A stretch of DNA of 64,000 nt from Macrostomum lignano. Lineage: Eukaryota. Under the pieces are notes generated by a model. The model was not told where the DNA came from and made no database searches. It saw nothing but the letters and a program-made list of their open reading frames with translations. This document shows, in pieces, positions 1 to 64,000 of this stretch. The position numbers and the translations under genes were made by a program. The DNA is taken from positions 248,001 through 312,000 of the forward strand of contig NIVC01001001.1 in assembly GCA_002269645.1 (NCBI GenBank), written 5' to 3'. Each line of letters opens with the position of its first letter. Within the stretch, counting starts at the first letter, position 1.

Positions 1-394
1 TTGTTTATCACTAAAACTGAATAAATTACTGTATCGAGCTGTACAATATAGGCAGCTTATTGATTAACCATTTGAAATTTAAACACGCGGAGTATCTCAT
101 TATTGATTTTTCGATTTCTCACTCAAGCTTCATCAAAGGGGAGGTCAAGCATTGCTTGTCCAAGTTCTCGGGTTGTCAGCAACACTGGGATGGATTTTTC
201 CTGTTACAAGTCTCTAATTGAAGCAGATTCCATCTGAGTCAGGCCTTTTTCATGTAACCCCCTTGATTTGCCGTTACAATTGCGCTTCATTCAGAGACAC
301 AGAGTCTTGATAGCTTTATTCTAAAAATGTTTGATAACTTGACAAACCGTTTACCGATAATTTTATTACATGTAGATTGAGTTTCTTTCAAAAA

Positions 395-687
395 AATAAA
401 TTAATTGATTACACCTGCCCTGATGGGCAGATGTGCAACCGACAGCTCAGCCGCAGCTATTGCCCGGCGCACCTGAAGGCTGCTTTCAGTCCAAGGACTG
501 GGGGGTCGCCACACACACCCTCAATTACCCCAGCTAATGCTGGCACTCATTTTACAGCTGGGTGAACTGAAGCAATGCAGAGTTAAGTGTCTTTCTCAAG
601 GACACAAATTGTTCCAGTGGGATCGGGAATCGAACCCTCGACCTTCAAGTCGTGAGTCCAACGTTCTAACCCCTAGGCTACAACCCC
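395..687 (-). mobile_element. tRNA-derived SINE with CORE-like central domain
   Basis: Minus strand begins GGGGTTGTAGCCTAGGGGTTAG (A box) ... GGGTTCGATTCCC (B box). It continues GTGTCCTTGAGAAAGACACTTAAC...CAGCTGTAAAATGAG, resembling the MIR/CORE-SINE core. 3' boundary approximate. Confidence 0.7.
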
Positions 688-892
688 AGAAATCAGCAAA
701 CCTAGCATTGTTGTAGCAAATTATTATTTGCAGATCTTAGATGGTAGAATTTTACTAGAGAGGAAATCTAGAGGTAGAAGTGTCAGGTATATAGAAAGCG
801 CATTGGTAGCTGGATGGATCTGTGAACTAGAATTTCTGGCAGATTTCGAAGTTGATGCAGCAGCCCATGAACTAATTCGAGTTTGGGGTGGC

Positions 893-929
893 GAGAGAGA
901 GAGAGAGTATGTGTGCGTGTGTGTGCGTG

Positions 930-993
<64 letters not shown>
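893..993. repeat. (GA)n/(TG)n microsatellite
   Basis: Direct reading. Confidence 0.95.
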
Positions 994-994
<1 letters not shown>

Positions 995-3900
995 ATTAGG
1001 CATTTCTTGGGACAAGCGTGTATAAACTGACCCGTGCTATTAGGACCAAAAATGTGTTGGGCCAGGCCCAATAAGTGCGTCCTGACACTTCCAAAAATGA
1101 ATTCTATTGAAATGAAAAAATATTCATTGGAACCGTCTTTCGATTCTCCTTTCAAAAATCAATGTGATTTTTTCATATTTTTAATCAAACACGGGGAATC
1201 TAATGATTTGCAGTGTCCTAAGAAGTTTAAAAAATTATGCGAACTGATGGTCTGATCCAACAGAACAATTGGGTCTCAAATCGGAGTTCTCGTTTTATTA
1301 CAATATTTCTTACAATATCAAGAAAGTCTACTACAAGTAACAGATAGAGGTTCTCCACAGGGCTGCCAATCGACACTTGAAAGGATCCTGACATTTGGCA
1401 TCGTGTTTACTATAAAATATGAAATAATTTAATAAAGATTTAGAATATTACAATCAAGCATACAAACCTTATAGATTTAGTATATTTAGATTTTTGCATA
1501 GAAACAGCTTGCATCTAAATTCATTAGCTTCCAATTTCACTTATACACGAAACATGGCAAATTAAGGTTACATCCGCCTGTGCCCTCGGCCATTTTAACT
1601 GAAATTCTCGTTTTCAGTCAGCTGCATTAATCTATTTGTCATATGTGAATGGGTATTAACTGACTCAAGTTAGTGACTGGAGGCCATTAACGTAAAGTGA
1701 CACTTTGAGTGAGGTAGTTTTCCGGTGGAAATTCTCACAGTCTTATGAAGCGCTTTTAGAGCAAAGAAATAAAGGGCAAAGAAAAACTTTGCATTTCCCG
1801 AGAAAACCGAGGACGAGTATTAGAGGGAAACGTTTAATCTCTAAGGCTTTAAATGACTTCCTTATTGGCCTGGGTTTGGGCAGCTATACTATGTAGCAAA
1901 ATTTTTCCTAGAATTATGATAATTATCGTCTGGTATACTGAAATGTACTGAGATACCAAGAAACTTAAGATGACTGCATGGACTACTGCTAGCACATGTT
2001 TGCGTGTCACTGTCACTGTAAAGTCGAAATCGATGACTAGTTTGGCCCAAAACTAACTACTAGGCCTTCCTGAAAAACAATTCTGCTTATCTTGGATCGT
2101 AAAGATAAACCCACGTACAGTGCAGAAGTGTTAGGACAAGCGTGTACAAGACCCAGGCAATCCCTTACCCAGGCCACGCGTACATTCCTATCGCGGCGGG
2201 GGGAAGCGGGGAGGAGAGGCGGGCGCAAGGGAGTCGGGATAAAGTTTACACTGAAGTTGAGGCCTACAAGAGGAAGAGCCAATTCTAACGGAAAGGTACA
2301 TGTAGAAGTTCCCTTTGACAAACGGCGTACTGGCGGTACTGCATATGTTCAAACGAATATAATTCATTTACGAGACCTGCACTACACAGACAAAATGTGC
2401 CACGTCACAAGAGTTTCCATGCATGACCTGGCATGAAAAGATTTGGCTAGGAACCATTACACATATGTAAGTAGAATTTAAAATTCTTTTTAAAATTTTA
2501 TGATTAAATAAAAACTTAACTGGAATTTACATATGTAACTTTTCTAAAATTCCAGATACGTTGATATCGATAAGCTACCGTTTTCTTCTATAACAAACAG
2601 ATTTGCCTTCATTGTCAAGTAAGTCTTGTCTCGTACTCGTATATGTCGTATTTTTTGTACGTTGAAAAAAATAATAAGCAGCCTAGTAATACTCTGAGCT
2701 CAGTGAAATATAAGAGAGGCGGCACGATCACCTTATTTATCAATTAATTTACAACAGCCAGTTGAGCAATCATAAGTAGGCAAAATTTACACTTCTAGGA
2801 AGAACAAATTTTACTAAAAGTTTCAATCAAAACATTTAGGAAAGAAATCTCGCATGACACATCGCCCACAGTACTAGAGACTTGGAGAAATACCATGTGA
2901 GTTTGCTGGGCAACTAATATAATATATTACTGTTATAATTCGATAGTCAAATTATTTTTCTACTCAAAGCAGTATTATTACATAACTAAAGAACAGTATA
3001 AAATGACAGCATTCTAGAACGAGAAACAAAGCTTACTGCAAAGGCAAACGCCGAAAGAAAAGCAGGGCAGAGTCAGCAACAAAAAAGAAGCTCATCTGAT
3101 TGGGAAGATGGGCGGTCAGCAAAGAGATAGGATCTCAGAAAATTGCAACTCCCAGTAACTGAAACTTAATTGCAATAAGTGTTTTGTTTTCTAGGGCATT
3201 ATTAAAACAAGCAAGCCTGCCTGCAGTCAGCTAAGGGCAAAGTAAGTTGCTGCGGCACTATCGAGAGAGTAAAATTTGTACATACTCCATCTGACTCACA
3301 CAAGCAGCACCGTTGGGACAAACTACGAGTATTTTAATTGTACAGTAAAATTTCATTGACAATGAAGCATTTATTAGAAAAGCGACATTTAAATCTGTTT
3401 TCAAACAAATCAGACAGATTTCTCAATAAGTGATTTTTCTTATGTGCGCCCACGCACAGGTTCGTCCGCATTCAAACTCGCCGCTGCATCCGTCATTTAT
3501 TTCACTTGCTGCTCACAAGCCGCAGCAGCAGCAGCAGCAGCAGCCGCTATCCGTGCAGGCAGTCAGTCTATTTGTGAATTTTCTGGTGGATCTGAAGAAA
3601 ACCCGTCCGGCACAGGATTAAAGAGAAAGAGACGATCTGTTTTGGGTGAGTATTATCTGCTGTAGAAGTATTGTACACCAGAGTACTTGTGTTACTTGGT
3701 AGAGCACAATTCAAAAGCTATGCAACAATCTCAGTGGCATTGTTGGGACACAAGCTACAAACGCAATGAATAGTAAACACAGCCCAGCCTAGCTCAAGGC
3801 TAGTAATTTGTTGGGCATTTATTGGGACATTGCAGCCAGGCCTATTTTTTGAACAGCATTTGTTGGGTCGCACTTATTGGGACAATACTGATTCTAATCG

Positions 3901-4154
3901 CGACTACTTCTGAGTTCTGACTTTTCAAAACAGACCCAGCATTAGTTGAACACGTTCTATTAAAGGGTTCCTTTATAGCCTATTAATGATTACTAAAGGC
4001 AAGCCTATCTTAATTGATTTCTTTTCCTCGCAGATTCTGAAGTCAGCAACGCCAGCGACATGCCTAAGAGACAAGAATGCGCTTTAACGATCAGCAGTGA
4101 GCATTCTGATCTCGCCGCTGCATCCGTCATTTGGTTCACTTGCTGCTGCAAGCC

Positions 4155-4226
<72 letters not shown>

Positions 4227-4836
4227 GCTATCCGTGCAGGCAGTCAGTCTATTTGTGAATTTTCTGGTGGATCTGAAGAAAACCCGTCCGGCACAGGATT
4301 AAAGAGAAAGAGACGATCTGTTTTGGGTGAGTATTATCTGCTGTAGAAGTATTGTACACCAGAGTACTTGTGTTACTTGGTAGAGCACAATTCAAAAGCA
4401 ATGCAACAATCTCAGTGGCATTGTTGGGACACAAGCTACAAACGCAATGAATAGTAAACACAGCCCAGCCTAGCTCAAGGCTAGTAATTTGTTGGGCATT
4501 TATTGGGACATTGCAGCCAGGCCTATTTTTTGAACAGCATTTGTTGGGTCGCACTTATTGGGACAATACTGATTCTAATCGCGACTACTTCTGAGTTCTG
4601 ACTTTTCAAAACAGACCCAGCATTAGTTGAACACGTTCTATTAAAGGGTTCCTTTATAGCCTATTAATGATTACTAAAGGCAAGCCTATCTTAATTGATT
4701 TCTTTTCCTCGCAGATTCTGAAGTCAGCAACGCCAGCGACATGCCTAAGAGACAAGAATGCGCTTTAACGATCAGCAGCGAGCATTCTGATCTCGCCGCT
4801 GCATCCGTCATTTGGTTCACTTGCTGCTCACAAGCC

Positions 4837-4917
<81 letters not shown>

Positions 4918-5526
4918 CTATCCGTGCAGGCAGTCAGTCTATTTGTGAATTTTCTGGTGGATCTGAAGAAAACCCGTCCGGCACAGGATTAAAGAGAAAG
5001 AGACGATCTGTTTTGGGTGAGTATTATCTGCTGTAGAAGTATTGTACACCAGAGTACTTGTGTTACTTGGTAGAGCACAATTCAAAAGCAATGCAACAAT
5101 CTCAGTGGCATTGTTGGGACACAAGCTACAAACGCAATGAATAGTAAACACAGCCCAGCCTAGCTCAAGGCTAGTAATTTGTTGGGCATTTATTGGGACA
5201 TTGCAGCCAGGCCTATTTTTTGAACAGCATTTGTTGGGTCGCACTTATTGGGACAATACTGATTCTAATCGCGACTACTTCTGAGTTCTGACTTTTCAAA
5301 ACAGACCCAGCATTAGTTGAACACGTTCTATTAAAGGGTTCCTTTATAGCCTATTAATGATTACTAAAGGCAAGCCTATCTTAATTGATTTCTTTTCCTC
5401 GCAGATTCTGAAGTCAGCAACGCCAGCGACATGCCTAAGAGACAAGAATGCGCTTTAACGATCAGCAGTGAGCATTCTGATCTCGCCGCTGCATCCGTCA
5501 TTTGGTTCACTTGCTGCTGCCAAGCC

Positions 5527-5565
<39 letters not shown>

Positions 5566-6175
5566 GCTATCCGTGCAGGCAGTCAGTCTATTTGTGAATT
5601 TTCTGGTGGATCTGAAGAAAACCCGTCCGGCACAGGATTAAAGAGAAAGAGACGATCTGTTTTGGGTGAGTATTATCTGCTGTAGAAGTATTGTACACCA
5701 GAGTACTTGTGTTACTTGGTAGAGCACAATTCAAAAGCAATGCAACAATCTCAGTGGCATTGTTGGGACACAAGCTACAAACGCAATGAATAGTAAACAC
5801 AGCCCAGCCTAGCTCAAGGCTAGTAATTTGTTGGGCATTTATTGGGACATTGCAGCCAGGCCTATTTTTTGAACAGCATTTGTTGGGTCGCACTTATTGG
5901 GACAATACTGATTCTAATCGCGACTACTTCTGAGTTCTGACTTTTCAAAACAGACCCAGCATTAGTTGAACACGTTCTATTAAAGGGTTCCTTTATAGCC
6001 TATTAATGATTACTAAAGGCAAGCCTATCTTAATTGATTTCTTTTCCTCGCAGATTCTGAAGTCAGCAACGCCAGCGACATGCCTAAGAGACAAGAATGC
6101 GCTTTAACGATCAGCAGTGAGCATTCTGATCTCGCCGCTGCATCCGTCATTTGGTTCACTTGCTGCTGCCAAGCC

Positions 6176-6237
<62 letters not shown>

Positions 6238-6238
<1 letters not shown>

Positions 6239-6330
6239 GGGACAAGAAGGCGCCCTCCTAGAGAACATCATGGGGTCCCCGGAAGTCCAAGGAGAGACCG
6301 AACGGCCAAACCTTGGAACTAACTGCCTTC
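6238..6330 (+). ncRNA. HDV-like self-cleaving ribozyme at the E1 5' end (enlarged L3)
   Basis: P1 GGGGAC/GTCCCC; P2 GAAGGCG/TGCCTTC; P3 CCC/GGG; L3 starts TCC and pairs with GG 6281-6282 (P1.1); P4 TCCAAGG/CCTTGGA; J4/2 CTAA with C6319. Confidence 0.75.
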
Positions 6331-9300
6331 CCAAACAGCGATGCCCCGCAGGGGGCGAGAGACTAAAACACGGCAGTGGAGATATCGATCACGACGTCAG
6401 AAATACCGATAACATCGACACAGTCCTTCGACTCCGCGGAGGGTGCGGTATAGCCCCCCGCAGCAAGCGGAGTGGTAGCGGGAAGAACGGCGAGGACCAC
6501 AGCCCAGAGCTCATCCTGCAATTCAATTGCAACGGCCTTCGGGCCCGTTCCACCGAGCTGGCCAAGTGGCTCCAGACTAATCGACCTGCAGCTATTCTGC
6601 TTCAAGAGACAAAACTCCGGACGGGACAAGTTTTTAACCCGCCGGACGGATACTGCGTGGCCGCTAGGTGCGACGGCCTCCCCAAGGACGCAGCCCAGCG
6701 GGGACAGGAGCCAGATGAGAGACCATCCGAAAGCAGCGCTCCCTCGGACACATGTCCGACGCCTTGGACAAGGTGTGGAGGACGTCGCCTTACTAGACCA
6801 CGATGCCGGATGCGCTGGCCGGAGGACCGCACCGAATGGTGCCCTGGATGCAAATCGGGCCGCACCGGTTGCGTTCGCAGGAACGAGCCATGGCCAACAC
6901 CGAGTCTGAATCAGGCGGATATCACAGTGATAGCAACAGAAGACGCAGGAACACACGCACCTGCACCTACGGCAGCGGCTGATGCAGCCGGGGCGACAAC
7001 GATTACAACACAAGGGGCTAGCTTGGCACCTCCTAAGAAAACAGGCTGGCAGTGCTGCAAGTGCGGCAACCAAATTAAAGGACGGCAGTATTCGGTCCGA
7101 TGCAACGGCTGCAACGACTGGTGTCACCTATCGTGTAGCGGCCTGGGCCGTAGCAACAGGTGGACAAGTGCTTTCAAAGCGGAAATGTGCAACTCCTGTA
7201 CACCTGTCCAACCGCCGCCATCACAGCCACCGGCAGAACGGAGCCCATCACCGTCATCACCGACACCACCATCACCGATACCGATACCAACAAATAAGAC
7301 TCGGAAAAACCCGATCAATCACGCGGCCCGCGGCGGGGCGATGATTCTCACCCGCTCGGACATTGCCGTTGACAACATACCGACGCCAGGAGATAAGGAA
7401 CGCGGCATGCTGGACGTCGCCGCAGCCGCCATCCACCTCAAAGACTCAAAGCCCATCACGCTCGTTTCTGTCTACGCACCACCTATCAGCGACCAGAGAG
7501 GCGAGACCTGGCACCCCCCCCTCAATCTCATTCCGGACGCCCAGCGCGTCATCATAGGGGGCGACTTTAACGCTCACGGGATTTGGGACAGCCACCAAGA
7601 GGAAGATGACAGAGGCCGCAGGGTGGAAGCTTGGGCCAGCGCAAGGAACCTGCGACTCGCTAACGGCGAGCGACACACCCGCACCAACCCGGCGACAGGC
7701 GCTTTATCCTCGCCGGATATCACCTGGACTAGCACCAATCTGCTGAGCAGCGTCGCGGACAGCTGGACAACTCAGAGTGACATGGGCTCGGATCATCTTC
7801 CCATCACGTTCCAGCTTTGCTCCGCTCACAAGCGCCCGACCAGGCAGAGGCGCCCTAGGACTGCAAAGTGGAGCTACCGAAAGGCGGACTGGAGTGGTTT
7901 TAAACAGGAGCTCGCCACCATCGATGCCGAAAGGGAACAATACCCGACGGAAGGTGTCGAGGCCGAGCACCTCCACGCCCTTATCTGCGACGACATCCTG
8001 AAGGCGGCGAGCCATAACATCCCTAAAGGGGCTCTCCCGAGGACCAAACCCTTCTGGAGCGAGGAGTGCGAGAAGGCCACCCAGGCCTGCAAAGAGGCGC
8101 GCCGGACAGCTGAAACTGAACCGTCCGAACCCAACATTGCAGCCTTCAAAATGGCCAGAAACCGAGTTCGGTCCACCATTCGCAAGGAAAAGGAAAAAGC
8201 CTGGAACGAGAAGGCGGCTCAGCTAGACGTTAACAGTGACCTCTTCCGCCTGCTGAAGAACATGAGGGGGGACGGGCACACCCCCGCCAGCAGTACATCT
8301 ATTACCAGGCACCAAACGGGTGGTACCGCGCCCAGCAGACCAGCGCGAACTAAACTGGAAAAAGCGAACCTGTTCTGCCAGATGTACAGCGCGGTCTCCA
8401 GAGTACCAAAACGCCCAGAAGACAGACTGATCAACAAAAAGGCCTATGAAGCGGCCAGTGCCCGCTGTTGCGATGCCGACAATCGCCAGGGAATCTGCCA
8501 GCCCTTCAACCCCACGGAGTACCGGAACGCCGTCCGAGCCCTGAAATCTGGAAAGGCACCCGGACAGGACGGAGTCAGTAATGATATGCTGAAACACTTA
8601 CCACCGTCCACTGACAAAAGACTCCTGGAGCTCATTAACAGGTCATGGATGGGAGGCAAGTGCCCATGGCAGTGGAGAAAGGCTACCATTATCCCGATTC
8701 CCAAGAAAGGGAAGGACGCCAGCAAGCCGGAATCATATCGCCCAATCGCCCTAACCAGCTGCGTGGCTAAGCTCGCAGAGCGCATGGTCCTCCAGCGCCT
8801 CCGTTACGCCCTGGAGGCCTCGGGTCGGCTGACCGCCAGCCAGGCGGGCTTCCGACGGGGGCGTTCCACTGAGGAGCTCATTGCCGACATCTCCCAGGAG
8901 ATTTTCGACAAGCTCGAGGCCACCCCGCACATCAGGTCAGTGCTCTGCCTGCTTGATTTTAGCCGCGCTTACGACAGAGTCTGGAGGGCGGCTCTCTACT
9001 CGAAGCTGCGAGACTTGGGAGTGCCAGCCGACGTCATCCGGTGGATCAAGGCCTTCCTGTCAGACCGAAGAGCCCGCGTGCGCGTCGGCGACTGCACCAG
9101 CAAAGAACGCATCTTCCGGGAAGGACTACCACAGGGGTCGGTGCTCGCCCCCACACTGTGGTTAGTCTACGTCAACGATCTGGCTGATGCGGTGCTAAAC
9201 GCCGCCGCGGGTGTTTCCATCAAACTTTATGCCGATGACAGCGCCCTCCTGACCTCTAACAGGTCTCTGGACACATGTGAAGAGAAGCTGCAACCCGCGC

Positions 9301-11047
9301 TGAACGCCGTCTCACAGTGGTGCAAGGAATGGAAAGTGGAGCTCAGCGTGGAAAAGAGCGTGTACGGCACTTTCACGCTGGACGCAAAGGAATCAAACGG
9401 CAAAAAGAGACTCAACCTGCTCATCGATGACAAGCCAATAGCCTTTGACCCAGCCCCGAACTACCTCGGTGTTCGCCTAGACGGTCAACTCAATTTCGCG
9501 CAGCACGCCGCGACAGTCCGCGCCAAGATGTGCGCCAGACGCCGACCGCTCGCAGCGATGGCCGGCAGGAGCACCGGAGCTGATCTACAAACGATCCGAA
9601 CAGCCTACATCAGTACCGTCCGCGCTGTGGCCGAGTACGCCGCAGGTACCTGGCTATGCGGCGCCGCCCCCTCCACCAGACGAGCTATTGAACAGCAGCA
9701 GAACGCGTGCGCGAGACTGATTACGGGATGTATCATGCCGACCAACATCCGCTCAGTCCTACAACTGGCCGGGCTCACACCGCTCTCATTCATCGCGTCC
9801 GAGAGGGCGGCACGCCTAAGGGAAAGAGTCCTCAGACTCGACCCGAGTGTCTCGGCGGGACAAGTAGCCTTGCGGAACACCAGGCCTAGACTGAAAAACC
9901 GTACCTACGAAGCTTTGGCACGCGATCACGGCCGCACCCACGGAGACGGCGGCGCCGACGACGAAGCACAGCCGAACTCGCTGAACCTCATCGACCCGCG
10001 GGACGCCACCCGCCCCTTCCGGAACTGCTGGAGGAGGGCGGCACTGGAGCTGCCGTCGGTTGCCATATTGGATTCCCACAAAAGAGGCGACCCGGTAAGC
10101 CCCGGCATCCCGCCGTGGGAGTGCGACACACGGGACATTAACATCCGCCTGGACATCTCGGCCCGATGCCGCCGCACGGACCCCCAGGAGTCCCGGAGCG
10201 CGGCGGCAACGGAGTTTCTGCAGTCACTGCCTGAGGCTGACATCAGCGTGTGGACAGACGGATCGGTGGCGGACGGCACCGGACCCGGCGGCAGCGCCGC
10301 TATAACCTGCACGAACTTGGCGAGCCATGTGCGCAAGGCCCCGGCCGGAATCATCTGTAGCTCATTTGACGCAGAAATGATAGCCATCCGCGAAGCACTG
10401 GTTTTTATTAAGAACAACCGCAGCCCGAGCGAAAAGAAGATTCGCCTATGTAGCGACTCTTTATCGTCACTGACAGCACTAGGGGCCGGACCACTAGCCC
10501 AGGCGACTAAGACCGGTACGGACTGCTGGCGCCACATGCTAGACATCAACGAAACGGCCGACATAGAACTAATCTGGGTGCCAGCCCACTGCGGCATCAG
10601 CCTTAATGAAGCGGCGGACCGCGCGGCCGGCATGGCAAGAGGCTTGCCCCAAGAGGAAGTGCCCATCTCCTTCAACGCCGCAAAAGCAGCCATTCGCCGC
10701 GATCGCCGGACCCTGGAGAAAGAAACCCTGCCGCAACCCTGGCCGGACTTCAAAGCGAGAGACCGGCGGGAGCAAACGGCGGTGTGCCAGCTTCGCGCAG
10801 GCATGACGATGCTCTGCGCCGAGACCCAGCACCGATTCGGTATGATCGATAATCCGCAGTGCCCGGACTGCGGAGAACTCGACGACAGCGCCCATGCGCT
10901 ACTTCACTGCCACCGGGAGACGCTCGACGGATGGCCCTGGTCGGGAACGATCACGAGGAGCTCCTCCGGAACCCGGGAAAATGTCTCTCGCTCCTTCGGA
11001 GCATGGGGCGATGGCCCCCGCAAATCTCGGCGCCGCCGCGCCGGTAA
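6270..11047 (+). CDS. E1 single-ORF polyprotein (MGSPEV...; leader-VLRLRGG-APE with Cys-rich/PHD insert-RT-RNaseH-Zn knuckle), one frameshift near 10908
   Basis: ATG at 6270 is homologous to the E2 ATG at 37386. The true C-terminus (LLRSMGRWPPQISAPPRR*, TAA 11045-11047) is in another frame and matches the E2 C-terminus. Confidence 0.85.
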
Positions 11048-11721
11048 AGCGAGCGCTGAAGACGAAGAAGAAGAAGAAGAAGAAGAAGAAGCAGCAGCAG
11101 CAGCAGCAGCCGCTATCCGTGCAGGCAGTCAGTCTATTTGTGAATTTTCTGGTGGATCTGAAGAAAACCCGTCCGGCACAGGATTAAAGAGAAAGAGACG
11201 ATCTGTTTTGGGTGAGTATTATCTGCTGTAGAAGTATTGTACACCAGAGTACTTGTGTTACTTGGTAGAGCACAATTCAAAAGCTATGCAACAATCTCAG
11301 TGGCATTGTTGGGACACAAGCTACAAACGCAATGAATAGTAAACACAGCCCAGCCTAGCTCAAGGCTAGTAATTTGTTGGGCATTTATTGGGACATTGCA
11401 GCCAGGCCTATTTTTTGAACAGCATTTGTTGGGTCGCACTTATTGGGACAATACTGATTCTAATCGCGACTACTTCTGAGTTCTGACTTTTCAAAACAGA
11501 CCCAGCATTAGTTGAACACGTTCTATTAAAGGGTTCCTTTATAGCCTATTAATGATTACTAAAGGCAAGCCTATCTTAATTGATTTCTTTTCCTCGCAGA
11601 TTCTGAAGTCAGCAACGCCAGCGACATGCCTAAGAGACAAGAATGCGCTTTAACGATCAGCAGTGAGCATTCTGATCTCGCCGCTGCATCCGTCATTTGG
11701 TTCACTTGCTGCTGCCAAGCC

Positions 11722-11784
<63 letters not shown>

Positions 11785-12393
11785 CTATCCGTGCAGGCAG
11801 TCAGTCTATTTGTGAATTTTCTGGTGGATCTGAAGAAAACCCGTCCGGCACAGGATTAAAGAGAAAGAGACGATCTGTTTTGGGTGAGTATTATCTGCTG
11901 TAGAAGTATTGTACACCAGAGTACTTGTGTTACTTGGTAGAGCACAATTCAAAAGCAATGCAACAATCTCAGTGGCATTGTTGGGACACAAGCTACAAAC
12001 GCAATGAATAGTAAACACAGCCCAGCCTAGCTCAAGGCTAGTAATTTGTTGGGCATTTATTGGGACATTGCAGCCAGGCCTATTTTTTGAACAGCATTTG
12101 TTGGGTCGCACTTATTGGGACAATACTGATTCTAATCGCGACTACTTCTGAGTTCTGACTTTTCAAAACAGACCCAGCATTAGTTGAACACGTTCTATTA
12201 AAGGGTTCCTTTATAGCCTATTAATGATTACTAAAGGCAAGCCTATCTTAATTGATTTCTTTTCCTCGCAGATTCTGAAGTCAGCAACGCCAGCGACATG
12301 CCTAAGAGACAAGAATGCGCTTTAACGATCAGCAGCGAGCATTCTGATCTCGCCGCTGCATCCGTCATTTGGTTCACTTGCTGCTCACAAGCC

Positions 12394-12426
<33 letters not shown>

Positions 12427-12654
12427 GCTATCTGTGCAGCAGTCAGTTAATTCATGAGTTTTCTGGCGGAGCTGGTTATTTTTTAATTTTCTGAATCGAG
12501 AAGCCGATTAACTGTTGTGTGCTTCACTGGAATATTATTCAGAGGACGCATTTTTTTGCAGTCTGTTTCTAATAAAATCCGGTGCAATGACCGCGGTAGA
12601 GCTCTAGCATTTGCTTTTTATAGTATTTGTGTATATTCTTTTTCAAGCTATGCT

Positions 12655-12905
12655 GGAATTGTTGGGACAGCCCCATCCACACTGGCTATGGTGGAATTGT
12701 CGGGACAGCCCTATCCACACTGGCTATGGTGGAATTGTTGGGACAGCCCTATCCACACTGGCTATGGTGGAATTGTTGGGACAGCCCTATCCACACTGGC
12801 TATGGTGGAATTGTTGGGACAGCCCTATCCACACTGGCTATGGTGGAATTGTTGGGACAGCCCTATCCACACTGGCTATGGTGGAATTGTTGGGACAGCC
12901 CCATA
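12655..12905. repeat. 38-bp minisatellite (GTTGGGACAGCCCTATCCACACTGGCTATGGTGGAATT), ~6.5 copies
   Basis: Contiguous units with no spacers. Confidence 0.9.
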
Positions 12906-13517
12906 CTATAGTGTGTGCTGGCTTCTGCTATTGTGTGGTTCATTTCCGCATCCTTTTACGTAGCATTCTGTGGGTCCGAATAGCTGACATGTACCTTTTG
13001 AGTAATTCTAGTGATTGTGTCATAATCAATAAAGTACATTTTTATGAACAGTGGAGTTTCGCTACAGAATTGTTTTTTCCCAGTGGCACTAAATGTAGCA
13101 AATTTTGTTTATTCAGATCGTAAAATTTTTTTGATATGTGTCAATGTCGTTTGTCTTCGATAACCTTAAAGTCCCTTGCCATTTACCATCCTGTCTTCTA
13201 TAATCTATGATCGCTGAAATTATCTGGTGAAATTTGACGTGCTGATATTATTGCCTTAGTGGAATTCAGCAAGACACCAGGGTTTTTTAATTCTGTTTTA
13301 GACAAGTATACATGTACAATCTGTTGTGAGTTCAATGCACCTCGAAAAATGCTTTCCAACTGTTTTCAGTAAGCCAAAAGCATGTTGTCAATAAAAATCT
13401 ATTTGGTGGGTTGAAAATTGCCTGTGTGGGGACGTGTGTGTGTGTGATTTTTCGTGTGTCGGAGCAGTCCCAATATGTGCAAGTTTTTGCACACTTGGCC
13501 AATAAGTGCCTCGTGCA

Positions 13518-13520
<3 letters not shown>

Positions 13521-13554
<34 letters not shown>
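13521..13554. repeat. (TG)n microsatellite
   Basis: Direct reading. Confidence 0.9.
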
Positions 13555-13555
<1 letters not shown>

Positions 13556-14019
13556 GGTGTGCCGATCAGGTTGAACAGGAGAGGCAGACGAACACCGCGC
13601 CCTCAAAGGTACCGGAGCGGTGGAGCAAGTGTCTAGAAAAATATAAGTTATGATTTATTGCTGATGCAAAAATATTATTGTAATTTCTGACGTGCGCCCG
13701 GTTTGGGGGGTTGGTCAAATCTGAAGGGGGATAGGGAGAATTAGGGATTTGTCATAATCAAGATTGCTGAACGGTAGACGGTTACAGACAGGTACAGGGG
13801 AAAGCGCAGACTCGAAGTTGTGGCCACTTATTGGTTGGAGTTCAATATTATTTATATAAGCACTATATAGTTTTAATGGATATTTTGTGTTAACGGCTTA
13901 GGTGCCCGCATTCGTTGGCTAAAATTCCAGCACACATTGCCATCTGTGTGCTTAAATGCCGCAATTCAAGATGCTCATTCCTATGACTCCTAAGCACTCA
14001 CACTCACCACGGGGTGTAC

Positions 14020-15010
14020 AGTGACCCTGACATTGTGACCCTGACATTCTGACCCTGACATTGTGACCCTGACATTGTGACCCTGACATTGTAACCCTGA
14101 CATTACATTATGACCCTGACATTCTGACCCTGACATTGTGACCCTGACATTGTGACCCTGACATTCTGACCCTGACATTGTGACCCTGACATTGTGACCC
14201 TGACATTCTGACCCTGACATTCTGACCCTAACATTGTGACCCTGACATTCTGACCCTGACATTCTGACCCTGACATTGTGACCCTGACATTCTGACTCTG
14301 ACATTCTGACCCTGACATTGAGACCCTGATATTCTGACCCTGACATTCTGACCCTGACATTGAGACCCTGACATTGTGACCCTGACATTGAGACCCTGAT
14401 ATTCTGACCCTGACATTCTGACCCTGACATTGAGACCCTGATATTCTGACCCTGACATTCTGACCCTGACATTATGACCCTGACATTGTGACCCTGACAT
14501 TCTGACCCTGACATTCTGACCCTGACATTGTGACCCTGACATTCTGACCCTGACATTGTGACCCTGACATTCTGACCCTGACATTCTGACCCTGACATTG
14601 AGACCCTGACATTCTGACTCTGACATTCTGACCCTGACATTGAGACCCTGATATTCTGACCCTGACATTCTGACCCTGACATTGAGACCCTGACATTGTG
14701 ACCCTGACATTGAGACCCTGATATTCTGACCCTGACATTCTGACCCTGACATTGAGACCCTGATATTCTGACCCTGACATTCTGCCCCTGACATTATGAC
14801 CCTGACATTGTGACCCTGACATTCTGCCCCTGACATTCTGACCCTGACATTCTGACCCTGACATTCTGACCCTGACATTCTGACCCTGACATTCTGACCC
14901 TGACATTCTGACCCTGACATTCTGACCCTGACATTCTGACCCTGACATTCTGACCCTGACATTCTGACCCTGACATTCTGACCCTGACATTCTGACCCTG
15001 ACATTCTGAC
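14020..15010. repeat. 14-bp satellite (TGACCCTGACATTS)n
   Basis: Direct reading; explains the repetitive MSGSECQ ORFs. Confidence 0.95.
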
Positions 15011-15689
15011 ACACAAGCCTGACCGTGGCCGCACACGGAATCTGGGGTCATTGGTGCGAAAGTCGGATTTACCGCTGAGCAGCTCTGCCTCTGTTGTGCT
15101 ATATTTTTTAAATAAATGCTTCATCTTTAAATGAAGAGGGCTACAGACTATTTTTGCATCGCGTGTTTATTGTTAATTATCGCAAGGTGCCAAAGTTAAG
15201 CTCGGGGTGATCAAGCATGTGTATCTCAATCCAACAATTACCGACATGCAGTTTGCCAATGCTTGGCTGATCAGAAATAGAGAGATCGGGACAGATAGGA
15301 CGGAAATAGAAAAGAGGGTAAATCAACCAAAACTTAAGACAGTGCCATCTTTACCAAACCCGCAGGCATGCCACACCGCCATGCCAGCTTGTAAGCTAAA
15401 CGCAGAATGGGGGAAGGATTTGCTACAGCTACCGAACGCCAGAAACAGAGAAAAAGAGAGAGGCTCATTGTAGCTCATACCGGGGAAAAAAGTCTTTGAG
15501 AGATGGCTGCCTGGCCGTGGTAGAAATCGATGAGGGTGGCTATGAACCGTCGTTGGTTAGAAATAAAGAAGAGAAAGTGTGAAGACTGAGAAGTTAAAGA
15601 AAGGACACAATACAACTGGGTTGATGTGGATTTCTACTAATATTTGAGTGCATCTTTAAGAATGCTGATCAGCAGATTAGCCTGTGGAT

Positions 15690-16095
15690 GTCTACTACTG
15701 GGCTGCGGATGTCTTGCTGTGTTTATAGCTCCCATGCCACCAAAGAAGGCTTCTGAGGCTAGTCTATATCACTAATTTATAGCTAGTGTAGATGTCTTAC
15801 TATGTTTTCAGCTCACATGCCTCCAAAGGGGGGCTCCTTAGGCTAGTCTATATCACTAATTTGTTAGCTAGTGCAGATGTCTCACTGTGTTTTCAGCTCA
15901 TATGCCCCCAAAGGGGGGCTCCTTAGGCTAGTCTATATCACTAATTTGTTAGCTAGTGCAGATGTGTTACTGTGTTTTCAGCTCATATGCCCCCAAAGGG
16001 GGGCTCCTTAGGCTAGTCTATATCACTAATTTGTTAGCTAGTGCAGATGTGTTACTGTGTTTTCAGCTCACATGCCACCAAAGGCGGGCTTCTGA
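15690..16095. repeat. ~85-bp tandem repeat, ~4.5 copies
   Basis: GGCTAGTCTATATCACTAATTT recurs at 15757, 15841, 15926 and 16011. Confidence 0.85.
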
Positions 16096-16759
16096 GATTG
16101 CGGCGCCTCGAATCCCCTAAAGCTGCCTCAAGAAAATCTAGAAATAGTCTACCGATATGTAGCGTAGTGCACATCTCAAATATACAGAGAAACGATCATA
16201 CGCAAGTCCCCTTATGACAAAGGAATGAGAGTTTTAGTCAAGTCATTTTGCCTTGCAAGTCAGTTTCAAAGAGGATTTGGGCAGCGATGTGGATGACTGG
16301 CATATATATGTCTATAGTATCTGATCAGCTTCTCTGCAAGTTGCGGCATGAGGCCGCTTCCTTGAGTTAAAGTAGTCAATTTCTTACTTACACTTTCCGC
16401 GTCACGAAAGCTCTGTGAGAATGAATTAAATTATATATTGAGATAGAGAGAAACGACACTGGCCCGCCTCTCTTGTCGGGTTTCTGCACTTTGTCGAAGA
16501 CTATAGGCTATATTTGGAGAGGATTTCAAAGCTGCATATAGATATCATCCTGCATAAAAATTTGCTGAACCGGCAAGCCAGAGATTTCTGTTATTAAATT
16601 TACCTTGTTCAACTATAGTGGGCTGGATAGTTTGTACTAGATATCTTTCTTCTGGTTCTAATGGTGCTGGCATTGCTGCTCATATTTGCGTACTTTATTT
16701 CCCAATAGTTATATTTGTGTCTTCACGTTACTTGATTTTGTGTCCTCATTTTCTACTGT

Positions 16760-17070
16760 TTGTCTCTCTCGTTTGTGATCATCTTGTGTCTCTCGTTTGT
16801 GATCATCGTGTGTCTCTCGTTTCTGATCATCTTCTGTCTCTCGTTTCTGATCATCTTGTGTCTCTCGTTTCTGATCATCCTCTGTCTCTCGTTTGTGATC
16901 ATCTTGTGTCTCTCGTTTCTGATCATCTTCTGTCTCTCGTTTCTGATCATCCTCTGTCTCTCGTTTCTGATCATCCTCTGTCTCTCGTTTGTGATTATCT
17001 TCTGTCTCTCGTTTGTGATCATCTTGTGTCTCATTTCTGTTGATCTCAGTTGTGCCTCTCATTTCTGATC
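16760..17070. repeat. 24-bp minisatellite (TCTCTCGTTTSTGATCATCTTSTG)
   Basis: Direct reading. Confidence 0.9.
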
Positions 17071-17119
17071 ATCTCAATTGCATCAACACTGCGCTGCACT
17101 CAAATCTGCATTCTCGCAG

Positions 17120-21620
<4,501 letters not shown>

Positions 21621-21714
21621 ATTGTAGAGGGGAAATGAGTTTGCATTTTGAACGAGTCAAGACACTCCGAATACTGATTTTTGGGTTGAGCTGAAGAATT
21701 CGTAAGCCAAAGAG

Positions 21715-22812
21715 TACTGCTCATAAACCACCCTTAGAATTGCTCATAAAGCATCCCTAGAACCGCTCATAAACCACTCAGAGAATCGCTGATAAACCAC
21801 TCTAAAAATCGCTCATAAACCAACCCTATAATTGCTCATAAACCACCAATAGAATGGCTCATAAACCAATCCTAAAATCGCTCATAAACCGCCCCTAGAA
21901 TCGCTCAAAAAACACCCCTAGAATCGCTAATAAAACACCCCTAGAATCGCTCATAAAACACCCCTATAATCGCTCATAAACCACCCCTAGAATCGCTCAT
22001 AAAGCATCCCTAGAACCGCTCATAAACCACTCAGAGAATCGCTGATAAACCACTCTAAAAATCGCTCATAAACCAACCCTATAATTGCTCATAAACCACC
22101 AATAGAATGGCTCATAAACCAATCCTAAAATCGCTCACAAACCACCCCTAGAATCGCTCATAAACCACCCCTAGAATCGCTCATAAAGCATCCCTAGAAC
22201 CGCTCATAAACCACCCCTAGAATCGCTCATAAAACACCCCTAGAATCGCTGATAAACCACCCCTAGAATCGCTCATAAAACACCCCTAGAATCGCTGATA
22301 AACCACCCCTAGAATCGCTCATAAACCACCCCTAGAATCGCTCATAAAACACCCCTAGAATCGCTGATAAACCACCCCTAGAATCGCTCATAAACCACCC
22401 CTAGAATCGCTCATAAAACACCCCTAGAATCGCTCATAAACCACCCCTAGAATCGCTCATAAAACACCCCTAGAATCGCTCATAAACCACCCCTAGAATC
22501 ACTCATAAACCACCCCTGAAATCGCTTGTAAAACACCCCTAGAATCGCTCATAAAACACCCCTAGAATCGCTCAAAAAACACTCCTAGAATCGCTCATAA
22601 ACCACCCCTGAAATCGCTTGTAAAACACCCCTAGAATCGCTCATAAAACACCCCTTAAATCGCTCATAAACCACCCCTAGAATCGCTCATAAAACACCCC
22701 TAGAATCGCTCATAAACCACCCCTGGAATCGCTCATAAAACACCCCTAGAATCGCTGATAAACCACCCCTAGAATCGCTCATAAACCACCCCTAGAATCG
22801 CTCATAAAACAC
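21715..22812. repeat. ~23-bp satellite (CTCATAAACCACCCCTAGAATCG)n
   Basis: Direct reading. Confidence 0.95.
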
Positions 22813-23211
22813 CACTTGAATCGCCAGTTAAAAGTACCAGTACCACTCTACATTCACAGAAATTGTAATTCAAACGAATTTCCAAAGTTCGAGTTTTGCA
22901 CTCTGTAATAATAATAAGAATTTTTAATAAATTGTTTAATTCTAAATTGCAACAATGCAAAGTAGAAACGAACTTGCAGTTAAATTCAGTCATTCGTTGT
23001 ACACACAAGGTTCTGCGCATTGTTTTAAACATATCTAACCGTTAGTGCAATATAATTTTTGTCAATCTCTTTAATTGTTAACTCTTGAGTGTAGTAAATT
23101 TTGCTTTTGTTAAAATGACGGACAATCGATATAACAAACTAATATTTTGTCGCATTTTTTGTAAAAACAATACGCTCGTATTGAAAAATGAACGCGCCAT
23201 TGAAAGCGGTC

Positions 23212-23901
23212 TGTCTGACATTATTGATAAACATGTCTGATAGGATTGATAAACATGTCTGACAGGATTGATAAACATGTCTGACAGGATTGATAAACAT
23301 GTCTGATAGGATTGATAAGCATGTCTGACATTATTGATAAACATGTCTGACAAGATTGATAAACATGTCTGACATTATTGATAAACATGTCTGACAGGAT
23401 TGATAAACATGTCTGATAGGATTGATAAACATGTCTGACAGGATTGATAGGCATGTCTGACATTATTGATAAGCATGTCTGACATTATTGATAAACATGT
23501 CTGATAGGATTGATAAACATGTCTGACATTATTGATAAACATGTCTGATAGGATTGATAAACATGTCTGACATTATTGATAAACATGTCTGACAGGATTG
23601 ATAAGCATGTCTGACAGGATTGATAAACATGTCTGACAGGATTGATAAACATGTCTGACAGGATTGATAAGCATGTCTGACATTATTGATAAGCATGTCT
23701 GACATTATTGATAAGCATGTCTGACATTATTGATAAACATGTCTGATAGGATTGATAAACATGTCTGATAGGATTGATAAACATGTCTGACATTATTGAT
23801 AAACATGTCTGACAGGATTGATAAACATGTCTGATAGGATTGATAAGCATGTCTGACATTATTGATAAACATGTCTGACATGATTGATAAACATGTCTGA
23901 T
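23212..23901. repeat. 22-bp satellite (GTCTGACAGGATTGATAAACAT)n
   Basis: Direct reading. Confidence 0.95.
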
Positions 23902-24829
23902 GGACTAAAGGAATTATCGTGAAAAAATTGATTTTGTGTAATGCAGTAAAAAATCAATGCATTTCCGTTTCATATGTGTTGTGTAAATTTGTTAACTTTT
24001 TATTAGTCGGATATATTGATATTTGATCGTATTGATGAAAAATAAAATAAAATTGTATCCTCTGGAGTCCACTTGTAATGTAATCAAAGCCGAAGATAAT
24101 ATTGCGTCAAAACCTTTTAAAAGGCTGTTTGTAGTGACAAACACTTTCGAAGTATAGGATAATTTATGTTGCTGTTGTTAGTATAATACAAAAGTTCATG
24201 CAGTAGATGCAGCACAATAAGGGCGCAGAGCAGCGTCTGGACTCCCTTGAAGTCCAGACGGATTAAAGCTACCCCGATCAGAATTATCTCGTATGTTTTA
24301 TTTCAGAATAGTCCAAGAGAAATTGCTCACTGGCGCATAGAGGGGCGACTTTTCAATCTTACTGTATGCTGTAATGATTAAAACAAATACAAGTTAAATA
24401 CTCGTAAGTATCCAAATCCAGATTCTATACTTACGAGCGTATTTAACTTATTTAGTATGGAAAAAATTTCTACCACTTGTAACTATATATGCACTGTGTT
24501 TATGAAGCATATATAGTCGGACTGCATACACTGCTGTAGTCATAAATCCATACATTTATAGATAATAAGACAACCTGACAGGGGGGGGGGCAGCTACGAG
24601 TAGCTGTAGCCATGCGTAGTATACGCATGCACCCAGTAGTGTAGCCACTTTATCCTTTGCAATTGTATAATCGGCCTCTACTCTATATATTTCTCTGAAA
24701 GTGCGCAAATTCATGCAATTTCATGGTCTATTTTAGCTACTTTATAATATAATTTAGCATATCAGCAATATTAGTTTTAGAAAAGATCCCTGCGCATTAT
24801 AAAATTGAAACACTGTGTAGTCGTCTGTG

Positions 24830-25300
24830 TGTGAGGTTTGCATGATGTCACTTATCCTGAGTTGCGGCTCAACTACACAGAACAGTAAGGAGGATAAAAA
24901 GAAACTGCATCTACAAGCGACGAACAGCATTCGTGAGAAATTGATTGGAGAGTTGCAGTTAGACTGGGTCAATACGAGTTCTTTCCAGGAAGGTATACAG
25001 GTAAATCCGTTACTAATTGCTATAACTTTCTTTACGATTCTGAAAACATGTTTCGCTATAGAAACTGAATAATCCTCGAATTTAAACGGTTATTTTTTGA
25101 AATTTTAGCTAAAACTCATCAACCAGTCAATTGTCAACAATCTATTGGCCTGGCAATTGGAGCAGCAGTGCACACCTGCAGCAGCAATGATGGGGAGTGT
25201 TGATTGTCCTTGTGCAAACTGTATTGTTTGTCATGCGATCGTACTTCATTTTAGAGCGCATTTTTATTCAATAGCTATTTAGCTAGATGTTTCTCAACAA
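24830..25300 (+). other. Copy A of a duplicated two-exon coding segment (...REKLIGELQLDWVNTSSFQEGIQ|LKLINQSIVNNLLAWQLEQQC...)
   Basis: Paralogous to 56530-57000 with conserved CAG|GT donor and AG|CTAAAACTC acceptor; product unknown. Confidence 0.55.
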
Positions 25301-25979
25301 TCGTTAATTGATCTGAATGACTGCTATCAGTAGTACATGTGTACATATATATGTAGCTCGTAACCTAGTTGAAAATCTTACGAATCGTCTGACAAGATCT
25401 GAAAATTACTTTGTATCGTCCAAGATTTTGTAAGAATTCACCTGCAAACGAAAAAAGTTATAAAATATTAAAAAGTTGTTTATAATAGTTTAGAGACCGT
25501 TTTGATGACAAGCCTCTTCACATTACCAATTCCAGAACCAGAATCGGTTCGGATCTTCCAAGAAAAACAGCAGTATAACTATTTAACTCTGTTAATATTT
25601 TACTGCCTTAACAGCCTCACTTTGCACAATTTTTCACTTTCTTCTTGGCAATTTTCATTCAATAATTAAGAGTTTATAGCAAGTATATCCCTAGTTAAGG
25701 AGACAAAAAGTTATAATTTACAAATTGGTTCTGGTTCTACAACCAGAACAAGCAATTAATATGAAGAGCCTCAATGACTGTTATATTTTTCAGCTTTTTT
25801 TCATATTTTTGTAGTCCCAAAAGTGTCACACGACTACAAAATTCTATAAAATCCTAAATAAAGTGGACACTGTTTTTGAATTTATCAACCAAATTAATAA
25901 GTTTGAAGTCTAACTTTGAACGTAGAAACGTTTTTTCAATCAATTTTGAACTATAATTAATAGTGATTCATTGTATTAC

Positions 25980-26275
25980 TAAACAAACAAGCAGCTGCAA
26001 ATTAACACATCAATGCAAACATTGAATAAATAAACAAATATATAGTAATTTAAGATTTACATAACAAACAAGCAGCAATTTGAAACATCAATGCAAACAT
26101 TGAATAAATAAACAAATATATAGTAATTTAAGATTTACATAACAAACAAGCAGCAATTTGAAACATCAATGCAAACATTGAATAAATAAACAAATATATA
26201 GTAATTTAAGATTTACATAACAAACAAGTAGCAAGTTAAAAGATTAATGCAAACATTGAATAATTAAACAAATAA
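25980..26275. repeat. 78-bp AT-rich tandem repeat, ~3.5 copies
   Basis: ATAACAAACAAG recurs at 26061, 26139 and 26217. Confidence 0.85.
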
Positions 26276-27121
26276 ATAGTGATTGATTTACACAATATGA
26301 AACTTTTCGGAATACAAAAATATTCGTTTGCGTGCAATATATGCGAAATACGCAAAGATGAACTACTAAAGCTGGAAATTATTTGATTAGGACGTGACTC
26401 TCTCTATTAATACATTTGCATAGACGAATCTATAAAAATTAGAAACTGCTATATCGTATAGTGAATGTAGAATGAAATACAGATTTTTTTCACTAAAATT
26501 CGTATAACAGCACAACAGTTGTGAGAAAAGTATACTAAATTAGTAGATTAGGAAAGCCTTAACACAGTATTTTCGCGCTCGGACATGAGCAATAAAAATA
26601 CAGAGTAAAATTGTTCAGGTAAGGTAGCACGCTTTAGAAGGCAAAGGAATATAAATGAGAAAATCAACATAGATTAAATTAATTCTTTAATTTAAATTTG
26701 TTATTTTATCTCTTATACAGTTGTTGTGTGCGTAAAAATACATCAGACCCTTTATCCACTTTAGTCCCTCTCCTATCTAGGCAGGCACAATTCTTTGGCT
26801 CCCGTCCCTTTAGTCCTTCAGTCCATGGCGGCCCTGCTTTCCCTGCCTCTGCCATCCTACCCTTTAGTCCCTTAATTATTCCCTCAATTGCCAACGCCTG
26901 CATCACTGCCCCTATATCCAACCCATTTTTGCTCAGTCATGTCTCTTTCTCCATTTATTGTCACAATACAGCTGGACGAAAGGGGGAATCTATCTCATCA
27001 CATTAGTACGTGCTCATGAACTCAAACGCAATCTCGAGGCTTCACCTTCGTCTAGATGCATTCTTAAAATATTAATACGTTGGATTCATGGGCGTACAAA
27101 CTTTTGCTCAGCATCGCACTG

Positions 27122-28069
27122 TTAGGATAAGTAGTTTTGCAGGCTGATGCACTTACAGGGCACTTTTATACGCCAGGTTATTAGGAAAGTGCCGCCCGAC
27201 AGACCGCTGCTGGCAATGTCGGCGAGGAACTGAAAGTGAATTAAAAAGACAATTCCGAAGCTAGCCGCCTTGCCTGTAGCTTTCAGGTAGTGCAGCTGAA
27301 ATGTTTTTATGGCCAAATACGTCAGAAATGTCTTGCACCCCGATGCCACAAACGTTACGGACGCCGATGCCAGCAACAGAGTGACGTCATTCACCCTGCT
27401 ATTCTCTGATGCGTACATGATCTTCAGCGCTGACAGCGGCACGTCCTCCAATAGGGCCACGCAAGCAGTGAGGATTTTGCCGCCGTACAAGGCGTGCGAC
27501 CGTTTAATGACCAATTTCTCAGCGCACGCGATCGGTACTATGCCAAAGACGGCAAATGTGACCATCTCTGCCACGAATATAGCCCAGGAGATGGCCAGAA
27601 ATACGTAGTAGGCGATTCTTATGTCCTGACGCGAACGTTTGATAATAGTCTCGTTATAGCACTGGAACATACGGCCACCTCCATATGGCCAGCTGGTGTT
27701 TCTTGACATACAATTTTTCGGGAGCCGACTAGCAATTGACGCATTGATTGGCACGCTGAAATTCTGCGGAGCGTCTACAATGTCGGTGACGGCAGCAGTG
27801 TCCATGACGATATCCAGGATGCACATCAGGCCGACTAAAATGGTCAAGACATGCCCGCACTTGCGGATTCGCTCGCTGTTGCATCTGCAGCAACAGAAGG
27901 TGCAGTAACCCTCCTTTTTGCAGCTGCAGCAGGCGCTCGGACTGTCGCCGTCCTCCTTCTGGCAGCAGCATATGTCTCCCGCGCCTGCGCAAATTGCCTC
28001 GCAGATGCCCGCACCACTGTCCGAGACGTCCTTAGCAATCTCCATCACTGATACGCCAACTTCAGACAT
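27122..28069 (-). CDS. Intronless 315-aa membrane protein with Cys-rich N-terminus, function unknown
   Basis: Non-repetitive ATG-to-stop ORF with several hydrophobic helices and a CCC/CCSC cluster. Confidence 0.65.
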   Translation of the reverse strand: MSEVGVSVMEIAKDVSDSGAGICEAICAGAGDICCCQKEDGDSPSACCSCKKEGYCTFCCCRCNSERIRKCGHVLTILVGLMCILDIVMDTAAVTDIVDAPQNFSVPINASIASRLPKNCMSRNTSWPYGGGRMFQCYNETIIKRSRQDIRIAYYVFLAISWAIFVAEMVTFAVFGIVPIACAEKLVIKRSHALYGGKILTACVALLEDVPLSALKIMYASENSRVNDVTLLLASASVTFVASGCKTFLTYLAIKTFQLHYLKATGKAASFGIVFLIHFQFLADIASSGLSGGTFLITWRIKVPCKCISLQNYLS

Positions 28070-28211
28070 AATTGTGGGGTGGGTCTTTTTGCCTTCCGTC
28101 GATGTGTTCCTAGTTTTTCCGTCGTTGGAGTAATACGGAGTTTCAGTTTCTGTTTAAATATGCCTAGCTAAGGTAGCAGCGAAAACATACTGTTTATTAT
28201 CAATAAAAATT

Positions 28212-28258
<47 letters not shown>

Positions 28259-31200
28259 GAAGCATTATGTGAATACTGTGTAGAGTAAATGTGTGTGCAT
28301 TTTACTGCTGTTAGCTAAGCTATATTGTCCAAACAACGTAGTAAATGCCGGCATATTACGAGCACACGCAAGAGCAATCTAGAGAAGAACGTGAAAAGCG
28401 TTATAAAAGAAATAATCTACAGGTTGAATTCTAATATAAGAATTCAAATCGAAACAAATAAAAAACACTAGGAGCATTCGATGACAAATGGTACATTTGC
28501 ACGAAATGGTCATACGTATAGTACTACAGTTCCACATGGATTAAGAACTAAATATGAAAACGATCAAAAAGCATATGCATGAAGAATTTAAAGAGTAATA
28601 TGAGACATATTTTGAGAAATCTAGTTTGGTTAGGCAGGTGTCAGTTGTTCCGTGCCTTCAGGCGCCAAGGTCTAATAAAAAATGACTAGTGATGGGTTTC
28701 GACCTTTCAGGCCCCTTGTGAGGAAGCCTTCGGGCCTCAGGCCTCAGAAATAAATCAATTAGAGTCCTGGCCCCCCACTCCTGTCAGATGGTCAGCCCCA
28801 TGGTAGCTTGATCGTGTGGCGAGCAGTCTAGGTCCTATAGCTAAGAGAGGGACAGCGAGAGACAAGCAGGGAGAATTTTGAAGGTAGAAATTAGCTAGTC
28901 CGCAGACTAAGCTAACTCGCTGCCACCAGCCCGTGCGTCCTGGCTCACCACACCGGGACTCTCGAAATCGGGCTTCCGACTAGAAGGGGCTTTGCACTTA
29001 CCTGCCAACTAGTGTCTTTTTGCTGTCAATCTCGAAGTCATAGCCGATGATAAGGGACACTGCTGGGACTAGATCGCATTGGCCATGCAGGTACAGAGGG
29101 GACTTGTGCAGGGGATTCTTGCAGTGGCGAGTCTATGGGGTAGCTACATGTACTATTACATTGCTAAATACGAAGATATGTACTTTTGGCCTTCAACGCG
29201 CCAACTAGCCTCTCATAGCGCTGATGATAGACTAACTCGAACTTCAGAGATCTCGCATGATTCATTACCCGAGCCGCTTGGCTAACCTAGAGTGCACAAA
29301 GTACATCTCTGGCGCCGATTCTGCACTTCTGGCAGTTTTGCTCACTGATTTGATAGATTGATCGACTGAGAACCGCCTTGCCATTGGTCCACTGTGACCG
29401 GCGCCTACTAGCTTAGCTAGTTACTCATCTGAGCCATCGGCGAACAAAGAACTAAAACCGATAAAAATAACTGTCAGATTTAGCCTTCTCCTTAAATCAC
29501 TTCACACCTCAGATTGAATTGGAGTTTCAGACTACTAGCAGTATTATTAAGTGATTTCTGCCTCAGCAACAGCACTACTGAACAAAATGAGCAAAAGTGT
29601 GCGCCTAATCCAGCTACTGAAACAGGGGACAGACAGGGAATCACCCAATCAAGCAAGTCTAGGTAGCCTCTCACCCAACCAATCAGAAACTCAACAGCCG
29701 GAGACCAGGTAATCCACAGTGACCGAATCGGCTTGATGCTCTGTAGCTGTAGACTCGGGATGATGCTGACACAATCTTCGCTGATAGCTAGCAGGTGATG
29801 ATCTTCGCTTGATGTTCGCTGCTGACGACCGGGGGATTCGTCCTTGATGATGATGGGGGGAAGTCGCAATCCGGGGATCAAGAAACGACGGTCGCGCTCC
29901 GGGAACCAGAAGTTGCGTGCTGGACCCGAGCAAGAGTAAGTCCGAGCGGGCCAAAAACTCCGGTTTAAATAGCCGCCAACTGGACCGCAGTTTGTTATAA
30001 TGGAACACGTCGATTCTGATTGGCTGAGCCGTTTTGTTAAAATGAGCGCCGAATTTTCTGATTGGCTAAGCTTGTTGCTACCCAGAATCACGTGACCGAG
30101 AGATCCTATCAGTTCCCACTGGGTCGTAAAAAGATGACAGGTGCGGCCATAAATCACTCAAAATCGCAACAAAATGATTTGTGACTTTTCGCGTAGGATT
30201 GACAGAAATTAATGAAAAAATATACATTAGAAAGCTCTTATTAAATAGAAAGTGAAGATAATGAAGAGAAATCGCTAATCGCTAATCCCAAGGTACTTTT
30301 AGGGGTAAAACGCATAGCTGTCAAAGCTGTCACACGCTTGAGTGAATCCGAACAATAGGCTCTGACCTCATAAATCTTGATGGCCTGTCAAAATGATGAG
30401 AAAAAGCTACCGCCCGCATCCTCTCAGACCATCTGGCGCCCGTCTCAACACTGAGTGAGGCGCAGGTGGCTGTCAGACCAGCTTCGAAAGCGATGATTTA
30501 TGACCCAAAAGCAATGCCTATGTTATTATGACTACTAGTATGGCCAGACATTATATCTAGTATAGATTCTATGATAATTTGCAGAAAAAGGATAAAAATG
30601 CCCATCGCCCACTGTTAGTAGGCAAGTAAGTTTAGAGCCCATGTGCTAGCGCGGGATTTGGGAAAAAGTGCGTCCTCATCACTAGCCAATGACTAGCCAA
30701 TTGCGCGGGAATAGGGGAGAGAGGGCCAATGACAGCCAATGGGGAAAGGGGGGCAAATTGCCAGTGGAGAGAGAGACAGGACTGAGCTAAAAGGGATACA
30801 TGTAATTAGGGCAGGGATACAGGCGTATGCCCAAGATACATATAAGACACACGTAATTGTTATAAATATATCACGAAACGTAAGTCAGTTATTTAAAAAT
30901 ATAGTGCTTTTGATTATCAATTTTAAAGTATAGTTTAGTTAAGCTACATGTATCTGATGTATGTGTATCCGATATCCAGTGCACAAGTATGATATCTAAT
31001 ACAATTAGCGTGTATGTACTATCTTATATTATTACTTATTAGGTTTTTATATCTTTTATTTTAAGCTTTGGCTCTTTCAATACATTTTTATAGCAAGCAT
31101 ATTTAACCATCTTGTGTATTGTACAGTTTTCATGAAACATCGACCCATGCCAGGCGCTTGCAAATCAAGTTAATTATATTTTCACTCTTAAGTTAAATTT

Positions 31201-31854
31201 ACGCGTTAAAAGTCGTGGCAGGCATAACAAAGCGCACCAATTTATATTGATTCTGTGTCGTTGCTTAATAAAGAATATTGTTTAAAATATACGAGACTAT
31301 AACTTATTTTTTCCCTACAAATTATTTTGTGTGAATACTGCATTTTTTACTTGTTATCTCTGTTGATTCTGCAAATTTAGTTTACGATTTATTTCATTAA
31401 TTTTAGTTTGTTGACAGCAGTCTGAAGGTATAGCGAGAGTTGTATTTCTCCCTTCAACCTACGAGACTCCTCTTGCTTCGAAACGCTGCTAAAATTAAAG
31501 CATAATAAGTATCAATCAAAATACACTTTAGAGCTGTTTATATTATACAAGCTGTTGAAACCCGCGGATTTTGAACCCGGGGAATTCCGATTCCCAGAAA
31601 TATTTGTGCATATGCTCTGAGATCTGAGGCCATACGCAAACAAAAACTTGTTAATAGTTAGTAGGATAGAGTAAACATAAAATTGAGTACATTCGTGTAA
31701 AATTAGGATTTGAGGCAAACATTTGATTTTGTTGGCAGGAGTACGTGCTGCGCAGAATGTCGGGCAATGTCTGTCTTGACTCTAAAACATGTATTGGCAA
31801 ACTCTGGCCTCTGCCTCTGACTCTCCCTACGTACCTTGGATCGATTGCAACTTG

Positions 31855-32230
31855 TATCTTCTCTTCTGTTTGCTCTCTTCTCTCTTGTCCCTTGTCTCTC
31901 CTTTCTTCTCTTTCTCCTCTCATATCTTTTTTCTTTTCCTCTCTCCTCTCTCCCCTCTTCTCTCGCATCTTCCCTCATCTCTCTTATCTTTCTTATCTTA
32001 TCTCATATCTCTCTTCTTTTCTCTCTCCTCTCCTCTCCTCTCCTCTCTCCCTCTTTTCTCTCGTCTCTTCCTTCTCCTCTCTACTCTTTCCTCTCTCTCT
32101 TTCCTCTCATCTCTTTTCTTGTTTTATCTCTCCTCTCTCCCCTCGTCTCTCGTCTGCTCTCTCATCTCTCCTTTCTCTTCTTTTATCTTTTCTCTCTTAT
32201 CTCTTCTCGTTTCTCTCTGCTCTGCTCTCT

Positions 32231-32307
<77 letters not shown>

Positions 32308-32786
32308 TTCTCTCTCTCTTCTCCTGTCTACTCTCTCCCCTCTTCATTATCCTCTTTCCTCTTCTCTCTCCTCACTCACTTCTCTCTGCCTGTCTCTCCT
32401 CTCTCCTCTAGTCTCTGTAATCTAGCTCTTCTCTGTTCTCTCTACTCTCCCATCTCTCGTCTGTTCACCCTCATCTCTGCTCTCTCATCTGTCATCTTTA
32501 CTCTCTTATACGTTCTCTCACTTATCTCCTCTGTACTTTTCTCTTTCACCTCTTCTGACTCCTCTCTTTCCTTTCTCCTTTCTTCTCTCCTCTTCTCTTC
32601 TCTTCCCTCTTCTATACTCTCTCTCCTCTATTATCTTCTCTCGTCTCTCTGCATTCTCCTCTCACCTTCTTCATCTCTCATCTTTACTCTCTCATCTCTC
32701 CTTTCATCTGTCTCATCTCTACAATCTCATCTCTTTCCTCTCTCCTCCTCTTCCCTTTACTCTCTTATCTCTCCTTTCTCCCCTCT
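31855..32786. repeat. CT-rich low-complexity tract including pure (CT)n
   Basis: Direct reading. Confidence 0.9.
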
Positions 32787-32800
32787 TACTACGTAACACG

Positions 32801-33350
32801 TGATTTTTAGGCAGATTTGACGCAAAAAACGCAAATTATACTACTAGCTGAAAATGAAGTAAGTAGTATATGAAAACTCTATCCTAAGCGTGATATACTT
32901 CAATATGTACTCGTATGTGTACATTAATCCATGTATTCGCATATGTACATTAATCCATGTATTCGCATATGTACATTAATCCCATGTACTGCATTAATCC
33001 TTATCTACCCCAAGTTGTATATGTACATTGTCTACTTCTATGTCTATCTCCAATTCTACATGTACATTGTCAACTTGTACAGTACATACTCTACATGTAC
33101 ACTTGTACAGTAAGCTATACAGCCTATACTTCTATGACAATTTCTATATGTACAGTGTCCCACATTAATCCCCAATCTACACGACGGCCCGCGCTCTCTG
33201 TGTATTTGAATCGCCATCCCCACAAGATTACATGTACAATTCCAACTCGAAACACTACGTGTGTACAGCGCAGTATATTGCAGAGGTGGGTCGGTGCGCG
33301 CGCTAGCGGTTGTACAATCCCATCTACTATTACCAAATGAGTCAACTAAC
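32801..33350 (+). repeat. Left long inverted repeat
   Basis: Reverse-complement match to 55881-56402. Confidence 0.9.
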
Positions 33351-36300
33351 ATCCAAGTTTTACAAAACGCGTCATATATGCATATTTATATGTCAATTGT
33401 GTTACAGGGTATAACTTCTGCCTGTGGTTTATCCCACCGCTGCCACCAATTTGCTGTAGGGGTCGTGGGGGTGGGAAGTTTAATCCTATGCTGACACCAC
33501 GTTGTGTTAGGGTTATTGGGAATTTTCGAGGTTTTCTTAGAATTCGGGGTGAACTGCGCAATTTATACTACTAACAGGAGTAAGCCGTAGGTTGCTCCTG
33601 GTGGCGTGGTGTGTCCGAGCGGCAAGACACAATCTATGTTAACTTAACTAGTCCGAGGGAGGGCTACGCGATAGATCGGAGTTGCCTGGGAAACGGGGCG
33701 CACTAAGGGGAATTTTAATAGCTAATGGAGAATGCTGACATGGAGGGGATGTGCCTTAATAGGGAATTGGATAAAGGCAGGGCGCCTAAACAGACAGTGC
33801 GTCTGGATGAGGAGTTGGCAGATCGCCAGGTTAATCAGAGATCTGGGGAAGGGAGGCCACACGCCTGTCCAACTGATAAGGGAAAGGGGGTTAGAAATAT
33901 TACTCAGGAAGAGACTGTACGTTCTCTGGGGAAGAGGGAGGAAGGCTGTACGCTTATAGCTGAACAAATGCCTTCTAGGGAAGAGGGGAGAGGTGACTGT
34001 ACGCTTAAAGCTGAACAAGACCTCTCGGGGAAGGGGAAAGGCGGGCGCCTTCAAAGGAATAACTCATAGACTGATCTATTTTTAGAACAACTGTTCATTT
34101 TGGCCGAAAGGCAAAGCCTGATACTAAGGGGCGGCCACAGAAGTTGGGCTCTATACCGATTTATTTGCCTGTATTTATAGTAATTTTAGTGAAAATGGCG
34201 GACAATTCATAACAAAATATATAAGGAAATAAATTTTATGACGAGTTTAACGAATAATATAGCTATAGCATACAATCATATAAGGTAACATTTATTACTA
34301 TAACAATTACTCAAAACCAAATGTAGCTGATTACGCTATACTACCATTAGTAGAGTTTACAAGTCGAGATTCTTACTGAAAAAGGTTACATTCATAATTT
34401 TACATTTTTATATTGAAAAGCTGATTATATCATGTTTATTTTCATTTATTTCAATAGTTGAAACACAGAGCATGCAGAAGCGCCCACCCACCCATATTAT
34501 ACTCAAAATTTGCAAAGTGGCCGCACATCCAAGAATTAACTCTTCATGTTCTGCTGACCCTCAAAAAGCAAACAGTGTACGCAGAAACCGCCACCCATCC
34601 CCCAAAATTGGCGGAGAGGAGGCATGAGTCAGCCAAAAATCGCTGTCCACACTGTTATTTCCACTCCTTCCATACTTCATCCCTCTAGAATTCAGCCCTC
34701 CCCTTCGTCACCACTCCGAGACAATTAAGTCATTCCCAACCCCTCTCCCCGAGTCAAATAAGTTTTCAAAAGACGTGTATATACTCGTATTTACGCAAAA
34801 AGCCGGCCAGCTGTCAAGGAATTCCGACCACTTTCAGTGTACAAACAGATATTTTCACAGCACGGACCCTATAATAAACCTCATTCAGCCAAAACCCCTC
34901 TTCTCCGATTACGTCATCCATGCCGCCCCAGTTAGCAAAAAACTAACTTTTAATGCACATATGAGCACCGCAAATCCGTGTCCACCAACCTCCAACTGCA
35001 TTGACATAATACCCTGCTTTTGTCAATGTACACAATCTATGAATCACATCTCTCAGTGTCTCCTCCGCATACAATTCCGAGACTGAATTCTATTCATGTA
35101 TGTTCAAATAAATACTTTGACACTATAACCCATGCGGTATACTAGAAGTAGTGAAGTCCACCCGCCCAAAAACTTGCTGCTATGCCAATTCTATCGCATC
35201 CCCTGCCCTCTCACTAAAAGCTTTCAGACTTTATGAAAGTTCGATCTATCGAAGCAGGAATGAATCACCCACTGACCTCTCCAAGTTGGAATTCCGTCCA
35301 AGTTTAATAAAAGCTAAATTACTAGCTCGTAAAAAGCACATTTCATAAAAGGCGAGTTTTCTCCAGTTTCTTTAATTTTGCCGTTTCAAGTTAGACTTTG
35401 TTGATCAAGATCAGTAATTTCATCACTGGAAACCATCATTTCAACAGCTAATTTGCCCAAATGCCGTTTCAACTTTACTTGAGACGGCTTCGAAGCAGGA
35501 ATGAATCCCACACAGAAGTCCACAAGCCAGCCCAGCCCAAGAAATGGTTAATGAATGGTAAAAATTTATTAGAAATGCAAACTTTTTCATGAAAAAACAC
35601 GAGTTTTCCTTATTTTTTTGATTTTTAACGTTAAAATGCTTACTTTATGGATCGAAATATGTCATTTTATCAATAGAAATCATAATTTCTGCTAATAAAC
35701 CATCACAAATGCTGTTTCATCATTCAAATAGGCATGTAGGCATGTAGGCATGCCCAAGAAGCTGGGGAAATATTCTATAGACACTGTAAAAATGGCGCTA
35801 AAAACACAGTCTGCTATTAAACTTAAAGTTGTCAGTATTCGATTACTAAATCATGCCATTGATGCTATTTTAAACGTTATTCTCAGTTCTGAAGCTCCCA
35901 ACAGCCTCTTTTAGATGCACTGAATCGGTGTTGCATATTTTATGTTGCATCACCCTTCAATTCAACGATTCTCCGCTATACATTCTAGCCATATTCAAAA
36001 TTCAACCCAGGACAATTAATGTTCGCCAATATGGAGAGAACAACACCTACCCCAGCCGGACCAAGGCAATTCTTTACTATCGCGTAAATGCCATAACTGA
36101 CTCTCTGTCCCTATAACCCCAGGTGACAGGGAAGCATCCCCAAACATTACGTAAACAGAAGTAGAAAACTCCGTCTCTCTGATTTGGCTCGAGACAGGGG
36201 CTGTCACCTTTATTACTCTTTGATGGATATTTTAGATGATGGCAAGAGCTTTTCATCGACTATTACTCTTCCCCAAGCCTCTGTCAATCGGATGCTTTGC

Positions 36301-36765
36301 ACACAAGCCCCATTTCACCCAGGTTATTAAATTGATACAGCCACAGCGATTTTTGACATCCATTTTCTCGCAGAGACAGGCGGGCCTTAAAAACTACAGA
36401 AGTTATCTTTCATATTTTTCATCTGTATTTAGCTATTATTGCTCAGCTTCTGCCAATTATTTTCTGGATAAACACCGTTTTCTTTCGCTTCATGCTGCAA
36501 GAGGAAGCGGTCTTCTTCTTTGAGAGACTGTACTCTGGCGGAGCAGCAGTTTTCACTCCTGCGAGAATGCCGGTTGGCTGGCTTCGCTCAGGTCCAATAA
36601 AATACCGCATGAGAAAAGAATTGATGGGGTATTTTCGACCCCCAACTTTTCTATGCCAAATGCAGAAGCGAGTGTACAATCGTACATTAATCTAGAAAAT
36701 ATAGACCCCGGAAAGAAAATCACGCACACTTCTCGTGCCCCTACCCCATCCTCCCTCTCGCGGGG

Positions 36766-36773
36766 TATATAAA
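36766..36773 (+). promoter_or_regulatory. Candidate TATA box (TATATAAA) of the pPolB gene
   Basis: GGGGTATATAAAGCG about 210 bp upstream of ATG 36984, followed by a CAG-rich leader. Confidence 0.45.
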
Positions 36774-37073
36774 GCGAGTGAGAGCTGCGGCAGCCGCATC
36801 AGCAAAAGCAGCCAGCAGCAGCAGAAGCCACAACAGCAGCATCAACTGCTTCAACAGCATCAGCCTACAACAGTGGCAACACAGCAGCAGCATCAGCACA
36901 GCAGCAGCAGCAGCAAAAGCAACAACAGCAGCGCCAACTGCCTCAACAGCAGCTACAGCCGCATCAACACCAGGCACAGAAGAATGGCATCAAAACGACC
37001 AGCTGCCGAATCGGCCATATCGGCATTGTGGGGGCGAGCCGGTCCCTCACAGCCGCAGCAGCAACAGCAGCAG

Positions 37074-37185
37074 CACCCCCTGGGATTTACTCCCAGCCTG
37101 CTGGGTAATCAGCAGGCCCTATCCGGCGCCGCGTCTTTGTCGCGGGGGGGAGGCAACGCCCGTTCTTCGGGCGGCGAAGAGCGCC
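37074..37185 (+). ncRNA. HDV-like ribozyme of element A
   Basis: P1 CACCCCC/GGGGGGG (one A-G mismatch); two hairpins in J1/2; P2 GGCGC(C)/(GA)GCGCC; P3 GCG/CGC; L3 TCTTTGT; P1.1 AG pairs CT; GCAA; P4 CGCCCG/CGGGCG; J4/2 GCGAA with C37175. Confidence 0.8.
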
Positions 37186-37335
37186 GGGAATCGGTCACCG
37201 CTCCTGGCTCAGGGGCGGTGGATGTGGCTCGGTCCGGCCCTCTGTGCTCAGCCTTTGTCGCTGGCTCTGTCAGCGGTAGGGGTTTGGTACCTGGTCCGGT
37301 TATTTCGAGCTCGGTCCGCAGTCAACAACAACAAC
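37074..37335 (+). mobile_element. Element A: ~260-bp non-autonomous RIME/SINE-like element with 5' HDV-like ribozyme and (CAA)n tail
   Basis: 5' end is homologous to the E3 5' end. 3' end TCCGCAGT(CAA)n matches E3 TCCGCACT(CAA)n. CAACAGCAGCAG is duplicated at 37062-37073 and 37332-37343. No coding capacity. Confidence 0.75.
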
Positions 37336-37353
37336 AGCAGCAGCACCCGCCGG

Positions 37354-37443
37354 GGGGACAAGAAGGCACCCTCCTAGCGAACACCATGGGGTCCCCGGAC
37401 GCCCCCGGTCCGCGCAACAGGACCGAGGCGACTAATGGCCTTC
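37354..37443 (+). ncRNA. HDV-like ribozyme of E2
   Basis: P1 GGGGAC/GTCCCC starts exactly at the TSD-defined 5' end. P2 GAAGGC/GCCTTC; P3 CCC/GGG; P4 CGCC..GGTCC/GGACC..GGCG; J4/2 CTAA with C37432. Confidence 0.78.
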
Positions 37444-38832
37444 ACAATCAGCGATGCTCCATATGGAGCGAGAGAGCCAATACTGCGTGCATGGAGACCG
37501 AACCTCAGCAACAACAACAACAAGGGCAACAGATCTCGACGACGCCCCCCATGCTGAGAGCCTACCTACTGAACAAGTCCTGCGACTGCGAGGCGGTTGC
37601 GACCATCCTGACCGCCGACCCAAGCACGGCCGCCGGAGGAATACCGCGGAGCCGGGCCCAGAGCTCATCCTACAGTTCAACTGTAACGGCGTCAAGAGCC
37701 GCCATACTGAGCTGGCTAAATGGCTCCACGTCAATCGTCCGGCTGCGGTCCTACTGCAGGAAACGAAGCTTGCCAGCGACACCGATTACATCCCTCCTAC
37801 CGGATACTACGTCGCCGCGCGCTGCGACGGCCTTCCTAAAGAGGCCGCCGGCACCCGGGCCACCGAGAACGAGGAAGGGGGGGCACCTCTCCAGCCCACC
37901 CAACCCAGTGGCCCCGAAGCTAACCCTAACGAAGGGACCAGCGCGGACAACTGCCCCACGCCATGGGCAAACTGCGGCCGCAAGATTAAGCGCCCACGCT
38001 GCCGCATCCGTTGGCCGGCTGACAAGAATGATAAGGCGGAGTGGTGCCGCGGCTGCCGCTCAGGCAGAACCGCCTGCACCCGCAGAGACGAGCCGTGGCC
38101 ACAACCACCGCAACCGCAGCCACAGGCCCAGACCCAGAGTGCGCAACACAATCGTGAGCCGACCGACAACCAACAGGAGCAGGCACGGAGGACCGCCGCC
38201 TCGAAGCCGCCAATAACTCGGCCCAAGAACAGGACGAACAAAGCGACCCACACCAGAGGAGGCACCCTGATCCTAGTGCGCGCCGACATTGCGTCCGACA
38301 CTACGCCATCGCCGCCGGACAACGAACGCCAACTGCTAGACTGCGCCACCGCCACCATCCACCTCAAAGGCCAGGAGCCGATCACGCTGGTTTCCCTCTA
38401 CGCACCACCGACCAGCAACCAACGGGGGGAAACCTGGCAACCCCCGCTTCATCTGGTCCCGAACGCCGCTGGCCCTACCGTCGTCGCCGGCGACTTCAAC
38501 GCCCACGGCAGTTGGGACCGGCACCAAGACGAAGATGAGCGCGGCAAAATAGTGGAAGCCTGGGCGACCTCCCGCAACCTGAGACTTGCAAACGGCGACT
38601 ACCATACGCGAACTAACCCAGCAACAGGAGGCAAATCTACTCCGGACCTTACCTGGACCAGCAACAACCTCCTGCAAGGCATCGCAGAGAGCTGGACGAC
38701 CCTCGACGATCTGGGGTCCGACCATCTGCCCATCTCCTTCCCGGTCCAGAGACACCCCAGAGCGCCGCGGAAGGGCAAGAACCTGCCACGGGCCACGTGG
38801 TGCTTCCGCAAAGCGGACTGGGGGAGCTTTAA

Positions 38833-40899
38833 CCTCTTCCTGACGAATTGAAAACATGTCATCTCAATTGCGAACGGGTGGCCTGCATCGCAGGCCATAG
38901 AAAAATTTCCAAGTTTTGTGAACTTCTGATCTCCTCACTTAAAGACGGATGACCTGCTATGCAGGCCATGGCTGCAGGCAACAACGATATTGTCTATGGG
39001 CGTGTTTGTACTTAGTGTCACAGCTCCTGACTGAAAAAAATTGTACTGGAGTTCTCACTGCATTGACAGGTTAAATAGTTTTAAAGTTATGTCATAGACA
39101 GTTGGTTTGACTGTCCACTACTAAAGACCTGGAGACTTATGACTTCTCATGAATGTGGTTATGAAAGTCACTGTAAAAAAACCTAGCATAAGACTTTGGA
39201 TTTTGTAACAATTGGCATACAGAATACGAGCAGTTATACATGGAATCACTCAACGAAGAACCCGATTTTGAGCAGTTGATGTCTGATGACGAGGATCAAG
39301 ATTCCACTACTGACTCGTCCGATGAGGCTTCCGATCTAGACAATGCATCCGTGGATGAAGAAATAGGTGGCTGGCAACGCGTCGTACCCGGAGAGAATGG
39401 TTTGCAGGAGCCAGATTCGGAATTCATGGCGACCTCTGGCTTGCATCCGGATTTGGTGGCGCCAGCTGATCCAGACAACAATATTCAATGGTTTTTTGAC
39501 CTATTTTTAACTGACGCGCTGATGAACAAGCTGTGCGAGTGGACCAACAAGAAAGCTTGGTTTGAGTTAGAAAGGTTTCAAGCTGAAGGAGGTGAGCCAG
39601 CTGAGGTGCCACCAATCTTGAAGACTTGGAAGAATTGCACATTGAACGAGATCAGGAAGGTGATAGCGACCAACTTTTTCATGGGGCTGAGCAAGAAGCC
39701 GGAATTGCACCTTTACTGGTCTACGGACCCGTTCGACCAGTGCCCTTTCATGCAGCAACCTTCAAGCCTGTCAAGAGATCGATATAAACAAATCATGCAC
39801 TTCCTGCGCTTCTACGACTGCACCGCAATCGCAGACTTGAACGACCCTCTAAGAAAGATTCGACCGTTTCTTAGAATTGTGCAGCAGGCAATGCAGAATA
39901 CTTATTTGCCAGAGCAGAACATCTGCATTGACGAATCCCTAGTGTTGTACAAAGGACGCCTGATTTTTCGTCAGTACATACCAAGCAAGCGAAACAAGTT
40001 TGGCATCAAAATGTACTGTCTATGTGAATCCCAGACAGGGTACATGTGAAACTTTTTAATTCACAGTACGGATGCGGAAAACGGAAAATTTGGACAAGGG
40101 CTGGAGTGTGACCACCTTTCTATCAGCGAGCGCATTGTGGTTGAGTTAAGCAGCCAGATTTTAAACCTTGGCTACCACCTGTTCACGGACAGCTGGTTTT
40201 CTTCGGCTCGACTGGCCGAGTTCCTGCTGTCTAAATCCACATTTCTGACGGGCACAGTTCGACAAGATCGCGGGATCCCCGACTGTCTACGGCAGCTGGC
40301 TCTTCCTGCCAACTCATGTGCATTTGCTCGAAAAGAGGGCCTGCTTGCTGTGAAGCTTGTTGATCGAAAGCAAAGTGGAGTTAAGACGGTTAACTTCATC
40401 GACACCAGGAGCATTGCTGGTACCGCCGAGATCACCCGAATTCGACGTGGCGGTCAGCAAGAGGTGGTAACAAAGCCGATTACAGCTGTTGTTTACTCAT
40501 TTCTGTTGAAACCTCTGCGTACTCGTATTTTAATAAATTTGTAAAGTTCTTCTTGTTGAAACCGCGGGTACTTTTTGCTATTTGTCAGATTAAAAAGTAA
40601 AAAATATTTCCTTTAATAACGGTTTGTTCTCTTCCATAAATAAAATTATCTTGAACCACAGCGTAGTACCGTGTCTTTGCTTCTGTTGAATTAGCGGATG
40701 GCCTGCCATGCAGGTCATCAGTCCTTAACTGCAGTGCCACACAGATATCTATGGTCAATCGTTCGGCTCAGCAGAATTAGCCGTCTGGAATAGTGAGCTA
40801 GAGTTGACATTAATTTACCCACAGACTGCACGGCATAAAAAACCGTTTTGAGTGGAAAGGCTCTATGGCCTGCTATGCAGGCCATCCGTCGGGTTACTG
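38833..40899 (+). mobile_element. piggyBac-superfamily DNA transposon nested in E2
   Basis: TTAA at 38829-38832 and 40900-40903. Excision restores the E2 frame ADWGSF|KDELTKID (E1: ADWSGFKQELATID). Inverted subterminal palindromic motifs at both ends. Confidence 0.9.
39240..40544 (+). pseudogene. piggyBac (PGBD4-like) transposase, premature stop and 3' truncation
   Basis: CIDESL, YIPSKRNKFGIK, FTDSWF, GTVR motifs. TGA at 40047-40049 where Trp is expected, with the frame continuing. The third catalytic GGVD motif is absent. Confidence 0.85.
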
Positions 40900-43800
40900 T
40901 TAAGGACGAACTCACTAAGATCGACGGCCAAAGGGCTGACTACCCAACTCACGGCGTCCAACTCGCACATCTTCACGCCATCATCTGTAACGACATTCTA
41001 ACGGCCGCTGCCCATAACATACTCAAAGGGGCCAGAACTGCTGCGAAACCATTCTGGACTGACGCCTGCGCCCAAGCCACCCGGGAGTGCAAAGAAGCCC
41101 GGCACGTCACCGAGCTGTCCCCGAGCGACGACAACCTGGCTAGGTTCAAAGCGGCCCGTAACAACTCCAGAAAGGTGAACCGCCAGGAGAAACGCCGCGC
41201 CTGGAGCGAGAAGGCAGCTGAGCTCACCATCAACAGCGACCTTTTCCGCACTCTGCGCCAGATGCGTGGCGATGGCCCCAAACCAAATAGCGGCGCCTCC
41301 CTCCAGAGAAAGAAGACGGGGCAGCAAGAACCATCTCGGCCGGCCCGCACCAACCTGGAGAAGGCCAACCTGTTCTGTCAGCAATACGCCGCTGTCTCTA
41401 GAGTTAAAGGAGGCCCCAAGACGCCCACACCAATCAAGCCGCGAGAGCAGCCCTCAACTCCAGCTGCACGTGCAATGGCTCACGCACCGACATGTGCTCC
41501 GCCTTCAGCCTGACCGAATACCGCAGCGCTGTGCGCTCGCTCAAATCCGAGAAGGCACCAGGCCCGGACGGAGTTACCAACGACATGCTTAAAAGACTCC
41601 CACCGACCACGGACCTGAGGCTCCTGGACCTCATCAACCGGTCTTGGAAGGAAGGAGACTGCCCGATGCAATGGAAGAAATCGGTCATCATACCTATCCC
41701 CAAGAAAGGGAAAGACCCTAGTAACCCGGAGTCCTACCGCCCAGTGGCACTCACCAGCAGCATCGCCAAACTGGCCGAACGGATGGTGCTCCAACGCCTG
41801 CGCTTTGCCCTCGAGAATTCTGGCCGCCTCAGCAGTACCCAGGCCGGCTTCCGCCGCGGCCGCTCTACTGAGGAACTCATCGCGAGCACCTGCCAAGACA
41901 TCTTTGACGGTCTGGAGGCGGTCCCACACCTGCGGTCAGTGCTGTGCCTTCTCGACTTTAGTCGTGCTTACAATCGGGTCTCGAGGGCTGGGCTGATCGC
42001 CAAGCTGAAAAAGCTCGGCATCCCTAACGACGTGCTCCGCTGGATCCGGAGCTTCCCTGCCGACCGACGTTCCCGCGTACGAGTCGGCAATTGCCTGAGC
42101 AATGAAAGAATCTTCAAGGAAGGCCTCCCCCAGGGCAGCGTGCTGGCTCCCCTGCTCTGGGTCGTCTACATCAACGACCTGGACACGGAGATTAAAGAGG
42201 CCCATACGGACTGCAAACTGAAGCTCTACGCAGACGACAGCGCCCTCCTGGCCACCGACCGGAGCCTCGACGCCTGCGCTGCGAAGCTCCAACCTGCCCT
42301 GGACGCTGTGCACAAATGGTGTCAGACGTGGAAAGTGGAGTTGAGCGCTGCGAAATGCGTCTACGGAACCTTCACCCTGGACCCCAAGGAAACCAACGGA
42401 AAGAAGAAGGTCAGCCTCACCATCGGTGGCCAACCGCTGGCCTATGACCCAGCGCCACGCTACCTGGGAGTGCGCCTCGACGACCAGCTCGCATTCAACA
42501 AACAGGGGGCCGACGTCCGCGCTCGTATGTGCGCTCGGCGCCGCCCGCTTGCGGCGCTAGCCAACCGCAGCACCGGAGCCGACCACCATACGCTGAGAGC
42601 CGCCTACGTCAGCACTGTCAGGGCTGTCGCCGACTACGCCGCGGGCACCTGGCTCTGCGGGGCAGCCCCCTCAACAAGGCACTCCATCGAGCGTCAACAG
42701 GCTGCCTGTGCCAGGATCATCACAGGCTGCATCCTACCTTCGGACACGCGAAGCGTCCTCCGTCTTGCCGAGCTCCCACCGGTCAGCCACGTCGCCTCCG
42801 AAAGAGCCGCCCGCCTCCGGGAAAGGATCCTGAGATTGGGCCCAGGCGCAGCAGCATACGAACCTGCTACCAGGAGCACGCGCCCGAGGCTGAAGAACCG
42901 CACCTACGAGGCTGGGCAGAGGAGACCAACGACAACGGACGCCCAAATTGACACGCCCCACATCGACCTCAGAGACACTAGGCGCCCTTTCCGCAACTGC
43001 TGGCGCCGAGCGGCACTAGAGATGCCAGCCAGCGTCGAGCTCGACCAGTACATCAGAGACGACATATGTAGTCCCGGTATCGCTCCCTGGGCGGCACACA
43101 CGGACAGAATCCGGTTCTGTCTGGAGGCAGCCTCGAGGTGCAGCAAATCAGACCCGTCCGCCGACCGGAACGCAGCCGCCCGCGACACCCTGGAGGACCT
43201 ACCTGAAGCAGACATCAACATTTGGACGGACGGCTCCGTTGCCGACGGCACAGGGCCAGGAGGCAGCGCCGCCATCATCGGTACTAACCTGGTGACCTAC
43301 GTCCGGAAGAGCCCAGCTGGCCGCTTCTGCAGCTCATTCGACGCTGAGATGCGCGCTATCAAAGACGCCCTCACCTTTGTCGCGGAGAAGATCGCCCCTC
43401 GCGCAGCCCGCATCCGGCTGTGCAGCGACTCGCTATCGTCGCTCACGGCCCTGCAAGCGGGCCCCCTAGATCAGCGCACCGAGAGTGGCCTCTCCTGCTG
43501 GCGTTTCCTCATCGGCCTGGGCACCTGCGACCTCAATGATATTGACCTCGCCTGGGTCCCTGCCCACTGCGGCATACCCGCTAACGAAGCCGCGGACAGA
43601 GCCGCGAACGCCGCAGCCCGCTCTCCGCAAACCACGGCTGCCATTTCGCTGGGCGCTGCCAAGGCTGCCATCCGCCGTGACCGCCGTGCGCTGGACGACA
43701 GCGCTATGCCCCCGGCCTGGCCAACCTTTCACGCTAGAAGCCGGACCGAGCACACGGCGGTCTGCCAACTCCGAGCCGGTGCCTCAATGCTCGCCGCCGA

Positions 43801-44053
43801 GGTCCGACACCGTTTCGGCCTGACGGACTCCCCGCTCTGCCAGGACTGCGGGGCACCGGACTCGAGCCTGCACGCGATCTACAGCTGCCCGAGGGGGGAC
43901 GCGCATCGCACTCGCCTGGTCAGCACTGAAGTGGAGCGCCTCCTTACCGAACCGGGCTTGGCCCTCTCGCTCCTCCGGAGCATGGGGCGTTGGCCCCCGT
44001 CTATTTCGGCGCCGCCGCGCCGCTGACGAGCGCTGAAGAAGAAAGAAAGAAAG

Positions 44054-44160
44054 CACCCGCCGGCCTTTACTGCCGACCTGGAGAAGCTTCTCCAGGCCCT
44101 AATAGGCGCCGCGTCTTCGTCGCGGGGGGAGGTGTCCCTATGGGATATCAAAGAGCGCCT
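44054..44160 (+). ncRNA. HDV-like ribozyme of E3
   Basis: Same architecture as element A, with compensatory changes in both J1/2 hairpins and P4 (GTGTCCC/GGGATAT). L3 TCTTCGT; J4/2 CAAA with C44149; P2 AGGCGC/GCGCCT. P1 pairing is imperfect in this copy. Confidence 0.7.
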
Positions 44161-47100
44161 ACACCTCGGACACCCTGTGTCCCATCGGCTAGAAGAAGTT
44201 TGTGTCAACGGAAGCTGCAGCCCGCCGATGCTTCCCGTCGGTCGAGGGTGGCAGTTGGGCCCACCACCTTCCCAAGCTGCGCTTAATCAGGGCCGGCGAC
44301 ATCGAAACCAACCCAGGACCCCCCCCCCGTCGCACTGTGGCAAGGCCTGCTGCGGCAAGCCGCTCCGCGACAGGGCGCTGGTCTGTCGGCAATGCAACCG
44401 CGGTTTTCATCTCCAAAGAATCTGCTCTGGGTTGAGCCGTTGGGCCTCGGACCGCGCTGTGCGCGAGAACACCTGGACTTGTTCTGACTGCTCACGTGGG
44501 CCAGTCTCATCCTCAGAGCCGCCGGGACAAGACACCGAGGCCACTGCTCAGCAAGGCACTCCCGACCAGGCGGAGTCACCGGCCGAGGATCGGAGACTCA
44601 CACTGCTTGCGAGGATTAAAGAAGAAAAGCCTAACTGCGCCAAGTGCAAGAAGACCATCCGGGTGTCGACGGTGATTTCCTGCTGTAACACCTGTGAGGC
44701 CTTTTTCCACAACGCATGCACCGAAGCCACCAGAGAACAGATCAAGCAAGAAGTCCGCAGGGGCCGCTAGCGGTGTCGTTTCTGTACCGAAGCCCTCACT
44801 ACCGGTGGAGCTACGCACTCCTCGCCAGAAGCCGACCCCACGGCCCAAAGCGAGACGCACCGAAGACGGAAATAAGGACCTGCCGATAACAAGGGCCTCA
44901 AGGTCCTGCAATGGAATGCGGACGGCATCCGTAACAAAATGGGAGAACTGGAGGAGCTGGTCCAACGCCTCAAAGTTGATGTCGTCATGATCCAAGAATC
45001 TAAGCTTGACTCCGTCTCCCGCACGCCAAAGATCCCCGGCTTTACCACCGTGAGAAAAGACCGACGAACTCTACGTTCCAGCGAGACGTCCAAGGGAGGA
45101 GGTCTCCTCACGCTCATCCGCCAAGAAATCCCCTTCCGGCGGCTCAAAGGCTGGAGTGGGGACACGGTGGAAGGCTGCCGCATCGTGATCAACCTTAGTG
45201 CCAAACAGCGTCTCGTGCTCACCAACATTTACCGGCCGTCCATCAGGCGCAATGCTGGCGCCGACTGCCGGGAGCACCCGGACATCGATCTCTGGCTGAA
45301 GCCGCACCAGCGCGAGATTATTGCTGGCGACTTTAATCTCCATCACACGACCTGGGGTAGTCTGCCTGGCCAGGGGCCCGAGGGCGCCGAACAAGCCAAA
45401 GCCCTGCTGGAGTGGTGTGACAGTAATGGGTATTGTGTCCTCAACTCGGGCTCCCTCACCTGTCTCGATCGCCGCGACGGTGGAGAGAGTGCCCCCGACA
45501 TCAGCCTCGCTAGCGCCGGCCTCGACGACCTCTGCTCGTGGGAGGCCCTTGACGAACTGGGCTCCGACCACAAACTCATTCTCATCACAGTGGATGGCGA
45601 CCGCGCTAGCACCGACCAGAAGATTTGTCTCGCCTGGGCCTGGCAGAAAGCTGACTGGAACAGCTACCAGGCCCAGCTCGAAGACGATAGCTATGGGCTC
45701 AACAAAGGCACTGTCAAGCAGCAAATCCAACGCCTCTGCTTTCGTATGAGTAAGGCGGCCAAAGCTTGCATTCCCATGAAGCGCGTCTCCTCCAAAAACA
45801 AGCCCTACTGGGATTCGGAGCTCTCTAGTCTTCGGGACGAAAGAAACAGACTCAGATCCCGTGGCGGTGACCCGGACGAGTGGAAGCGCCAGAATGCCGT
45901 GGTCAACAGGGCCTGCGCAGAGAAAAAAGCCGCCTTCTGGCAGGAATTTGTTCAGGACCTGTCTTATTCCTCAGACGTCAAAAAAGTGTGGCGTACCATT
46001 AAAACCCTAAGTGCTGGAGAGCAACCGACCGCGAAGAACGAAATCCTAGTGGCGGACGATAAGGAGTGCAGCTCGGATCGCGACAAAGCAAATGCTTTTG
46101 GTCAACACTACGCCAAGATCAGCACCCTCAAGCACGACGCCACTGACCGCGCCTTCAAAGTTAGCACCGCAAAGCGTTTGAATAAGTATCCCACAGGGAC
46201 CTCCGAGCACGATTGCGCCCTCACCATGGGAGAACTCAAACGAGTCATCTCACACCTCGACGTCACCAAAAAAGCCGGCCCCGACGGCATCGAAGCGGCT
46301 TTCTTCAGACACCTGCCGGACTCGTGGCTCACGGCCTGGCTCACGGTCTTTAATCGGTGCTGGTCCCTAGGGCACTGCCCGGGAGTCTGGAAGAAGGCGG
46401 TGATCGTCCCACTTTTGAAAGAGGGCAAAGACCCAGCCAACTGCAGCAGCTTCCGGCCTGTTAGTCTCACTTCCATCTGTGTTAAAACCATGGAGCGCAT
46501 TGTGATGGACCGGCTCATGCACTGGATCGAACTCAACAACACGCTGCAACCGTGGCAAGCTGGTTTTCAGAGAGAGCGTAGCTGCGAAGAGCAAGTGGCG
46601 CGTCTGGTCCAGGAAATCCAAGACCACTGGGAACAACGCCCGCCTCGCAAAACGATTGCTGTCACCCTTGACTGCTCCCGCGCCTTCGACCGGGTCTGGC
46701 GAACCCGCCTCCTTGTCCGTCTCATGGATGAGGGAGTCCCGGGTCGCATGGTGCACTGGTTTGCCAGCTTCCTGGAGGGGCGCCAGATTGCCGTCCGCGT
46801 GGGCGATACGATTGGCAAATGGAGGCCGCTTAAGGAGGGGGTGCCGCAGGAGGCTGTGTGCTCGCCGGTGCTCTTCCTCCTGTACATCAACGACTGGGCG
46901 GACTCCCTGGTCCCAGATGTCAACTACGCCGGCTTTGCTGACGACCTGGGCGTCTGGGCCTCGGGCAGCAACATCCAGCAGATTGCGGAGCGCCTCCAAC
47001 TGGCCATCGATCGCATCGACGCCTGGGCCACTGATCTCCGTATCGATCTCAATCCCCTCAAAACTGAATGCTGTATCTTCTCGAGAGACTGCAGGGACCG

Positions 47101-50100
47101 CGACCGTACCCTCAACCTGTGCATCCGAGGCCAGCAACTCCCAACCAGGCAGGAGCTGCGCTACCTGGGTGTCTGGATCGACAGCGGCCTGCTCTTCAAG
47201 CGGCAGTCCGACGAAGTTGCCGCCAAACTGCGCCGTCGTTGTGCTGTCCTGCGTGCACTATCGCATCGCGAATGGGGGTGGGACCGCGCCACGCTTAGGA
47301 CGGTGTATAAAGCCGTGGTGGAGTCTGTGGTTTGGGATGCGGCTGCAGCCTGGATGCCCTGGCTCTCCCAGACTCGCCTTAATGACCTGGACAGAGCCCA
47401 AAAAGTCGCTCTGAGACTTGTCTCCGGTCTACCAAGCTCGACTCCCAGCGTGGCCATCTACCGTGAGGCCGATTGTGTGCCCATCAGCCTGGAGGCCAAG
47501 CGACGAGCGCTGGTCGCCGTCGAAAAGGCGCTCCGGCGGCCCGAGGCGGACCCCTGGAGGTCCAGGTGTGAACTCAGGACCCCCACCCGGCTCAAAGCCA
47601 ACCGTGGCCTCCGCGAACAAGCCCACTCAGTGCTCAACGAAATCCTGCCGCACAGCCGTCTCCCGGGAGCCTGGGTCAGAGCCCCGCCGTGGGACACGCT
47701 CAGCGGCTCGAACCAGCTGAGGCTCTATCCACAACTGGTGAGACCGCTCCGTAAATCCGACAGTCAGCACACCCGCGATCCGATCATCGCCGACACCTTC
47801 CGAGAACGCCTGCCCAGTACCTGCTACTTCACGGACGGCTCCGCTTCGGGTGGCACCGCCAACGGCGGCGCCGCCTGGATCCTGTTTGACCAGGAGACGG
47901 GCACGGTCATCCGGGGCGGCCACTCTCCAGCGGGCAGATGGTGCAGCTCCTTCGAAACCGAGCTCCGCGCGCTCCGGGATGCTGTCGTGGATGTCATTCA
48001 GCAGGACATTGGCACCGCCGCCCTCCTCACCGATAGCCAGGCGGCCGTCAGAGCGCTGATAGCCGACCGACCCACCACTAACGCGTTACTCGAAGACCTA
48101 AAGGCTCTTCTTCGGCAAGCAGCTGGCCGTTGCGTTCTCACGATCCAGTCGATTCCCGGCCATGCTGGCGTGGCTGGTAATGAGTTCGTCGATCGCGAGG
48201 CCAAAGCCGCAGCTCTTCTGGAACAAGCCCAAGTGGCCATCTCGCTCGAAGCAGCCAAGCAGTTTATCTACCGCCGGCTCGAATACCTTCCGGACCTGAC
48301 CGGCCATCTGAAGGAGACTTACCAAGGACGCATCACGCACCATAACGGCAGCCGGCGAGAGCAAGTCCTCGTTGCGCAGGTGAGAGCTGGACACTGCCCC
48401 TCCTCGGCCTATTACGCTAAGCGCATCGGCAAAGCTCAGCTGGCCGAGTGCAGGCTTTGCGGGCTCGAGGTAGACCAATTCCACCTGGTCCACTGCCCTG
48501 CGACCGATGTCGCCCGAAGACAGAACAGCATTTGCGATCTGAAAGACCTAGCCGATGGGAACCTGGTGGCGCGGCTCCTGGTGTGGATCGATTGGATCCC
48601 GCTCTAGACGGCTGCACTCCGCACTCAACAACAACAACAGCAGCAGCAGTCACAGCCTCCGGCCGCAAAGAGGGGACGACAGCTAGGTGAGTCTTGCAAG
48701 TCTGTGTAGAAATTTCTTTTTCATCTTTATCTTTTACGAAACTCTAAATTCGGGATTATTGAAAAAAGATAGGGCTATTCTCTGTATGTAAAAAGTGCTT
48801 TTTCATCTTTGGCATTCATTTGGCTTTCGCAAACTCAAAATCAGGCTTATTGAAATAATATATAGGCCCCACTGTAAAACTGCTTTTCACCCTTCGCATT
48901 CAGAGTTGCTTTCGCAAACTCTAAATTCAGCTTATTGAAATTCGGATTCGGACTTCGGACTGTCTGTCGCAGATTGAAATAAAGGGAGGAAACTGCTTTT
49001 GGTTCAGCATTCATTTGTATTCGTGTGATTTACAAACTCTAAATTCACGCTTATTGAAAAAATCGATCACACACTTACCGACAGACCATTTTTAGGATAT
49101 TGGATTTGGCTTAAAATTTCTGAATTCAGGCTGTAGCTACTCCTGCCATCGATATCGTATTGAAGTAAATGGAGGAAACTGCTTTTGCTTTAGATTTATT
49201 TGGATTTCTCAATTCAGGCCTATTGAAATATCAGAGTTTTGGAGAATATCCGCAGTATAGAAATTGTATAGTTGGGTAATGCCTGTAAAGGATAGTCATA
49301 AAATTCCAGGGGCTGTATGACTAATCCTTGAACTAGAGAGGAGCGGGCGGGCAGGTTTTCTGGCAGTGATAAAATCAACCCCGATTTTTGGGCTCAGCAT
49401 GATGATGTAATCACCGCTGCATTGATAGTAGGGGTTTGGCGGCAATAAAACTTGGTTGCTACAGTGAGGGTTATTAATCAGACATTTATGACAGCTTTAA
49501 AAATCCAAAAGCGGCCGCGTGGTATTGTTGCTAGGTGTCAAGGAGGGGTACGAAGCAATGGAGACACGTGCCGATTGTGGGTTTTCTTAAATTTTACAAT
49601 GGCTGCTGCTGCAGGATCTGTGTTATCAGAGGATCATCAATCAAACATTTTGACAGCCTAAAATTCGAAGCGGGGTCAATCAACCCCACATTACTTTTGT
49701 TGCTGCGTGTTGGAACGTGCCGAGTTTTACAACTCGCCGATTTTTGTTGCTTGGGGGTGGAGCGATAAAATTGCTGCTGCAGCAGGGCAATAAATCAAAA
49801 ATTTTTGACAGTTTTAAAAATTCGAAGCGGTCAGAATTTTAGTCGCCATGCACATTTTAATTGCAGATTTGGCTCAATTTCAACCCCCGCCCCAGCCCGA
49901 CACTGTCGAAGGCGATGGTAAGGAGTTGATTTTATTTCATGAGTCATTCACCCGCCGCCGCCGCCTCTCGCAATTCTAATTTCAAACCCTCAATTTTTTC
50001 AGGCTTCATTGCGCGTCTTGGCGGGGCGAAAGCCCTGCCTAAATTTAGAGCCGCAGGGTATGAGTATGTGGTATCACTCACCGCAGCAGCTGCAGCAGCA

Positions 50101-51040
50101 GCAGATACTACCGATATTCGAGACACATTCGCTAGGGTAATAGCAACCCTCTGCGCGGACCTACATGCAAACGATTTCGTCGCAGCTAAGCTGTCGGCGG
50201 ACAACATGATGTTGACCATCAGTGTCCCACCGGTCCGCGACTTCACTGCAGAGCTTGTTTTCAAGCACATTAACAAGATTCTGCAGTCGGACTCCAGTGT
50301 CTTGGGCAACAACTTTAAATTGTTTTTGCTCAAGGCCTGGGTCTCGCGAGGTGGCTGCGGCAGCCTAGATGCGGCGGAGAAGCACATTCAGGCCAGGCAC
50401 GCTATGGGCAACAGCTATGTTGTCATCGCCAACAGCGAAAAGCGTTGCCTCATCAGGGCGCTAGTGGTGGCCAAGGCTTTCGCGGACATGCAGGCCAAGG
50501 CCATCACCGAGCAGACTTGGCGGACCATCAAAGCCGACTCCCCGCTGCAGACGAGGCTGACTGGGGAACTACAAATTTCTGCCAATCCGTATTCGGTGAG
50601 TAAAAATTATCTTGCGCATTTTAATTTATATTTTTATTAATATACAAATGTTTTAGTCTTTATCAACCATCGCACAGGCCGGGCCTTTCGGGGTCGATGT
50701 GCTCCCGCAACTGCTCGCGGCCCTCAATGCTCAGTCGCCCGGCCGAGATTTCGGCGCTCGTATATACAGCGCCGAGGAGGGCAACACATGTGTGTATGCC
50801 CTCCCTGGCAGCACAGTGCTCAATTTGCACCTGATTGGCGAGCACTTTACCGCGGTGTGCAAGGTGCCGCCGTTTTTCGGTGCCCGCCGCTATTGCGACC
50901 GCTGCCAGCAGGCGTACGACTGCGAGTCTAGAGAGCACAAGTGTGCCAACACCTGCCCTCAATGCAAAGTGCCCGGCACCGACTGCAAGAGCCTGCGGCG
51001 CGACTACAAGCGCTGCGCTGACTGCGGGCTGAATTGTTAC

Positions 51041-51391
51041 AATCATTAATCATTAATCATTAATCATTAATCATTAATCATTAATCATTAATCATTATTA
51101 TTAATCATTAATCATTAATCATTAATCATTAATCATTAATCATTATTATTAATCATTAATCGTTAATCATTAATCATTAATCATTAATCATTAATCATTA
51201 ATCATTAATCATTAATCATTAATCATTAATCATTAATCATTAATCATTAATCATTATTATTAATCATTGATCGTTAATCATTAATCATTAATCATTAATC
51301 ATTAATCATTAATCATTAATCATTAATCATTAATCATTAATCATTAATCATTAATCATTAATCATTAATCATTAATCATTATTATTAATCA
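51041..51391. repeat. (AATCATT)n 7-bp satellite inserted in pPolB coding sequence
   Basis: The coding frame CYN|HHRKNRAGRSRC is restored by removing it. Confidence 0.9.
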
Positions 51392-52126
51392 CCACCGGAA
51401 AAACCGGGCGGGGCGGTCTCGCTGTAGCTCCATCAGCGTCTGCCCCAAATGCAACTATTTGGAGGAATTAAAAGTGGGCCAAAAGGAGCCGGAGCACAAG
51501 TGCGGCCATGTCAAGTGCCCACTGTGTAAACAGTATGACGAGGCCGGCTCGCATTTGTGCTACGTCAAGGCTCCCAAAGTGAAGGCTTCAACTGCCCCGT
51601 ACGCTCGTACGGGATGAGGAGAAGCAGCATCATGTGCACCTGGTGACTGCCGTCACGTGCTGCGAGACCTGTTCCGGCCGGGCATTTCCGCGCGAGACTT
51701 GCCGCCTCTGCAATGGCCTGCATAGCACTGCCAATTGTCTGATTAGCCGCGATCTGGGGGAGGAATTCTCCAATTGCGTCAGCCACTCAGACTGCGCCTA
51801 CCAAATGGCCGGCTTTGTGGCTGTGGGCCCGGCCTCGCTGAATGCTTTTTTCGCTTGGCTAAGCACCACATTCCGAGGCGGCGCTATCGTTGTCGCACAC
51901 AATGCATCGGGCTACGATTCTTTTCTACTGCTTGGCGCTCTGCTCAACGGCCTGGCCAAGAAGCGGCCCCAAGTGTTGTTCCAGGGCAGCCGGCTAATGT
52001 GCATGACGGTTGATAAATTGGTATTTAAAGATTCGCTAAACTATATACCAATCCCGCTTGCGCAATTCCCCAAAGCTCTGGGGCTGGTAACAAAGCTGGC
52101 CAAGGGGACCTTTCCACGAGTTCAAC

Positions 52127-52858
52127 TAACTAACTAAATAAGTGATTCCGGCGCCTCAGCCAAATTAATAGGCTCTTACGCCACTAGAGAAAATATCAGT
52201 TCCAGATTGGGAGTGTACTAATGTACACTAAAATCCTAATTAGAATGAGAGGACTGTAAATTGGGCAAGTACAAATCAAAAACCTCTCCGGGGGACAGTG
52301 ACAGCGGTTCGACGAACCAGTCAGGGAGCCCGTGCCCAAAAAATCCAGGTTAGATAGACCCCTTGCCTATTAGGGTTGGCCCGAAGGCCGAGAGCCGTGG
52401 CAACCGTGCTGGGGCCGACCGCCCACCATCCCCGGGTAATAAAAACAAAACCTCCTCGGGGCCTAAACCCCGGGTACTCTTGCCAGACAGTCTCTTATCT
52501 TTGAAGCGGCAGGAGGGCTAATCGCCGGAACTGTTTCACCCTTTGCTTCGCCAACCCGCCATTTCTATAGTGACCGTGCCAACGGTCTCGTCCTGCTCAG
52601 ACTCAGTCCTGGTTCTGGCACACTCCAGCTTTAATAGGGTCACTGGCTGTTCGCTCAGAGGGCACCGTTGAGGGGGACCGTCAGAGCACCAACTGGAACA
52701 GGTATAGGCCTGCCTTCCTATACAGCTACCCACAGCCCTTCCTGATCCACTATTACCCTCCAACCCAGCCTACTAACTCATTACAAGCTTTCGGCCAGGC
52801 AGAGACAAGTTTCACAGAGGTACTGCGGTTAGGCGCCTCTATGCGAGACAAAACCACG
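52127..52858 (-). mobile_element. 732-bp retroposed insertion (probable truncated LINE or SINE) in pPolB
   Basis: 11-bp duplication ACGAGTTCAAC at 52116-52126 and 52859-52869; (TTAG)n-like tail on the minus strand; splits KGTFP/EFNKPANWNYVGP. Confidence 0.7.
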
Positions 52859-55083
52859 ACGAGTTCAACAAGCCGGCCAATTGGAACTACGTGGGCCCCT
52901 ACCCGGCTATTGACTATTACGGCGGCAAGGCAAACAAGGACTACGACTCCATCTGTAATTGGCTGGCCTCGCGACAGGGCGAGTTGTTCAACTTTAATCG
53001 GGAGTATCTCGATTATTGTTTGAGCGACACGGTGCTGCTTCGCGAGGGCTGCATCAAGTACAGGGCGATAATTGGCGAAATTTGTGACGGCCTGGAACCG
53101 TTTGTTCAGGCCAATACAATTGCCAGCCTCGCAACGGCCGTTTTCACCACCAAATTTATGGAGCCCAACTCGGTCGGCGTGATTGCCCGGCAGGCCGACC
53201 AGCAGTCGTTCAAGGCGCGCAAGTGGCTGGCCTATTTGAATGCCACCGAATTTGGCGGGCGGCTGCGCACGTGCGACTCGACTGGCGGCGAGGCTGTCAT
53301 TCTCGGCCGCAAGGTGGACGGCTTCGATGAGGCCACCAACACTGTTTTGTAGTTTCATGGCTGCTTCTACCATGGCTGCGAGCAGTGCATGCCCGATCAG
53401 GATGTCGTCCACCCACTCAAACGGCAGCCTCTGAGCCACATCCGCCACGAGACTGAGTGGTTCACTCGCGAGTTGGAGCGCAATAATTACAGTGTTCGAG
53501 CCATTTGGGAGCATGAATACGACACTGTACTGGCGTCGCAGGCCGATTTCCTTGCCGCAACTGCCCATCTGCGCGCCCCGCTCAAGATGGAGGATGCGCT
53601 CTACGGCGGCCGCGTAGAGTGTTTCATCCCGCATGCTGTGGCCAGTGAGACTGAGGCGCTCAAATATCGGGATGTGGTGAGTAGTGATACTACTAATGTA
53701 GTAGAATATTTTGCAAAATGTGAAATACAGTTTATGAAAAATAATGTTTTATTTCAACTGGCAGGTCTCTCTGTACCCGACGGTGCAGTCGAAAGACCCA
53801 TACCCGATTGGCCACCCGGTGCACCATCCGACGCCGCAGACGCTCGACTCTGACGCGCTGGCCAGCTACTTTGGTATTTCCAAAGTGACGGTGCTGCCGC
53901 CGTCAGATTTGCATATTCTGCTGCTGCCCTACAGGGTGTAGAAGAAGCTCTTTGTTGGGCTTTGCCGCACCTGTATGGAGCAGCAGCAGCAGTGCAGCGG
54001 CGAGTACTGCCACCACTCAGACCAGGAGCGGGCGCTGACTGGCACCTGGGCAACGCCGGAGCTGCGAAAAGCCTTCCAGTTGGGCTACCGACTGCAGGTT
54101 GTGCATTCGTTGGCCTACTGGACAGAGCAGCGGACCGGCCTGTTCAGCGACTATGTCAGCACCTTCCTCAAGTTGAAGGCCGAGTCGAGCGGCTCCCCCG
54201 GCATGTCAGACGAAGACAAGGCCGCCTACATTGCCGATTTTTACGCCAAGGAAGGCGTCACGCTGGACAAGGTCGAGCCCAACCCTGGACTTCGCTTTGT
54301 AGCGAAAATCTTTTTGAATTCGTAAGTAATCATAAATTTTGTTTCGTAAACGATTTCTTCTACTAACAGTAACCAAATCTTTTCACGCAGGCTCTGGGGC
54401 CATTTTTGTCAGCACGATGACCTGACATCGACCGAGATTGTGTCCAGCTACGAGGACTGGCTCGCCCGGCTGACCGACCCCAACCTCAAAGTCAAGGCCT
54501 GCGAACCGATTGGCAGCGAGTTTATGCTGCTGGAGTACCGGCACCGCTACTTTAATCAGTGGCCGTTCCGCTACTCCAATGTGCCAATCGGGGTCTTTAC
54601 GACCACGCAGGCCCAGCTGCGCCTGTACGAGGCCTTGGAGGGTCTCGGCGAACGGGCCATTTGCTGCGACACCGACTCGAAAGTAATGGCTGGATAAATT
54701 CTTTTAGAATTGATTACGTACTTGGCATATGGAACTAATTGCCTATTTTCTCTCCCACACAGGGTCGTTTACCGGCATTCCGAGATTCCGAGGGCCAATG
54801 GGAGCCGCCCCATGGCACGAGCCTCGGAATGTGGACCGATGAGGTGCCCGCAGGCAGCCGGATGACCGACTTTGTAAGTGGGGGACCCAAGCTCTACACT
54901 TACATTGTCGAGAATGCGGCCGGTGTCCCCAGCCAGGTCCTGAAGTGTAAGGGTATTCGCCTGACCCCTGAGATACGAGAGAGCAGCGATGACTTGCGCA
55001 ACACCCTCCTACACGGTGGCTCTCTGCAGCTGCCGCAGTTTCAGTTCAGGCGCGACAAGGCGTCTTGTACCATACACACTGTT

Positions 55084-55446
55084 TTTTTTATTAGGGGCAG
55101 GGGGGTTGTGTGCACCCTGGCGCACTTTAAGCGACATAGGCACACAACCGGCGAGAGGCATTACTGCCCATTCCGCCGACTCCCCTGAGCAGGCATACAA
55201 GCGCGCGGATACGTAGGCAGGCACACACTCACACAGGAGTGTACAGCGGCCCTAACTTTATTTATCGTTAGGCATGTACACTTCACTGCGCCTTGGGGGG
55301 GGGGGTTGGCTCTCAAGGCCGTTAATTGCACGAGCAGAAGCCAAGCCGAGATTCCAATTCAGCCCTAAATTAATGTGACTGCACTTGGAATCGAGCCTGG
55401 GTCGCTGGCACACCAGAGCAGCTGCGCTACCGCTGGGCTACGGCCC
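55084..55446 (-). mobile_element. tRNA-derived SINE in the pPolB C-terminus
   Basis: 14-bp TSD CCATACACACTGTT (55070-55083, 55447-55460); A box TAGCCCAGCGG; B box GGCTCGATTCC; A-rich tail. Confidence 0.85.
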
Positions 55447-55880
55447 CCATACACACTGTTAGTATGGACAAGACGTTTCAGCGCGTCCTGACGAAACGCG
55501 TGTACGAGGCCTGCAGCAGGCCTTATGGTTATAAATAATGTAGTAGTCCTTGTGACTGACTATTAAATGTACATTTTTGTATTGCTAAAATTATCAGAGT
55601 AAAAATCTATTTGTTGTACAATAATTTGCATGTCAATGTACATAAAGCATTTTTGTATTGTATGCGGCGAAATTGCCAATGTAAAAATCTATTGTACATA
55701 TTTTGCGTGTCAAACTTGTTTAAAATCATTTATGAAAAGAAAATTATTGAAAAACAATGTAAAATTTTCCGTATATTCTACTCGCTGGTGATGCTGTACA
55801 TAAATTATTTCCTGAAATATGCTACTGATTTATTGTAAATATATCTTTGTAAATAGTTTATATACGATGTGAGCTACACA

Positions 55881-56402
55881 GTTAGTTGACTCATTTATTA
55901 ATAGTAGTAGATGGGATTGTACAGCGCGTCTACACCAATTCTCACCTCTGCTCATACTGTACACACGTAGTGTTTCGAGTTGGAATTGTACATGTAATCT
56001 TGTGGGGTTGGCGATTCGAATAGCGCGCAGAGAGCGCGGACCGTCGTGTAGATTGGGGATTAATGTGGGACACTGTACATATAGAAATTGTCATAGAAGT
56101 ATAGCTTAATGTACAAGTGTACATGTAGAGTATGCACTGTACAAGTTGACAATGTACATGTAGAATTGGGGGGATAGACATAGAAGTAGACATGTACATA
56201 TACAATTTGAGATAGATACATGTAGGGATTAATGCAGTACATAGGATTAATGTGCATATGCGAGTACATGGATTAATGTACATATACTATATACTATATT
56301 GAAGTATATCACGCTTAGAATAGCGTTTTCATATACTACTTACTTCATTTTTCAGATAGTAGTATAATTTGCGTTTTTTGCGTCAAATCTGCCTAAAAAT
56401 CA
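55881..56402 (-). repeat. Right long inverted repeat
   Basis: Reverse-complement match to 32801-33350. Confidence 0.9.
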
Positions 56403-56529
56403 ACGACATTTGGCGCGATACGTAGTAATATATTTTTACATCAGAATTAGTTTTAGAAACGATCTGCGCATTAAAAAACGCTGTAGTTTTCTCAATTTAC
56501 GCCCAGCGTGCCAATTCTGCGCTTACTTG

Positions 56530-57000
56530 CGTGAGATGTCGCTTGTTCTGAGATGCGTCTCAACTACACGGGAAGGTGACGAGGATGTCGAAAAGCCGTA
56601 TCTACAAGCAAACATCATTCGGATGCGAACTGATGATAAACGAGAGAAATTGATTAGAGAATTGCAGTTAGACTGGGTCAATACGAGCTCTTTCCAGGAA
56701 GGAATACAGGTGAATCCCGCACTTATTATTATAATTTTTGATTCGCAAAATGTTTTCTGCTGTATATATTGAATTATCGAATGCAATTAACTATTCCTCG
56801 AAATTATAGCTAAAACTCCTCAACCAGTCGATTGTAGATCTATTGGCCTGGCAATTGGAGCAGCAGTGCACACCTGCAGTAGCAATGCTGGACAGTTTTG
56901 ATTGTCCTTGTGCAAACTGCATTGTATTGTTTTTCATTTTAGCGCACTTTATTCAAGATGTTTCTAAACGATCATTTGATTTGAAGATCGATTGCTATAC
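56530..57000 (+). other. Copy B of the duplicated two-exon coding segment
   Basis: REKLIRELQLDWVNTSSFQEGIQ|LKLLNQSIVDLLAWQLEQQC; paralog of 24830-25300. Confidence 0.55.
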
Positions 57001-58409
57001 ATCTACATGTGCTTTTTAAATAACAGTCTTATTCAAATTAAATAACGTTTTAAAAAACGAGTAGCCTGCAGAATTGTTCACAAGAAATTGTTATAAATAT
57101 ATCCCGAAGCTCAAGTCAGTTATTTGAAAAATCAATGTTAAAAGATTTTGTCAGTTTCATTGTTTAAAGCATTGTATTTCAAGCAGGGGCGCGTCCAGAG
57201 GTTTCAGGATGGGGGGGGGCCCAGTTGGGGCCCAGTAAAAACTGAAGGGGCAACATCTCAAATAGAGTGTACGTTTTTTAATTACGAGTATTGTAAAGAG
57301 AAAATTTTCATCGAAAAGCAAAAATGACATCCAAAAATACCTCGCAATGAATGATTGCAATTGTTTAGTTAATTTAAGAAAAACGAACATTCTAAATCAC
57401 TAAATGGTTCTTGTTTTTTTGCCCAAGAAAATGCTTTTGAATATTTTTTGCTTTGTCAAGTTGTTTAGTTTTGTAATTGGAAGACTTTAAACACGAATGC
57501 ATGCATGTTACTTTTTCCAGCAGATTCTCGTCAAAAAACTCCGTTGGTTACTCCATCGGAAGATTTCATGCAGGAAACGCCGACGTTTAAAATTTTTGAT
57601 GCATTTTTCAATGGCCTCATTAATAATAGAAAACATATATATACCCAGCAAGACAAAATTGTCCACACTTCTCTTGACAGAATTTCATCTCTCTGTTTGA
57701 GTGACAAACAAGGACAACTTGATAACAGTTATCAAGTTGTCCTTGGTGACAAATTGGAGACTCTGGGCCACAGACATTTATTCTGATACATGTATGCGCA
57801 TTGAGATACATCGAGTACTAAGATAGAGTCTGATAGACAGTTTTTGCAATTGTAATTTGTCTATGGTCGAACTGTTGGATCAATTCGCCACTCAACTGAG
57901 AGACAAAATTCTACTGAGAAACGGATGGGGACACTTGTCTTGCTGAGTATGCGTGCATGGTGCATAAAGTACATTTGATGATCGATGATAGGTTTAGTGA
58001 AAACACGTCAGCGTAGAATGAACTTGAATATGAATTTACAGTAACACTTTACCACCCACTTCATCACAATCACCATACATACATAACAACAGAACTTAAC
58101 GTGAATGCATGCATATATACATATTATTTAATAGATATATATACATAATTTAAAAGAAATCAGCCAATTCGATCAATGTGCATACACATACATTCATATA
58201 CCTTTGAACGATACATGAAAGAGGTAGCAATTAGTAGCAATGACAATGAAGTGAAAAATGACAAGTAATGTAACGTACATAAATGAAGTATGTACAGAAT
58301 AAAAACGCAAAAGCAACATACATATACTGTAATACTATACATGTACATACATTAGTCAAGTGGCCGTAGCAAATGTAAATTGTCTTAGCGAGCAAAATAA
58401 GTCATAAAA

Positions 58410-61400
58410 TCATGTAAGACTTATTCGCCTATTAGAATGGGCAGACGCAAATTCATCATCAAAACAGTCAAGATCAATTATTGATGCTCGCTCGTTTTCA
58501 ATCGACAAAAGAGCCAGATTCGAAAGTCGAGAAGATGACATTCGACTTCTCAAGTACGTCTTGATCAGGCGCATTTTGGAAAAACTGCGCTCTGCTGATG
58601 CTGTTGTTACTGGAATTGTCAAGCATATGATGAGAAGCTTGTACAACTCAGGGAAAACCTCTCTGAATGGGTGCAACATCTCAGCAAATGCTTTTAAATC
58701 AGTCAAGCTGCCATCGCCCTTTCTCTCAATCAGACGCTTTACTTGAATGACCTCAAGTTTCAGGAACTCTTGGTCACATTTTATAGGCCTCCTAAATCCT
58801 CCAGCTGTGAAGCGTCCAAAAAACAGTCCGAGTTTGGCTTTAGAGAACCAATTCCCTTATAGAGAACAGCTGTTTCATGGTCAAATCTTCGTCGCATTTC
58901 CGACAATAGGCAGTCGATCACCGGTAGATATACATTAATTCGAAATCCGTTTGCTCCAGATTCAGAGTTGCGCTGAGCGACATGATCCCTTTCAAAAGTT
59001 ACAAACTGATCGAAGCGCTTATTTGGGCGTTTTGTTCGTCTGTTCGGTTCTGGCTCAGGTATATTCCACTCATTACCTAACTGCTGGGAGTCCAGAAATA
59101 CTTTCTCTAAGAATTCGTTGCTGTCGCGCAAAGTTTGGAATTCGGTGATTGTTGACTGTGCCAAATCAACAGCAGAAGCAAGGTCTAAATCTTTTTGTTG
59201 AAGGAAATCCGATAGTGCCTTTGTGCGAGTCAGAATTTCGCACATGAGAACTAGCCTTAGTACGAAGCTTCGGGTCAACTGAGCTAAAATTCCAGTGGCT
59301 TCAACAACACAATCTCCGGAGTCCTGCTCCTTAATTTCTTTTAAAACGGAGAGAATCGCGCCAATACGATTACGAATATTGTTCCCTTTTGTCTATGGTT
59401 TCCGGCATTCATACTTGCGGTAACAATTTAATTGTTTGTCGGCTTTTTTCGATTGTTGCCGGATTTCAGACGAATGTATTTGGCTATCAAAACAAGGAAC
59501 AACAATAGCAACACGGCGAAAGTGTTTCATAGTCACAAAAAGTTCTTAAGAACAAACCGATCGAATCAATTGTTTTACTTTCCGTCAAAGTTGAATGTGC
59601 AGTTGTGGAACTGACCACCACAGAGGCTTCTCGGCAGGTCTTGGCCGCCCTCGGGTGCTTTCATCAGCTCGCCTCTATCAGACCCAGTTGTCACACTTTC
59701 GATGGTGGATTCCGCATCGTCGTCAATCTTGGTGACTTTGGACCCATAGGCAGCCAGACAAGCTGGAGGTTGTCCATCTCCAGAACGTAGCGCGTGCTCG
59801 ACTCTCGGGTGACAAAAGCCAACTCGTCCGTGGAGAGTCCACATATTTCTCCGCCAGGAATGTTTGCGTAGCGAATCATAGCTACTTTTCCTATTTGCAC
59901 TCCGAATAGGAGAATTAATTCAAGCTCAAAATCAACTTGAGAATTAACTCATGGCAGCCAGGCTAGCTGTCTTCACTGTCCTTTAAATTTGCCATAAACG
60001 ATTAATTATCTCTACAACCCTTTCATTTAGAGAGCAACTAAATTTGCCATAGACGATTGATTATCTCTACAACCCTTTCAAAGCGCATTCCGGCAACAAT
60101 CGCATTTCATACTCAGCATCCGCACTATGTCTGGGCCATAGACAAGGGAAGTCAAAAGGGTACAATAATGACATGTACCGATTTTTTTCGGCAGCAATTG
60201 CTCTACTAAGCTTCAGCCGCTACGCGGCTTCAGCTTACGCAATTGCTGCCGAAAAAAATCGGTATATATCGTTACATTGTTGCACGCCTTCTCTCTGCAG
60301 GCCCATCTCGTGTCTGAGAGGCGCTGAAGCTCTAAGGCTGGCTTTCCAACATAGAGTTTCTTCTGGTGGTCAATAAACTAAGGATGAACAACTGAGTTTT
60401 ACATAAAACAGTAGAGCTTCTGCACAAGAGAAAAGAAGTCCTCAATCTCGGGCACTGATTTGCAAGCATCAACAAGACAGATTCAGGCAGTGTGCATAGC
60501 AGTGTACGTAAATTGCGAGTTCCGACTTGTCTCGAATCAGCTTTTGGAGCCCATTATGAACTCCGCTCATCACTGAGGCTCCATCATAGCCTTGGCCAAC
60601 TAGAAATCCGGTGTCTAGGCCATATTTCTGAAGGCTTTCTACTAGTGAGTTAGCAAGTGATTGGGCAGATAGTCCTGAAGCAGGTTTAAATTCCATAAAG
60701 ACTTCCTGCACTCCTTCTGAATGCTTGTAGAAACGAATGATTAAGGAGATCATTTCAACCTTAGAAATATCCTTGGCCTCATCTACGTACAATCACAGAA
60801 AAATATTTGGCTTCTTGGATGTCGTTTACAACAACATCACGGACCATGTCTGCCAGAATGTTAATAACTTCATTTTGAATTGTGTCACTCGTATACTTTG
60901 CATTCTTCTTCTGTTCAGATATCTTCTTCTTTATTATTTCGTCGTGCCTGCCAATCAGCTTCAATAATGCTTTGAAGTTTCCAGGATTTACTTGCTCATC
61001 ATTCTCGCGATGCCCCCTTTGGGCGATGTTTTGAGTTGCTGTAAGAAGTAATACTTCTCCTACACACTTAATGAAGTGCCTGTTCTCAGCTACCTTAGCT
61101 TTGTACGTAGCATCAAGCTGTTTCAATACAGTTCCTTCAGTGTCTTTCATTACTTTGTAGTCACACCATGCTTGCATTGCTAAACAGTGGCAATGAGAGC
61201 GGGCATGCTTTTTAAAGCCTGCATCCTGACACTGAGCATTTTTCCAGTTGCGGAATCCCTGAGTAGTAAAAGATGGCTCTTCTTGCATAGATTGAGGCGC
61301 GAAGTGGCGGCAGAGAAAGCAATAAGCAGAATCCTTCATTTGCGAATACTCAAGCCACTTGTAAGTCTCAAACCACGAGAATTGAAATGAACGGGACTTT

Positions 61401-61914
61401 TGCTTTGCCTTATCCGTTCCTGTGGAGGATTTTTACAAATAACTTTTAAAAAATACGTCTATATCAGTATAGCTAGCCTTAGCCACTAGCACTAGCCACT
61501 AGTAACCATTAGCACAAACAGTATTATGTAAATAACTGTCCACTTACCGCCTGAAGTTCCAACTGATTTTGGGTAGTTCCGCAAAAATGGCTGACAAGGG
61601 TGGATCGTCCTTATTCTGGGAAATATCACACGGGCCTTCGAAGAAGGTTGCTCAATCGTTCTACTGTCTGAGGCTGACTCTGTGGCAGTGGCAGCGGTAG
61701 CTGTCTCAACTAGAACAGGAGTGCCAGGAAAATTTGTTTCAGAGCCAGTCAGTTGAGCATCCTGTTCAGACTCCTGATCCGCAATCGTAGAGATGGCGCT
61801 TGGTTGATCCTTATGCCTTTTCGCCTGGCTATCGGTTTTTTCGCCTGGACCTTCATCTTCTCGCGGGTCTGAGCTAGGTCTTTTTAAAAAACTTCGAATA
61901 TCAGGCCTCTGCAT
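58410..61914 (-). pseudogene. ZMYM1-like hAT transposase (TTF Zn finger, DUF4371-like, dimerisation domain), disrupted
   Basis: WLEYSQMKDSAYCFLCRHF, AQRGH, DEAKD, GQGYDGASVMSG, HCYAHCLNL, TRW, TIPVTTASAERSFSKM. Intron 61420-61547, frameshifts and a nested insertion. Confidence 0.9.
59384..60275. mobile_element. 892-bp unclassified insertion in the hAT transposase (possibly a non-autonomous Crypton-like element)
   Basis: ATTGTT is duplicated (59378-59383, 60276-60281) and removal restores CNN|IRNRIG. Subterminal inverted repeat and a terminal 26-bp-stem hairpin. Confidence 0.6.
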
Positions 61915-63258
61915 TGTTGGCCAGGCTTCTTTAATTCAATTCTTAAAAATACATTTCCGTTTTTTTGAACCTTAAGACTTAAGAGAGCAGTAGCTAAAGT
62001 GTGACTTAAATCTTAAGGGGCAGAGGGGCAATGCTCTGTAGTCTTTTACACACTGTCTGAATGTACGATGGTTTAACTCTTTGTCCCTGTCCAAATGTAC
62101 ATTTATCAGCGCGCTTCTCCCTTCCCTTTCTGTCTGTCCTATCCCTCCTTTCCCTGTCCCAGTGCAAGTGTTAGGCTATACGCGTGGGGGAGGGGGTTGG
62201 GGGGTAGGAAGGATACAGCCATATAGACTGAACAGTTAGATAAAAACAATAAAGTCTGAGAGGCGATGCACTTTATAATTAAAGTTAGACAAAACCAAAA
62301 CACCGACAGATACTATAAAAACAAACGAAACGAAATTTGCCATACTATCAGATCAGAGAGTAAAGAATAATGTACCCATGTACAGTTTTGCTTGTGTAAA
62401 AACTTCTAGTATAGTAGTATTGTTTCTAAAATTAAAATTATAAAAAAAAGGTTTTTCAACTTTTTTTGAAAAATTTGACGTTCAGAAGTCAGAACTGAAA
62501 TTGGGGGGGGGGGGGCACAGGGGGGCCTATGGCCTAACAGGGGGGCCCAGGCCCCCCCTGGCCCCCCCTTGGACGCGCCACTGATTTCAAGGCTATATTC
62601 AAGGCTAGCTATAGCTATATAATAGCTATAGCTAATTTTTCATTGTTTTTTACCTTTGGCTCTGTTTGGATGCATTCTTAAGCAAGCATCTTTAACCATC
62701 TTGTGCACAGTAGAGTTTTTGAGCAATGGCCGGCCAAATTGGAAGTATTTTTGTTGATAAGTTAAATTTACGCGTTAAAAGTCGTGGTAGGAATAACAAA
62801 GCGTACCAAAGTGAATTGATTCTATGTTGCTGCTTAAAGAATAATGCTCAAAATCAATGAAAATAAAACTTGCATTCCTTCCATTAATAATCTTGTGCAA
62901 ATAGCTACTGCATTTTGTACTTGTTTTCTCTATTGTTTCTGCCAATTTAGTTTGCTATTTATTTCATTCATTTATTGTGTTCGAGTTCGACTCTTCGCTA
63001 AAAATACGGAATAGGAGTTCCAGGAGAGCGCTTAAGATAAAAGTAAAAGTGATTATAGCAGTGTCAAGCTATAGCGAGAGTTGTATTTCCCTTTAGCTAT
63101 TTATTTATTTCTCCCTTTAACCTCCTCTTGCTTCGAAACTAAAATATAGCTTCGAAATATAGCTAAGAAATTAATCAATCGTAATACGCTTTAGAACTGT
63201 TTATATTTTATTGTTACCATCTTTACACTCCCATCAAACGAATCATTAACATATTTAG

Positions 63259-64000
63259 ATGGCCAGTGCAAGTAATGCTTCGGGCTCTGAACCGCCAAAC
63301 TCTGAAAGAAAATTTTCGTAAGTGCAAGAACCATCCATGCAATCGCCGATCGGCAATATCATGGATTTGATACAATAATTTACTAGATTTAAAACTAAAT
63401 TGATAATTGACATTAGCACTATTACTGTTTTATAATATTTTATTGGTCACTCATATTTTTTGCTGAAGTTTTGAAGATGGTGCATGGTTTATTAATAATA
63501 AAAATTACACTTTTGGTTACTTAAACTTTATCATTTTGTTTACAGCAATTAAAACTTCATTACCATATATAAACATTGCAGAACAAGTGGAGATAGTCTC
63601 TACCAAATTCTTGGACTAGAAAAGGGTGCCTCTCCAGAGCAGGTTAAAAAGGCCTACAGAAAGGTTTGTAGCTATTTATATTCTCTAAATATTAGGCCCC
63701 TATATGGATATTCAATGTTATCATTAATCCCTAATAACTTGTTGAAAATTTTTCATATTTTTTAGTTGGCATTGCAATATCACCCAGACAAAAATCCAGA
63801 TCCTAGTGCTGCAGACAAGGTATGAAAAAGACATTATAGTTAAATTTATAATAATAAATTATAAACACAATATGGCACATATCAGTATTGCACACCACCC
63901 TTGCAGATCAAAGAGCTCAACAGAGCCAATCATGTGCTTAGCGATGAGAAAAGGAAAGCCATCTATGATAAATATGGCTCTGTTGGTTTGCAAATTGCAT
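63259..64000 (+). CDS. DNAJC5: Cysteine string protein-like DnaJ co-chaperone, 5' part (exons 63259-63317, 63582-63663, 63766-63819, 63907->64000)
   Basis: Spliced translation [96 protein letters not shown]. It has the J-domain HPD motif and CSP-like STSG.SLY and IYDKYGS.GL. Confidence 0.85.

Follow-up and report, generated by a model that had tools for sequence, protein, structure and literature searches.

The window, by which we mean the whole 64,000-nt stretch of Macrostomum lignano DNA that was analyzed, contains two related non-LTR retrotransposons, which we call E1 and E2. Their extents and flanking TSDs are as follows.

6238-11090, + strand: E1, a non-LTR retrotransposon with a single ORF and a (GAA)9 tail at 11064-11090 (ORF, Pfam, TSDs)
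6218-6237, + strand: upstream TSD of E1, (GCA)6GC, within a host (CAG)n tract (empty paralogous sites)
11091-11110, + strand: downstream TSD of E1 (repeat comparison)
37354-44052, + strand: E2, a degenerate relative of E1 with a (GAA)n-like tail (E1 comparison, TSDs)
37343-37353, + strand: upstream TSD of E2, 11 bp, GCACCCGCCGG (repeat comparison)
44053-44063, + strand: downstream TSD of E2, GCACCCGCCGG (repeat comparison)

The E1 ORF brings together APE (interrupted by a Cys-rich/PHD insert), RT and RNase H in one frame of 1653 codons, with Pfam matches to Exo_endo_phos/Exo_endo_phos_2, RVT_1 (2e-34) and RNase_H (9e-11). Three domains in one ORF, TSDs and a simple-repeat tail identify an APE-type non-LTR element with RNase H, and E1 has all of them. 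The normal stop, TAA 11045-11047, has been put out of frame by a frameshift about 130 nt ahead of it, and the ORF now runs through the tail into host DNA, to 11231. The host site is a (CAG)n tract in one unit of a host tandem repeat of ~680 bp, whose uninterrupted units are empty sites for E1 (e.g., 3519-3557), and the first base past the upstream TSD is G6238. That E1 might be translated as an in-frame fusion to a host exon found no support: judged by eye, the repeat is read as GCA in the longest host frame and as CAG in that of E1.

E2 has 66-75% nucleotide identity with E1, and its insertion site is in the 5′ region of E3, a third element that is more distant. Its lesions include frameshifts and a piggyBac-like insertion at roughly 38850-40900. 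Its 5′ end is fixed to within 2 nt, as the last bases of the TSD (GG) could equally belong to the element; the earlier claim that the TSD places the end exactly on the first G of the ribozyme stands in that G37354 does follow the TSD, and has to be softened by those 2 nt. Elements of this family insert next to CAG repeats and have a (GAA)n tail at the 3′ end. With the C-terminal frameshift of E1 and the degeneration of E2, neither of the two is demonstrably active.

A predicted ribozyme fold at both 5′ ends

The first 90-93 nt of the two elements can be threaded onto the nested double pseudoknot of the hepatitis delta virus (HDV) ribozyme.

6238-6330, + strand: predicted HDV-like ribozyme of E1, 93 nt (threading; 22.3 bits, E 0.005 with a covariance model of foreign relatives)
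6238-6243 GGGGAC / 6275-6280 GTCCCC, + strand: E1 P1, 6 bp (threading)
6244-6245, + strand: E1 J1/2, AA (threading)
6246-6251 GAAGGC / 6325-6330 GCCTTC, + strand: E1 P2, 6 bp (threading)
6253-6255 CCC / 6272-6274 GGG, + strand: E1 P3 (threading)
6257-6258 CC / 6281-6282 GG, + strand: E1 P1.1 (threading)
6286-6292 / 6311-6317, + strand: E1 P4 (threading)
6318-6324, + strand: E1 J4/2, with CTAA (threading)
6319, + strand: E1 candidate catalytic C, the C75 equivalent, first base of CUAA in J4/2 (sequence position)
37354-37443, + strand: predicted HDV-like ribozyme of E2, 90 nt (threading; covariance model 17.5 bits, E 0.05)
37354-37359 / 37391-37396, + strand: E2 P1 (threading)
37362-37367 / 37438-37443, + strand: E2 P2 (threading)
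37369-37371 / 37388-37390, + strand: E2 P3 (threading)
37373-37374 / 37397-37398, + strand: E2 P1.1 (threading)
37400-37403/37427-37430 plus 37406-37411/37420-37425, + strand: E2 P4 (threading)
37431-37437, + strand: E2 J4/2, with candidate catalytic C37432 (threading)

A sequence-only reading of this DNA had proposed the double pseudoknot at 6238-6330 and 37354-37443, and both sequences are as it described, with every helix found in each. The helix order P1, P2, P3, (L3), P3′, P1′, P1.1, P4, J4/2, P2′ is complete in E1 and in E2, the core helices have zero mismatches against the HDV fold, a single spacer base separates P2 from P3, and the candidate catalytic residues, C6319 and C37432, both have UAA directly 3′ of them. 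The same reading had called the 6-bp P1 unusual, which it is not: in R2 ribozymes, P1 is typically 6 or 7 bp long (PMC3774820). On the fold, the C at the catalytic position, the L3 core and the coincidence with the element 5′ ends, we class the E1 and E2 RNAs as predicted HDV-like ribozymes.

Does folding energy support this structure? In E1 the nested part of the fold has -21.5 kcal/mol and the P2 duplex adds -8.0 kcal/mol, versus -27.9 kcal/mol for the pseudoknot-free MFE; in E2 the figures are -31.4 plus -8.0 versus -32.6 kcal/mol, so that in both copies the two together are competitive with the best pseudoknot-free fold. The isolated P4 hairpins have z = -2.3 (E1) and -3.0 (E2), and there is no signal in the full ribozymes of E1 and E2 when they are scored by pseudoknot-free MFE (z about -0.35). 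In E1, C6237 just upstream could pair with G6281, which would lengthen P1 at the cost of P1.1; upstream pairing of this kind reduces cleavage in the L1Tc and R2 ribozymes (PMC3185411).

P4 in E2 (CGCC..CGGTCC/GGACCG..GGCG) has a sequence unlike that of E1 and yet pairs. This had been read as covariation. The observation that two different P4 stems both pair holds, but there are only two sequences, and pairing retained without alignable positions is not column-by-column covariation.

The motif against chance

A strict descriptor in which L3 may vary from 6 to 20 nt matches the E1 and E2 sites alone in the 128 kb of both strands. Shuffled windows contain 0.32 descriptor matches on average, and for that reason the motif taken alone is weak evidence. 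The two matches each start at a TSD-defined element 5′ end, so that the predicted cleavage site coincides with the start of the element in two independent insertions. Looser descriptors produce many spurious matches, both in the window and in 80 distant APE loci from JGI metagenomes (L004-L083), and therefore we used the strict descriptor together with a covariance model. (Those 80 loci have no ribozyme upstream of the APE match.)

The covariance model was built from six ribozymes of other organisms, with E1 and E2 excluded from training. In the window it ranks E1 first (22.3 bits, E 0.005) and E2 second (17.5 bits, E 0.05), E-values that are modest and only roughly calibrated, and in its end-to-end alignments of both, L3 takes up the extra bases as an insertion. 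Rfam at the gathering threshold finds no ribozyme in the whole window, only matches to CAG repeats, and at E <= 10 no HDV-type match in the two 300-nt regions at E1 and E2. Covariance models cannot represent pseudoknots, and the L3 insert is expected to be penalised; the negative Rfam result is weak evidence against the assignment.

Relatives with canonical ribozymes

We fetched 14 metagenomic contigs of a group that has the same unusual Cys-rich insert in the endonuclease. With E1, the relatives have 36% amino acid identity in APE and, in local alignments, roughly 40-54% in RT/RNase H. The protein collection has no close relative of E1 or E2; the best match in APE stands at 36%, and the best RT/RNase H relative at 46% near full length, up to 54% over shorter stretches. 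In nine contigs a compact HDV-like ribozyme lies upstream of the endonuclease-coding region.

L001:1740-1822: relative ribozyme
L002:2636-2698: relative ribozyme
L003:128-189: relative ribozyme
L084:53-123: relative ribozyme
L085:52-120: relative ribozyme
L087:1255-1319: relative ribozyme
L089:60-130: relative ribozyme
L092:1682-1756: relative ribozyme
L093:1564-1626: relative ribozyme

No ribozyme match was found in L090; L091 looked 5′-truncated, and L086 probably is too. P3 is CCC/GGG in all nine relatives save L089 (GCC/GGC), and L3 is 7 nt long in 9/9 (UUCACGU and variants). The sequences of P1, P2 and P4 vary across them while pairing is kept. In an alignment of six relatives, 95.3% of the cells are paired versus about 50% when the partners are slid, and 11 pairs have a compensatory change; 0/500 shuffles attain the observed value.

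A MAFFT alignment of E1 and E2 with the relatives misplaces the L3 insert, and we replaced it by a segmentation made by hand and checked against the sequences. In the resulting table of nine sequences, E1 and E2 included, 186/187 helix cells are paired (P1 58/58, P2 52/53, P3 27/27, P4 49/49), and the P1 and P2 sequences of E1 and E2 are their own. The candidate catalytic C is at the same distance from P2′ in 9/9 hand-segmented ribozymes, and it is also seen in the model alignments of L092 and L093. The covariation evidence that counts is that of P1, P2, P3 and P4 across the wider clade.

The relatives also have features that E1 and E2 lack. In 7/7 of the relatives read downstream, a 2A peptide (D[IV]ExNPGP) follows the ribozyme at a distance of a few hundred nt; the E1 ORF has no NPGP motif, and E2 is likewise without 2A. 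In L001-L003, which we translated, a long ORF runs uninterrupted across the ribozyme and has no in-frame AUG in it. J1/2 of L001 and L002 contains an ATG, which was considered as a conserved embedded start and rejected, since its frame is not that of the 2A-APE ORF; this ATG is missing from L003, L084, L085, L087, L089, L092 and L093. As for the 5′ end, the TSD of L001 (GATCGGGGGTG) adjoins P1, within 2 nt, and that element has a (GAA)n tail.

A long L3 with a start codon

L3 is where E1 and E2 depart from all the other ribozymes in this comparison.

6256-6271, + strand: L3 of E1, 16 nt, TCCTAGAGAACATCAT (sequence, folding)
37372-37387, + strand: L3 of E2, 16 nt (threading)
6270-6272, + strand: ATG of E1 with strong Kozak context (A at -3, G at +4), across the L3/P3′ boundary (first ATG of the 1653-codon frame)
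37386-37388, + strand: ATG of E2 in L3/P3′, with perfect Kozak context (CACCAUGG) (out of frame with the APE ORF in the E2 copy)
6331-6347, + strand: conserved stretch 3′ of the ribozyme, CCAAACAGCGATGCCCC in E1 and ACAATCAGCGATGCTCC in E2 (E1/E2 alignment)

The enlarged loop that the sequence-only reading had reported is confirmed by the sequences (UCCUAGAGAACAUCAU in E1, UCCUAGCGAACACCAU in E2, as DNA) and by the 7 nt of the relatives: among 11 ribozymes, only E1 and E2 have an L3 of 16 nt. The first six bases are an HDV-type core, UCCUAG, in which, in E1, U6256 and G6261 are the U20 and G25 equivalents and C6257-C6258 serve P1.1; in both copies the CC at L3 positions 2-3 faces the GG that follows P1′, and the resulting P1.1 (GG/CC) is more canonical than that of the relatives. 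Measured against the usual L3, which has about 7-8 nt with a 5′ U, two bases for P1.1 and a G that can form the U.G reverse wobble, the sequence core and P1.1 are in place and length is what differs. The extension in E1 is 10 nt (AGAACAUCAU) where the relatives have one base, a net insert of 9 nt. A loop doubled in length at the active site could slow or abolish catalysis. The long L3 is known from two copies that are not mutually independent, and being common to both, it is older than their split.

We searched for structure in the extension. A hairpin inside L3 was rejected, folding predicting no internal structure (0 kcal/mol), and so was a pairing, spotted by eye, of CAUC 6266-6269 with the conserved downstream GAUG 6340-6343, which is broken in E2 by a U to C change. 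P3, with 3 bp closing a loop of 16 nt, is weak alone (-3.3 kcal/mol). A pattern scan for an E1-type L3 gave a single chance match in GTDB genomes, in a Dehalococcoidia MAG, and no match in IMG/VR. The literature we searched contains no statement on the tolerated length of L3 and no described case of an initiator AUG inside it.

The position of the ATG across L3 and P3′ was correctly described in both copies, the G of the AUG being the first base of P3′. Around it the extension reads AACAUCAUGG in E1 and AACACCAUGG in E2, with A at -3 and G at +4. The further claim that the 3′ half of the ribozyme encodes the protein N-terminus divides by copy. The E1 ATG opens the 1653-codon frame. The E2 ATG at 37386 does not lead into the APE ORF, whose frame is that of a second ATG at 37454, and compared with E1, E2 is longer by 2 nt between GCGAGAGA and GGAGAC. 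Since E2 is damaged elsewhere too, the likely reason, going by these two sequences, is a frameshift in a dead copy; and since this copy does not encode it, the N-terminus MGSPDAPG... can only be put forward, as an inference, for the ancestor of E2. The second ATG lies in the conserved 3′ stretch (6341 in E1, 37454 in E2); its Kozak context is poor, and it is conserved in both copies with its surroundings (CAGCGATGC).

Selection on the fold

Outside P4, the ribozyme core is identical between E1 and E2 at 53/58 positions (P about 9e-5 at a 70% background), and synonymous sites are invariant in codons 1-5. P4, on the other hand, has been wholly replaced, with pairing retained and the encoded peptide changed completely. 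Purifying selection on the ribozyme core can be counted among the points established, as can the fold itself, its homology to a covarying ribozyme family and its coincidence with the element 5′ ends. Because the core is conserved, P4 was rebuilt but remains paired, and the long L3 predates the split, selection appears to have maintained the fold and its long loop alike. Such a pattern of conservation is expected of a functional RNA fold, not of a decaying relic or of a constraint at the protein level.

Comparison with known systems

Ruminski et al. reportedly found, in 2011, 5′ HDV-like ribozymes in the metazoan non-LTR retrotransposons R2, R4, R6, SART, Baggins and RTE. That HDV-like ribozymes define retrotransposon 5′ ends is established for R2, L1Tc and others (PMC6765202, PMC3774820, PMC3185411, PMC5814959), and a role for them in the translation initiation of retrotransposon RNA is an established proposal, as outlined in the account that PMC6765202 gives of Ruminski 2011. 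HDV-like ribozymes at these ends are thus well known; what is new here is the 16-nt L3, the AUG within it, and the relatives that combine ribozyme and 2A.

In architecture, the clade most resembles L1Tc/ingi of Trypanosoma cruzi, in which Pr77-L1TcRz, an HDV-like ribozyme in the first 77 nt, heads a LINE with a single AP-RT-RNaseH ORF and an N-terminal 2A. E1 and E2 share with it the ribozyme at +1, whose cleavage (predicted in our case) defines the 5′ end, and the single ORF with APE, RT and RNase H; their TSDs are 11-20 bp long, usually 12 bp in L1Tc. The relatives come closer still, with 2A and a weak P1.1 of 1-2 bp (PMC5814959, PMC3185411). In L1Tc Pr77 a CGTG promoter element is located at +25 to +28 (PMC5814959); the relatives have CACGTG or CGTG in L3/P3′, and in most of them CGTG falls at about +24 to +27, near the L1Tc position. 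Unlike L1Tc, E1 and E2 have no CGTG in their first 93 nt, no 2A, a 16-nt L3 with an AUG, a (GAA)n tail instead of poly(A), and insertion sites beside CAG/CAA microsatellites. None of the parts of a Pr77-type module (CGTG, 2A, poly(A)) is thus found in them, and no trypanosomatid protein is among the best 120 of 312 matches of the RT search. For lack of CGTG and 2A, for the (GAA)n tail, and with no trypanosomatid among the matches listed, we do not assign E1 and E2 to the L1Tc clade.

R2 offers a second comparison. There too, a nested double pseudoknot heads an element that is promoter-less and co-transcribed (for E1 and E2, co-transcription is proposed), with a P1 of 6-7 bp, a variable P4 and few invariant nucleotides beyond the catalytic C (PMC3774820), and with a proposed role in starting translation on an uncapped RNA (PMC6765202). 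R2 has a restriction-like endonuclease and an rDNA target, whereas E1 and E2 are APE-type with a microsatellite target. The R2 ribozymes described have a short L3, with only an altered spacing in Nasonia noted, in contrast to the 16 nt found here.

With the genomic and antigenomic HDV ribozymes and the CPEB3 ribozyme, E1 and E2 have in common the helix order P1-P2-P3-L3-P3′-P1′-P1.1-P4-J4/2-P2′, a 2-bp GG/CC P1.1, and a C followed by NAA in J4/2, and their L3 core is UCCUAG versus UCCUCG in HDV. They differ from HDV and CPEB3 in the length of L3 (16 versus 7-8 nt), in the first P1 pair (G-C versus a G.U wobble), in two additional bases between CUAA and P2′, and in that the 3′ two-thirds of the ribozyme are also coding.

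Alternative explanations

Of the explanations weighed against a working ribozyme, the least credible, to which we give next to no weight, is that a GC-rich 5′ UTR happens to fit a permissive HDV descriptor. A descriptor that finds 0.32 matches per shuffled window, looser ones with many spurious matches, and an Rfam search that finds none are all in its favor, but it would leave as coincidences that both matches fall exactly at TSD-defined 5′ ends, that an independently trained covariance model ranks E1 and E2 first and second, and that the architecture is that of the relatives, including the spacing from the C to P2′. It is also very improbable that protein coding explains the conservation, with an N-terminal peptide (MGSP...TN.L..QRC) being what is needed and the helices incidental. 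The region from 6270 on does lie in the E1 ORF, and MGSP, TN and QRC are common to the frames that E1 and E2 open at the L3 ATG. Yet the most conserved part is the 32 nt upstream of that ATG, synonymous positions do not vary in codons 1-5, it is the pairing of P4 and not the peptide it encodes that is conserved, the E2 frame stops short of the APE domain, and the relatives read the homologous fold in another frame relative to the structure.

A retired ribozyme is harder to set aside, although we consider it unlikely. The expansion of L3 would have ended cleavage, the fold being kept for IRES-like ribosome recruitment, for binding of an element protein or as an internal promoter at the DNA level, and transcription starting at +1 would account for the 5′ end at G1. 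The insertion does fall in the catalytic loop, and a Kozak AUG is located within the fold. Of known systems, L1Tc has in its first 77 nt both a ribozyme and a promoter that starts at +1 (PMC5814959), R2 has a protein that binds the pseudoknot of the ribozyme, and IRES function has been proposed for HDV-like ribozymes (PMC6765202). Against retirement, the C at the catalytic position, the CUAA of J4/2, the UCCUAG core and the GG/CC P1.1 are all kept in both copies after about 30% divergence elsewhere. Moreover, CGTG, a possible promoter signal present in the L3/P3′ of most relatives, is absent from E1 and E2, and nothing in the E1 and E2 data demonstrates promoter or IRES activity.

Proposed mechanism and start-codon reading

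The best explanation of these observations, and one that we hold to be probable, is that the 5′ end of the E1 and E2 RNAs (the first 90-93 nt) belongs to the HDV-like family of self-cleaving ribozymes. The element would be transcribed within a longer host or read-through transcript, in which the double pseudoknot would fold and cut directly 5′ of G1, at 6237/6238 in E1 and 37353/37354 in E2. Cleavage would set the exact 5′ end, to be copied later into new insertions. The lineage would have lost the N-terminal 2A and gained a 9-nt expansion with a Kozak AUG on the 3′ side of L3, and translation of the single ORF would begin within the ribozyme itself, at 33 nt from the element 5′ end. Three points in this account we infer, namely, catalysis with the long L3, co-transcription with the host, and the use of the L3 AUG as initiator.

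The simplest reading of the start codon would be a change of translation strategy, in which a leader trimmed by 2A was dropped and an AUG was gained in the ribozyme. A stronger version holds that L3 expanded in order to house a Kozak start codon in place of the strategy of the relatives examined. As the AUG straddles L3 and P3, the fold and the engagement of that AUG by 40S or 80S would then be mutually exclusive, or else the fold would present the AUG directly to the ribosome in the manner of a compact IRES; this version we regard as unlikely. The coupling of folding or cleavage to translation initiation, as the sequence-only reading had suggested, is speculation.

If the stronger version is true, one RNA of 93 nt would put 5′ processing first and translation second, and the active-site loop of an HDV-like ribozyme, tolerating twice its usual length, would double as an initiation site. 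If the E1 and E2 RNAs do cleave, descriptors that fix L3 at 7-8 nt miss members of the family, and the tolerance of the active site is wider than assumed. E1 and E2 on one side and their relatives on the other, with no AUG at that place and, in those examined further, with 2A, form a natural pair of designs for studying how an uncapped LINE RNA that a ribozyme has processed initiates translation. The hitherto uncharted marine metagenome elements, which combine 5′ ribozyme and 2A as L1Tc does, suggest for their part that this arrangement is much older or more widespread than the trypanosomatids.

Ribozymes of the metagenome relatives

Nine metagenome loci carrying APE-RT-RNaseH elements related to E1 (the non-LTR retrotransposon at 6238-11090) have HDV-like ribozymes, at the following locus positions.

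L001, 1740-1822
L002, 2636-2698
L003, 128-189
L084, 53-123
L085, 52-120
L087, 1255-1319
L089, 60-130
L092, 1682-1756
L093, 1564-1626

These nine ribozymes form one compact family of 62-83 nt with strong covariation and a 7-nt L3 of the U-N-C-R-C-G-N type. Each sits at the 5′ end of its element, and the source metagenomes include those of TARA. Downstream sequence was read for seven of the relatives (all except L092 and L093), and in all seven a 2A peptide lies a few hundred nt 3′ of the ribozyme. At about +24 to +27, within the L3/P3′ sequence CACGTGGGG, most of the relatives have a CGTG that resembles the Pr77 promoter element of L1Tc. These features point to an L1Tc-like 5′ module, combining a ribozyme with a 2A peptide, that occurs well outside trypanosomatids.

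A third element and its candidate ribozyme

The degenerate relative of E1 that we call E2 has inserted into, and split, another non-LTR element, E3.

37319-37342 and 44064-48620, E3
44087-44160, E3 candidate ribozyme
44298-44321, E3 2A-like motif DIETNPGP, upstream of the APE domain
44939-48607, E3 APE-RT-RNaseH ORF, 29% amino acid identity to E1

The covariance model R1, built from six of the relatives' ribozymes, matches E3 weakly at 44097-44160 (16 bits, E-value 0.1). Here P2 (AGGCGC/GCGCCT) and P3 (GCG/CGC) pair, L3 is UCUUCGU and J4/2 is CAAAGA. P1 pairs only with several G.U and overlaps CTGGAGAAGCTTCTCCAG, a perfect palindrome. Its position is also about 30 nt internal to the E3 5′ end as defined by the target site duplication (TSD). 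The candidate is probably the remnant of a ribozyme that has decayed, or else a chance resemblance.

Target sites and insertion context

Repeats next to and between the elements include the following.

3468-6237 and 11091-12428, host tandem repeat, unit of about 680 bp, at least 7 units
14022-15010, minisatellite, 14-bp unit x70
18842-19747, minisatellite, 15-bp unit x60
20669-21035, (ACT)123
21719-22824, minisatellite, 23-bp unit x48
23212-23900, minisatellite, 22-bp unit x31

Every unit of about 680 bp includes a (CAG)n tract, whose length varies, and has splice-site-like edges (..cag| and |gtgagt); one such unit is occupied by E1. Both E1 and E2 have the 3′ junction A|GCA, adjoining or inside CAG repeats. 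The E3 TSD is TCAACAACAACAACAGCAGCAGCA, so that E3 too is inserted in a CAA/CAG microsatellite, with a junction different from that of E1 and E2. These sites hint at microsatellite-directed insertion. Minisatellites crowd the region between elements (12647-32787 and 51041-51391), and the 15-bp unit produces long ORFs on both strands of its array.

The CAG repeat also supplies C6237, the host base directly upstream of the predicted E1 cleavage site. This base can pair with G6281, which would lengthen P1 to 7 bp at a cost to P1.1; the covariance model alignment of E1 picked this pairing. Insertion context may modulate ribozyme processing, since upstream pairing of this kind is reported to lower cleavage in the L1Tc and R2 ribozymes (PMC3185411).

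Coding regions

6331-6347 (E1) and 37444-37460 (E2), stretch directly 3′ of the ribozyme
6341 (E1) and 37454 (E2), second ATG, inside that stretch
about 7030-7170, E1 PHD-like zinc finger, amino acids about 255-300, CCKCGNQIKGRQYSVRCNGCNDWCHLSCSG
38850-40900, piggyBac-type transposase fragment, ORF 39240-40049 (Pfam DDE_Tnp_1_7, 2e-38)

The stretch 3′ of the ribozyme is near-identical between the two copies, with CAGCGATGC invariant. The endonuclease ORF of E2 is in frame with this second ATG, whereas the E1 counterpart starts a frame of just 23 codons. The piggyBac-type fragment splits E2 between the endonuclease and RT regions.

Near the C-terminus of the E1 ORF there is a frameshift (11045-11231). 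The expected ending ...LLRSMGRWPPQISAPPRR-TAA sits in a different frame, and the annotated ORF therefore reads on past that TAA. It takes in the (GAA)9 tail, translated as poly-Glu, and then host (GCA)n, translated as poly-Ala, before stopping at 11229-11231.

The E1 PHD-like finger lies inside the endonuclease domain, itself already split, and E2 has no counterpart of it. In contrast, the relatives' PHD-like fingers are N-terminal to the endonuclease, and PHD-like Cys clusters also occur upstream of the E3 APE domain.

Follow-up and report, generated by a model that had tools for sequence, protein, structure and literature searches.

A ubiquitin C-terminal heptapeptide ahead of the endonuclease domain in a small family of Macrostomum lignano LINEs

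The window analyzed here, a 64,000-nucleotide stretch of the Macrostomum lignano genome, contains two LINE copies (E1 and E2) that encode VLRLRGG, the last seven residues of ubiquitin, ahead of the APE domain. How translation starts and how the enzyme obtains a defined N-terminus are poorly understood in single-ORF LINEs that are co-transcribed with the host and released by a ribozyme, and 2A peptides are, to our knowledge, the sole solution described. The locus raises the question of whether a ubiquitin tail could be another. No earlier description of a ubiquitin tail in a LINE and no paper containing both LRLRGG and retrotransposon were found in the papers searched, and nothing relevant was found for ubiquitin combined with LINE.

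The elements and their 5′ ends

E1 and E2 belong to a small family of APE-RT-RNase H LINEs that insert at (CAG)n tracts (Table 1). In E1, Pfam identified Exo_endo_phos, RVT_1 and RNase_H in one ORF, the APE domain being interrupted by a Cys-rich insert that contains a PHD-like finger. The element ends in a (GAA)n tail (approximately 11064–11091), the ORF has no stop codon before the flank, and the empty site was seen in neighboring repeat units. E2 has decayed, carrying frameshifts and a piggyBac-like insertion; it is flanked by a target-site duplication, CACCCGCCGG, at 37345–37354 and 44054–44063, and has a (GAA/GAAA)n tail. The domains, the target-site duplication and the simple-repeat 3′ tail are those of an APE-type non-LTR retrotransposon of I/Ingi-like architecture with RNase H, as judged from these features. 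A third copy from the same assembly (GCA_002269645.1; P0023, locus L001) is decayed and truncated in RT, and all three copies lie at or adjoining CAG/CAA repeats. The P0018 locus (L014) is a fourth family member, whose leader is missing because the contig begins exactly at FNCNG.

Table 1. Features of the window that bear on the ubiquitin tail.
Feature	Position	Strand	Basis
E1 HDV-like ribozyme fold, element 5′ end, directly after target (CAG)n	6238–6330	+	hand-written descriptor
E1 leader, 51 residues from in-frame ATG at 6270	6270–6422	+	sequence
E1 leader residues 22–51, possible decayed remnant of ubiquitin 40–69	6333–6422	+	ungapped alignment
E1 VLRLRGG, identical to ubiquitin residues 70–76	6423–6443	+	sequence
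E1 Cys after GG (6444–6446) and 22-residue basic linker up to APE domain	6444–6509	+	sequence
Rest of intact E1 ORF: APE, RT, RNase H, C-terminal CCHC motif	6510–11091	+	Pfam, sequence
E2 HDV-like ribozyme fold	37354–37443	+	hand-written descriptor
E2 leader in motif frame, 41 residues from first in-frame ATG (37454)	37454–37576	+	sequence
E2 VLRLRGG plus Cys	37577–37600	+	sequence
E3 2A-type motif GDIETNPGP, ahead of PHD fingers and APE domain	44295–44321	+	six-frame translation

HDV-like ribozymes are found at the 5′ end of site-specific LINEs, namely R2, some RTE elements and L1Tc. The 5′ ends of E1 and E2 are likewise predicted to fold as a nested double pseudoknot, which would cut elements of this type out of host transcripts and free their RNA, and the ORF is open through the ribozyme. 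The E1 helices are P1 (GGGGAC/GTCCCC), P2 (GAAGGCG/TGCCTTC), P3 (CCC/GGG) and P4 (TCCAAGG/CCTTGGA), with P1.1 formed by GG paired with CC of L3. In E2, P1, P2, P3 and P1.1 are as in E1, and P4 is CGCC.CGGTCC/GGACCG.GGCG. In both elements, every helix can be drawn precisely at the 5′ junction, and P4 shows complete covariation; the hand-written descriptor that they pass is not specific, as it also matches seven other places in the window. The same descriptor did not find the fold in the third copy. E1 and E2 differ from the known cases in that their target is a (CAG)n microsatellite and that they have no Rfam match: no ribozyme family was found in a gathering scan of the window or in a permissive scan of 6150–6500, where the matches were spurious and concerned the CAG repeat only.

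The fold at the start of E1 and E2 encodes the first part of the leader, as the first-pass annotation had supposed; the start ATG of E1 sits in the L3/P3′ part of the ribozyme. In E2, the corresponding ATG (37386) is out of frame with the motif, and a stop within the ribozyme closes the frame that encodes the motif. The distance of about 50–65 residues between the start Met and the motif given at first pass fits E1 (51 codons) and not E2 (41 codons). The three leaders, 41–81 residues long, are polar, with a hydrophobic fraction of 0.16–0.17 compared with 0.30 in ubiquitin (ILMFVWY, 0.16 in E1 versus 0.30 for ubiquitin 1–69).

Conservation of the heptapeptide and its relation to ubiquitin

In E1, positions 6423–6446 read GTC CTT CGA CTC CGC GGA GGG TGC, and in E2, positions 37577–37600 read GTC CTG CGA CTG CGA GGC GGT TGC, both translating to VLRLRGGC. 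Five of the seven motif codons differ, and every change is synonymous. The expectation for VLRLRGG in the six frames of the window is 0.0013 by chance, compared with the two observed, which occupy homologous positions in the two homologous elements. A near-match inside the window, SLRHRGGC at 20203, has no E1-like sequence around it and was rejected as a chance occurrence. In E1 and E2, a basic linker of 22 residues runs from the residue after GG to ELILQFNCNG, which forms the first APE strand. Reading the codons at both loci and comparing the leaders therefore bore out what had been annotated at first pass for these two elements, namely VLRLRGG followed by Cys about 20 residues before the APE domain, leader residues unalike just upstream of it, and conservation at the protein level despite synonymous differences in five of seven codons.

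The third copy adds support to the last of these points. It carries VLRLRGG at the same position, reads ...ANLHRVLRLRGG followed by Asp, 26 residues before LQFNCNG, and is a more distant copy. Its motif codons are GTT CTC CGT CTA CGC GGA GGC, so that all seven residues are kept while synonymous sites are saturated, with pairwise third-position identities among the three copies of 2/7, 2/7 and 0/7; selection therefore acts on the peptide. Outside the motif, the three leaders are of unequal lengths and cannot be aligned. Upstream of the conserved EL with which the APE strand begins, the three-way alignment is invariant only at the seven motif positions and at one Asp and one Arg. As judged from these codons, the VLRLRGG block is constrained at the protein level and under strong purifying selection, in a sample of three copies, two of which (E1 and E2) do not count as independent. 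The expectation that LRLRGG followed by Cys would be invariant was upheld for the heptapeptide (3/3 copies) and failed for the Cys, which is present in E1 and E2 (2/3) and replaced by Asp in the third copy.

The tail ending in Gly-Gly thus corresponds to ubiquitin 70–76 in all three copies, and the rest of ubiquitin was sought upstream of it. The absence of a ubiquitin fold, asserted earlier, agrees with a Pfam search in which the ubiquitin family (PF00240) gave no match to the E1, E2 or third-copy leaders at E ≤ 10, and with a single-sequence AlphaFold model of E1 residues 1–117, for which a pLDDT of 36 is weak evidence. Gapped alignments of the leaders to the ubiquitin body were not significant, whether local (P = 0.08–0.45) or global (P = 0.12–0.73). 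When E1 residues 22–51 were compared with ubiquitin 40–69 without gaps and in register with the tail, however, a BLOSUM62 score of 26 with 6/30 identities was obtained, the best of 1320 ungapped 30-mer pairings. The in-register shuffle gave P = 1.5 × 10−5 and the maximum over all registers P = 0.02, in a test framed post hoc, once a local alignment falling short of significance (P = 0.08) had been seen. The third copy keeps Leu67 and His68 of ubiquitin and has a weak similarity over the last 10 residues (two identities, P = 0.016), with none over longer stretches. No such similarity was found for the E2 leader in the in-register comparison, nor by alignment for the ribozyme-encoded N-terminal part of the leader.

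Since E1 matches ubiquitin 40–69 in register and the third copy keeps Leu67/His68, a decayed captured ubiquitin seems likelier than a convergent mimic, and 'mimic', the term first applied to the motif, is probably the wrong word. The tail would then survive from a captured ubiquitin coding sequence, the N-terminal half of which would have been lost or overwritten and the C-terminal half of which would have decayed.

The slot occupied by 2A peptides in related elements

A 2A (StopGo) sequence at the ORF N-terminus has been described for APE-type LINEs, including L1Tc, Ingi, CR1, Crack, Rex1 and sea-urchin STR (Odon et al, 2013, PMC3708506; Heras, 2006, cited therein). Like 2A in those elements, the tail is a short signal set in a single-ORF LINE between the APE domain and an N-terminal leader, which sometimes contains a PHD finger. 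Both signals are presumed to part leader from enzyme, and 2A occupies the same exact slot in the nearest relatives of E1 and in E3. The two differ in mechanism: 2A, with its motif D(V/I)ExNPGP, works co-translationally in the ribosome and is protease-free, whereas the tail of E1, E2 and the third copy would need a protease.

Six-frame translation of the window placed NPGP in E3 only (at 44310), and none was found in E1, E2 or the third copy. About 50 of the 150 nearest APE relatives have a 2A NPGP upstream of the APE domain and none has both signals. Among 11 loci from a metagenome scan, 8 have a 2A motif upstream of APE and none has a ubiquitin tail, two of the 11 being cut off too early to tell. 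The P0022 locus, which was rejected, lacks a ubiquitin tail and retains a 2A only in degenerate form. Two claims of the first-pass annotation were thereby sustained: that E3 carries a 2A (GDIETNPGP) and that the heptapeptide lies where a relative has a 2A. The mutual exclusivity of the two signals, which it had proposed as a check, held among these sequences.

A word-indexed protein search with the E1 N-terminus returned distant 2A-PHD-APE LINEs only, and no match when the motif was masked. With a three-sequence profile, APE fragments only were returned, one of which begins with NPGP. By exact look-up, the E1 protein, the E3 protein and P0009 are not on record.

Possible cleavage at the tail and alternative roles

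On sequence grounds, the tail is tentatively read as a captured-ubiquitin relic that serves as a cut site for a host ubiquitin-specific protease and frees the APE-RT-RNase H protein, a reading to which we give somewhat less than an even chance. VLRLRGG would be a proteolytic processing site at which the host protease cuts after Gly-Gly, yielding an APE-RT-RNase H protein with a defined N-terminus. Whatever was translated upstream would be removed, be it residues encoded by the ribozyme, the products of variable start sites or read-through from host polyGln, and the tail would do the job ascribed to 2A peptides in related elements.

Known systems show a similar arrangement. In the ubiquitin fusion precursors (polyubiquitin, Ub-RPL40/UBA52, Ub-RPS27A and FUBI-RPS30), the cargo is encoded immediately behind ...LRLRGG, and cellular deubiquitinases set it free by cutting after Gly76. 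They contain a complete, folded 76-residue ubiquitin, whereas the LINE copies have an intact tail only and at most a decayed C-terminal half; no complete ubiquitin moiety was found directly N-terminal of the cargo. Cytopathogenic pestiviruses are, like the putative capture here, selfish elements carrying a host ubiquitin sequence, at which host ubiquitin hydrolases create the N-terminus of the replication enzyme. Their insertions comprise at least one complete ubiquitin monomer acquired via viral RNA recombination, unlike the truncated remnant in a LINE. Ubiquitin-specific proteases and UCHs recognize their substrate by binding the globular ubiquitin body, and LRGG peptides without it are hydrolyzed orders of magnitude more slowly than ubiquitin substrates. 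Such peptides are very poor substrates, and deubiquitinases may cut a tail carried by a disordered leader slowly or fail to cut it. An extended form of the proposal, that a domesticated host ubiquitin fragment forms a minimal fold-less protease cassette from which host deubiquitinases release the enzyme, replacing 2A and exposing a Cys or Asp that keeps the enzyme short-lived, appears doubtful.

The poor cleavage of a bare tail and the conservation at the protein level are what would be expected if the tail had a role other than cleavage, either as a binding motif for a tail-recognizing factor or in the stability or localization of the ORF protein to which it stays attached. Binding could involve a deubiquitinase cleft or, after another cut, a ZnF-UBP-type domain. 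Because the basic linker of 22–26 residues after the motif resembles a nuclear localization signal, the motif region may also be a functional N-terminal extension. Against such a role, which we consider unlikely, everything upstream of the motif varies freely in length and sequence, as expected of a discarded leader. The position is exactly the 2A slot and the two signals exclude each other; a separation function is therefore favored.

If cleavage at the tail is accepted, the residue it exposes might make the ORF protein an Arg/N-degron substrate, with the cassette setting its half-life. In the three copies GG is followed by Cys, Cys and Asp, and both kinds of residue are destabilizing via arginylation. 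However, Cys is not invariant and only two lineages are independent. The pattern is not significant, because 5 of the 20 residues depend on arginylation for their destabilizing effect and as many as 13 of the 20 destabilize in some way; this possibility is quite improbable. The oxygen/NO-dependent Cys N-degron suggested in the first-pass annotation is not a feature of the family, because the third copy has Asp after GG.

The cut could alternatively be made by another enzyme, whether a protease activity of the element itself that went unrecognized or that of a host protease other than the deubiquitinases and their relatives. A precedent comes from viral papain-like proteases with deubiquitinase activity, which cut LXGG, a ubiquitin-tail-like sequence, in polyproteins with no ubiquitin fold upstream, and much of the E1 ORF lacks a Pfam assignment. 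Those viruses encode their own protease, whereas Pfam found no protease domain in the whole E1 protein (E ≤ 0.01) nor in its four unassigned segments (E ≤ 1), which are the usual LINE linkers. Moreover, the identity with ubiquitin reaches Val70, and Leu67/His68 in the third copy, which fits inheritance rather than a tailored site, making a different enzyme very improbable. That VLRLRGG is a relic without function, or arose by coincidence, a view to which the small number of known copies and the decay of two of them (E2 and the third copy) lend something, is barely credible given seven of seven residues invariant at saturated synonymous sites beside an unalignable leader, and given the chance expectation per window.

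Under the preferred reading, host-protease cleavage at a captured tail, a ubiquitin-derived tail in the 2A slot would constitute a second solution for LINEs of this kind and a mechanistically different one, being post-translational and host-protease-dependent. It would also exemplify the capture of a host gene by a LINE at its 5′ end. Should the tail remain uncut, another explanation would still be needed for such strict conservation of the heptapeptide. If the extended form of the proposal is true, linear substrates consisting of the tail only can be processed in vivo by cellular deubiquitinases, a capacity that transposons exploit. Cutting of the tail in cells without a ubiquitin body would revise the assumed substrate requirements of deubiquitinases and offer a very short cleavage tag.

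A conserved ubiquitin tail ahead of the APE domain

A codon readout agreed with the first-pass annotation that two LINE copies in the window, E1 and E2, encode VLRLRGG (hereafter the tail), identical to ubiquitin residues 70-76, followed by Cys. The two use different codons at five of the seven motif positions, every change being synonymous. From six-frame translation and amino-acid composition, VLRLRGG was expected 0.0013 times in the window and was observed twice, both at homologous sites in homologous elements. SLRHRGGC at 20203 was rejected as a chance partial match; the surrounding GC-rich block has no similarity to E1. Pfam matched nothing in this block, in which long ORFs on both strands are followed by an extended (ACC)n run that translates as polyThr.

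When 1.84 billion representative proteins were searched exhaustively with HMMER, a profile built from E1 and E2 gave 4137 matches, the best 150 being LINE APE domains. Among these 150, P0023 alone includes the leader (the residues upstream of the tail), the Cys-rich insert typical of the family and the N-terminal half of APE. Its sequence there is ...DDNANLHRVLRLRGG|DSNVTASPRQTRSSKKRGRGHRSGSELQVLQFNCNG and derives from another Macrostomum lignano contig (NIVC01002647.1, GCA_002269645.1; hereafter the M. lignano copy), with motif codons GTT CTC CGT CTA CGC GGA GGC, then GAC. Third-codon-position identity among the three copies was 2/7, 2/7 and 0/7 pairwise, indicating that synonymous sites are saturated, yet none of the seven residues varies. 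In the part of the three-way alignment that precedes the conserved EL opening the APE strand, only the seven motif columns, one Asp and one Arg are invariant, and leader lengths are 51, 41 and ~81 residues (E1, E2 and the M. lignano copy, respectively). Purifying selection clearly acts on the tail peptide, not on the RNA. The proposed invariance of VLRLRGG|C stood for the seven residues (3/3 copies) but not for the residue after GG, which is Cys in E1 and E2 and Asp in the M. lignano copy. The leader-bearing copies are these three, from the window and M. lignano; at a fourth family member (L014) the contig starts exactly at the APE domain start. The alignments establish the tail as a heptapeptide identical to ubiquitin, selected at the protein level and placed between APE and a leader that looks dispensable.

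As anticipated, no ubiquitin fold was recognized: no leader matched a ubiquitin family (Pfam, E <= 10), the leaders are polar, roughly half as rich in hydrophobic residues as ubiquitin, and an AlphaFold single-sequence model of the E1 N-terminal region gave pLDDT 36, which is weak evidence. E1 residues 22-51 (KQRCPAGGERLKHGSGDIDHDVRNTDNIDT) align to ubiquitin 40-69 without gaps, in exact register and directly before the tail; 6 of the 30 positions are identical, and the BLOSUM62 score, 26, is the highest among 1320 ungapped 30-mer pairings. Against shuffled sequences, p was 1.5e-5 with the register fixed and 0.02 when the best-scoring of all registers was taken; this test was framed after a non-significant local alignment (p = 0.08), so the match is only suggestive. 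The M. lignano copy retains ubiquitin Leu67 and His68 (LH.VLRLRGG), and ubiquitin-body similarity was found neither in the E2 leader nor in the ribozyme-encoded part of E1. The in-register E1 match and the conservation of Val70, which lies outside the protease cleft, favour descent from a captured ubiquitin over the convergent mimicry originally assumed. Capture could plausibly have occurred through template switching at the 5' end in reverse transcription.

Elements, insertion sites and 5' ends

The E1 ORF is intact, running for 1654 codons from ATG 6270, with APE endonuclease, reverse transcriptase and RNase H domains (Pfam). The element lies inside the (CAG)n tract of one unit of a ~650-690-bp tandem repeat, adjacent units representing the empty site. 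The units are exon-like: besides the (CAG)n tract and a dibasic KRKRR site, each has an acceptor (ttttcctcgcag) and a donor (ttttgg|gtgagt). No in-frame stop precedes the (GAA)n tail of E1, and reading continues through the flank to 11231, entering sequence common to six units (3549, 4230, 4917, 5569, 11115 and 11784).

E2 (54-62% protein identity to E1) is broken: it carries frameshifts, and a piggyBac-like transposase has inserted between its APE and RT parts. (CAA)4(CAG)3 precedes the copy, which is flanked by a 10-bp target-site duplication (CACCCGCCGG); its stop immediately precedes the tail repeat, with a 2-nt indel there relative to E1. The M. lignano copy lies directly 3' of a CAG/CAA repeat in a host polyGln/C2H2 gene, in frame, so the gene caller merged the two. 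All three copies sit at CAG-type repeats, which suggests that the family targets them. Similar GGCGCCGCGTCTT.GTCGCGGGGGG.AGG-like sequence occurs on both sides of E2, which therefore seems to have inserted into, or beside, the 5' part of a member of the E3 family. E3, a third LINE, carries the 2A motif as annotated; its 2A frame differs from that of the two following PHD fingers and stops precede the APE ORF, indicating a decayed copy.

The APE domain is interrupted after GY.VAAR.DG by an insert of ~50 to 250 residues whose conserved Cys-rich motif, C..W..C..RPRCR.RWP...WC.GC.SGR..C, is probably a zinc finger. In E1 alone the insert holds a PHD-like finger, WQCCKCGN...CNDWCHLSCSGL. An insert at that point is unusual and may be linked to (CAG)n targeting.

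Features in the window and at the M. lignano locus (L001)
Feature	Position	Details
E1 VLRLRGGC	6423-6446 (+)	GTC CTT CGA CTC CGC GGA GGG TGC
E2 VLRLRGGC	37577-37600 (+)	GTC CTG CGA CTG CGA GGC GGT TGC
HDV-like nested double pseudoknot fold	E1 6238-6330; E2 37354-37443	drawable in both
P1 of fold		GGGGAC/GTCCCC
P2 of fold		GAAGGC/GCCTTC
P3 of fold		CCC/GGG
P1.1 of fold		GG with CC of L3
P4 of fold		hairpin, then J4/2 containing C
Tandem repeat hosting E1	3544-6237; 11092-12000
E1 3' (GAA)n	~11064-11091
E1 3' end and read-through	11020-11231
GC-rich block	18684-21184
APE insert	E1 6660-7330; E2 37830-38330; L001 2420-2640	also P0012, P0015, P0017, P0021, P0022, L014
piggyBac-like fragment	38851-40899	ORF 39240-40049; DDE_Tnp_1_7, E 2e-38
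E2 stop	44024-44026	TGA
Sequence flanking E2	37119-37150; 44097-44130	upstream of E2; E3 start
E3	~44030-48607	protein identity to E1 only ~29%
E3 2A GDIETNPGP	44295-44321	upstream of PHD fingers, then APE
E3 frame change and stops	44030-44995

The 5' ends of E1 and E2, nearly identical over the first 50 nt, can be drawn as candidate HDV-like ribozymes. P4 forms in both from wholly different sequence (E1, TCCAAGG/CCTTGGA; E2, CGCC.CGGTCC/GGACCG.GGCG). Rfam gave no match to either fold and the descriptor also matches 7 unrelated window places, so the call rests on the exact 5'-junction position and P4 covariation. The leader had been described as partly ribozyme-encoded: this held for E1, whose in-frame ATG 6270 lies in L3/P3', but not for E2, where the counterpart ATG 37386 is out of the motif frame, which has a stop within the fold and its first ATG at 37454. 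The mismatch is most simply explained as a frameshift in a dead copy.

Right 3' of the fold, the nucleotides CAGCGATGC are conserved (6341-6343 and 37454-37456); the ATG they contain shares the frame of the motif in E2. In E1 that ATG leads only to a dead end of 23 codons, and the E1 frame reads the conserved bases as Gln-Arg-Cys, aligned to ubiquitin Gln41-Arg42. The M. lignano copy starts with ATGTGGGACCGAACGG (L001 1900-1925), including the 10-mer GACCGAACGG also found in the E1 P4 loop (6297-6306), and may be 5'-truncated inside the ribozyme.

A slot shared with 2A, and possible cleavage

Of the nearest 150 relatives (best 150 of 4137), ~50 carry an NPGP 2A in the N-terminal region, typically arranged 2A-PHD-APE. 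The motif was also present in word-indexed protein search matches (e.g. P0001, P0002, P0004, P0163) and in 8/11 metagenome loci, and relatives sharing the Cys-rich insert carry 2A (P0012) or a remnant (P0017, IEDNSGP). None of the 2A-slot relatives examined has the ubiquitin tail and none of the three tail-bearing copies has NPGP; thus, tail and 2A share the slot at the leader-APE boundary and are mutually exclusive in this sample. 2A at exactly this position has been described in many LINE clades, ubiquitin being unmentioned (Odon et al. 2013, PMC3708506).

Among the papers searched, none gave an account of a ubiquitin tail in a retrotransposon and none combined LRLRGG with a retrotransposon. 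Host enzymes are well known to cut ubiquitin fusions, both in cellular precursors and at the ubiquitin inserts of cytopathogenic pestiviruses, and LINEs with 2A peptides or HDV-like ribozymes are equally familiar.

No protease domain was found in E1. The tail may be a cleavage site for host ubiquitin-specific proteases, a reading we hold tentatively, at a little under even credence. Cutting there would fix the N-terminus of the enzyme wherever translation started on the putatively ribozyme-processed, uncapped RNA, and would also remove any host residues translated from a polyGln exon upstream. In all three copies the CAG=Gln frame runs on into the element; for E1, however, the host exon seems to be in another frame. 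Deubiquitinases bind the body of ubiquitin and are very inefficient at cutting LRGG peptides, so the tail could instead be cut slowly or partially, or have a non-cleavage role. As for the N-degron proposed to follow cleavage, the Asp in the M. lignano copy means that an N-terminal Cys is not invariant in the family. Cys and Asp are both arginylation-dependent destabilizing residues; the Cys/Cys/Asp pattern comprises two independent lineages only and is thus not significant. The tail is real and conserved, and processing by host proteases is an attractive candidate mechanism.

Follow-up and report, generated by a model that had tools for sequence, protein, structure and literature searches.

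Polinton core genes have been published as intronless, and the capsid module has been taken as evidence of the viral nature of these elements. Capsid-less, integrase-less replicons with a protein-primed family B DNA polymerase (pPolB) and inverted repeats are represented by the cytoplasmic and mitochondrial linear plasmids, which lie outside the nucleus, are unspliced and do not occur scattered over chromosomes. Such pPolB plasmids are named in the accessible part of PMC5718144. Animal Polintons/Mavericks with a VSR-type polymerase (pPolB2) measure 13-25 kb according to the accessible text of Jeong et al. (2023; PMC10748475), and intact vertebrate Mavericks comprise eight ORFs without introns, end in (AGT)2 or (AG)3 and are flanked by 6-bp duplications according to that of Barreat and Katzourakis (2021; PMC8097293). 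Nine Polintons without MCP, also without protease and ATPase, are recorded in the available part of Krupovic et al. (2014; PMC4028283). Spliceosomal introns occur inside the dinoflagellate eupolintoviral elements, which are full-length and gained them recently as introner insertions (PMC12166617, as far as its accessible text goes).

The unit described here lies in a window of 64,000 nucleotides of DNA from the flatworm Macrostomum lignano. It consists of an inverted repeat, a gene-less arm, one polymerase gene predicted to be spliced and a second inverted repeat, in this order (Table 1), and its length is ~9.5 kb once later insertions are subtracted. The copy is broken by nested LINEs, stops, a deletion and a frameshift. 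With moderate confidence, this dead copy is read as that of a reduced DNA element derived from Polintons and long resident in the flatworm nucleus. Like the pPolB linear plasmids it is capsid-less and integrase-less with inverted repeats, and unlike them it is nuclear, predicted to be spliced and chromosomally dispersed. The protein-primed polymerase with a VSR-like insert, the repeat length (within the 100-1500 bp range) and the tree position among animal-type relatives are shared with the animal Polintons as presented in the accessible part of PMC10748475, which differ in their greater length, in their integrase, ATPase, capsid and 5-8 bp duplication, in their protease (none was found here) and in lacking the six introns. 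With the vertebrate Mavericks, in the part of PMC8097293 available, the unit shares a doubled-triplet repeat end and polymerase homology. Neither integrase loss nor intron gain is described for the capsid-less Polintons in the accessible text of PMC4028283, and the M. lignano introns differ from the introners in the available part of PMC12166617 in being apparently old, mutually dissimilar, common to lineages and located in an animal.

Table 1. Positions of the features of the unit within the window.
Feature	Position	Strand	Remark
Left terminal inverted repeat	32786..33350	.	outer end TTACTACGTA
Stretch missing in some other copies (insertion or variable region)	33343..34468	.	contig joints
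Left arm, 42% GC, no recognisable gene	34469..36760	.	variant DNA contigs cover arm
TATA box upstream of CAG-rich leader	36766..36773	+	sequence; putative function
Probable exon 1, 5' part (ATG to poly-Q)	36984..37073	+	predicted
Nested insertions in poly-Q tract	37074..48627	+	three LINE pieces
piggyBac-like transposon inside first LINE, TTAA duplication	38833..40899	+	PF13843; ends
Probable exon 1, 3' part, ends at phase-1 donor	48628..48686	+	same tail in model P0026
Intron 1, GT..AG, 1180 nt	48687..49866	+	
Micro-exon 2, 51 nt	49867..49917	+	overlooked in first-pass annotation
Intron 2, GT..AG, 85 nt, branch-like site at -27	49918..50002	+	
Exon 3, N-terminal region, homologous to intronless group 2 pPolBs (iE 1e-16)	50003..50595	+	
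Intron 3, phase 0	50596..50677	+	
Exon 4: Cys-rich region, exonuclease, VSR-like motif, start of motif A	50678..53676	+	
Intron 4, phase 0, inside motif A	53677..53764	+	
Exon 5, stop at 53939; end-to-end match to P0058, P0061	53765..54321	+	
Intron 5, phase 2, inside motif B	54322..54390	+	
Exon 6, to motif C	54391..54678	+	
Intron 6, phase 2, at motif C	54679..54762	+	non-canonical donor in window copy
Exon 7, to stop codon	54763..55538	+	
Right terminal inverted repeat	55881..56428	.	begins ~340 bp past polymerase stop codon

The sequence places the gene among the protein-primed Polinton polymerases of VSR type (group 2), pPolB2. PF03175 matches the polymerase, a profile of intronless relatives was matched by eight of the nine exon pieces, and the VSR-like motif FHGCFYHGC at 53353 accompanies a group 2 layout, the relatives being annotated as VSR. 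In the window copy the gene is broken: exon 4 contains an AATCATT array (51041-51391), a deletion with a frame change at the Exo I motif (~51605-51613), an insertion (~52127-52869) with an 11-bp duplication and a stop at 53350, and exon 7 has a frameshift near 54780-54790 and an insertion (55084-55447) with a 13-bp duplication. M. lignano polymerase models made up 38 of the 42 matches in the polymerase similarity search. A total of 68 gene models was seen, 23 in subfamily A and 45 in subfamily B (~56-68% identical), a count that overstates the loci because the published M. lignano assemblies are redundant (PMC5730564, in its accessible part). P0050, apparently the model of the window locus, is included in the 68 and excluded from the junction counts below.

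Profiles of integrase, ATPase and the major and minor capsid proteins found no match in the six-frame window or in the 85 fetched models, and the same profiles recovered 24/24 held-out loci (integrase 6/6; ATPase and capsids 18/18). The first-pass annotation had found none of these genes and no protease; this holds for integrase, ATPase and capsid in the window, and the maturation protease, likewise without a match, was probed only with ORFs clustered with integrases, the arm showing no coding-like segment. Because similarity to the polymerase or to PC4 was the criterion by which the 85 models were retrieved, capsid and integrase genes that are unlinked or split by introns would be invisible in them; absence across the whole family is likely. 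Where the flanks of subfamily B are readable, they hold a divergent PC4-like gene and one ORF (ORF2) alone. Twelve models of this subfamily have a common upstream stretch, which in eight corresponds to the opposite strand of P0030 1-123. This PC4-like protein, P0030, has a predicted PC4/Pur/Whirly-like fold, and its homolog P0194 matches Pfam PC4 (E 2e-4). The pLDDT was 42 for the single-sequence fold and 67.5 for the alignment-based model, for which the likeness to PC4 (Foldseek E 0.08) and Pur-alpha (Z 8.0, rmsd 4.0, 104 aligned) is suggestive only. No trace of the PC4-like gene or protein was detected in the window, and ORF2 had no usable Atlas or Pfam match. A weak match of ORF2 to the left arm that beat 100/100 shuffles was rejected, as it came from the CAG-rich leader and other window stretches matched too; kinship of the PC4-like protein with the PC4-like ORF of canonical relatives had a probability of only 6% and was too weak to claim.

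It is possible, though clearly less probable than a reduced element, that the unit is an internal-deletion derivative of a complete, intron-rich Polinton still in the genome, supplying integrase (and capsid) in trans. Long contigs of intronless relatives do carry integrase, ATPase and capsid genes, and intron-split genes would evade ORF-based searches. Moreover, loose contig ends at 34828-35463 indicate that the left arm differs in some copies, which could hold further genes. The 85 models without a virion or integrase domain and the subfamily B flanks with PC4-like and ORF2 sequence only argue against such a derivative, as does the lack of a 6-bp duplication at the window copy, a single copy with a low-complexity left flank.

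The inverted repeats of ~0.5 kb that had been reported around the gene were confirmed at ~0.55 kb, with 83% identity (BLAST, gapped; 506 matches, 38 mismatches, 18 blocks). Their ends contain the doubled triplet (TAC)2, and the (AGT)2 and (AG)3 motifs of vertebrate Mavericks are absent from them. The 6-bp target duplication proposed as a check was not found at the window copy, nor any of 5-8 bp (flanks CCCCTC / TATATT), which says little for the family because this single old copy has a left flank of low complexity. A contig joint 33342->34469 in runs X1, X2 and X11 shows that the left repeat directly abuts the arm in other copies; a second one, 33394->34305, was seen in X1 and X2. Rfam and tRNA scans were empty. 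The repeats might also be those of an ordinary TA-target cut-and-paste transposon, with the polymerase gene as cargo that does not replicate the unit, which is considered improbable. The ends at this one site can be read as TA + CTACGTA...TACGTAG + TA, and the summed contig depth at 32847 against the interior (13131 vs 647 in X1, 76902 vs 3652 in X2), depth not being copy number, hints at many short elements with the same end. Passive cargo, however, would not retain catalytic motifs across ~60% identical lineages, nor a linked single-strand-binding gene; as a weaker point, the alignment to a paralogous flank repeat at 24740 begins at TAATATA and requires no duplication.

The dispersal of the family is apparent from polymerase models fused to host genes encoding ADAM, zinc-finger, GH18 and ML-domain proteins. 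In P0017 (ADAM) and P0020 (zinc finger) the polymerase is flanked on either side by host exons, with no other viral domain; P0187/P0188 were rejected as polymerase transcripts, being a host ML-domain gene. The earlier suggestion of a formerly domesticated polymerase, here a host gene later copied around the genome, is very unlikely: the TATA promoter, the poly-Q leader, six host-type introns and the long branch would suit it, and against it stand, where a domesticated gene would be single-copy, 68 models, dozens of them dispersed in or beside unrelated host genes in two subfamilies, together with symmetric repeats and a linked PC4-like gene kept in subfamily B. The other earlier suggestion, a nuclear-adapted, stripped-down pPolB element, is supported by the multi-copy dispersal, the introns common to four lineages and a unit with no virion or integrase gene.

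The polymerase gene is predicted to be interrupted by six introns, one more than first annotated. Four short introns had been listed, of which introns 3, 4 and 5 are GT..AG, 69-88 nt long and 24-30% GC (exons 55-62%), and intron 6 has a good acceptor and a branch-like site with a non-canonical GA donor in the window copy, as had been noticed. The phase-1 donor at 48687 had been paired with an acceptor at 50002; the acceptor is most likely 49866, with the micro-exon and intron 2 in between. This micro-exon is joined to the next exon in 20 of the 21 sibling models that have it. The proposed two-part first exon is plausible given the TATA box and the exon tail found in one of the 85 models (P0026), and among the joints listed no read bridges it. 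The GT..AG borders are in phase at five of the six introns. The intron phases fit: against a profile built from 18 intronless relatives, the exon pieces tile without gaps at 887|888, 1069|1071 and 1165|1171 (the last piece starting five codons in).

Additionally, comparison of borders indicates that the introns are old and common to four lineages. P0058 (JGI) and P0061 (Logan), from unrelated contigs, correspond over their full length to 53765-54322 (66% and 58% identity, respectively), precisely the interval between the introns of motifs A and B, and they are the only two of 103 other proteins to start or stop at those intron-border residues. Of 57 sibling models reaching the motif A junction, 22 depart from the polymerase at precisely this point, which would be expected of a donor present there in both subfamilies. 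Subfamilies A and B group with the two other lineages in a single clade (SH-aLRT 100, branch 0.97), which falls among animal-type relatives in a quick tree from which two identical rows were dropped. Identity to intronless relatives was only 29-45%, with Xenopus, alligator and fish polymerase proteins at 34-45% and relatives at <=36% in the one metagenome scan; an ORF of at least 1000 aa was present in 54 of 82 relative loci, in a search that favours unbroken genes. DNA loci of the intron-bearing clade and its repeat were not found in the viral contigs, genome contigs or phages searched. The literature search, with subscription papers and Repbase outside it, returned no report of this lineage and nothing relevant on Macrostomum with Polinton or Maverick.

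No splice joint occurred among the 15 joints listed (120 more exist) from X1, X2, X11 and X17 over 32770-51030, a stretch that ends before the motif A, B and C introns. X1 and X2 are DNA-like, X11 covers introns and LINEs as DNA would, 4 of 30 bins were empty in X17, and whether any of the runs is RNA is a guess. That the introns are post-mortem insertions, never spliced, would suit the lack of an RNA joint among those listed and the one non-canonical donor, and is the least probable reading in view of the five in-phase borders, the zero-gap tiling and the two intron positions that also bound ORFs on unrelated contigs.

For a reduced, nucleus-resident element, the following cycle may be proposed. 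Transcription of the polymerase gene by host RNA polymerase II would start at the TATA promoter, and the six introns, whose anatomy is seen, would be removed by the spliceosome. Protein priming at the ends of the repeats would let the polymerase replicate an excised linear form; the doubled triplet (TAC)2 there could, by analogy with the family, serve jump-back initiation. Re-entry into chromosomes without an own integrase might use an enzyme in trans or host repair, and an element without a capsid would spread vertically and inside its host genome, conditions under which introns could accumulate. Tentatively, and with rather low probability, the family may consist of animal nuclear, spliced, self-replicating linear elements that have lost capsid and integrase altogether and have no Polinton helper. 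Such elements would persist as a polymerase alone or with a single-strand-binding protein and would insert through host repair or by means of an unrelated transposase; in effect, a Polinton would have become a chromosomal linear plasmid.

An old clade with introns in all three polymerase motifs escapes ORF-based surveys. If capsid and integrase are missing throughout, it would represent a clear virus-to-transposon transition, and the integration route becomes the question, in a host that is a laboratory model with public genomes. The window copy itself was later invaded: its poly-Q tract holds a short LINE fragment, a LINE (endonuclease, RT, RNase H) and a second LINE (PHD, endonuclease, RT, RNase H), and the empty site of the piggyBac-like transposon is bridged by an X11 contig.

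The element in the window is a real and unusual variant, an apparently stripped-down member of an old, presumably spliced Polinton lineage in a model flatworm. Its polymerase gene contains six introns, all in phase, and they are almost certainly genuine. The four short introns proposed in the first-pass annotation were confirmed in place by composition, borders and exon tiling, but a 51-nt micro-exon and the 85-nt intron directly after it had been overlooked. Three of the four have GT..AG borders and are AT-rich (24–30% GC, against 55–62% in the exons); the motif C intron has a sound acceptor and a branch-like site, but its donor reads GA in this copy. When the exon pieces were translated one by one, eight of nine matched, in order, a profile of 18 intronless relatives, meeting at profile positions 887/888, 1069/1071 and 1165/1171, and the introns therefore carry no coding sequence. 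The micro-exon is kept in a distant subfamily and was joined to exon 3 in 20 of the 21 models that hold it.

Features of the window and their positions
Feature	Position	Strand	Remark
Tandem units	3500-6240; 11070-12430		six, ~680 bp
LINE within tandem unit	6200-11066		66% to exon 1 LINEs over 2.6 kb
Dispersed repeat, second copy	24740-25320		75%
Open frame	27122-28153	minus	343 aa
Left inverted repeat	32786-33350
Repeat outer end	32786-32900
Contig link to left repeat	34469
Loose contig ends	34828-35463
Polymerase gene	36984-55538	plus	exons 1 to 7
Exon 1 poly-Q	37074-48627		two or three LINEs
Micro-exon	49867-49917		51 nt
Short intron	50596-50677
Intron 4	53677-53764		motif A
Match to P0058 and P0061	53765-54322
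Intron 5	54322-54390		motif B
Intron 6	54679-54762		motif C
Right inverted repeat	55881-56428
Right flank, dispersed repeat	56429-56990
Decayed DUF4371 gene	58410-61935	minus

The window copy is dead. Two LINEs lie inside exon 1, and a piggyBac-like element sits within one of the two. Exon 4 contains a tandem array, has lost sequence at the Exo I motif, has gained an insertion of 0.74 kb and is interrupted by a stop. There is a stop in exon 5 as well, and exon 7 shows a frameshift and an insertion of 0.36 kb. Once these later changes are removed, the unit measures ~9.5 kb.

Integrase, ATPase and capsid-like genes are present in relatives on long contigs, and profiles built from these recovered 24/24 held-out loci. 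The window gave no match, in line with the absence of these genes noted earlier, and neither did the 85 Macrostomum models that had been fetched (best iE 0.29). Integrase and virion genes are likely absent across the whole family, judging from models fetched by similarity to the polymerase or PC4. Contigs of DNA-like runs spanned 30/30 bins of the left half, and some linked the left repeat directly to position 34469; the gene-less arm is therefore common to other copies, while loose contig ends indicate that it differs in some. A family-wide reduced element has about an even chance of being the correct reading. That it derives from a complete helper Polinton rich in introns is possible at clearly lower odds, and it is rather doubtful that a nuclear, spliced linear element lost capsid and integrase altogether and was inserted by host repair or an unrelated transposase with no Polinton helper.

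An upstream stretch is common to 12 models of the second subfamily (B). In the eight examined it corresponds to a PC4-like gene in the opposite orientation, followed by a second ORF; the window copy holds no trace of either. Support for the PC4 assignment comes from a structure match in the Atlas (TM 0.76), from weak fold matches to PC4, Pur-alpha and Whirly, and from a Pfam PC4 match in one homolog. In P0030 the gene and the polymerase share a strand, unlike in those eight models, owing either to an inversion or to neighbouring copies. The second ORF (P0176, P0048, P0191; ~250 aa) matched M. lignano models only and no known family.

The inverted repeats proposed to flank the gene were found, the right one starting ~340 bp past the stop codon. 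No 6-bp target duplication was present at the repeat ends of the window copy, which can be read as (TAC)2 without duplication or as a TA duplication. That the unit is cargo of a cut-and-paste element is unlikely. The left flank is CT-rich and unrelated to the right flank, a dispersed repeat, so the left junction probably changed after insertion. In both DNA-like runs contig depth, which gives no copy number, was far higher at the repeat outer end than in the interior; this hints that a large family of short elements shares that end.

A protein search with part of exon 4 gave 42 matches, 38 of them M. lignano gene models. Over all searches 68 polymerase models were seen, 23 of subfamily A, close to the window copy, and 45 of B (reference models 56% identical, 554/989); models do not equal loci, since published assemblies are redundant, according to the portion of PMC5730564 consulted. 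In several models the polymerase is fused to an unrelated host gene (ADAM protease, zinc finger, GH18 or ML domain), and the copies are therefore dispersed; two sit between exons of a host gene. A domesticated polymerase is very improbable.

Comparison with homologs indicates an old origin for the introns. Two proteins predicted as simple ORFs on short contigs, P0058 (JGI) and P0061 (Logan), span exactly the stretch between the motif A and motif B introns, starting with the first residue past the former and stopping with the last residue ahead of the latter; 0 of the 101 remaining non-model proteins in the same search have such ends. P0058 and P0061 match 53765-54322 end to end (66% and 58% identity; 61% to each other). 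Among sibling models, the motif A junction was joined in 35/57, the other 22 leaving the polymerase exactly there, and the motif B and C junctions in 54/55 and 34/37. A quick tree of 85 rows grouped A, B, P0058 and P0061 as a single clade on a long branch (SH-aLRT 100) within the animal-type relatives and gave it no firm sister group. Of 82 related loci, 54 held an ORF of at least 1000 aa, and motifs A, B and C were uninterrupted in 62, 57 and 58, respectively. That the introns are unspliced insertions is the least credible reading of all.

The element would resemble Polintons in replication, by protein-primed copying, but it lacks integrase, virion genes, target duplication and the Polinton end motif, and its genes are not intronless. 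In the sections consulted, intact Mavericks are intronless with 6-bp duplications (PMC8097293; 10.1101/2022.07.12.499685), with introns limited to cargo genes in the latter; marine nematodes and molluscs have VSR-type polymerases (PMC10748475); nine elements lost capsid, protease and ATPase in concert (PMC4028283); Polinton core components are set out (PMC5718144); dinoflagellate elements hold young introners (PMC12166617); and cryptophyte elements hold group I introns only (PMC12220804). A literature search on Macrostomum with Polinton or Maverick, its scope excluding subscription papers and Repbase, returned nothing relevant.

The unit has a promoter-like TATA box and a group 2 polymerase layout. 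For the reduced element, the gene would be transcribed by the host and then spliced, and a linear form would be copied by protein priming from the repeat ends; repeats of the end motif serve jump-back initiation in the part of PMC8097293 consulted. The PC4-like protein of subfamily B may bind single strands. Insertion could proceed via an enzyme in trans or host repair; M. lignano integrates injected DNA at random (PMC5730564, in part), which makes the repair route conceivable.

Additionally, the near-identical tandem units all contain a (CAG)n tract as well as signals resembling donors and acceptors, and had no Rfam match. The DUF4371 gene is presumably a hAT-type transposase. The 343-aa frame, with a Cys-rich start, hydrophobic segments and no Pfam match, probably encodes a host membrane protein. 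RNase H-bearing LINEs were repeatedly found within (CAG)n/(CAA)n tracts and may target this microsatellite.
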